A stretch of DNA of 64,000 bases from Macrostomum lignano (taxonomy: Eukaryota): positions 124,001 to 188,000 of the forward strand of contig NIVC01000069.1 of NCBI GenBank assembly GCA_002269645.1, written 5' to 3'. The position numbers and the translations under genes are program-made. Below, in pieces: positions 1 to 64,000 of the stretch (position 1 is its first letter; each line of letters opens with the position of its first letter). Under the pieces are notes generated by a model. The model ran no database searches and was not told where the DNA came from. It saw nothing but the letters and a program-made list of their open reading frames with translations.

Positions 1-1
1 G

Positions 2-100
2 CCGCCGGCTCCTAGCGCTAATGGGTCGTTTGGCAGCATCCTCTGTTTAGTGGCGATTGCTGGAGTGCTGCTGGCAGTGCTTGTTCTGCTGTGGCGTTGA
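2..100 (+). CDS. 3' end of an upstream gene, probable C-terminally (tail-) anchored membrane protein (partial)
   Basis: Frame 2 reads PPAPSANGSFGSILCLVAIAGVLLAVLVLLWR*: a ~19-residue hydrophobic segment followed by WR and TGA (98-100), in GC-rich coding-like sequence. AATAAA at 772-777. Too short for the ORF track; identity unknown. Confidence 0.55.
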   Translation, partial: PPAPSANGSFGSILCLVAIAGVLLAVLVLLWR

Positions 101-133
101 CTGCTGCTAGAATGATGCTGAGAGTGCTAAGCA

Positions 134-615
134 GGGGTGAGATTTAGGGTGAGATGAGCTGAGATACTGTCTCATGCAGTGAGTTGTAGGTTGAGATTAA
201 CAGATACTGTCTTATGGGGTGAGATTTGGATTGACATAAATAGAAATACTGTCTCATAGGGTGAGATCTAGGATGAGATGAACGGAGATACTGTCTCATT
301 GTGGTGAGATCTAGGGTGAGATGAACGGAGATACTGTCTCATTGGGGTGAGATCTAGGGTGAGATGAACGGAGATACTGTCTCATTGGGGTGAGGTCTAG
401 GGTGAGATGAACGGATATATTCGAATACTGTCTCATGCGGTGAGTTTAAGGGTGAGATGAACAGGGATACTGTTTTATAGGGGTGAGATCTAGGGTGAGA
501 TGAAGGGAAGTACTAATCCAGGGGGAGATCTATGGTGAGATGAACAGAGATACTGTCTCATGGGATGAGATCTAGGGTGAGATGAACAGAGATGCTCTGT
601 CATGCGGTGAGATTT
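134..615. repeat. Minisatellite, 43-bp unit GGGGTGAGATCTAGGGTGAGATGAACGGAGATACTGTCTCATT, ~11 degenerate copies
   Basis: Period read directly (units start at 301 and 344). Confidence 0.9.
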
Positions 616-1189
616 CGGAATCTAGATTTTCGCATCAATGAAAAGTCAAATTCTTACACTTTGATTTCCGAAACGATTTTATCAATTCATACATAAGACA
701 TAAAGTTTTGACACATGCGCTTATCATGCAGTTTAGAGAGAGATTTTTAGTATATGGGATATGTAGCATATAATAAATACATGATTTATTGATTATAATA
801 GTTTTCAAATTTGTTCAATGTCCGGTGTGTTCCTGAGAGCTTTTAATTAGTTTGTTATATAATTATTGTTTCATAGGTGCTTTAAAATTATGATTGAAAT
901 CTGCCAGCATCCTACGATTAAATTAAACTATTTGTTAAGAAATCCAATTAGATTTATCATTAATAGATTGTCAATTTTATTTTGTTTTCTTTCATGGTCT
1001 TAAATTGAATATAATTTAATATATATTCATTTAATAATATAATATAGTGAATATAATATTTGTGTTATTAGCAAATTTAATTATATTGCACACCCAACAG
1101 TCCTACATGCAAGACATACAGTAGTCTTCAGACTTTTCTCTTGACTCTTGTCCGTCCTATTCATACTATCTTGTTTCTCAGTCTTACTG

Positions 1190-2301
1190 CTACTGTCTCA
1201 TCTCACTCTATCACTCTCCTCATATCCCTCACTGTCTCCTCTCCTCGCCTCACCTCTCCTTTTCTCTGATCTCCCCTCTCACAGTGTCTCCTCTCCCATC
1301 TCACTCTCTCATTGTCTCTTCTCTCATCTCTCCCTCTCACTGTCTCTCTTCTCCCATCTCCCTCTCTCTGCCCCTTCCATCTCCCCCTCTCACTGTCTCG
1401 CATCTCCCTCTCACACTGTCTCTTCTCTCATCACTCCCTCTCACCGTCCCATCTCCCTTTCTCACTATCTCCCTCTCTCACTATCTCTCCCTATCACTGT
1501 TCTTCTCTCCCATCTCCCTTTCTCACTGTCTCTCCTCTCCCATCTCCCTTTCTCACTGTCTCTCCTCTCCCATCTCACTTTCTCACTGTCTCTTCTCCCA
1601 TCTCCCTCTCTCACTGTCTCTCGTCTCCCATCTCCCTTTCTCACTGTCTCTCCTCTCCCATCTCCCTCTCTCACTGTCTCTCCTCTCCCATCTCCCTTTC
1701 TCACTGTCTCTTCTCTCATCTCTCCCTCTCACTGTCTCTCGTCTCCCATCTCCCTTTCTCACTGTCTCTCCTCTCCCATCTCCCTCTCTCACTGTCTCTC
1801 CTCTCCCATCTCCCTTTCTCACTGTCTCTTCTCTCATCTCTCCCTCTCACTGTCTCTCGTCTCCCATCTCCCTTTCTCACTGTCTCTCCTCTCCCATCTC
1901 CCTTTCTCACTGTCTCTTCTCTCATCTCTCCCTCTCACTGTCTCTCGTCTCCCATCTCCCTTTCTCACTGTCTCTCCTCTCCCATCTCCCTCTCTCACTG
2001 TCTCTTCTCTCATCTCTCCCTCTCACTGTCTCTCGTCTCCCATCTCCCTTTCTCACTGTCTCTCCTCTCCCATCTCCCTCTCTCACTGTTTCTCCTCTCC
2101 CATCTCCCTCTCTCACTGTCTCTTCTCTCATCTCTCCCTCTCACTGTCTCTCGTCTCCCATCTCCCTTTCTCACTGTCTCTCCTCTCCCATCTCCCTCTC
2201 TCACTGTCTCTCCTCTCCCATCTCCGTCTCTCACTGTCTCTCCTCTCCCATCTCCCTCTCTCACTGTCTCTCCTCTCCCATCTCCCTCTCTCACTGTCTC
2301 C
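1190..2301. repeat. CT-rich minisatellite, 30-bp unit CACTGTCTCTCCTCTCCCATCTCCCTCTCT
   Basis: CACTG recurs at 2232, 2262, 2292; source of the S/L/P-rich pseudo-ORFs at 1148-2317. Confidence 0.95.
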
Positions 2302-2446
2302 TGTAAGTCAGTTTTAATGCAATGTTCAGCAACAAAAATCCGAAAATTAATGCATGCAGAAAAGCAGGCCACCGTTTTGTGGATTACCTATTCGTCTAAA
2401 AGTTTGACTCCATCTTCTGAGAAACTCAGCAAACAAAAAAAGCAAC

Positions 2447-5400
2447 ATGGCTCATCGCGCGCCTCTGCTGCTGTCACTGACTCTCATGATTGCCAATGTG
2501 GTGGTTGCCCTGGAAACGGCACCAACAAAATCGCCCACCACTGTTGCGGCTACTGCTGGCGCTACAGCCCAGCCGACAAGCGGGCCAAGCGCCGACGGAT
2601 TTCGCGGCCGAGTTGCCGTCGCCTGCTCCGACGGGCACCGACGCGCCGCCTTGGCCTGGTCGGAGAGCGCCGGAGAATGGCGCCAGATCCCCGGCGCCAA
2701 CAGCTGTCCGGCGTCGGAAAGCGACGCTGACGCCATCCGTGATCTGTGCCGGCGCGCCTACCCTGGTCAGCGGATCGTGAACGTGGAGCCGGCTGTGGAG
2801 CACGAAGCATTCCCCAACTGGTGCCCGCTTGACAACTCGCATCGGCGTAAGGCTGGCCAACCCTGTCCGATTCTGAATGTCCGCCCGTTCGAGTGCCTGT
2901 CCGGCCCGTTCCAGAGCCCCTCGCTGCTGGTTCCGCGCGGCTGCGAGTTCAAGCACAACTCTAGCGACACCGAGAACTGCCAGCAATACGCCTATTGGCG
3001 TACAGTTGCTAAGGACTATTGCGCCAATATCAAGCTGCCTGGAAAATGGCATTTGGATCGGTACGCACCGCTGCGACCCTGCAATCGGATGCTGAGCGCT
3101 GGCTACTTTGCCGCCGTGGAGTTTGTCTGCTGCCCTGAGGTAAAATTAGACTCAAAACGAGTTTGTTTTTTTAGATTTTGTACAAAAACTCTACACACAG
3201 CGGCTGTCGGAGTTTCTTGGATTCGCATCTATGAATTCCTTACCCCAATGTACACTCACTGCTAGCCTAGAATTCCTTACCCCAATGTACACTCACTGCT
3301 AGCCTAGAATTCCTTACCCCACTGTACACTCACTGCTAGCCTAGAATTCCTTACCCCAATGTACACTCACTGCTAGCCTAGAATTCCTTACCCCAATGTA
3401 CACTCACTGCTAGCCTAGAATTCCTTACCCCACTGTACACTCACTGCTAGCCTAGAATTCCTTACCCCACTGTACACTCACTGCTAGCCTAGAATTCCTT
3501 ACCCCACTGTACACTCACTGCTAGCCGTTAATTCCTTACCCCAATGTACACTCACTGCTAGCCTAGAATTCCTTACCCCAATGTACACTCACTGCTAGCC
3601 TAGAATTCCTTACCCCAATGTACACTTACTGCTAGCCTAGAATTCCTTACCCCACTGTACACTCACTGCTAGCCTAGAATTCCTTACCCCAATTTACACT
3701 CCTTCCTACCCTAATAAGCACCCCACCCCACCCCCGGCAGCCCGTCATCGAGGTCAGCCCGGCTAAGGTGGATCCGCCGCGCAAAGTTGCCGAGAAAAAA
3801 GCCATCGACAAGGGCATTGCCAACGCCAAAGCGGCTGCCTACGCCGCCGCCAAGGCCATAAATTCGAAGCCCATGGAACTGCAGTCGCCGTCCGATCTGC
3901 TCGGCCTTGGCAAAGACGCCGATGAAGCTCGCTACCAGCGCTACCTGACCGTGCCGACCGAGTCCGGACACTCCGAGCACGAGCGATTCCTGGGCGCTAA
4001 ACGCGGCCTTCGGCATCATCAGGTGGGTCAAAGAGAAGACTGCGTGACAGGAAGGTCAAATGTCCGAAAGATCAGCTGTCAAGACAGGGAGATTAGAGAG
4101 GACAAGACAAGGAGGTCAAAGGGGTCAAGACAGGGAGGTCAAAGGGATCAAGACTGGGAGGTCAAAGGGGTCAAGACAGGGAGGTCAAAGAGGTCAAGAC
4201 AGGGAGGTCAATGGTCAAAGGGGTCAAGACAGAGAGGTCAAAGGGGTCAAGACAGGGAGGTCAAAGAGGTCAAGACAGGGAGGTCAATGGTCAAAGGGGT
4301 CAAGACAGAGAGGTCAAAGGGGTCAAGACAGTGAGGTCAAAGAGGTCAAGACACGAAGGTCAAAGGGAACAAGACGGGGAGGTCAAAGGGGTCAAGACAT
4401 GGAGGTCAAAGGGTCAAGACAGGGAGGTCAAAGGGTCAAGACAGGGAGGTCAAAGGGGTCAAGACGGAGGTCAAAGGGATCAAGACAGGGAGGTCAAAGG
4501 GTCAAGACAGGGAGGTCAAAGGGGTCAAGACGGAGGTCAAAGGGATCAAGACAGGGAGGTCAAATAGTCAAGACAGGGAGGTCAATGGTCAAAGAGGTCA
4601 AGACAGGGAGGTCAAAGAGGTCAAGACAGGGAGGTCAATGGTCAAAGGGGTCAAAACGGAAAGGTCAAAGCAGGCCACGCAAGACGAAGAAACAAATCCA
4701 GAATCCGTAAGTCATCCAGATCGATCTCAGTTGATGTCGATGTCAATTCTTTTAAAATTCGCAGGCGATTCGCGAGAGTGCCATGGTCAAGGAGCTGCAG
4801 GAGGCCGAGTCTCGTATCCTTCGCCTGTCGCCTCGCGACCCGGAGAGCGCCCAGCGACTCCTAGACGAAGTTGAGAAACAGTTCCGACGCTCGTTTCTGT
4901 CTGTGCAACGCGAGGAGGAGGCTGAGCACGACCAGCTTGACTCGGTGCACCAGCAGCGGGTCAACCTGCTGTTTGTTGGCAAGCTGAACCACGTGAAACG
5001 ATTGCTAGCTGAATCGATTTCTGAGAAGAATGCCAAATCGGCTAAGAGATATTTCGCTCGGCTTGCCGCTCTCATTACTAAAGAGGTTTGACTTACTGTT
5101 AATCATGTACACGTACGCTGAGAGTGGCGTTTCTAAGGCACTAAACTGTCTCAAGTCTTGGCATCTCAGCACCATTCCCCTTCCCTTATCTTTTAGATGG
5201 TAGATTAGGGAGGTTGAGATGGTAGATTAGGGAGGTTGAGATGGTAGATTAGTGAGGTTGAGATGGTAGATTAGGGAGGTTGAGATGGTAGATTAGGGAG
5301 GTTGAGATGGTAGATTAGGGAGGTTGAGATGGTAGATTAGGGAGGCTGAGATGGTAGATTAGGGAGTCTGAGATGGTAGATTAGGGAGGTTGAGATGGTA

Positions 5401-8400
5401 GATTAGGAAGGTTGAGATGGTAGATTAGGGAGGCTGAGATAGTAGATTAGGGAGGCTGAGATGGTAGATTAGGGAGGTTGAGATGGTAGACTGAGTGTAG
5501 ATTGAGATGGTAGACTCAGTGTAGATTGAGATGGTAGATTAGGGAGTCTGAGATGGTAGATTAGGGAGTCTGAGATGGTAGATTAGGGAGGTTGAGATGG
5601 TAGATTAGGAAGGTTGAGATGGTAGATTAGGGAGGCTGAGATAGTAGATTAGGGAGGCTGAGATGGTAGATTAGGGAGGCTGAGATGGTAGATTAGAGAG
5701 GTTGAGATGGTAGATTAGGGAGGTTGAGATGGTAGATTAGTGAGATTGAGATGGTAGATTAGGGAGGTTGAGATGGTAGATTAGGGAGGTTGAGATGGTA
5801 GATTAGAGAGGCTGAGATGGTAGATTAGGGAGGCTGAAATGGTAGATTAGAGAGGCTGAGATGGTAGATTAGGGAGGTTGAGATGGTAGATTAGTGAGGT
5901 TGAGATGGTAGATTAGGAAGGCTGAAATGGTAGATTAGAGAGGTTGAGATGGTAGATTAATGAGGTTAAGATGGTAGATTAGGGAGGTTGAGATGGTAGA
6001 TTAGGAAGGTTGAGATGGTAGATTAGGGAGGTTGAGATGGTAGATTAGTGAGGCTGAGATAGTAGATTAGGGAGGCTGAGATGGTAGATTAGAGAGGCTG
6101 AGATGGTAGATCAGAGAGGTTGAGATGGTAGATTAGGGAGGTTGAGATGGTAGATTAGTGAGATTGAGATGGTAGATTAGGGAGGTTGAGATGGTAGATT
6201 AGGGAGGTTGAGATGGTAGATTAGAGAGGCTGAGATGGTAGATTAGGGAGGCTGAAATGGTAGATTAGAGAGGCTGAGATGGTAGATTAGGGAGGTTGAG
6301 ATGGTAGATTAGTGAGGTTGAGATGGTAGATTAGTGAGGTTGAGATGGTAGATTAGGGAGGCTGAGATGGTAGATTAGTGAGGTTGAGATGGTAGATTAG
6401 GGCGTTTGAGATGGTAGATTAGTGAGGTTGAGATGGTAGATTAGGGCGTTTGAGATGGTAGATTAGTGAGGTTGAGATGGTAGATTAGGAAGGTTGAGAT
6501 GGTAGATTAGTGAGGTTGAGATGGTAGATTAGTGAGGTTGAGATGGTAGATTAGGGAGGTTGAGATGGTAGATTAGAGAGGCTGAGATGGTAGATTAGAG
6601 AGGTTGAGATGGTAGATTAGGGAGGTTGAGATGGTAGATTAGGGAGGCTGAGATAGTAGATTAGGGAGGCTGAGATGGTAGATTAGGGAGGCTGAGATGG
6701 TAGATTAGAGAGGTTGAGATGGTAGATTACAGAGGTTGAGATGGTAGATTAGGGAGGCTGAAATGGTAGATTAGAGAGGTTGAGATGGTAGATTACAGAG
6801 GTTGAGATGGTAGATTAGGGAGGCTGAAATGGTAGATTAGAGAGGTTGAGATGGTAGATTAATGAGGTTAAGATGGTAGATTAGGGAGGTTGAGATGGTA
6901 GATTAGGAAGGTTTAGATGGTAGATTAGTGAGGTTGAGATGGTAGATTAGTGAGGCTGAGATAGTAGATTAGGGAGGCTGAGATGGTAGATTAGAGAGGC
7001 TGAGATGGTAGATCAGAGAGGTTGAGATGGTAGATTAGGGAGGTTGAGATGGTAGATTAGTGAGATTGAGATGGTAGATTAGGGAGGTTGAGATGGTAGA
7101 TTAGGGAGGTTGAGATGGTAGATTAGAGAGGCTGAGATGGTAGATTAGGGAGGCTGAAATGGTAGATTAGAGAGGCTGAGATGGTAGATTAGGGAGGCTG
7201 AAATGGTAGATTAGAGAGGTTGAGATGGTAGATTAATGAGGTTAAGATGGTAGATTAGGGAGGTTGAGATGGTAGATTAGGAAGGTTGAGATGGTAGATT
7301 AGGGAGGTTGAGATGGTAGATTAGTGAGGCTGAGATAGTAGATTAGGGAGGCTGAGATGGTAGATTAGAGAGGCTGAGATGGTAGATCAGAGAGGTTGAG
7401 ATGGTAGATTAGGGAGGTTGAGATGGTAGATTAGTGAGATTGAGATGGTAGATTAGGGAGGTTGAGATGGTAGATTAGGGAGGTTGAGATGGTAGATTAG
7501 AGAGGCTGAGATGGTAGATTAGGGAGGCTGAAATGGTAGATTAGAGAGGCTGAGATGGTAGATTAGGGAGGTTGAGATAGTAGATTAGTGAGGTTGAGAT
7601 GGTAGATTAGTGAGGTTGAGATGGTAGATTAGGGAGGCTGAGATGGTAGATTAGTGAGGTTGAGATAGTAGATTAGGGCGTTTGAGATGGTAGATTAGTG
7701 AGGTTGAGATGGTAGATTAGGGCGTTTGAGATGGTAGATTAGTGAGGTTGAGATGGTAGATTAGGAAGGTTGAGATGGTAGATTAGTGAGGCTGAGATGG
7801 TAGATTAGTGAGGTTGAGATGGTAGATTAGGGAGGTTGAGATGGTAGATTAGGGAGGCTGAGATGGTAGATTAGTGAGGTTGAGATGGTAGATTAGGGCG
7901 TTTGAGATGGTAGATTAGTGAGGTTGAGATGGTAGATTAGGGCGTTTGAGATGGTAGATTAGTGAGGTTGAGATGGTAGATTAGGAAGGTTGAGATGGTA
8001 GATTAGTGAGGTTGAGATGGTAGATTAGTGAGGTTGAGATGGTAGATTAGGGAGGTTGAGATGGTAGATTAGAGAGGCTGAGATGGTAGATTAGAGAGGT
8101 TGAGATGGTAGATTAGGGAGGTTGAGATGGTAGATTAGGGAGGCTGAAATAGTTGATTAGAGAGGTTGAGATGGTAGATTAGTGAGGTTGAGATGGTAGA
8201 TTAGAGAGGCTGAGATGGTAGATTAGAGAGGTTGAGATGGTAGATTAGAGAGGCTGAGATGGTAGATTAGTGAGGTTGAGATGGTAGATTAGAGAGGTTG
8301 AGATGGTAGATTAGGGAGGCTGAGATGGTAGATTAGAGAGGTTGAGATGGTAGATTAGTGAGGTTGAGATGGTAGATTAGGGAGGCTGAAATGGTAGATT

Positions 8401-10395
8401 AGAGAGGTTGAGATGGTAGATTAGGGAGGCTGAGATGGTAGATTAGAGAGGTTGAGATGGTAGATTAGTGAGGTTGAGATGGTAGATTAGAGAGGCTGAG
8501 ATGGTAGATTAGAGAGGTTGAGATGGTAGATTAGTGAGGTTGAGATGGTAGATTAGAGAGGCTGAGATGGTAGATTAGAGAGGTTGAGATGGTAGATTAG
8601 AGAGGCTGAGATGGTAGATTAGAGAGGTTGAGATGGTAGATTAGTGAGGTTGAGTTGGTAGATTAGTGAGGTCGAGATGATAGATTAAGGGTGTTGAGAT
8701 GGTAGACTAGGTGTAGATTAAGATGGTAGACTCAATGGTTGACAGCGGCTCTAGATCTGGTACCCTCCCCCCGCCCCTCCAGATTGTCCGCCTGGCCAAC
8801 CGGGCCAACCGCTTGTCGCCGCGCATCGGCCACGCCCACCTGGCCACTCTGCGCCGTCACGCCGACAACCTGCGCGCCGATCTGTCGACCTCCGGTGCTG
8901 ACGCTGCTCTGCGACGCCTAGTGGACTTGTCCGTCGTGTCCGGCATTCTTGCCCGCTATGAGAACGTGCTGAAAAAGGCTGATAAACTTCTGGCTGAGGC
9001 GAAGGCTTCTTCTGATGCTGCTGCTGGGGATTCTGCCGGCTCTGCCTATCCGCCAAGGTATTGCAGTAATACGCATTTATTGCCTGCTCGCATTTATGGC
9101 TCTCCATGGCTAGGGAGGGGGGGGGGTAGAAATGTAAGGCAATAAAATTGTGCGCGTGCGTGCCCAGCTGAGCTCCAGTCATAAAATAAAGCTTTCTTTT
9201 TTTACTCGTTTTTTAATTAAGATTTCTCCGGTACATTACTTTCAGTAGGTTAGTATGGTTAAGGCGAATTTCCACAATAACAAATTTTGCTTGGACCGGA
9301 TTTTGATATGGCCAAGCCCTGCTGACCTTGCCGACAGGACAGGATTTTGCTTAGCAAAGTGTTGTCTATGGCCAAGCCCTGCTGACCTTGCCGACAGGAC
9401 AGGATTTTGCTTAGCAAAGTGTTGTCTATGGCCAAGCCCTGCTGACCTTGCCGACAGGACAGGATTTTGCTTAGCAAAGTGTTGTCTATGGCCAAGCCCC
9501 GCTGACCTCGCCGGCAGGACCGGTTTTGCTTGTTGTCTATGGTAAAAACTCTGCTTCGACCAGAAGCCTTTAGCGTTCGTAGTTCGTTCCACAGTCTAGA
9601 ATATTGTCAACAATTCTGGGGCTGATCTTGCTTCTTCGCGGCAGTTGCAAATAAAGCATTGCTTCCATTCCCACTGCTTGTGACAGCCATGTCTAAATGA
9701 AAATTTAGGGGTGAAACTTTAAAGCCGCTATGGACCAAATTGATGCTTGTTGGACCAAATTAAATGGACCAAACAGTTGGATTCTTGGAATTCTCAATTC
9801 TAGACTCGCCGAGCGTTTCGACCACCTGCTCCGTCTGTACCACGAGCAGAGCGTTCGAATTCTACAGAAGGCTAAGCAACAGCACCACCACCACCGGCAC
9901 AAGCAACAGCACCATCAGGAGCTTCTGCCGCAGGCCCATCATGACGCTGGCACCAGCACCAGCAGCATCAAAGACAGGCACCGAGGCGGTCACGTCGGTC
10001 ACGACAACGATGACGATTCCTTCCACCTGCCGCCTGTCAAATCAGCTGGCGTCACTTCGCCAGAGACTGACTACTCTCAAAAATCCGTAGTCTTTGTTGT
10101 GATCTTCTGCGTGCTGGCCTTCCTGCTCACTCTAGTAGTGATCTTTGTCACTGTACGAATCTGCCGCATGGTGTACGGCGCTAACTCGCCCGCTGGCAAA
10201 GGCTACAAGCTGTCCCTGGTTGATGAGGAAGAGAAACCAGCAGCCCAGTGCGGCAATACTGCCATGTGCTGCGATGCGCCTTACAATTATCCAACTGTGC
10301 ACCCGGAGAAGGCCTGTCTGGGCGACCCGCACCTGGCTAACATGCAGATGAACGGATACGAGAATCCCACCTACAAGTTCTATGAAGAGAAGTAA
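2447..10395 (+). CDS. APP: Amyloid precursor protein family member (APP/APPL/APL-1-like), 720 aa; exons 2447-3139, 3741-4022, 4765-5085, 8783-9057, 9804-10395
   Basis: Signal peptide MAHRAPLLLSLTLMIANVVVA; E1 motifs (VAVAC, WCPL, PFECLSGPFQSPSLLVPRGCEFKH, WRTVAKDYC, FAAVEFVCCP); E2 start (EHERFLGAKRGLRHHQAIRESAMVKELQEAE); TM VVFVVIFCVLAFLLTLVVIFVTV; tail NGYENPTYKFYEE. All junctions GT-AG with matching phases (0,0,0,2); total 2163 nt = 721 codons. Confidence 0.93.
3231..3705. repeat. Minisatellite in APP intron 1, 37-bp unit CCTAGAATTCCTTACCCCAATGTACACTCACTGCTAG, ~13 copies
   Basis: Direct reading; near-perfect copies. Confidence 0.95.
4060..4670. repeat. Minisatellite in APP intron 2, ~24-bp unit GGTCAAGACAGGGAGGTCAAAGG(G)
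   Basis: Direct reading; degenerate copies. Confidence 0.9.
5195..8720. repeat. Satellite in APP intron 3, 22-bp unit GAGATGGTAGATTAGGGAGGTT, ~160 copies
   Basis: GGTAGATTAG recurs at 5221 and 5243; fills almost the whole intron. Confidence 0.97.
9307..9545. repeat. Tandem repeat in APP intron 4, 60-bp unit, ~4 copies
   Basis: TATGGCCAAGCCC recurs at 9307, 9367, 9427, 9487. Confidence 0.92.
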
Positions 10396-10845
10396 CGCTA
10401 CGGATTAATTGATAATAGACAAAGGAGTCTGTGTTGATGAAGAGAAACGACGATAAGAAACTATTCCTCGTGTGTTTTTTGAACGTTTTATTATTACTGT
10501 GTTAATTTTAACTCATGTTTTATTGTTCCATCGCTGTTTAGCTGTTGTGTCGCTATAGCTTGGGGGTTTTTTCGAGCCCGCATAACAACAGCTTCTTTTT
10601 TTGTTTTCTGAGTATCGTTTTAACGATATTTTTCTGTGTATCAGCTTTTGATTTTATTTTAACGAAGCAGTTGGGTCCATTGATTATAGAATTTGCGACA
10701 TTTTGTGTCACGATCTTGTTTTTGTTATCATTTCATCTCTTCGTCTTTTATTACAAATATCAATTTAAATGGACCATATCGGCGGTTTGCGTTTTTATTT
10801 TAATTACAAGCAGTTTAGGATAGCTTGATTGAAGGGAGTGAGGGG

Positions 10846-11053
10846 TATACTGCGGCGTGAGGTGGTTGAGCGACTGGGGGTAGAAATCGCGTACACTGCG
10901 GCGTGAGGTGGGTGAGGGATAGAGGGGCAAAAATCGCGTGCACTGCGGCGTGAGGTGGGTGAGGGATAGAGGGGTAGAAATCGCGTACACTGCGGCGTGA
11001 GGTGGGTGAGGGATAGAGGGGTAGAAATCGCGTACACTGCAGCGCGAGGTGGG
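10846..11053. repeat. Tandem repeat, 47-bp unit TACACTGCGGCGTGAGGTGGGTGAGGGATAGAGGGGTAGAAATCGCG, ~4.5 copies
   Basis: TACAC recurs at 10986 and 11033. Confidence 0.9.
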
Positions 11054-12039
11054 TAGCTGTAACCGCGGAAAGTTAATTTAAACCACTGTTTAAACGTCCT
11101 CGCAGTTTTTTATTGCCCCTGCAATGCGCTTTGTACATTCTTTATATTTTACCAACTTCTAAATTTCATTTTTATAAGCTAACATCTAACAATAATTATC
11201 GCTTGATGATATTTTTTGATGCGTATATTCCTACTAAAGTATATATCCTACTGTTAGTAGCTATTAGTTTAGATATTACAGTATCTATCACCACACAATT
11301 CCACCTGAAATAGAGCGCGCGATTTTGCTTCTTCTGTTTGTTTCTCCTAATTACATGATAAGTTTTTCTGTTTGTGTAAACTAAATAAAAATATCTTGAT
11401 TTTTTAAGCACACAACTTTTAATATCAGCAATTTTTGTCGCTTTTTATATAAACCTATTCGTCATATCACCTTTCGCTTGCTAAATCGTACTACTGAGCA
11501 CTCAAAATGAGTAGTTTCACCAAGTTGTTAATTTTTAATTCATTGAAAAATAAGTAAATTTGTTTTCGTTTGTTCTTTTCATAACGCGGCCGTATTTACC
11601 TCAAACAAGTACAACCTGCACTTTATTGATTCAAATATTTATAATTAACTTTACTGCAAGCTGTAGTGACTCTTATTATATTTAACAGTTAAAGCAAACT
11701 GGAAGCATCTTGAAGAATTTTTTTCTTTTTGAAACACCATTTTTTAAAAAATTAAAAGTAAATTTTTGAAATTTTTATTACCGTTCATCACTACTATTGC
11801 TATATAATTTGAAATATACCTTATATCGCTGTGTTTATTACGTCTTCATTTTATGTCCATTTTTCAGTCTGCTTCTTTAAACTTTTAAAAGTCTAGAGGT
11901 ACAAGTGTAGATTCAGCGCATATTCTGAGGTAGATTCAAGCAGAATATAAATTAGATTCCACGGCAGATTTTAGAGAGATTCTGGAGTAGATTCTACTGC
12001 ATATTCAAGTCGATTCTGGGAAGATTTTGAGCTAGATTC

Positions 12040-12682
12040 TATGATCATTTTGAGGTGGGTTCTATGGGAATTTTCTGGTGGATTCTATGGACGTTTTGAG
12101 GTGGATTCTATGGACATTTTGAGGTGAATTCTATAGACATTTTAGGTGGATTCTATAGATATTTTGAGGTAAGGTATATGGAGATTTTCAGGTGGATTAT
12201 ATAAACATTTTGAGGTAGATTCTATGGGAATTTTGAGGTGAATTCTATGGACATTTTGAGATGGATTCTATGGACGTTTTGAGGTGGATTCAATGGACAT
12301 TTTGAGGTGGATTCTATAGACATCTTAGGTGGATTCTATAGATATTTTGAGGTAAGGTATATAGAGATTTTCAGGTGGATTATATAAACATTTTGAGGTA
12401 GATTCTATGGACATTTTGAGGTGAATTCTATGGACATTTTGAGATGGATTCTATGGACGTTTTGAGGTGGATTCAATGGACATTTTGAGGTGGATTCTAT
12501 AGACATTTTAGGTGGATTCTATAGATATTTTGAGGTAAGGTATATGGAGATTTTCAGGTGGATTATATAAACATTTTGAGGTAGATTCTATGGACATTTT
12601 GAGGTGGATTCAATGGACATTTTGAGGTGGATTCAATGGACATTTTGAGATGGATTCTATAGACATTTTTAGGTGGATTCTA
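12040..12682. repeat. Minisatellite, ~23-bp unit GATTCTATGGACATTTTGAGGTG with a 183-bp higher-order period
   Basis: Variant GATTTTCAGG recurs at 12183, 12366, 12549. Confidence 0.88.
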
Positions 12683-12878
12683 TCAAAGCTACTTTTATTA
12701 ACATCCAATGCATGACTTCAGAATCCTGCTTAATAACAGTCGGATCATAAAATATATCAAAGCCAGCATTCTGAATGTTCAAGAGTGCAAAGAGATTGAA
12801 AGCGTCAGGGTGACCAGCTGCACAGGTGTGTGTGTGCCTTTAGCAACTAGATAATATAGAGTTGTCAGTCTCGGCACC

Positions 12879-15800
12879 ATGAGTCAGCAGCAGCAGCAGA
12901 AACTGTCCAGCACACCGGGCCTGAGTCCCGGTGGCAGCGCCAGTCCCAGTCCCAGCGGCAGCGGAATGCAGGAGCGCTACCAGCGCCTAGCAACCGAGTA
13001 CAGCAAAGCCAGACAGCAGGTTATTGTGCTGAAGAATGGCGTCCTTGAAGAGCAGAAACGAACTGGCCAGCTTACCGAGGAGTTGAACACGGCTAGGCAG
13101 ACTTTGAGAAAGCGCGAGGTTGAAGCCGACTCGCTGAACTTGTTAAATAGGCAGCTGCAGTCCAGAGTCGATCAGTTGCAGGAATCCTTGGAGTCATTGC
13201 GGCGTCTGCAGCACCAGCCTCATCAGCACAGTCCCAGCAGTGGCAAAGTCAAGGCTGCGGGTAATAAAAGTATTCGAAATTCTATTTTACGCGTACAATA
13301 CTCGACAATCTGTAATACTCTACCAGACGCATCTGTAATACTCTACCAGACGCATCTGTAATACTCTGCCAGACTCATCTGTAATACTCTACCAGACCCA
13401 TCTGTAATACTCTGCCAGACTCATCTGTAATACTCTACCAGACTCATCTGTAATACTCTACCAGACCCATCTGTAATACTCTACCATATCCATCTGTAAT
13501 CCTCTACCAGATCCATCTGTAATACTCTACCAGACCCATCTGTAATACTCTACAAGGCTCATCTGTAATACTCTACCAGATCCATCTGTAATACTCTACC
13601 ATATCCATCTGTAATCCTCTACCATATCCATCTGTAATACTCTACCAGACCCATCTGTAATACTCTACCAGACCCATCTGTAATACTCTACCATATCCAT
13701 CTGTAATCCTCTACCATATCCATCTGTAATACTCTACCAGACCCATCTGTAATACTCTACCAGACCCATCTGTAATACTCTACCATATCCATCTGTAATC
13801 CTCTACCATATCCATCTGTAATACTCTACCAGACCCATCTATAATACTCTACAAGGCTCATCTGTAATCACTAACCCAGCTGCCGCAGAAACATCTGGGG
13901 GCGCCTCCGTCCTAGAAGAGGAACTGCAGCGCAAGATCGCAGAGAACGCTCGCCTACACCAGGAACTGCTGGCCAGAGACGAAGCTGCTCAAACTGCCGC
14001 AGTTCGCTACGCCGAACAGTTGTCGGCTCTCGAGACGGCCGCGGCGTCGGCCAGAGCGGAACGAGACGCCGCCCTGGCGGAAGCCACCGAGGCTCGCCAG
14101 TCGGCAGTGGAGGAACGGGACCGCCTAGCCGCCCAGGTTGCTACCGCAGCTGGTCGCGTGGAGACGGCAACGTCCCAGTTGGCTGAGGCTCGAGCTGAGT
14201 CAGCTGGACTGCGCCGAGATGCTGAGCTGCTGTCAGGTCTGCTCAGGCACTCGGAAGAGGCTCAGGTTCGTGATCGCCTGCTCTATTTGCGGTCATGTAT
14301 TTAACGGTCCGATTTCCTTCCAGTGCATTAAATCCAAATAAAATTCCCTAGTCTTATCTTCCCTTTATCCCATGAAAGAGCAGGGATGGTTTTGTAAATT
14401 CAAGGAATTCTGTAAACACTACTTATAGTACTCTCGACACACTAAAATCCAATTCAGGTCGCCCGTCGTTGGTACGACTGGACGTCTAGCCAGACTCCCA
14501 CTCTGGTGCGGGCGCTCAAGTCGCTGGTGGACCTGCACCTGCACCTGGAGGCCCGGTTGAGAGCGGCTGGCAGCTGGACTGAGTCAGCCAGTCGCCGACT
14601 GCGGGCTTGCGTAGCTGCCACCCGGTCGCTGTGCCTGGAGCTGCCTGCGGATAGGCCAGAACTGGCCACGGATGCCCAGCTGCTGTCTCTGCTGCGTCGG
14701 TGTCCTCAGCTGGCCGACTGTCTGTCCGAACTGTCCGAACCGTTCTCGGTCGCCGTGTCAGCCGAGCATTTGTCAACTGAGCTGCAGACTTTAAATACGG
14801 AACTGTGCCAATGCTTGACAATTGAGCTGCCGAATTCGCTGCGAAATTTAGCAAGTCTGATGACTACTGCTGCGGAGGCCAAGTCCAGAAGTCAATTAGC
14901 CGATTCTATTACCCAACGATTTGCAGCACTAGCCGGTGCATGTAAAAAGCTGTATACCGCCTGCGAGAGAAAAGTCAACGCCGAATCGGCGCTCAGAGTT
15001 TCCGATGATATCGCTGCGGGTAATAAGGCGTGTCTGACCGCCGCGTCGACTCTTGTAACCAAGTTTGATCTGCTTAATACTCAGGTGAAATTCTTGACCT
15101 GCTTTTTGGGTACTAAACGGTTCTCAGTCTGAAACGAATTTAGTATATTAGACTAGCCAGTTAGCCCCTCCTTGGGCGGGGTGTTTTGTAGCATAGTCGA
15201 CAAAGTTAAGCTTGAGCATTAAAAATGTGTATTAGCCTAGCCACTTAGCCCCTTTTCGGGGGTGTGCGGCTGACAATCAAAATAGATAACCTGGTAGGCT
15301 TGAGCATTAAAAACTTAGCATAACCAAATCACATTGCATTGGATATACCTTTCCTATTCCAGGTAAGCGAGCAATGCGAGTTAATCGCTTCTCGTTTGAT
15401 GTTCGCCGCCGTGAATCTCTCGTCCGCTATTTCGGATTCAACAACCGGCCCAACGGTCGCTGCCAACGTGAATTCGTTGTCGCCTTCGCCGTCTCCTTCG
15501 TCGCCTTCAATTGCTAATGCCGCCGCTTCGGCTGCGGCGGCTGCTGCGGCAGCCGAGGCGGCTGAGGCGGCCAAGGCAGAGCTGGCCGTCCTGCGCGACG
15601 AGCTGCAGCGTGGGCAAGATCAGCTGGCTCTGATGGAGTCCCGGCTGGCAGCTCAGCAGGCTCGGATTAGCCAACTTGAAAAAGATCGAGAACGATGGAT
15701 GCTCGAAGCTCAGGTGGGTTTGCTCTATCAGTTGGAGCGATTATCCTAACCCCAGCATTAAACCGTACTAACCTAAAAATAATAATTAAGTACACCTGCT

Positions 15801-16908
15801 TACTCGGCAGATGTGCAACCGACAGCTCAGCTGAGCGCATCTGAATGCTGCGTACGGCTGATCAGTCCAAGGACTGGGGGGTCGCCACACACCCTCAATT
15901 AACCCAGCTAATGCTGGCACCCATTTTACAGCTAGGTGAACTGAAGCAATGCAGAGTTAAGTGTCTTGCTCAGGACACAGATTGTACCTAGTGGGTCGAG
16001 AATCGAACCCCCGACCTTTACGTCGCGAGTCCGACGCTCTAACCACTAGGCTTCAACCCATAACCCTAACCTGAGCATCAGTTTAAACAGCATCTCCCGA
16101 CACGTGAACCCCCACCCCTTGAAAACGTTATCATGGCAAGAATCGCTAGTCATTGCTAACAGCTCACTAAGTCACTCTAGCGACTCTAGCGCGACTCTTG
16201 TCACTTTTTAGCGACTCAAACGCTGTAATGTGACGGAGATCGAGGCGACTTTTGAATCTCAAGCGCATCACACGAGCTTTGAAACGACTCTGGACCGTTT
16301 TCATCATGGGTTCCTTTATAAAGCATGCGCCGCTTTAGGTCAGTGGTCGGCTAACTCCGGCCCACAAAGCCTCTCTATCCGGCCCGCTTCTGGGTTTAAG
16401 TCTGTTTCTAATCTCTTTTAAATCACCAAAAGAACATTACTTAACTTCTGGAATGCAGGTATTGTCTACGAGACTGGGTAAGCAGCAGCAGTCGTCTCCA
16501 TCGCCTCCCCCGGCGCAGCAGCAGCAGCAGTCGACCCCCCCGTCCGCAGTCCCAGACGGTGACCAGTCATCAGCAGTTGCTCAGTTGCGAGCGAATTTTC
16601 TCGAAGCCAAGTGCACCGAGTCTGAGGCGTCGCTGCAGCTGCTGGACTCTCGTCTGATGCACGCGCAACTGTCAGCAAAGACAGCCAATCAGCGACTTGT
16701 GCTGGCACTGAACGAAGCTGCCAGCTTGAAGGACGCGGCCTTCCAGTGCAGAGAAGAGCTGGACACAACCCGTCGGAATTATGAGGAGCAACTGGCCGCC
16801 ATCTCTGATCACGTTGGCGAGCTCAACAGGCAGTTGGAACGAAAAGAGGACGAGTTGAACGGATTAAGGGCTCAGTTTTCGTCTACCGTGGCTAAGAAAA
16901 AGCGATGA
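12879..16908 (+). CDS. PPP1R21: Protein phosphatase 1 regulatory subunit 21 (FERRY Fy-2, KLRAQ-domain coiled-coil), ~731 aa; exons 12879-13260, 13880-14265 (alt. start 13889), 14458-15084, 15363-15713, 16459-16908
   Basis: N-terminal RYQRLATEYSKARQQVIVLKNGVLEEQ (KLRAQ domain), VLEEELQRKIAENARLH, and C-terminal TTRRNYEEQLAAISDHVGELNRQL (TTKRSYEDQ motif) match PPP1R21 as I recall it. Junction phases 1,0,0,0; 2196 nt = 732 codons. Confidence 0.88.
13309..13868. repeat. Minisatellite in PPP1R21 intron 1, 23-bp unit ATCTGTAATACTCTACCAGACCC
   Basis: Direct reading; ends immediately before the CTAAC branch point and CAG acceptor. Confidence 0.95.
15775..16056 (-). mobile_element. tRNA-derived SINE with a CORE-like central domain, antisense in PPP1R21 intron 4
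   Basis: Minus strand: A box AGCCTAGTGGTTAGAGCG, B box GGTTCGATTC, then TGTGTCCTGAGCAAGACACTTAACTCTGCATTGCTTCAGTTCACCTAGCTGTAAAATGGG (resembles the MIR/CORE consensus), and a TTATTATTTTT tail. Confidence 0.75.
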
Positions 16909-17114
16909 TCTATAAATTTATTCATTGTTTGAAATACAGAACGCTCTCTTCCAAATGTACTTAAAGTTGGCCATTTTCTGGCGATTTTGTCCAAAATTCA
17001 TATATCTAGCCACCTGATTTCAATGTAGAATTATTATAGTCAATAATTCATCCAGTGGTAATTTTCTGTTTAGTTAAGTTTGTGTAATTATTGTGGTGTA
17101 TAATCTGGGCTTAA

Positions 17115-17437
17115 CCCCACTGTACACTTCATAGCCCCACAAACCCTACCCCCAATGTACACTCCCTGGCCTAGCCCTAGCCTCGCTAACCCTAACCCCA
17201 ATTTAAACTCCCAGGCCTAACCCCTACCCCAATGTACACTCCCTGGCATAGCCTCACAAACCCTACCCCCAATGTACACTCCCTGGCCTAGCCTCGCTAA
17301 CCCTACCCCCAATGTACACTCCCTGGCCTAGCCTCGCTAACCCTACCCCAATGTACACTCCCTGGCCTAACCCCTACCCCCAATGTACACTCCCTGGCCT
17401 AGCCTCAAAAACCCTACCCCCAATGTACACTCCCTGC
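17115..17437. repeat. Degenerate C-rich minisatellite with core CCCCAATGTACACTCCCTGGCCTA
   Basis: Direct reading; same core as the arrays at 3231-3705 and 18340-18800. Confidence 0.88.
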
Positions 17438-18339
17438 CTCACAATATTTAAAATTGGATAATTGTTATATGCAATACATATAAGCCTCAATAATGCTAGA
17501 AAAATTTTATTGAATAAAAAATATTTTCTTGATTAGCAAAACAAAATCTTTTTTTGTGCCTAACGATTACTGTTCCTGTTTATGCTACGGACTCTATGTA
17601 GCTCTCTTACTACACTGATTATTTAAATTGACATTAACTGCAACTGAGTTTACAATCTCCTTTCAATTCCAGTTTTTTTATTAAGCCTATTAGCTAGGCT
17701 TTAATCTTAACCATTCTTCTTGGACTTAGAAGTGTATCTGGCTTCTACGCTCGTACATAATCGCTAATGCATAGCAAACTAACGCGATACTTTAAATAAC
17801 TTAATTTTCATTTTGCATTGCCTTGCCAATCCAATCATCATATCCATTGACGAACAATTCGAAGAAAAAGCCGCCAAGTCAACCATTTTGTTCCTGAATA
17901 ATTGTCGATCAATCGATCATTGTGATCCCATAACCACTTAGTCAAAGTTGATTGGAAAGTTTGCTAGTTAATCGTTAATGTGGATCTGTTAGTATTTTTA
18001 TATATTCAATTAAATGGTCAGATTAATGTTGAGTTACTAAACACGGTATGTAAAGCTAGACTTTAGATATTTATTGTCTTTGTAATTGTCGTTTATAAGT
18101 GTTTCTTCAATGTCTTTCATTTTTTTATATTAGTAGAAATTAGCGTGCATTAAAACAGATAAAAAACGTTTGACAGGAGTTTACTTTAACTATATGAACA
18201 CAACTAAAGGCATCTGTGCAGATTTTTAAAATAACTGGAAAGTTCACCGGTTGAAAATTTACAACTACACAAAACATTACAAGCTGTGCTCCTATGTGCA
18301 TCCCCGGATCATAGCTAGAAAACTTTACCTCAAGACAAG

Positions 18340-18800
18340 CCCCACAAACCCTACCCTTAAATGTGCAATTCCTGGCCTAGCCTCTCAAACCCTATTCCCG
18401 ATTTACACTCCCTGGCCTAGTGTCAAACACCCTAACCCTAAATGTACATTCACTGGCCAAACCCTATTCCAAATATACACTCTTTGCCCTAGCCTCTCAA
18501 ACCCTAACCCCGATGTACACTCCCTGGCCTAACCCCTACCCCCAATGTACACTCCCTGGCCTAACCCCTACCCCCAATGTACACTCCCTGGCCTAACCCC
18601 GCCTAACCCCAATGTACAATCCCTGGCCTAACCCCTACCCCCAATGTACACTCCCTGGCCTAACCCCTACCCCCAATGTACACTCCCTGGCCTAACCCCT
18701 ACCCCCAATGTACACTCCCTGGCCTAACCCCTACCCCCAATGTACACTCCCTGGCCTAACCCCTACCCCCAATGTACACTCCCTGGCCTAACCTGACCTT
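18340..18800. repeat. C-rich minisatellite, 32-bp unit CCTAACCCCTACCCCCAATGTACACTCCCTGG
   Basis: Nearly pure from ~18510 to 18790; ends ~60 nt before the FAHD1 acceptor. Confidence 0.92.
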
Positions 18801-18861
18801 ATCCCCAACGTACACTTCACTACTAAGCCTCCAAAATCCCCGTTTCCCTGCTTATCTACAG

Positions 18862-19572
18862 GCCAGCATAGTCAGATCCTGCCGCAAAATTATTGCGGTC
18901 GGCCGAAACTACGCCGAGCACGCGGCCGAGCTGGGCAACCGGGTGCCAACGGAGCCGGTGATTTTCATGAAGCCCGCCTCCTCGCTGCTGCTGGAGGGCA
19001 GCGGCCCGATTCGGCTGCCGCCAAACGCTGACGAGATTCATCACGAGGTCGAAATGGCTGTGGTTATCGGCAAGCGGCTGTCTGGAATTGCAGTCACCGA
19101 CGAGGAGGCGATAGCGGCGGTGGCTGGGTACACCTTGGCATTGGATATGACGGACAGGAAGATGCAGGTGAGGGTATGCTTGGGAACAGCTGGATAATTT
19201 TCTGCGTGCATTGGGGATTTTAGGATTTACAATCTTTTTTTAATATATTTTTATTTAAGGGCCTGGTATAGAGTCTGGCGCATGACTGCGGGTCAGAGTG
19301 GAGAGGAGATGCGAGAGAAAGAAGAGAAGGGAACTGAAAAGAGACACAACCTTGAGCAGGCCGGATAGAGAGGCTTCGAGAACCAGAGTTTGCCGAGCCC
19401 TGATATAATTAATATCGATGATAATAAACTTTGAAAAATGAACTGACAGATACTAAGGAATATCTAGATAGACAAAGAGAAGTCTGGGCTGGATAGAGAC
19501 AGACAGACAGACAGACAGACAGGCAGACAGACAGACACTAAGACACTAAGACAGACAGACAGACAGACACTA

Positions 19573-19639
<67 letters not shown>

Positions 19640-20040
19640 GAGACAGACACTAAGACAGACAGACAGATAGACAGACAAACAGACGGACAGACAGACAGAC
19701 ACTAAGACAGACAGACAGACAGACAGACACTAAGACAGACAGACAGACAGACACTAAGACAGACACTGAGACATACAGACAGACAGACAGACATACATAC
19801 AGACAAACAGACGGACAGACAGACAGACACTAAGACAGACAGACAGATAGACAGACAAACAGACGGACAGACAGACAGACACTAAGACAGACAGACAGAC
19901 AGACAGACACTAAGACAGACAGACAGACAGACACTAAGACAGACACTGAGACATACAAACAGACAGACAGACATACATACAGACAAACAGACGGACAGAC
20001 AGACAGACACTAAGACAGACAGACAGACAGACAGACAGGC

Positions 20041-20077
<37 letters not shown>

Positions 20078-20088
20078 CTAAGACACTA

Positions 20089-20127
<39 letters not shown>

Positions 20128-20956
20128 GAGACAGACACTAAGACAGACAGACAGATAGACAGACATACAGACAGACAAACAGACGGACAGACAGACAGAC
20201 ACTAAGACAGACAGACAGACAGACACTAAGACAGACACTGAGACATACAGACAGACAGACAGACATACATACAGACAAACAGACGGACAGACAGACAGAC
20301 ACTAAGACAGACAGACAGACAGACAGACAGGCAGACAGACAGACACTAAGACAGACAGACAGACAGACACTAAGACAGATAGACAGACAGACAGACACTA
20401 ACACAGAACAGATGGACTCTATTGGACAGACATGGACAGGCGTCTTGAAGTACAAGCGAACTACAGTGCAAACAGAAAGTCCCCAGTAAAAGCGTTACCG
20501 TGACAAAAATCGCTAAGAGTCATGGCAGACAACTCACTAACTCTAAAACGACTCTGGGAGGCTTCTCAGCCTGGGTACCATTTTCACCTGGGTCCCTACA
20601 AAACTGTGCAGGATCGCTTGAAATCCGGCGGCCTGCCCTGGACCCTGGCCAAGTGCTTCGACACCTCTTGTCCAATCAGCGCCATGGACCCGCCAATCAA
20701 GCCGGACGCCATCGGCCCGGACACCCGCCTGTGGCTTCGCGTCAACGACCACCAGGACAGGCAGTGTGGCCAGCTCAAACAGATGCTGTTCCCGGTGCCC
20801 CGCCTGCTGGCTTTTGTTGCTCGATCGGCAATATCGATGGAGCCGGGCGATATTCTGCTGACAGGTACACCAGCTGGGGTTGGCCCGGTCAGGTCTGGTG
20901 ACGTCATCCGAGCTGGCATCGATGGACTACTGGAGATGACTTTCTCGGTAGCCTAA
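18862..20956 (+). CDS. FAHD1: FAHD1 (fumarylacetoacetate hydrolase domain protein 1; acylpyruvase / oxaloacetate decarboxylase); exons 18862-19167 and 20612-20956; initiator codon not adjacent
   Basis: [63 protein letters not shown]-like [18 protein letters not shown]. Phase-0 intron 19168-20611. First coding exon starts at CTACAG|GCC. Confidence 0.93.
19497..20402. repeat. (GACA)n microsatellite with GACACTAA interruptions in the FAHD1 intron
   Basis: Direct reading. Confidence 0.97.
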
Positions 20957-21957
20957 AAATATCAACTAATAGCATTTGCCACACGCCAAGTTAGAAAACG
21001 GCTGCATTGAAAGTTGAAAAAATGTCAACTTAAGCTCATAAAGTGGAGCGCCCGAATAACCTATGTAAACAAATGATACGTCATTTCTGCTCACAGTGAC
21101 ATCAGGAAGCTGGGTTTGGCAAAAAATGTTAAAAAATTGGACCTGGGATAGAAGAGAACAAGCAAGGAGCTGTCTCTTGAGTTATCAAGAGACAGAAGCC
21201 ACAAGGTGAGGCAGTCTGAAAAAGTGCAGTGGAGAAAGGATGGTGCAGCAGGATGGTGATTTCACAACGCCGAAAGACACCTGCCTTCCGAAACTTCATC
21301 GACTGATGATGATTTATGGCCCAAACTACCTTTGTTCTGTAGGCTTTCAACTTTGGATGACAGTTTTCTAACTGCACATGACAAAAGCAATACTGACTAC
21401 TGTTTAATGAGTAAAACTACACTGATTTTGTCTGATTATTTTGATTTTACATCTCTGTTGTTGAGGAAATAGTTAATTTATATCTTTTCTTACCGCATTG
21501 GTGCATACATATATCAATATAGTTTCTAAATAAAATCTATCTAGCTAGTGTTATTTTCAAAGGTACTAACTATGTTTAATGGTGGAAATATTGATTTGTG
21601 AAAGCTCTTTTGGATTCAAATATTTTAGTAGTTACGCGTTGATGATCAGTAAAACACATTTCGAAAATGCGTGTAAGCATAAGTGACGGCTGAGAATGAT
21701 AAAATCTGGTCATAGGTAAGTATGTAGGTAAGGCATCTGATACCCGCTCCCTGGAGGTACCTGAGTTCAATTCCGTGGTTGACCCCCCTTCACATAGGAA
21801 AAGTCTTGGTCACTGTACATCCTGCATGAGCGCTGTTCCTACGAAGTGCAAACTGAGGACGTGCTGAGGGTTCAGAGGAATGGACATGGCGCTCTTGGTT
21901 GGTGCCGAATTAGAACTTGTTGCAGATTTAGAATAGCTTTTGAAGAATTTTGTCCCA

Positions 21958-23283
21958 TGGTGCCTGTCCTGTATTTCCTGTCCTATAGTGCCTGTCCTGT
22001 ATTTCCTGTCCCATAGTGCCTGTCCTGTATTTCCTGTCCCATAGTGCTTGTCCTGTATTTCCTGTCCCATAGTGCCTGTCCTGTATTTCCTGTCCTACAG
22101 TGCCTGTCCTGTATTTCCTGTCCCATAGTGCCTGTCCTGTATTTCCTGTCCTACAGTGCCTGTCCTGTATTTCCTGTCCCATAGTGCCTGTCCTGTATTT
22201 CCTGTCCTACAGTGCCTGTCCTGTATTTCCTGTCCCATAGTGCCTGTCCTGTATTTCCTGTCCTACAGTGTCTGTCCTGTATTTCCTGTCCCATAGTGCC
22301 TGTCCTGTATTTCCTGTCCTACAGTGCCTGTCCTGTATTTCCTGTCCCATAGTGCCTGTCCTGTATTTCCTGTCCTACAGTGCCTGTCCTGTATTTCCTG
22401 TCCCATAGTGCCTGTCCTACAGTGCCTGTCCTGTATTTCCTGTCCCATAGTGCCTGTCCTGTATTTCCTGTCCTACAGTGCCTGTCCTGTATTTCCTGTC
22501 CCATAGTGCCTGTCCTGTATTTCCTGTCCTACAGTACCTGTCCTGTATTTCCTGTCCCATAGTGCCTCTCCTGTATTTCCTGTCCTACAGTGCCTGTCCT
22601 GTATTTCCTGTCCCATAGTGCCTGTCCTGTATTTCCTGTCCCATAGTGCCTGTACTGTATTTCCTGTCCCATGGTGCCTGTCCTGTATTTCCTGTCCCAT
22701 AGTGCCTGTCCTGTATTTCCTGTCCCATAGTGCCTGTCCTGTATTTCCTGTCCTACAGTGCCTGTCCTGTATTTCCTGTCCCATAGTGCCTGTCCTGTAT
22801 TTCCTGTCCTACAGTGCCTGTCCTGTATTTCCTGTCCTATAGTGCCTGTCCTGTATTTCCTGTCCCATAGTGCCTCTCCCGTATTTCCTGTCCTATAGTG
22901 CCTGTCCTACAGTGCCTGTCCTACATTTCCTGTCCTATAGTGCCTGTCCTACATTTCCTGTCCTATAGTACTTATCCTATAGTGCTTGTCCTATAGTGCC
23001 TGTCTTTTTGTACCTGTCTTTTAGTGCCTGTCTTTTAGTGTCCTGTCCTTTAGTGCCCTGTCCTATAGTGCCTGTCTTTTAGTGCCTGTCTTTCAGTGCC
23101 CTGCCTTATAGTGCCTGTCCTATAGTGTCTGTCTTTCAGTGCCCTGCCTTATAGTGCCTGTCCTATAGTGCCTGTCTTTTAGTGCCCTGCCTTATAGTGC
23201 CTGTCCTATAGTGCCTGTCTTTTAGTGCCCTGTCCTATAGTGCCTGTCCTATAGTGCCTGTCCTATAGTGCCTGTCCTATAGT
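21958..23283. repeat. Minisatellite, 28-bp unit GTGCCTGTCCTGTATTTCCTGTCCCATA, grading into a 14-bp unit GTGCCTGTCCTATA
   Basis: Direct reading; transition near 22900-22960. Confidence 0.95.
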
Positions 23284-23299
23284 GGCCTCTCCACCTACG

Positions 23300-24032
23300 A
23301 CACCTGCCCCCCACCGGCCTGTTCTCATGCTTTGTTGCTAATCACTTTGATGAGCTGCACCACGCCAAGGCAGCCAAGAACGGCATCGGGCAACGCCTGA
23401 TTGCCAGCCGTGTCCAATGCGATCGGTGTCCTTTACTCCATTTGACCGCGCCTGAGCGTCAAAGACCTCGATCCATGCCCCCAACTCTTCAATGCTGTTG
23501 AGTAGCAGTGGGTCCCGATAGACATTCGATGATCCTGCTTGCGACGCCAAAATGTTACGACAGCAAGTCAAGAGCAAACAGTATGCGAAGCGAGACGAAA
23601 GTGCCCTGTGGCACTGACAAGCAACGAGACGATTTATTATAGGGAGGGTCAATTGCAGCAACATGGAAGTGAACCGCACACCCAACAACCCCCACACACG
23701 AGACCCAACACGCCTTAAGGATAAAATTTTAGTTTTAGTACACTCGGGCTCAGTCTTTGTTTCTCTATGAGTCTATAGGCATTTAGTCTTTGTTAAAAGT
23801 TCACTCGTGATTTCCAGGAGTTTGGCTCCGCGACACCTCCGTGTCGGAAAACTTAATTCCTTAGCCAATGGGGCAGGCGCGGTGATCGTAGAGCCGCGAC
23901 AACGCTTCATCGCCCGAAGCAGCGGGTCGCCGTTGGTTAGCTCTGTTAATTGGAAATTACCTTAGTAGAATTTGATTCGTCAGATAAGCACTGAGGGCCT
24001 AAGGGCAAACTTGTTATCTTCTAATGTAAACA
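23300..24032 (-). mobile_element. Truncated LTR retrotransposon remnant (probably Ty3/Gypsy): LTR 3' end, primer-binding site and degenerate gag start
   Basis: Minus strand: AATAAA (23638-23633), LTR end ...TGTCGTAACA (23553), TTT spacer, PBS TGGCGTCGCAAGCAGGAT (23549-23532, resembles the complement of a Ser-type tRNA 3' end), then MSIGT and gag-like SIEELGAWIEVFDAQARSNGVKD in a different frame. LTR 5' boundary uncertain. Confidence 0.6.
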
Positions 24033-24059
24033 ATGTTGTTTTTCGATACATATCGGAGT

Positions 24060-24245
24060 CGACTCGTATTTAGCCAGCCAGTAGGCTCACAGTAGGCATA
24101 CAGCGGCCCTGACTTTCTCATCCGGGCATCGTCAGGCACTACAAGTCCTTAGGCCGATTCTCGTGCACAAGCCTCAAATTAATTTGGTTGCTCACGGATT
24201 CGAACCCGGGTCCTCCTACAGATACTAAAAACACTGTAATTCTCT
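24060..24245 (-). mobile_element. Degenerate tRNA-derived SINE fragment
   Basis: B box GGTTCGAATCC on the minus strand (24206-24196) with a degenerate head; a GATGAGA(A/G)AGTCAGGGCCGCTGTA segment recurs on the + strand near 63377-63400. Confidence 0.45.
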
Positions 24246-24251
24246 ACCGCA

Positions 24252-24950
24252 GATGAGAGGAGACAGGAAAGAGGAGAGGATAGAGGAGAGTGGAGAAAGA
24301 AGGGAGGAGACAAGAGAGGGGAAAGAAAAGAGTACAGAGGAGAGAGGTGAGAGAACATATAAGACAGTAAAGATGACAGATGAAAGAGGGAGAATGAGAG
24401 AGCAGAGACGAGAGTGAACAGACGAGGGATGGGGAGTAGAGAGAACAGAGGAGAGATAAGAGAGAAGAGATTACAGAGACGAGAGGAGAGAGGAGAGACA
24501 AAGGGAGAGAGAAGAAGAGGGGAGATCATAGAGAGGAGAAGAGAGATGGGAGAGTAGAGATAAGAGAGAAATAAAGGAAGAGAGGGAGAGCAAAGAGAAA
24601 CGAGAAGTGATAAGAGAGAAAAAATAAAAGAAGAGAAAGGAGAGTTGAAAGAGCAAAGACGAACTAAAAGAGAAGTGAGGGAAGAGACGAGAGAAAAGGG
24701 CAGAGAGATGAGAGAGTAGAGAGGAGAGAATTGAGAGAAGAGGGAAGTATTGAGAGAGGAGAGAGTGAGGAATGAAAAGAGGGGAGGGAGAAGAGAGAGT
24801 AGAGAGCAGAGAGAAATGAGAAGAGATAAAAGCGGAGAAAGGAGATATGAGAGAGCAGACGAGAGAGAAGAGAGGATAGAGAAAAGAATAGAGAGGAGAA
24901 GGAAGAGACGAGTGAAGAGGGGGAGAGAGGAGAGAGGAGAGAAAAGAAGT
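24252..24950. repeat. Purine-rich (GA) low-complexity tract
   Basis: Direct reading. Confidence 0.9.
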
Positions 24951-25299
24951 GTTTTTATTATCTATGGATTTGCATCATGATGAACTAAGTTGAGATTGAA
25001 GACTTAAGAGCTTAAAAAATCCTAAACAGGTGAGACCTGCTCAAGACTTGGATGAAGATTCCCGGAGAATTACAGCGAATTACGCGAATTACAGAGAATT
25101 ACAGAGAATTACAGCGTCCCACCCAATATATAGTATATTAAGCCCCATCCAGAGCTCCGACTAGATTGAGGAATGAATATCTATGAAAAATTGCTGCCAG
25201 AGGCATTTAAGTATTGGAAGACTACACTCTCATCTCTCCTCTCTTGCTCCCATCTCTTTTCTCTCGTCTTAAATCTCCCATCCCCCCTTAACCCAACTC

Positions 25300-25477
25300 T
25301 CCTATCTGAAGTCCAAGGTCCGTAGGCCCAGCCTGGTTCCTTCTGTCGGAGACAATAGCATCGGGGGTTCATCACCAGGGCGCCGAGGTACTGGAAGTCC
25401 TCACACGCCGTACGTGATGCCGTCTGAGTATATATCTCAATGGGTATGCCTCTATAATACTGCCTGATTATCTTCAT
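25300..25477 (-). mobile_element. Non-LTR retrotransposon (LINE, RTE-like) remnant, C-terminal part of reverse transcriptase
   Basis: Minus ORF contains CEDFQYLGALV, resembling the F(K/Q)YLG(S/A) motif at the end of LINE RT domains, followed by a degenerate ..W segment; abuts the MITE at 25486. Confidence 0.45.
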
Positions 25478-25487
25478 ACTACTAATA

Positions 25488-25887
25488 TTGGTTTTTGCAT
25501 GCTAAGTGAGACATTTTTCAAGCAATCTGAGACTGAATAGCAAAAACACTATTGTCTATGGCCACCCCTCGCTGCAGCCCAGCTTTTTGGGATCGCCTTG
25601 CAAGCAAAGTGAGAAATTTTTTAAAGCTAAGTGAGAACCATATTGAAAACAAAGGCTGGGCTATGACAAATCAACTGCGTCTAACAAGCAACCACCCCTT
25701 TTAATTTCGTAAAACCACCCCTTTGTTTTCAATATGGTTCTCACTTAGCTTTAAAAAATTTCTCACTTTGCTTGCAAGGCGATCCCAAAAAGCTGGGCTG
25801 CAGCGAGGGGTGGCCATAGACAATAGTGTTTTTGCTATTCAGTCTCAGATTGCTTGAAAAATGTCTCACTTAGCATGTAAAAACCAA
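25488..25887. mobile_element. Foldback MITE, 400 bp, ~168-bp near-perfect terminal inverted arms, 64-bp spacer, TA flanks
   Basis: 25486-25655 is the reverse complement of 25720-25889 (I saw one mismatch near the ends); TA on both sides (25486-87, 25888-89). Confidence 0.85.
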
Positions 25888-27235
25888 TACCAGTCAAATG
25901 CGTTTATTTGACTTCGGGTCGCGCAAAAAATGGCATTATTTATGGCTATGCCTCCCATCGACTGAATTCTAGAGCTTGGCAGTTAACACAACCTTGAATC
26001 GGTTTGGACCATAGACCATAGCAGGTTCTCTAGAGATATACTAAAAGACTATGTCTATTCAAATACACTAGCTCCCATTAGCCTAGTGTATTAGCCATCT
26101 ACTATGCTATAATCTATGGCCCAAACCCTCTGACCAATGATTGCAAGTTGACAACATTGCGCGCTTAAAAAGTTGTGTCGGCGCCAAGTCTGATGGATAC
26201 ACACACACGCACATCCATCCATAGACTCAATGAATCAATATAAATCAAATTAATAGTTGGATTTTTTATTACTCAACAGAGAGCAGTACGTGGTGACTAT
26301 TTTCTGCCTAATTAGGAAATTAATTAGGTATATGTGTAGTCGGGAGCAGCCATGAAGCTTTTTAGTTAATTACGATCAGCATAAACCCGCAAATATTCAA
26401 TAAAAATCGGTACGAGTACTAAGTTTTTTTTTTGTTTTTTGTTTGATTATTTCTATCAAATGTTCTTTACACACATGTTGTTGTTTAAATAAACAAACAC
26501 CGGAAGAATTGTGACTTTTTAACAATTTCCCGCGGTAGTTAACCTTGAAAATACAGGGCAATATTGGAAAAAATATAACATTTTTTTCTCTGAATAAATA
26601 TGCAGATAAAATGCATTTTTACGATCATCACCGAACTCTTCACCGTAAAAAAATCAACAGCTAAACTTTTATAACCGGTTATAAAAGTATAATTGCATTG
26701 TTACACAGTGCGTAATATACATGCTAGTCCAGCTTACTCAAACTATATGACCCCTTGGCTCACAGTAGCGGCATTACACAGCTTCATCATAAATTATTGT
26801 TACCATGCATGCGTTCTGATGACCTATCGGCCCATAATTGGGCAGAGCCGTGCTGTCTGCTGGTGGTATGAGGGAGTCTGCGAGAGGGTTGGGTCGCAGC
26901 GAGGGAGCATCATCAGCTCCTGCTGAATGGGAACGGGTGAGGCCTCAGTCCATAACATGTATAGCTGCTGTACAAAAGCTCCATTGAGAAGGCAATACCA
27001 GCTCCATCTTTACTGTTGGCATCAGTTCTGCGTCCCCCCCGCCCAAGGCTTATGAAATTCCATCCCAGAGGCCAGACTAAAGCTAAAGTGTAATACCGCC
27101 TCCACAGGGCTGAATCTTTTAGCTGGCTTACCTTTGTTCTCTAGTGCCGTTGATCTCCGAGGGAATATTGCGTGACTGCGACTGTGGATCTCTGATTTGC
27201 CTTCATCTGACTCCCACTGAGTTCCCTTACTTCCA

Positions 27236-30200
27236 ATGCAATCTATCCATAATAGACACAAATCTATCCATTATCGAATTGAATCTATCCATTATCGAAT
27301 TGAATCTATCCATTATCCAATTGAATCTGTCCATTATCCATTATCGAATTGAATCTATCCATTATCCAATTGAATCTGTCCATTATCCATTATCTAATTG
27401 AATCTATCCATAATAGACACAAATCTATCCATTATCGAATTGAATCTATCCATTATCCAATTGAATCTATCCATTATCCATTATCCAATTGAATATATCC
27501 ATAATAGACACAAATCTATCCATTATCGAATTGAATCTATCCATTATCCAATTGAATCTATCCATTAACCAATTGAATCTATCCATTATCCAATTGAATC
27601 TATCTATTAACCAATTGAATCTATCCATTATCCAATTGAATCTATCCATCATCGAATTGAATCTATCCATTATTCAATTGAATCTATCCCTTATCTAATT
27701 GAATCTATCCATTATCCAATTGAATCTATCCATTATCGAATTGAATCTATCCATTATCCAATTGAATCTATCCATTATCCAATTGAATCTATCCATCATC
27801 GAATTGAATCTATCCATTATTCAATTGAATCTATCCCTTATCTAATTGAATCTATCCATTATCGAATTGAATCTATCCATCATCGAATTGAATCTATCCA
27901 TTATTCAATTGAATCTATCCCTTATCTAATTGAATCTATCCATTATCCAATTGAATCTATCCATTATCGAATTGAATCTATCCATTATCCAATTGAATCT
28001 ATCCATTATCCAATTGAATCTATCCATCATCGAATTGAATCTATCCATTATTCAATTGAATCTATCCCTTATCTAATTGAATCTATCCATTATCGAATTG
28101 AATCTATCCATCATCGAATTGAATCTATCCATTATTCAATTGAATCTATCCCTTATCTAATTGAATCTATCCCTTATCGAATTGAATCTATCCATTATCC
28201 AATTGAATCTATCCATCATCGAATTGAATCTATCCATTATTCAATTGAATCTATCCCTTATCTAATTGAATCTATCCATTATCCAATTGAATCTATCCAT
28301 TATCGAATTGAATCTATCCATTATCCAATTGAATCTATCCATTATCCAATTGAATCTATCCATCATCGAATTGAATCTATCCATTATTCAATTGAATCTA
28401 TCCCTTATCTAATTGAATCTATCCATTATCCAATTGAATCTATCCATTATCGAATTGAATCTATCCATTATCCAATTGAATCTATCCATTATCGAATTGA
28501 ATCTATCCATTATCCAATGGAATCTATCCATTATCGAATTGAATCTATCCATTATCCAATTGAATCTATCCATTATCCAATTGAATCTATCCATTAACCA
28601 ATTGAATCTATCCATTATCCAATTGAATCTATCCATTAACCAATTGAATCTATCCATTATCCAATTGAATCTATCCATTAACCAATTGAATCTATCCATT
28701 ATCCAATTGAATCTATCCATCATCGAATTGAATCTATCCATTAACCAATTGAATCTATCCATTATCCAATTGAATCTATCCATTATCCAATTGAATCTAT
28801 CTATTAACCAATTGAATCTATCCATTATCCAATTGAATCTATCCATCATCGAATTGAATCTATCCATTATTCAATTGAATCTATCCCTTATCTAATTGAA
28901 TCTATCCATTATCCAATTGAATCTATCCATCATCCAATGGAATCTATCCATTATCCAATGGAATCTATCCATTATCCAATGGAATCTATCCATTATCCAA
29001 TTGAATCTATCCATTATCCAATGGAATCTATCCATTATCCAATGGAATCAATCCATCATCCAATGGAATCTATCCATCATCCAATGGAATCTATCCATTA
29101 TGCAATTGAATCTATCCATCATCCAATGGAATCTATCCATTATCCAATGGAATCTATCCATTATCCAATTGAATCTATCCATTATCCAATGGAATCTATC
29201 CATTATCCAATGGAATCTATCCATTATCCAATGGAATCTATCCATCATCCAATGGAATCTATCCATCATCCAATGGAATCTATCCATTATGCAATTGAAT
29301 CTATCCATCATCCAATGGAATCTATCCATTATCCAATGGAATCTATCCATTATCCAATGGAATCTATCCATTATCCAATGGAATCTATCCATTATCCAAT
29401 TGAATCTATCCATCATCCAATGGAATCTATCCATTATCCAATTGAATCTATCCATTATCCAATGGAATCTATCCATTATCCAATGGAATCTATCCAATAT
29501 GCAATTGAATTTATCCATTATCCAATTGAATCTATCTATCATCCAATGGAATCTATCCATTATGCAATTGAATCTATCCATCATCCAATGGAATATATCC
29601 ATTATCTAATTGAATCTATCCATTATGCAATTGAATTTGTCCATCATCCAATTGAATCTATCCATTATCCAATTGAATCTATCCATTATATCCATTATCC
29701 AATTGAATCTATCCATCATCCAATTGAATCTATCCATTATCCAATTGAATTTATCCATTATCCAATTGAATCTATCTATCATCCAATGGAATCTATCCAT
29801 TATGCAATTGAATCTATCCATCATCCAATGGAATATATCCATTATCTAATTGAATCTATCCATTATGCAATTGAATTTGTCCATCATCCAATTGAATCTA
29901 TCCATTATCCAATTGAATCTATCCATTATATCCATTATCCAATTGAATCTATCCATTATATCCATTATCCAATTGAATCTATCCATCATCCAATTGAATC
30001 TATCCATTATCCAATTGAATCTATCCATTATCCAATTGAATCTATCCATTATCCAATTTAATCTATCCATTATCCAATTGAATCTATCCATTATCCAATT
30101 GAATCTATCCATTATCCAATTGAATCTATCCATTATCCAATTGAATCTATCCATTATCCAATGGAATCTATCCATTATCCAATGGAATCTATCCATTATC

Positions 30201-31100
30201 CAATGGAATCTATCCATCATCCAATGGAATCTATCCATCATCCAATGGAATCTATCCATTATGCAATTGAATCTATTCATCATCCAATGGAATCTATCCA
30301 TTATCCAATGGAATCTATCCATTATCCAATGGAATCTATCCATTATCCAATGGAATCTATCCATTATCCAATGGAATCTATCCAATATGCAATTGAATTT
30401 ATCCATTATCCAATTGAATCTATCTATCATCCAATGGAATCTATCCATTATGCAATTGAATCTATCCATCATCCAATGGAATATATCCATTATCTAATTG
30501 AATCTATCCATTATGCAATTGAATTTGTCCATCATCCAATTGAATCTATCCATTATCCAATTGAATCTATCCATCATCCAATTGAATCTATCCATTATCC
30601 AATTGAATCTATCCATTATCCAATTGAATCTATCCATTATCCAATTGAATCTATCCATTATCCAATTGAATCTATCCATTATCCAATTGAATCTATCCAT
30701 TATCCAATTGAATCTATCCATTATCCAATTGAATCTATCCATCATCGAATTGAATCTATCCATTATTCAATTGAATCTATCCCTTATCTAATTGAATCTA
30801 TCCATTATCCAATTGAATCTATCCATCATCCAATGGAATCTATCCATTATCCAATTGAATCTATCCCTTATCTAATTGAATCTATCCATCATCCAATGGA
30901 ATCTATCCATCATCCAATGGAATCTATCCATTATCCAATTGAATCTATCCCTTATCTAATTGAATCTATCCATCATCCAATTGAATCTATCCATCATCCA
31001 ATGGAATCTATCCATTATCCAATTGAATCTATCCCTTATCTAATTGAATCTATCCATCATCCAATGGAATCTATCCATTATCTAATTGAATCTACCCACT
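27236..31100. repeat. Satellite, 21-bp unit AATTGAATCTATCCATTATCC, ~180 copies with variant blocks
   Basis: Direct reading; source of the NLSIIQL / ESIHYP / MDRFNW pseudo-ORFs. Confidence 0.97.
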
Positions 31101-31507
31101 ATCCGCTTAAATGTATCTATTATTCAAAAAATCATATTTGGCAGTGCATTTCATAATTTTATTCATTTGTACCGACCAGAAAACTCTGTGTCGGAATGTT
31201 CCCTTCTCTTTTTCTCTCTCTCCTCGTCATGTCGGTCTGTACCCGATTGCCACCCAGTGACTGCTTCTCATCTCTTCCTCATCCGGCACAGGGCAGAGCA
31301 ATGGCGCCGTGCACTGTCCAATCAGCTCCCAAATCGATTCTCCAGCTGAGGTGGGTGTCGCTCTGATCCCCAGAGCTTATGCAGATAAAAAATGGTCCCG
31401 AGACAGTTTCATTGTTTAAAATACCCGGATGGCATTTTGGATGCCATTTTTTCCAGCCAGCAGTCAGAAACCGACGCTAATTCTCCTTTTGTGCCGAGAG
31501 TTGAAGC

Positions 31508-48269
<16,762 letters not shown>

Positions 48270-48294
48270 GTGAGTACGAAGACTCTTGCCAATG

Positions 48295-49330
48295 AGGAGT
48301 CAGGAGATACAGTGGGATGTCAGGAGATACAGTGGGGTGTCAGGAGGTACAGTGGGATGTCAGGAGATACAGTGGGGTGTCAGGAGATACAGTGGGGTGT
48401 CAGGAGGTACAGTGGGATGTCAGGAGGTACAGTGGGATGTCAGGAGATACAGTGGGATGTCAGGAGATACAGTGGAATGTCAGGAGATCCAGTGGAATGT
48501 CAGGAAGTACAGTGGGGCGTCAGGACTCAGGAGATACAGCGGGGTGTCAGGAGATACAGCGGGGTGTCAGGAGATACAGCGGAGTGTCAGGAGATACAGT
48601 GGGGTGTCAGGAGATACAGCGGGGTGTCAGGAGATACAGTGGGGTGTCAGGAGATACAGTGGGGTGTCAGGAGATCCAGTGGAATGTCACAGGAGATACA
48701 GTGGGGTGTCAGGAGATACAGCGGGGTGTCAGGAGATGCAGCTGGGTGTCAGGAGATACAGTGGGGTGTAAGGAGATACAGCGGGGTGTCAGGAGATACA
48801 GTGGGGTGTCAGGAGATACAGCGGGGTGTCAGGAGATACAGCAGGGTGTCAGGAGATACAGCTGGGTGTCAGGAGATACAGTGGGGTGTCAGGAGATACA
48901 GTGGGGTGTCAGGAGATACAGCAGGGTGTCAGGAGATACAGCTGGGTGTCAGGAGATACAGCTGGGTGTCAGGAGATACAGCTGGGTGTCAGGAGATACA
49001 GCTGGGTGTCAGGAGATACAGCAGGGTGTCAGGAGATACAGTGGGGTGTCAGGAGATACAGCAGGGTGTCAGGAGATACAGTGGGGTGTCAGGAGATACA
49101 GTGGGGTGTCAGGAGATACAGTGGGGTGTCAGGAGATACAGCAGGGTGTCAGGAGATACAGTGGGGTGTCAGGAGATACAGCTGGGTGTCAGGAGATACA
49201 GTGGGGTGTCATGAGATACAGTGGGGTGTCAGGAGATACAGTGGGGTGTCAGGAGATACAGCAGGGTGTCAGGAGATACAGCTGGGTGTCAGGAGATACA
49301 GTGGGGTGTAAGGAGATACAGCGGGGTGTG
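48295..49330. repeat. Minisatellite after SOL-1-like exon 8, 20-bp unit GTCAGGAGATACAGTGGGGT
   Basis: Direct reading. Confidence 0.95.
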
Positions 49331-50504
49331 GGCAATTCACACAGACATCAGACGTCATAAAAATGCCAACCGTAAACCCCAGGTGTACACCTGTCTCACC
49401 TGGCTGGCGAGGATGGAGGTTATAATTCTGCGGAGAAGCCTACACCTCTGATTCTGAGACCAGTTAATCTGGTTTCAACAATTTTAACAGCTGCAATCGT
49501 TATCTGCAGAGAAAGAATCAACCATTTGTAGTTTTTGAAAAGTTAAAACTATGCAGTAATTAAATCAATGATTATAACAGCATGCAATAAAATGCAACGT
49601 ACAATATAAGGCATTGTGTTGATTAATTTAGATAAATTCATAATTGTTGCACTTAAAGTTTCACTTTCTACCGACTTGTTATCAGCAAATCTCGCATTTT
49701 TCTCTTAGGCACCCAACCCGATTTCTAGATTAGATATATTTATTAATTAACTTTTTATTGAGTCTACATATTGCTCGTATTTGAGCAATAATTTTCTTCT
49801 ATTACTATGCTTCATTTTATTATCAAAATAGATAATTACTTGCACGCGATGGTTTATTTATACATATTTTTATTTCTATACGGAAATAAATGCACTTGTA
49901 TTACTCTTCTTACTACATGTAGGAACGCAAAGCATTAAACGATTCACTCCTTATTTTGCTACTGAGCAGTAGTGCACGTCGGATATTACCATCACAAAAT
50001 CGGTGTTGTATTGGAAACTTCTTCAAAAAACATTTTTTCAATTTTGTTAGTTTGCTAATTGCTGCGTTTTGCCAAACTGCATTTCAGCAATGCCTCATAA
50101 TACGAGCTATTATCTATTCTTCATCAAATCTGCGATGCGCTCATTTCGCTTTATCATTAATTTTAAATTACTCCTAATCGAATTCAAATTAGCGCCAAAT
50201 TCGTTACAATTAAACAATACGTTTCGAGGCGCCGATTCAAATTGCTTGGATTAACGTAAAAAAACTTGTAATTTGGAAGTTGATTTTCATTTTTTCAGCA
50301 AAAAAAATACCTTTTTTGCGTTTCTTTTCTTGCCCTGGTATTTTAATTTGTTCCTAATTGTTTCTAATGCAATAAATCAGATAGCATCCAAAGCGAATAA
50401 TAAATACTACTTAAATATGAAAACCCGGCCATCAATTCGTTGCTGTATTAGCAGTTAATTATTTTATTTTTTAAAACTATACTCGTTTTTTCTGTTTATA
50501 TATG

Positions 50505-50665
50505 CAGAGGAAGATGGGGGAGAGAGAAAGGTAGAGAGGGAGAGATGAAGAGAAAGAAGAGAGAGTGAGAGAGAGAGGAAGAGAAAAAGGGAGAGAGAGA
50601 GGGAGACAGGGAGGGAGAGATGGAGGAAGGGAGAAAGGGAAGAAGGGGGAGGGAGGGAGAGGATC
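50505..50665. repeat. Short GA-rich low-complexity tract
   Basis: Direct reading. Confidence 0.8.
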
Positions 50666-51363
50666 CAAATCAAGTTTGAGTTAAAATAAGTGAACAACAA
50701 TACAAAAATGAGAACATATTTGCCAGAAATCATAATCGCGGTAAATAAAAGACAGAAAGAACTTGGACACACGAGATAGAAGTGCGAGAGAGAAGCAGAA
50801 CGATCACAGATAGCTTTGCTAAAATCCAATATATTTTTAGTCCGGCTCTGCCCACTCGAGTATAACAAAAAATAGACAACACAAAAACAAAAACAAACGA
50901 AAACTAAAAATATAAATGACACTAGATAAAAGACAAAAAATTAATAACTTCTGTGTCTCATACACATAAAAGTAGCTTTTGTACTTATAAAGCAAAACAG
51001 TTAGAGGCAGCTGGGAAATAAACAACAATAAACAACAATAAACAAAAATGAACAACAATAAACAACAATAAACAAAAATAAACATGGAAATATCATTTAG
51101 GCAAGGGAGTAAAACAAATAATAAAAAGTATTAATTAAAATTATCGAATGATCCGCATTAAGTCTATAAATATTTGTTTATCCTAGCAGCCAAGATTTTA
51201 CAATTATTGACAAGAAATTCTCGATAAATTCTCAATAAAAGAACACAATAAATATGATTCTCGAAAATCCCGGTCGAAATTGCAACCCTATTCGTTATAA
51301 ATACACATGCAAGAGACAAAATTAATTTTACATGTCGGAAGAGTTTTAAAGAAAAAAAGGAAT

Positions 51364-52415
51364 TCTAACAGGTAATTAACCCCATATCTAACAGGTAATT
51401 AACCCCATATCTAACAGGTAATTAACCCCATATCTAACAGGTAATTAACCCCATATCTAACAGGTAATTAACCCCATATCTAACAGGTAATTAACCCCAT
51501 ATCTAACAGGTAATTAACCCCATATCTAACAGGTAATTAACCCCATATCTAACAGGTAATTAACCCCATATCTAACAGGTAATTAACCCCATATCTAACA
51601 GGTAATTGACCCCATATCTAACAGGTAATTAACCTCATATCTAACAGGTAATTAACCCCATATCTAACAGGTAATTAACCCCATATCTAACAGGTAATTA
51701 ACCCCATATCTAACAGGTAATTAACCCCATATCTAACAGGTAATTGACCCCATATCTAACAGGTAATTAACCTCATATCTAACAGGTAATTAACCCCATA
51801 TCTAACAGGTAATTAACCCCATATCTAACAGGCAATTAAACCCCATATCTAACGGGTAATTAACCTCATATCTAACAGGTAATTAACCCCATATCTAACA
51901 GGCAATTAAACCCCATATCTTACAGGTAATTAACCCCATATCTAACAGGCAATTAAACCCCATATCTTACAGGTAATTAACCCCATATCTAAAGGATAAT
52001 TAACTTCATATCTAACAGGCAATTAACCCCATATCTAACAGGTAATTGACCCCATATCTAACAGGTAATTAACCTCATATCTAACAGGTAATTAACCCCA
52101 TATCTAACAGGTAATTAACCCCATATCTAACAGGCAATTAAACCCCATATCTAACGGGTAATTAACCTCATATCTAACAGGTAATTAACCCCATATCTAA
52201 CAGGCAATTAAACCCCATATCTTACAGGTAATTAACCCCATATCTAACAGGCAATTAAACCCCATATCTTACAGGTAATTAACCCCATATCTAAAGGATA
52301 ATTAACTTCATATCTAACAGGCAATTAACCCCATATCTAACAGGTAATTAACCCAATATCTAACAGATAATTAACCTCATATCTAACAGGTAATTAACCT
52401 CATATCTAACAGGCT
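51364..52415. repeat. Minisatellite, 23-bp unit CTAACAGGTAATTAACCCCATAT, ~45 copies
   Basis: Direct reading; lies between the convergent SOL-1-like and calcineurin B 3' ends. Confidence 0.96.
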
Positions 52416-52617
52416 ATTAATCTGATTTGTTATAACAAAAACACGAAAGTATTGTGTTATAAATAAATATAACAAAACTATGACAGACAATTGAGGATTC
52501 CTGGGATAAATTGAAAGCAAGGAAACATAATAGGAAATAATAGTAATACGAAGTTGATTAATTAATTATCGTAGTACTACGCACAAGGAAAGAATGAACA
52601 CTCCTTAACACGCCTGT

Positions 52618-53747
52618 TTAAATATCTACAACCATTTTCTTGTGAACGTCGAGTCCACTGACCACGTCGCGGAATTCTTCAAAGGAAATTCTGCCGTCTC
52701 CATCCTTGTCGGCAAAGATAATTGTCTTGTCCACTATTTGCTGCAGCTGGCTGTCTTTCAGGTTGTTGCCAACCATCATCTTCAGCACCTGGTAGGGGGT
52801 ATGGGTGGCGTGAAAGTTATCTGTCACTCTAGAAGTATCTGTCACTCTACCAGTATCTGTCACTCTACAAGTATCTGTCACTCTACCAGTATCTGTCACT
52901 CTACAAGTATCTGTCACTCTACAAGTATCTATCACTCTACAAGTATCTGTCACTCTACAAGTATCTGTCACTCTACAGGTATCTGTCACTTTACAAGTAT
53001 CTGTCACTCTACCAGTATTTGTCACTCTACCAGTATCTGTCACTCTACCAGTATCTGTCACTCTACCAGTATTTGTCACTCTACCAGTATCTGTCACTCT
53101 ACCAGTATCTGTCACTCTACCAGTATCTGTCACTCTACAAGTATCTATCACTCTACAAGTATCTGTCACTCTACAAGTATCTGTCACTCTACAAGTATCT
53201 GTCACTCTACAGGTATCTGTCACTTTACAAGTATCTGTCACTCTACCAGTATTTGTCACTCTACCAGTATCTGTCACTCTACATACAAGCATCTGTCACT
53301 CTCGCAACATCTGTCAGTCTCTTAGTTGTCACTCTAACTTCCCGATTTCTGTCTGTGCACCCCATCGCCTGTCCTGATATACTGGATCCCTATGGAGGCC
53401 ACAGGACCCACCTGGAACAGCTCCCCATTGCAGATATAGCCGTCCATGTCAATATCGTAGATCTGGAAGGCAAACCGAAGCTTTGCCTCTTCATTTCCGC
53501 GTACAGAGAACTGAGAAACGCCATCGATAAACTCTTTGAAATCGACTTCACCGTTCTGATCTGTATCGAAGATGTCAATGACTCTCTGCACCAGCGGATT
53601 CTGTTGAAGTTCAGGCAGTGACATGAACTCGTCAACTGACAGACTGCCCGAGCCATCGAGGTCAAGCTTCTTGAATCGTTTGCCAAGACGTTTTAATTCT
53701 TCAAGGTCGAAGTTAGTGCACATTTCAACTGGCAGTGTGTTACCCAT
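52618..53747 (-). CDS. PPP3R1: Calcineurin subunit B (PP2B regulatory subunit), 168 aa; exons 53747-53412 and 52788-52618
   Basis: [41 protein letters not shown]...[24 protein letters not shown]...ELFQ|[39 protein letters not shown]...VHKKMVVDI; four EF hands, Gly2 myristoylation site, phase-0 GT-AG intron. Confidence 0.97.
52818..53310. repeat. Minisatellite in the calcineurin B intron, 18-bp unit GTCACTCTACCAGTATCT
   Basis: Direct reading. Confidence 0.95.
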
Positions 53748-56700
53748 GGCTGGCTAGTATAGCTGAGTGGTGGCATGAAAGATTTAAACAAAATTTCAAA
53801 AAACTATATTGCTATAGAGTTCTGTCATAACCAAAATTTACCCATATCAATACTTGCATCTATCACCATATCTTAAACTTTTCCCATAGTCTATTCATAT
53901 CTATAGTCAGTATTTATAGCTGGAACATTTTCTGCAACTTCCTTTAACTTTCTTGTAGTGGTTGCAATACATTACCAGATAGCAACACTTGGCAAAAATG
54001 TCATAGATTGAGCATTGGAACTCTCACTGATGGCTGCTATAACTGTAGGAATGCAACTATGAATAATAATGCCCTGTAGGCAATGCAAAATGCATATGTG
54101 GTATTCAAAAACCTTTATATTTATATCTGTACCTTCCTAAAATTATATTCATAACCATATATGTGCAACCTCCAAAATTCAGTTGGCCATGCAACTTAGT
54201 TTTAACAAAAAATGCAACATCGTTTTTGGCCAAAAATACAACTTACATGTAAAGGAAACCCTAAAGCAAAATTAATTAATGCAACTTTGGGTAAATGGCA
54301 GGAATAACTATGACTATCTTATTAAGGCAAAATGCCTCATTATCTACTTAGTACTACTTGGATATTTATTCGGATATTCGGGCATTTTTGCAATTTACCG
54401 CCGCCAAATTGGTTGGCCAGATTGGCCAACTTGGCCGGCTGTTGCGCATGTATGTTCATAACTACAATCAAACTTTATAGTTCCTTATCTTGTAAACCTG
54501 GTTATCAAGCTTTGATATTAACAATAAATTAAGAGCCTAGCTTCTTGACTTCAATCTAGACTCCAAAAGGTTATATAAATGCCAGAATTTTCTGGTATAC
54601 ATTACCATTGGAGAGATTAGCTGTTTTGGTGTACCACTTTGGCATACCACTTTGAGCCTGAGAAATCTTTGGCATACAAACTGCAATAATTTGTATTTAA
54701 AATATATACGCATTTCAACAACGAGTTTTAAAAAATTCTAATTTTTTTATACAATACTAACAGTACTCTTTTAAATAAAAACTGTAAAACATTTTATCTC
54801 TTAAAAAGGTCCTTTATTATTGCAACTGAAAAAAGGTGGCATACCATTGGTGTACTATAACAAGAGGCATTTTTCTAGCATACCATATTGTACTATCTAT
54901 TTCATAACACTAGACTTCAACCTTTTTTATTGGCTTAGGGTCTTAGGCCTATTTTAAATATATGCCTTATTATTCAATATTTTAAAGAACTTCAATTATT
55001 TTAACAAAACATACTATTTATGTTCATTCATTTTTATTTCTACCCCATATTAGTATTTAGTATTAGCATTATGATATTTATTAGGCCCCATTGTTCAAAA
55101 GGTGACATGTATTACCAAGATTTCCCAGTATACAACAAAGGTGCTTGTTATTTTTAGCATATACTAGCATATATCCCAATGTACATCACATAATAAAATT
55201 TTTTGGCTTATATCTATGGCATACCTGCATATATGTTAGGATCAAATAAAGTGACTTTACATAGAATATGCTATATGCAATACTATTGTGGCAGGTGGAT
55301 TGCCACTGTTTTTTAATTACTTTCTATTGATAATATTTTACTGACAATTAATGTTTCTATAAAATTATTATGTACCCCAACCCCCATAAAATTTTTACAA
55401 GTTTGCAACCATTGTTCATAACATTATTATCCTATCTGTTGATCGTATTTGTCCCAGTTTTGTTCTTGCTTTTTCCCCACTAATGAACCATTGTTTTCCC
55501 ACTGTTGATTTTACTAATTTTGCTACTATTACGAGTCAAGTTGTTTTTGCCCAACTCCTTGTCTACCCCTCTGTCCAATTACCCATCCCAGCCTGGCCCC
55601 ATCTGTTGATAATTTGAGTTTATTCAATATTTAAAGTATTGCTTCAAGTGCTACCAGCCATTTATTCTTGGTTCTTCTTCTACGCTCGTATTTTGTTCAC
55701 GTTTACCTTTATTTTGCTCATGCATTTAGTTAGTACATTCATTCTATTAATTTGTTCCGTTAGTGTTACTTCTGGTGCCACCTCTAACTTCTACTCAGTT
55801 TAGACCGCATCCTAGCTAACCTTAGCGCACTACAGCTCTGCTTGCATTCAATTTGTTTTTTGCTAATAATATTTAATCTGCCTACTTAACTAACTTTCAA
55901 TTTAATATCCAGCAATCAATAATAATAAATGTCAACCATATTTATTAATTAGTTAAGCCCATAGCCTATCTTGAGTTCTTGCCCACAGGGCATAAAACAA
56001 TCCAGTTCTCATCTCAAAGAAAGCTCTGAGACTAATTCATTCCATAATATGAAAATTATGGTGGTGGCAGCTCTACCCTACTGATAGTAATCAGCTTAAC
56101 AAATCAACACAATTAATCTACTATGTCAGAATTGTCAATGTCTAGCATTTGAACAACCATGCCATTAACAACCACTTAGCTTATTTCAGCTGAGTTGCAA
56201 CTACCCTCCCCAGACTTAGACCCTGGCACTCTGGCAGTCAGAGTAAAACAGAAGAAAATTTTGTTGTGATTACTCTGCACAAAACTTTTGGATTTAATTG
56301 TAGGCCTATGAATGCAATGCCAATGGAAATTCAAAAGTGTTCAAAACCACCCACCAATAAAAGTATTTTCTTTTCTTTGCCTTACCTCACTATCAACCAA
56401 GATGGAATTCTTGCACAAAAGTTGTTACGCATTTGTGTGCACTTGCCAAATTCATGCGCACTTGCGCACTGAAAAGGAGCCTACTTGCGCACTCTTAAAG
56501 GTGTATATATGCTCCATCATATGCGCTTGCGCAAGAAGCTATTTGCTGCAGAATCACAGACAGGATTTGACTTTTACATGCATTTAATAAGGTTATATGC
56601 CATGTGGCATATGCGCGCTCAATTTCTCCTACTTTTCATAGTCTGGAAGGTTGTTTTTATGCCAGAAAATTTCAAAACAAAAGTAAAAACAAAGAATAAT

Positions 56701-58652
56701 AGTTTTTAGCAAAAACAGTTACTTTAAAGTTTAGTAAAACTCTTATAATTTTTAAAGAATATTTTCTCAAAAGAAATATAGTGTTCAAGCTACTTTAAAC
56801 TTGAAGTACATTTTTTAAAATTTACATTGGCATAGAATTGAAAAACTAGAAAATTGAAATTTCATTTTTTCTCATGGGCCATGATCTGTATTATGACTTA
56901 TTTTTACAGCTGGCATGCACACTTGCACATTGCTCTAAAAATGTTTTCCTACCCCAAGCAAGAATTCCATCCTGGACTATCAACATGGAATACAAGGAAT
57001 AATAAAAAACAATTTTGTATATAAACGTGGTCCTATACTTATTTTTTCTCCCACCAGACCTAGCAGACAATAATACACAATACAAACTATGGAGTAGGCC
57101 TATTATATCATTATATGTCAATGTCAATTGTCAAAAAGAATAAAAATCAAATAGGCCTATTTAAACTATTAATAATACAATTCATTCTGTGCCTGTGGCT
57201 ATGCATAAAAACACAAATGAAATAGAAATACAATATAAATGTAAATGATATGACAACACAGTAAATGTAATCATAAATGTGATTAGCTATACTATACGAA
57301 ATATGGTAAAAATCAAAAAGTTTCTCAGGCAAAAATTTTACTAGATCTAGAATACAATTAGAGGCAAAACAATTATTTTTAGCCTATTTATTTATAAAGT
57401 TTATATCAGCTTTATATTGACTTTACTTAACCAGATTTGTTTAATAAAACTGTTACTGCTACGGTCTAGGCCTACTAGGCCTAGTCTGTGACTGTTAGTG
57501 CAATATGTGACAAGTACAGCTAGCTAGGCTAGGCCTAGGCCTAGCCCTAGCCCCTAGGTAGGCTTATGTATGCCTACTAGAAAAGGTAGTATCTTATCTA
57601 TTAGCAATTTTTTGTATCTAAATATTTCAAAGCAAATTTTCTGTAAACTTTTACTTCGATAAATACTACTGAAAAGTAGAAAAAGACAGCAGAACTTTGT
57701 CATAGAGTTGGTTTTTTTATTCAAGTGTTTTTTCACTAGGATTCTCTTTCCAAGAATCAAGATATTCAGGCAAATATTCAAAGAGAACCTTATGTAAGCA
57801 AAGAAAAGCAACTGACAGAATTTTATGTTTAATTCCTCATGGCACAGCTGGGACATTGTGATACCAAAAAACTAGCATTTAAAATCGCTCTGATTTGTTT
57901 ATATAGCTAATAGTATTGTGCTTCCGGGTTTTTTTATAAAAAAGTCCAGGTGACTTCGACAGTTTAGACACAAAATGCAAGCCAGGCACGGCGTGCCATA
58001 AAACAGCTTGACAGTCCTCATGGCGCCGACCCGAAAGTGAGATTCTAGAGAGGGTTCTCTCAGGGACCTAGCACGCACAATATATAGACGATTTTAACTC
58101 GCTTTCTATTTCCCTCCTAGTGTACGTATCTTGTTGTTGCCACATGCATCAACCACACTACTTACTCCTAAGAAAATGGACAGTTCTCGTAGAGCCAACC
58201 CAAAATTGAGATTTTAGCATCGATTCATCTCACATTAATTGGGTATAGCGCCAAAAAATTCGTTATGATTGGGGCTAATCTATTTTTTTCTTGTCTTTAA
58301 CTTGCACTAACTAAAAAGGCAAACGCGCTGAATATGCTCCAGAGCTGTCAACTGAATGACGCTGTTCCGTTTAAAACTAACCATCCAGTGTTGATCCGAT
58401 CCTTTGTGGATCGTTGGATAAATCTACAACAATCCGACGAATTGTCACGTCGCTCGGCACAAATATATATTACGCTCGTATCTATATGAGCTTTTACACT
58501 GCATCGACAGATAACAACGTCATTATACATCGGCTGAACGTCGTCGGTGTTTTTTAAAGTACATATATCTGTCATCGACGTCGATCCATAGTACGAATGG
58601 ATGTTTTTGCTGGATCGATGGATGGAAAATTACGAAAATGTACGACTTTGTC

Positions 58653-61347
58653 CCCGATCAAAAAAAGTTGGCTTAATTATGTCTTAAAGATGTCTTGCAT
58701 AAGACAGAAAGATGTCTTCAAGACATCTTACAATTGACTTAATTCGGTCTAAAAATTGGCTCCTTGCAACACTTGTAGACAACTTAGAGATAACTTAAAG
58801 ACGTCTTCAGACATCTTCAAGACATCTTAAAATCTACTTAAAGACATCTTCCAGATGACTTGCAGAAGACGTCTTGCCCAAGATCATTTAAGAAATGCTG
58901 TTGCCATTGCAATCACAGTTGTTTAAAAGAAAAATGACTAAAAATATTACAGCACTCTTTTGTTTCGTTTCAGGCAATATTGATATGAAAGAGAAGCTAT
59001 TTAGTAGGCTTCTAAACATGGTTCAATGTAATTTATGATTTATGATTTATATTTTCATTTTATAAAAGGCACAGTTTAAAAGTCACAGAAGCAATAAAAT
59101 GGTGAATCAAAAACAAGTTAAAATACACTAAATAAAAATGCAAAAATACTCAAGTGCAAGTGTATAATTTTATAATGCATCATACCCTGTCATTGCATGG
59201 AAATACTTGGTTAATGCAATAAAAGTTGCTCATTGCTTGGTGGAAAACTTGCTGTAAATTGATCCTTTGCTAGCCAGAATTGTTTAGTAGTTTAGAATTG
59301 GCTCAATCCAGGAAGATTCAAGATCCAGGTTAGCTTCCACTATGATGGATAGCATGTGTTGATAAGGCTGAAAAGGATAAGTTTAATAAAGGTTATAGTT
59401 TATAGGTTGTTAGGCTGAAATAATTTGAAATTCATAAGTAAAAAAACAATAAATGATAAATAATAGATTATTATACTAATATACTTTAAAAATCTAATAA
59501 ATAAATTGCCTAGGCCCCTACTATATATTCACACAAGTGTATTATACAATAACTTTGCCTTAGGCTTAAATACATAGGCTAAAGCTTAGGGCCTAATCTC
59601 AAAGCAAAATAAAAAGATTAGAATATCAATTTTATATAAAACTTCTAGGCATACCAACTCTATTTATTCTCTATTAGGCCTAATCCAATTTTTGAATGTG
59701 ATATAGGCCTAATAATAAATTATAAGGCTATATCTATTTCTTATTTAAATTTTCATTGGCCTAGCCAAGAAAAAAGCACGAATGACTAGGCCTAATATTC
59801 AAAATATTGATATATTGAAAACATCATATATATGCCATTAGCCAATAATAAAGGCAAAGAGGAAGCAACATATAAAGGCCTATAGGCCAAGGTTTTCTTT
59901 TTTGCCAAAGACAAGGTGCAAAAGTGCACTCTATACTCATTTTTATAGTGCAATTTTAAGGCTCAAAGTGCAATTTCTTATTTTTCTTATTTTAGGGCAA
60001 TGCAAATGAGGCTTCAAGTTTAACATAAAAACAGGTTATAAGACTGTCCCTAAATTGCAATTTTCAATTTCTGGGTGCAATTTTAAATTAAAAGTAACTC
60101 TGCATATAAAAAATAAACCTAGCTATAGGCTCATGGAAATTATTTATTACTTTTGACATAAAAATCAAAGCAAAAACTATTTAGGCCTAAGGAAGAAGCT
60201 AGGGCCTATCTACAGCTAAGAGGCCTACAACAGAACAAAATAGCCTAATAAGCCAATTCAACAACTATAAAACTTTGACTTTAAAAAGCCAGAAGTAAAT
60301 AAAACATATATTTTTAGTTTTAGGCCTAGTACATGGGCCTCTAGTTAATGCCTGAATCTTTTAAGGCCTAACTTAAAATGTAAACATGACTATGCATTAG
60401 TTAACTAGTGCTTACTAGTGCTAGGCATAGCAATATATATGCAGTAGGCCTAACTAAAAAAACATTGCATCCAAGGTCCAATTTAAAATTGTAATTTTTA
60501 GGTCAGGATGTTACATAGCATTCCTATTGCCTATTGCATAAAAACATTTCTGGCCAATCTGGTTTTTTTGCTGGCACCTGGCACTAGAATATGAAATACA
60601 ATCCTAGAAGCTATCCAAGGAAGAATTAGTAAAAAATACTACTAGGAATTGGTCTAATTTGAGGATAGTAGATGTAGAGCAGCCAATGAAAAATTGAAAC
60701 TTATCACAAAAGATAGAAGCAAGTGTTCGACAATTAGGCGGCCTTCACGGTCACAAGGTTGTCTTTTAGTCCTTTTTAAAAATGTCGTTCCGCCATATTG
60801 ATTTTAGCTGTTTTTAACAAAAGCATAACCGATATATATTGCAAATTTGTCTTTTTTAATGCTTAGCTGTTTAGAATTTTGTAAATATATTTGCTCCAAT
60901 CAAAACTGTTGTAGTTAAACTTTGTCTCAAAGTTTGTAACGACTCGATACAAAAATTGCACATAATTGCACTTCAAAAGCGTAAACGATTTTTAATAAAA
61001 GGCACACCTTCCACAGACTACAATACAACAAAATTTTTAGATAAATGTCACAATAGTTGCTTGTTTTATTTTTTATTGATTTTAACGATCTGGATAAATT
61101 TGTATCTGAAACTTCCTACTTACAGTAGAAACAGTTGTTTATGTAAATTTTTAGTCTTTAAGGTGATGTCTTAAAGATGTCTTCAACAAGACATCTCATA
61201 AAAGTCAATTTCAAGTCATCTTCAAGACAACTTTATCAGGATAGCTTGTGGAAGCAAAGTTGAAGATATCTTGAAATTGTCTTGAGGTGTCTTTAGCCAT
61301 CTTAAGACAATTCTAAGACGTCTTAAGACAACTTCTTTTTGATCGGG
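58653..61347. mobile_element. Non-autonomous DNA transposon, CACTA/EnSpm (CMC)-like, 2695 bp
   Basis: Imperfect terminal inverted repeats CCCGATCAAAAA(G)AAGTTG(G/T)CTTAA at 58653 and ending 61347; TC dinucleotide on both flanks; ~200-bp subterminal arrays of AAGAC(A/G)TCTT / AAGATGTCTT at both ends; no transposase ORF seen. Confidence 0.72.
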
Positions 61348-61486
61348 TCGATATTGATTTCGCAAAACTCCTATTTCCAAGAAAAAAAATTGTGTAGACG
61401 GTTTTGATAGGAAGATACAATCTAAAAAATTCAGGATCCATGTATGCGACTGATCTATTGATATTCCTAATATCCAGAATAAGCTA

Positions 61487-61748
61487 GCCACCGGGTTGTA
61501 GCCTAGTGCAGGTTAGAGCGACGGACTTGAAGGTTCGAGAGGTTCGATTCGCGATCCCACTCGGAATAATTTTGTGCCCCCGTGACGCAATTCCCGGGCT
61601 CATGAAAACACGTCATCTTCTACCCCCCTATGGTCTCTGGCGCTGAAAGGTACAGCCACTAGGCCTCGTCCCCTAGATCGATCGACTTTGTCCGCCTCTG
61701 GATGGTGCGGTAGCTGACGTTGCAACCAAGATCCCATTATCTATCTAG
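61487..61748 (+). mobile_element. tRNA-derived SINE, second family
   Basis: A box TAGCCTAGTGCAGGTTAGAGCG, B box GGTTCGATTC (61541-61550), non-tRNA body, short ATTATCTATCT tail. Confidence 0.6.
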
Positions 61749-62871
61749 ACAGCAGGCGCGGGTTGTTTGAAGGTACACGCTAGAGGCGCGGCCGCCACAA
61801 GTTACCTGTGCAGGAGTACACATGTACCCCATTAAAACTCCCACTAAGGAGACGGGACTCCTGCATGGTCTGTAGCACGACGAAGGTTCTTGACCCCAAC
61901 TGTACTATAGAAACGGCTGATTAAGGGACTCTGTGCGAGGCATACAAGGACAGTCCAGAGTCAGTGCTGGAAACGAAAACTTTTGTATAGGGGCATCTTT
62001 TAGATGGTGAGCGATTTTAGACTACGATTCCGTCCTAAGCCTCAGAACCCAAAGGGTGGATAATAGGTAACGCCATTTTGAAGATAATGTCTTTCCTCTC
62101 AGATGGCTTCGAGATGCTGCAGGGCATGGCGAACTGCAGGTTCCAGCTAGAGCTCTCTCGTGGTGCACAATATCCTACGGTAACTCTTTTTTTAGAAGTA
62201 TTGCTACTGCTATGATTATTTTGTGTCTTGACATAATTGACATAAATCAATGTAACAATATTTGAGACATAGGCGCATAAAATTTATTGGTGATTAAATA
62301 TTTGGAATTATTCGGGATATTGCGAAACCGCGTAATTTTTTTTAATAAATATATTCAATCTTCCAACACCCGTTGTGAGCCCCGTCCTCCGGAGCAACGC
62401 CTACAGCTTTAACCTGTCGGGAAGCTGCGACCCCCAGGTCCCCAGTCAGAGCTCCCGTCCCGCGCCCTAGGGAGAAGCAGAAAAAGGACAGTAACTCGCG
62501 AACACGAACTTACACACCGTAGCCGATGCAGTTCGCCGTGCACTTCTTATGGTAGATCGACGAGTCGTTTTATTCAATAGCCAACGGAGGCGGACCAACG
62601 CGCCCTCCAGACAGCGACTATATATTTTTCATTGGTCCTACGCGTACATGAATATAACTTAAGAACAAATGTACGGTACAGCAGGGGAGGTGGGGCGGGG
62701 TGGCGTGATCGGCGTACGCATTGATTATTGATTGGAGGGGTGGGGCAGACTGGAGGGTTGGGGCGGGGCAGGAGGGCGAGAAAGGGCACGATTGCACAAC
62801 AATTATAACGGTAATTCATGTTACTTTATGTACTTCGTCCCAATGACTCAATTCATCTTCTCGACGCACAC

Positions 62872-63258
62872 TTATCCAGACATCGGATGGTCCCTCCATT
62901 CTGGCAGGCTGCTCAGCTCCGTCTGCACAGCCTCCGAGATCGGGAAGCCCCAGGCAAGAAAGAATGGCGTTAAGTTGAGCGACACTTGGACCGACAGCAG
63001 CTTCAAATATGCGTCGATCCTAGACTGGTCACTGCCGTCAGCCAAATGCGTCAGCGCCTCCTCGATTCGATACGTTCGATTCAATGCTTTAAACGGCTCC
63101 CAGCCGAAGGCTTCCTGCAGTTGCAGAAAAGTATCCAACGCTACCCAGACGTTCCAGTCGGCGTCGAATCGCTTTCCGGCCGCGATGTAAGCCTGGCGCT
63201 GGGACTGGCGTGATTCAGGCGCCAGGCTTGGATGGCAAGAGCCGGACAGGCGTAGAAC
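62872..63258 (-). CDS. TCAF: Last coding exon of a TCAF/FAM115-like (peptidase M60-like domain) gene; upstream exons lie beyond the window
   Basis: Acceptor CTCTCAG|GTT at 63258, then VLRLSGSCHPSLAPESRQSQRQAYIAAGKRFDADWNVWVALDTFLQLQEAFGWEPF...LNLTPFFLAWGFPISEAVQTELSSLPEWRDHPMSG*, matching the TCAF C-terminus (WNxWxALETYLQLQEAFGWEPF...NLxPFFEAWxWPI...LPEW). Confidence 0.85.
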   Translation of the reverse strand, partial: VLRLSGSCHPSLAPESRQSQRQAYIAAGKRFDADWNVWVALDTFLQLQEAFGWEPFKALNRTYRIEEALTHLADGSDQSRIDAYLKLLSVQVSLNLTPFFLAWGFPISEAVQTELSSLPEWRDHPMSG

Positions 63259-63537
63259 CTGAGAGCCATTGAAAGAACTCTATAAAGTGACACTTCCAAG
63301 CGGTCCTCTGCTTTGGGGGCATGGCAGGGTAGCAATCAGCCCCAGAAATGCACCAGAGTACGTGTACATGCCTAACGATGAGAGAGTCAGGGCCGCTGTA
63401 CCACCCTGTGTGAGCATGCGTGCTCAATGATCAACGGAGCAAGCCATTGTCAGCTAGTTAATCTCCGTGTTATAATGCTATACTAGACTTTACGTTTAGC
63501 TAGGATGAGCAGAACTTATATACGGATCCGCTAAGGC

Positions 63538-64000
63538 CAGGGGCGCCCACCAAGAGAAAGGGGCGCCAAACAGAGACAGGGGCGCCCACCAAGAGACAGG
63601 GGCCGCCCACCAAGAGACAGGGGCGCCCACCAAGAGAAAGGGGCGCCAACCAAGAGACAGGGGCGCCCACCAAGAGACAGGGGCCGCCCACCAAGAGACA
63701 GGGGCGCCCACCAAGAGACAGGGGCACCCACCAAGAGACAGGGGCGCCCACCAAGAGACAGGGGCGCCCACCAAGAGACAGGGGCACCCACCAAGAGACA
63801 GGGGCCGCCCACCAAAAGACAGGGGCCGCCCACCAAGAGACAGGGGCCGCCCACCAAGAGACAGGGGCGCCCACCAAGAGACAGGGGCACCCACCAAGAG
63901 ACAGGGGCGCCCACCAAGAGACAGGGGCGCCCACCAAGAGACAGGGGCACCCACCAAGAGACAGGGGCCGCCCACCAAGAGACAGGGGCCGCCCACCAAG
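63538..64000. repeat. Minisatellite in the TCAF-like intron, 20-bp unit GGGGCGCCCACCAAGAGACA (runs off the window)
   Basis: Direct reading. Confidence 0.95.

Follow-up and report, generated by a model that had tools for sequence, protein, structure and literature searches.

The FAHD1 gene of Macrostomum lignano very probably lacks its own start codon and takes its AUG from the spliced leader (SL) that is added to its mRNA. The gene lies in a stretch of 64,000 nucleotides of contig NIVC01000069.1 (hereafter the window), where the start codon of the full FAHD1 would be absent from the locus and the full-length enzyme could be translated only with the help of trans-splicing. Under the proposed mechanism, the FAHD1 pre-mRNA would carry an AUG-laden, minisatellite-rich outron, or else an intercistronic spacer following the upstream gene PPP1R21, that ends at CTACAG (18856-18861), and the spliceosome would join the 35-nt SL to position 18862. 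The last three bases of the SL, AUG, would then fall in phase 0 directly 5' of GCC AGC and act as the initiator, and the product would be a FAHD1 of 217 residues (oxaloacetate decarboxylase/tautomerase, FAA_hydrolase fold). SL-joined transcripts at the FAHD1 junction are shown indirectly, in two paralogous copies of the gene; ribosomes would be expected to initiate at the SL AUG, and the copy in the window is presumably expressed.

FAHD1 consists of two coding exons on the forward strand, separated by a single intron. Coding exon 1 (18862-19167, 102 codons ending in KMQ) has no Met at its start and terminates at the donor CAG/GTGAGG, the GTGAG of which agrees with the M. lignano cis-donor motif GT[G/A]AG. 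The intron (19168-20611, + strand, GTGAGG...TGTGCAG) is 1444 nt long, mostly an (AGAC)n-based microsatellite, and coding exon 2 (20612-20956) follows the acceptor TGTGCAG with 114 codons up to 20953 and the stop codon TAA at 20954-20956. The genomic codons therefore number 102 + 114 = 216 without an initiator Met, or 217 with one Met added. Within the intron, the (AGAC)n-based microsatellite extends over 900 nt (19497-20397) and has a 28/52-nt higher-order structure. Positions 18840-18900 of the window read ccgtttccctgcttatctacag/GCCAGCATAGTCAGATCCTGCCGCAAAATTATTGCGGTCGGCCGAAACTAC, the slash marking the junction of acceptor and exon 1; at closer range the junction is ...ccccgtttccctgcttatctacag/GCC AGC ATA GTC..., with the AG at 18860-18861, the first codon at 18862, and exon 1 in phase 0 relative to an ATG put immediately 5' of 18862. 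An earlier, sequence-only reading of this DNA had the first coding exon begin at CTACAG/GCC AGC ATA, at 18862, in phase 0 and without a Met, and both the coordinates and the sequence were confirmed.

The protein encoded from this exon boundary is close to complete. Nine residues (ASIVRSCRK) stand ahead of the motif IIAVGRNY, and the Pfam FAA_hydrolase domain (PF01557) spans residues 9-215 of 216 and profile positions 1-213 of 214, a full-length match at 187.1 bits against a curated threshold of 23.9 that leaves only 8 residues 5' of the domain in the genomic frame; the sequence-only reading had likewise proposed that little beyond a Met is missing. We take the metal-binding acidic triad of human FAHD1 to be E71, E73, and D102. 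Human FAHD1 (PDB 6FOG) is matched by the window protein with E = 7e-56, and residues E63, E65, and D96, which are invariant in the alignment of FAHD1 orthologues, lie opposite positions 71, 73, and 102 of 6FOG. The M. lignano protein thus resembles human FAHD1 in its full-length PF01557 domain and its conserved metal-binding positions and differs in an N-terminus that is shorter by approximately nine residues and in a start codon that would have no cis encoding. In the orthologue alignment, homology begins right at the 18861/18862 acceptor, and because of this coincidence and the fit of CTACAG to the trans-splice acceptor motif of the species, the placement of the exon boundary at the acceptor is more than chance.

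Macrostomum lignano has a single SL of 35 nt, CGGTCTCTTACTGCGAAGACTCAATTTATTGCATG, which ends in ATG (PMC8629364) and of which a longer form is given in PMC5173321. Approximately 30% of the genes of this species are trans-spliced, with [T/C]TNCAG as the trans-splice acceptor motif and GT[G/A]AG as the top donor motif (PMC8629364). The CTACAG at 18856-18861 agrees with the acceptor motif and closes a pyrimidine-rich tract and 3' splice (trans-splice) acceptor (18831-18861, + strand, ...CCCCGTTTCCCTGCTTATCTACAG) that is the same in L002, a paralogous locus on NIVC01000068.1. When the SL, exon 1, and exon 2 were joined in silico, with ...CAATTTATTGCATG as the SL 3' end at the FAHD1 junction in the SL-tagged form, they yielded one open ORF of 217 codons reading MASIVRSC..., as had been foreseen for an SL AUG joined to 18862. 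The FAHD1 of Schistosoma begins MSRNLKDICRKIV, and in the alignment the SL-derived Met lies no more than one residue away from the Met of the Schistosoma protein; internal Mets in the over-extended models from Calicophoron and Paragonimus align with it as well. A search of the window for an SL RNA gene, in which the complete SL was allowed as many as 3 mismatches, returned 0 matches. The sole exact occurrence of TTATTGCATG, the last ten bases of the SL, is at 49581-49590 on the reverse strand and was set aside as chance, as the sequence around it is AT-rich and non-coding and stop codons soon follow.

The SL holds a single ATG, and the next ATG of the joined mRNA is in frame at codon 37 (MKPASS...). 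If the mRNA were trans-spliced but ribosomes passed the SL AUG and started at codon 37, a truncated protein would result, and this explanation can draw on the T at -3 of the SL AUG, a weak Kozak context, and on the later AUGs, all of which are in frame 0 over the first 650 nt. A start at codon 37, however, would cost the FAA_hydrolase domain its first 28 positions, and with them the invariant GRN of VGRNY, and codons 2-36 are conserved with orthologues, which indicates protein-level selection on them. Initiation at a flatworm SL AUG also has precedent: according to PMC9851317 and PMC12582326, in which the study is cited, Cheng, Cohen, Ndegwa & Davis (2006) demonstrated in Schistosoma mansoni that the AUG of the SL can serve as the initiator Met, a premise on which the sequence-only reading had also relied. 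We therefore regard exclusive initiation at codon 37 as unlikely, while some ribosomes might conceivably scan past the SL AUG and initiate at codon 37.

The models held in public databases break off at the same boundary. The best protein match is an M. lignano 'oxaloacetate tautomerase' at 97% identity, whose 90% cluster has five members, all of them genome-derived models, and none of these five is a Met-initiated product. One UniRef entry, A0A1I8IQL0, equals the window protein exactly apart from an additional N-terminal YLQ, encoded by the nine bases immediately 5' of the exon (TAT CTA CAG). Two GenBank proteins of the Mlig_3_7 assembly, PAA58904.1 (Mlig029346g1) and PAA91958.1 (Mlig024435g3), are labelled 'partial' and have ASIVRSC as their first residues, and the annotated CDSs of the paralogous loci L001 (NIVC01002321.1) and L002 have as their first base the first base 3' of the acceptor. 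In the Mlig_3_7 annotation, transcripts were cut at peaks of SL reads before ORFs were called by TransDecoder (PMC5730564). The UniProt models A0A1I8IQL0, A0A1I8H8P3, and A0A1I8GFR5 all begin with YLQ, nine bases 5' of the acceptor (18853-18861), and at this start site the genomic sequence (TTATCTACAG) has TTAT...G in common with the SL 3' end (TTATTGCATG); the YLQ models may derive from transcripts that carried the SL, with the alignment running into the outron. The supplements of PMC5730564, PMC8629364, and PMC5816591 contained no trans-splicing entry for Mlig029346, Mlig024435, or FAHD1, and our literature search found no paper linking M. lignano with FAHD1.

As M. lignano has several near-identical copies of FAHD1, among which the window copy is distinguished by the diagnostic codons for EMAVV, SGIAV, and HQDRQC, the copy studied here could be a silent or decaying paralogue in a polyploid genome, in which case the SL-donated start would be valid for L001 and L002 only. 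In keeping with this, the 90% cluster includes no GenBank protein for the window allele, and the intron of this copy is swollen by the microsatellite (1444 nt vs 594 nt in L001). Against it, the ORF is intact, the residues matching human metal-binding E71, E73, and D102 are retained, and the acceptor and its flanks are the same as in L002, and we consider a silent window copy improbable.

Besides these model boundaries, a further indirect trace of SL-bearing transcripts at this junction is found in the assembled sequence of L001. The bases leading to the exon are ...gcttatctacag/GCC in L002, as in the window, and ...gcttattgcatg/GCC in L001; in the alignment, L001 departs from both of the others by five contiguous substitutions, CTACA to TGCAT, with flanks that are otherwise identical. 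The change is located at 5995-5999 of L001 (NIVC01002321.1 ~66,375-66,379), homologous to window 18856-18860. With it the site reads TTATTGCATG, which directly adjoins the exon, agrees with the SL 3' end in 10/10 bases, and occurs once only within the paralogous loci compared. The Mlig_3_7 assembly was polished by Pilon with RNA-seq reads mapped by STAR, and the transcriptome-assembly step of PMC5730564 was run with STAR --alignEndsType EndToEnd; if the mapping for polishing was also EndToEnd, reads would have had to align their SL bases with the last bases of the outron. Because Mlig_3_7 was polished with RNA-seq reads, the TGCAT of L001 is most likely a polishing artefact, the imprint of SL-to-GCCAGC transcripts at exactly this junction. 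Two further observations bear on the L001 allele. The protein A0A1I8H8P3 is that of L001 but begins with YLQ, which fits TAT CTA CAG, so another annotation of this allele had the intact CTACAG. The L001 CDS is 'partial' from GCC despite the adjoining ATG, which means that its transcript model has to start at the acceptor. With the ATG at the end of the SL, the 5'-partial CDSs of the paralogues, and this imprint, the earlier proposal that the start codon comes from a trans-spliced leader is supported.

Were the TTATTGCATG of L001 instead a real allele, the SL AUG would have passed from a trans-spliced mRNA back into the genome by the copying of a few bases; the acceptor would be destroyed and the SL-dependent start would now be genome-encoded, a snapshot of escape from trans-splicing. 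We give this very little credence, and a retro-copy origin was rejected as the main reading of the L001 change since L001 retains the 594-nt intron and the assembly is RNA-polished. If overwriting by SL bases proved widespread, acceptor-motif statistics drawn from Mlig_3_7 and some start codons in it might be distorted, acceptors would be corrupted, and false genomic ATGs would have been introduced.

The region that trans-splicing would discard extends over 1954 nt on the forward strand, from the base after the stop codon of PPP1R21 to the acceptor (16908-18861), and would comprise the 3' UTR of PPP1R21 and the outron or intercistronic region of FAHD1. It contains 32 ATGs in all three frames, one AATAAA at 17513, and 0 GTRAG donors. 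The last 520 nt before the acceptor hold 11 ATGs spread over all three frames because every unit of the minisatellite found there carries AATGTAC. The leader, if left unprocessed, would be ill suited to translation; it would be removed by trans-splicing. This C-rich minisatellite was delimited by Tandem Repeats Finder at 18338-18793 (+ strand) in the outron and has units of 32-40 nt, that of the proximal array being CCCTACCCCCAATGTACACTCCCTGGCCTAAC. Its copy number varies among three genomic copies of the locus, the distance from stop codon to acceptor ranging over 1745-2194 nt, and a 4-nt indel adjoining the array alters the upstream reading frame among the copies. A second array of the same C-rich 32-40-nt minisatellite occupies 17142-17436 of the window, and both arrays in the PPP1R21-FAHD1 spacer read ...CCCCAATGTACACTCCCTGGCCTAAC.... 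The description of the in-frame upstream sequence as minisatellite in the sequence-only reading is correct for the array and fails for the proximal 68 nt (18794-18861), which are unique sequence.

A start codon brought in by a cis-spliced 5' exon had been named as an alternative in the sequence-only reading, with ATG/GTCAGA as the end of that exon. The candidate exon end (18014-18019, + strand, ATG/GTCAG(A)) is the sole ATGGT between the upstream stop codon and the acceptor; the ATG would occupy 18014-18016, GTCAGA would be spliced to the acceptor at 18861, and the phase given by the ATG/GT at 18014-18018 fits. The motif is thus present and its donor weak, as described, but it does not stand as a 5' exon. 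The C at +3 places GTCAG outside GT[G/A]AG, the top donor motif of M. lignano (PMC8629364), no GTRAG occurs in the whole 1954-nt upstream region, and the exon is missing from the published models of the paralogues, which are 5'-partial. The L001 imprint, moreover, puts TTATTGCATG against the exon in RNA and not ...TTAAATG. We consider a cis-spliced source of the start codon to be highly unlikely.

An in-frame ATG that the sequence-only reading had omitted lies in the last minisatellite unit (18772-18774, + strand), 30 codons 5' of the exon and in this copy only. The frame is open from 18760 in the window, with a TAA at 18757-18759 shortly 5' of the ATG, while L001 and L002 have four extra bases (..cctgacAGACctt..) that produce an in-frame TGA 23-24 codons upstream and leave no genomic ATG; for this reason a start at 18772 is an accident peculiar to a single copy. 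The explanation that there is no splicing at 18861 and that translation starts at 18772, in the frame open from 18760, with a 30-residue extension MYTPWPNLTLSPTYTSLLSLQNPRFPAYLQ (MYTPWPN...) on FAHD1, is most implausible, given that the 4-nt indel leaves the start unconserved even within the species, with the TGA in frame in both paralogues, that the extension is repeat-derived and resembles no orthologue N-terminus, that ten more ATGs in three frames lie within the 420 nt 5' of 18772, and that the Kozak context is weak.

FAHD1 lies downstream of two genes of the same orientation. An APP-like gene lies within about 2408-10392 of the window (2408-3262 and 9715-10392, + strand; Pfam APP_N, APP_Cu_bd, and APP C-terminus), and the PPP1R21/KLRAQ gene follows at 12877-16907 (+ strand) with its own ATG, a stop codon TGA at 16905-16907, and Pfam KLRAQ and PPP1R21_C on its exons. 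The 731-aa CDS of PPP1R21 was rebuilt by splice-site enumeration, which gave five ambiguous models, and PPP1R21 is a called gene in the paralogous loci L001 and L003; positions 1-5928 of L001 align to window 12651-18598 with 98.7% identity. A PPP1R21 protein of M. lignano annotated in GenBank was not recovered by homology search with exonic queries, although the FAHD1 proteins of that assembly were; this appears to reflect incomplete indexing and not a biological difference. The order of the three consecutive + strand genes (APP-like, PPP1R21, FAHD1) is also annotated in NIVC01000068.1, where the tag of FAHD1, Mlig024435g3, agrees with its third place in the run; the APP-like orthologue on that contig is annotated with 719 aa and is the first of the three same-strand genes.

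On the basis of this arrangement, PPP1R21 may precede FAHD1 as a cistron of one polycistronic unit, and gene order together with the tag ending in g3 is suggestive of FAHD1 as the third gene of such a unit. The locus resembles nematode and flatworm operons, whose downstream genes are resolved by SL trans-splicing, in its consecutive same-strand genes (APP-like, PPP1R21, and FAHD1) and differs from them in the length of the spacer, which measures ~2 kb from the PPP1R21 stop codon to the FAHD1 acceptor. When adjusted for repeats, and if the 3' UTR ends near the AATAAA at 17513, the spacer is ~0.9 kb and falls below the operon threshold of 1 kb (PMC8629364).

Repeats are also abundant elsewhere in the window. 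A 1.3-kb tandem array (21951-23292) with a 28-nt unit and a 112-nt higher-order unit lies ~1 kb 3' of the stop codon of FAHD1 and occurs in L001 as well. Very long tandem arrays occupy 27600-31150, 33560-36500, 37700-38870, 41900-45000, 48270-49360, and 52600-53620; they give repetitive translations in several frames, and satellite DNA makes up much of the window. The bin 34001-36000 has a GC skew of 1.0, with no C on the + strand. On the reverse strand, 53337-53753 is an exon of an EF-hand protein that has its own Met and resembles a calcineurin B-type subunit.

FAHD1 is a fresh example of a known flatworm mechanism, one that a specialist would expect, and not a new mechanism. All reported flatworm SLs end in AUG. 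The SL AUG is needed by more than 40 cDNAs of S. mansoni, according to the citations of the 2006 study in PMC9851317 and PMC12582326. ORFs that start at the SL AUG are named 'slORFs' in PMC9851317, and the Macrostomum genome paper (PMC10468722) marks the final ATG of the SLs as a translation start codon. By the evidence of its sequence, the FAHD1 locus appears to have every feature of this class: as in the slORFs of S. mansoni, the SL ends in AUG, the acceptor is at the first codon after the Met, and the recipient ORF is in frame and has no AUG of its own. It differs from the slORFs of S. mansoni in that M. lignano is a free-living macrostomorph, in that the gene is FAHD1, and in that the use of the AUG in translation is what we infer here. 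The locus is likewise akin to the trans-spliced genes of M. lignano described by Wudarski (2017; PMC5730564) and by Ustyantsev & Berezikov (2021; PMC8629364), with which it shares the 35-nt SL, the [T/C]TNCAG acceptor, a conserved housekeeping gene as recipient, a repeat-rich upstream spacer, and an upstream neighbour on the same strand; SL-donated start codons are undiscussed in those two papers, and the deposited models leave such genes 5'-partial.

For annotation, the consequence is that such genes are deposited as 'partial' in GenBank or with a spurious YLQ in UniProt and need no more than the SL AUG to be complete; Macrostomum gene models would be mended by supplying this AUG wherever a trans-splice site is mapped. 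For the organism, the finding would mean that a conserved mitochondrial enzyme, encoded 3' of a repeat-rich spacer with 32 AUGs, depends on trans-splicing for its translation, and the case of FAHD1 agrees with the view of the SL as a cleaner of the 5' leader.
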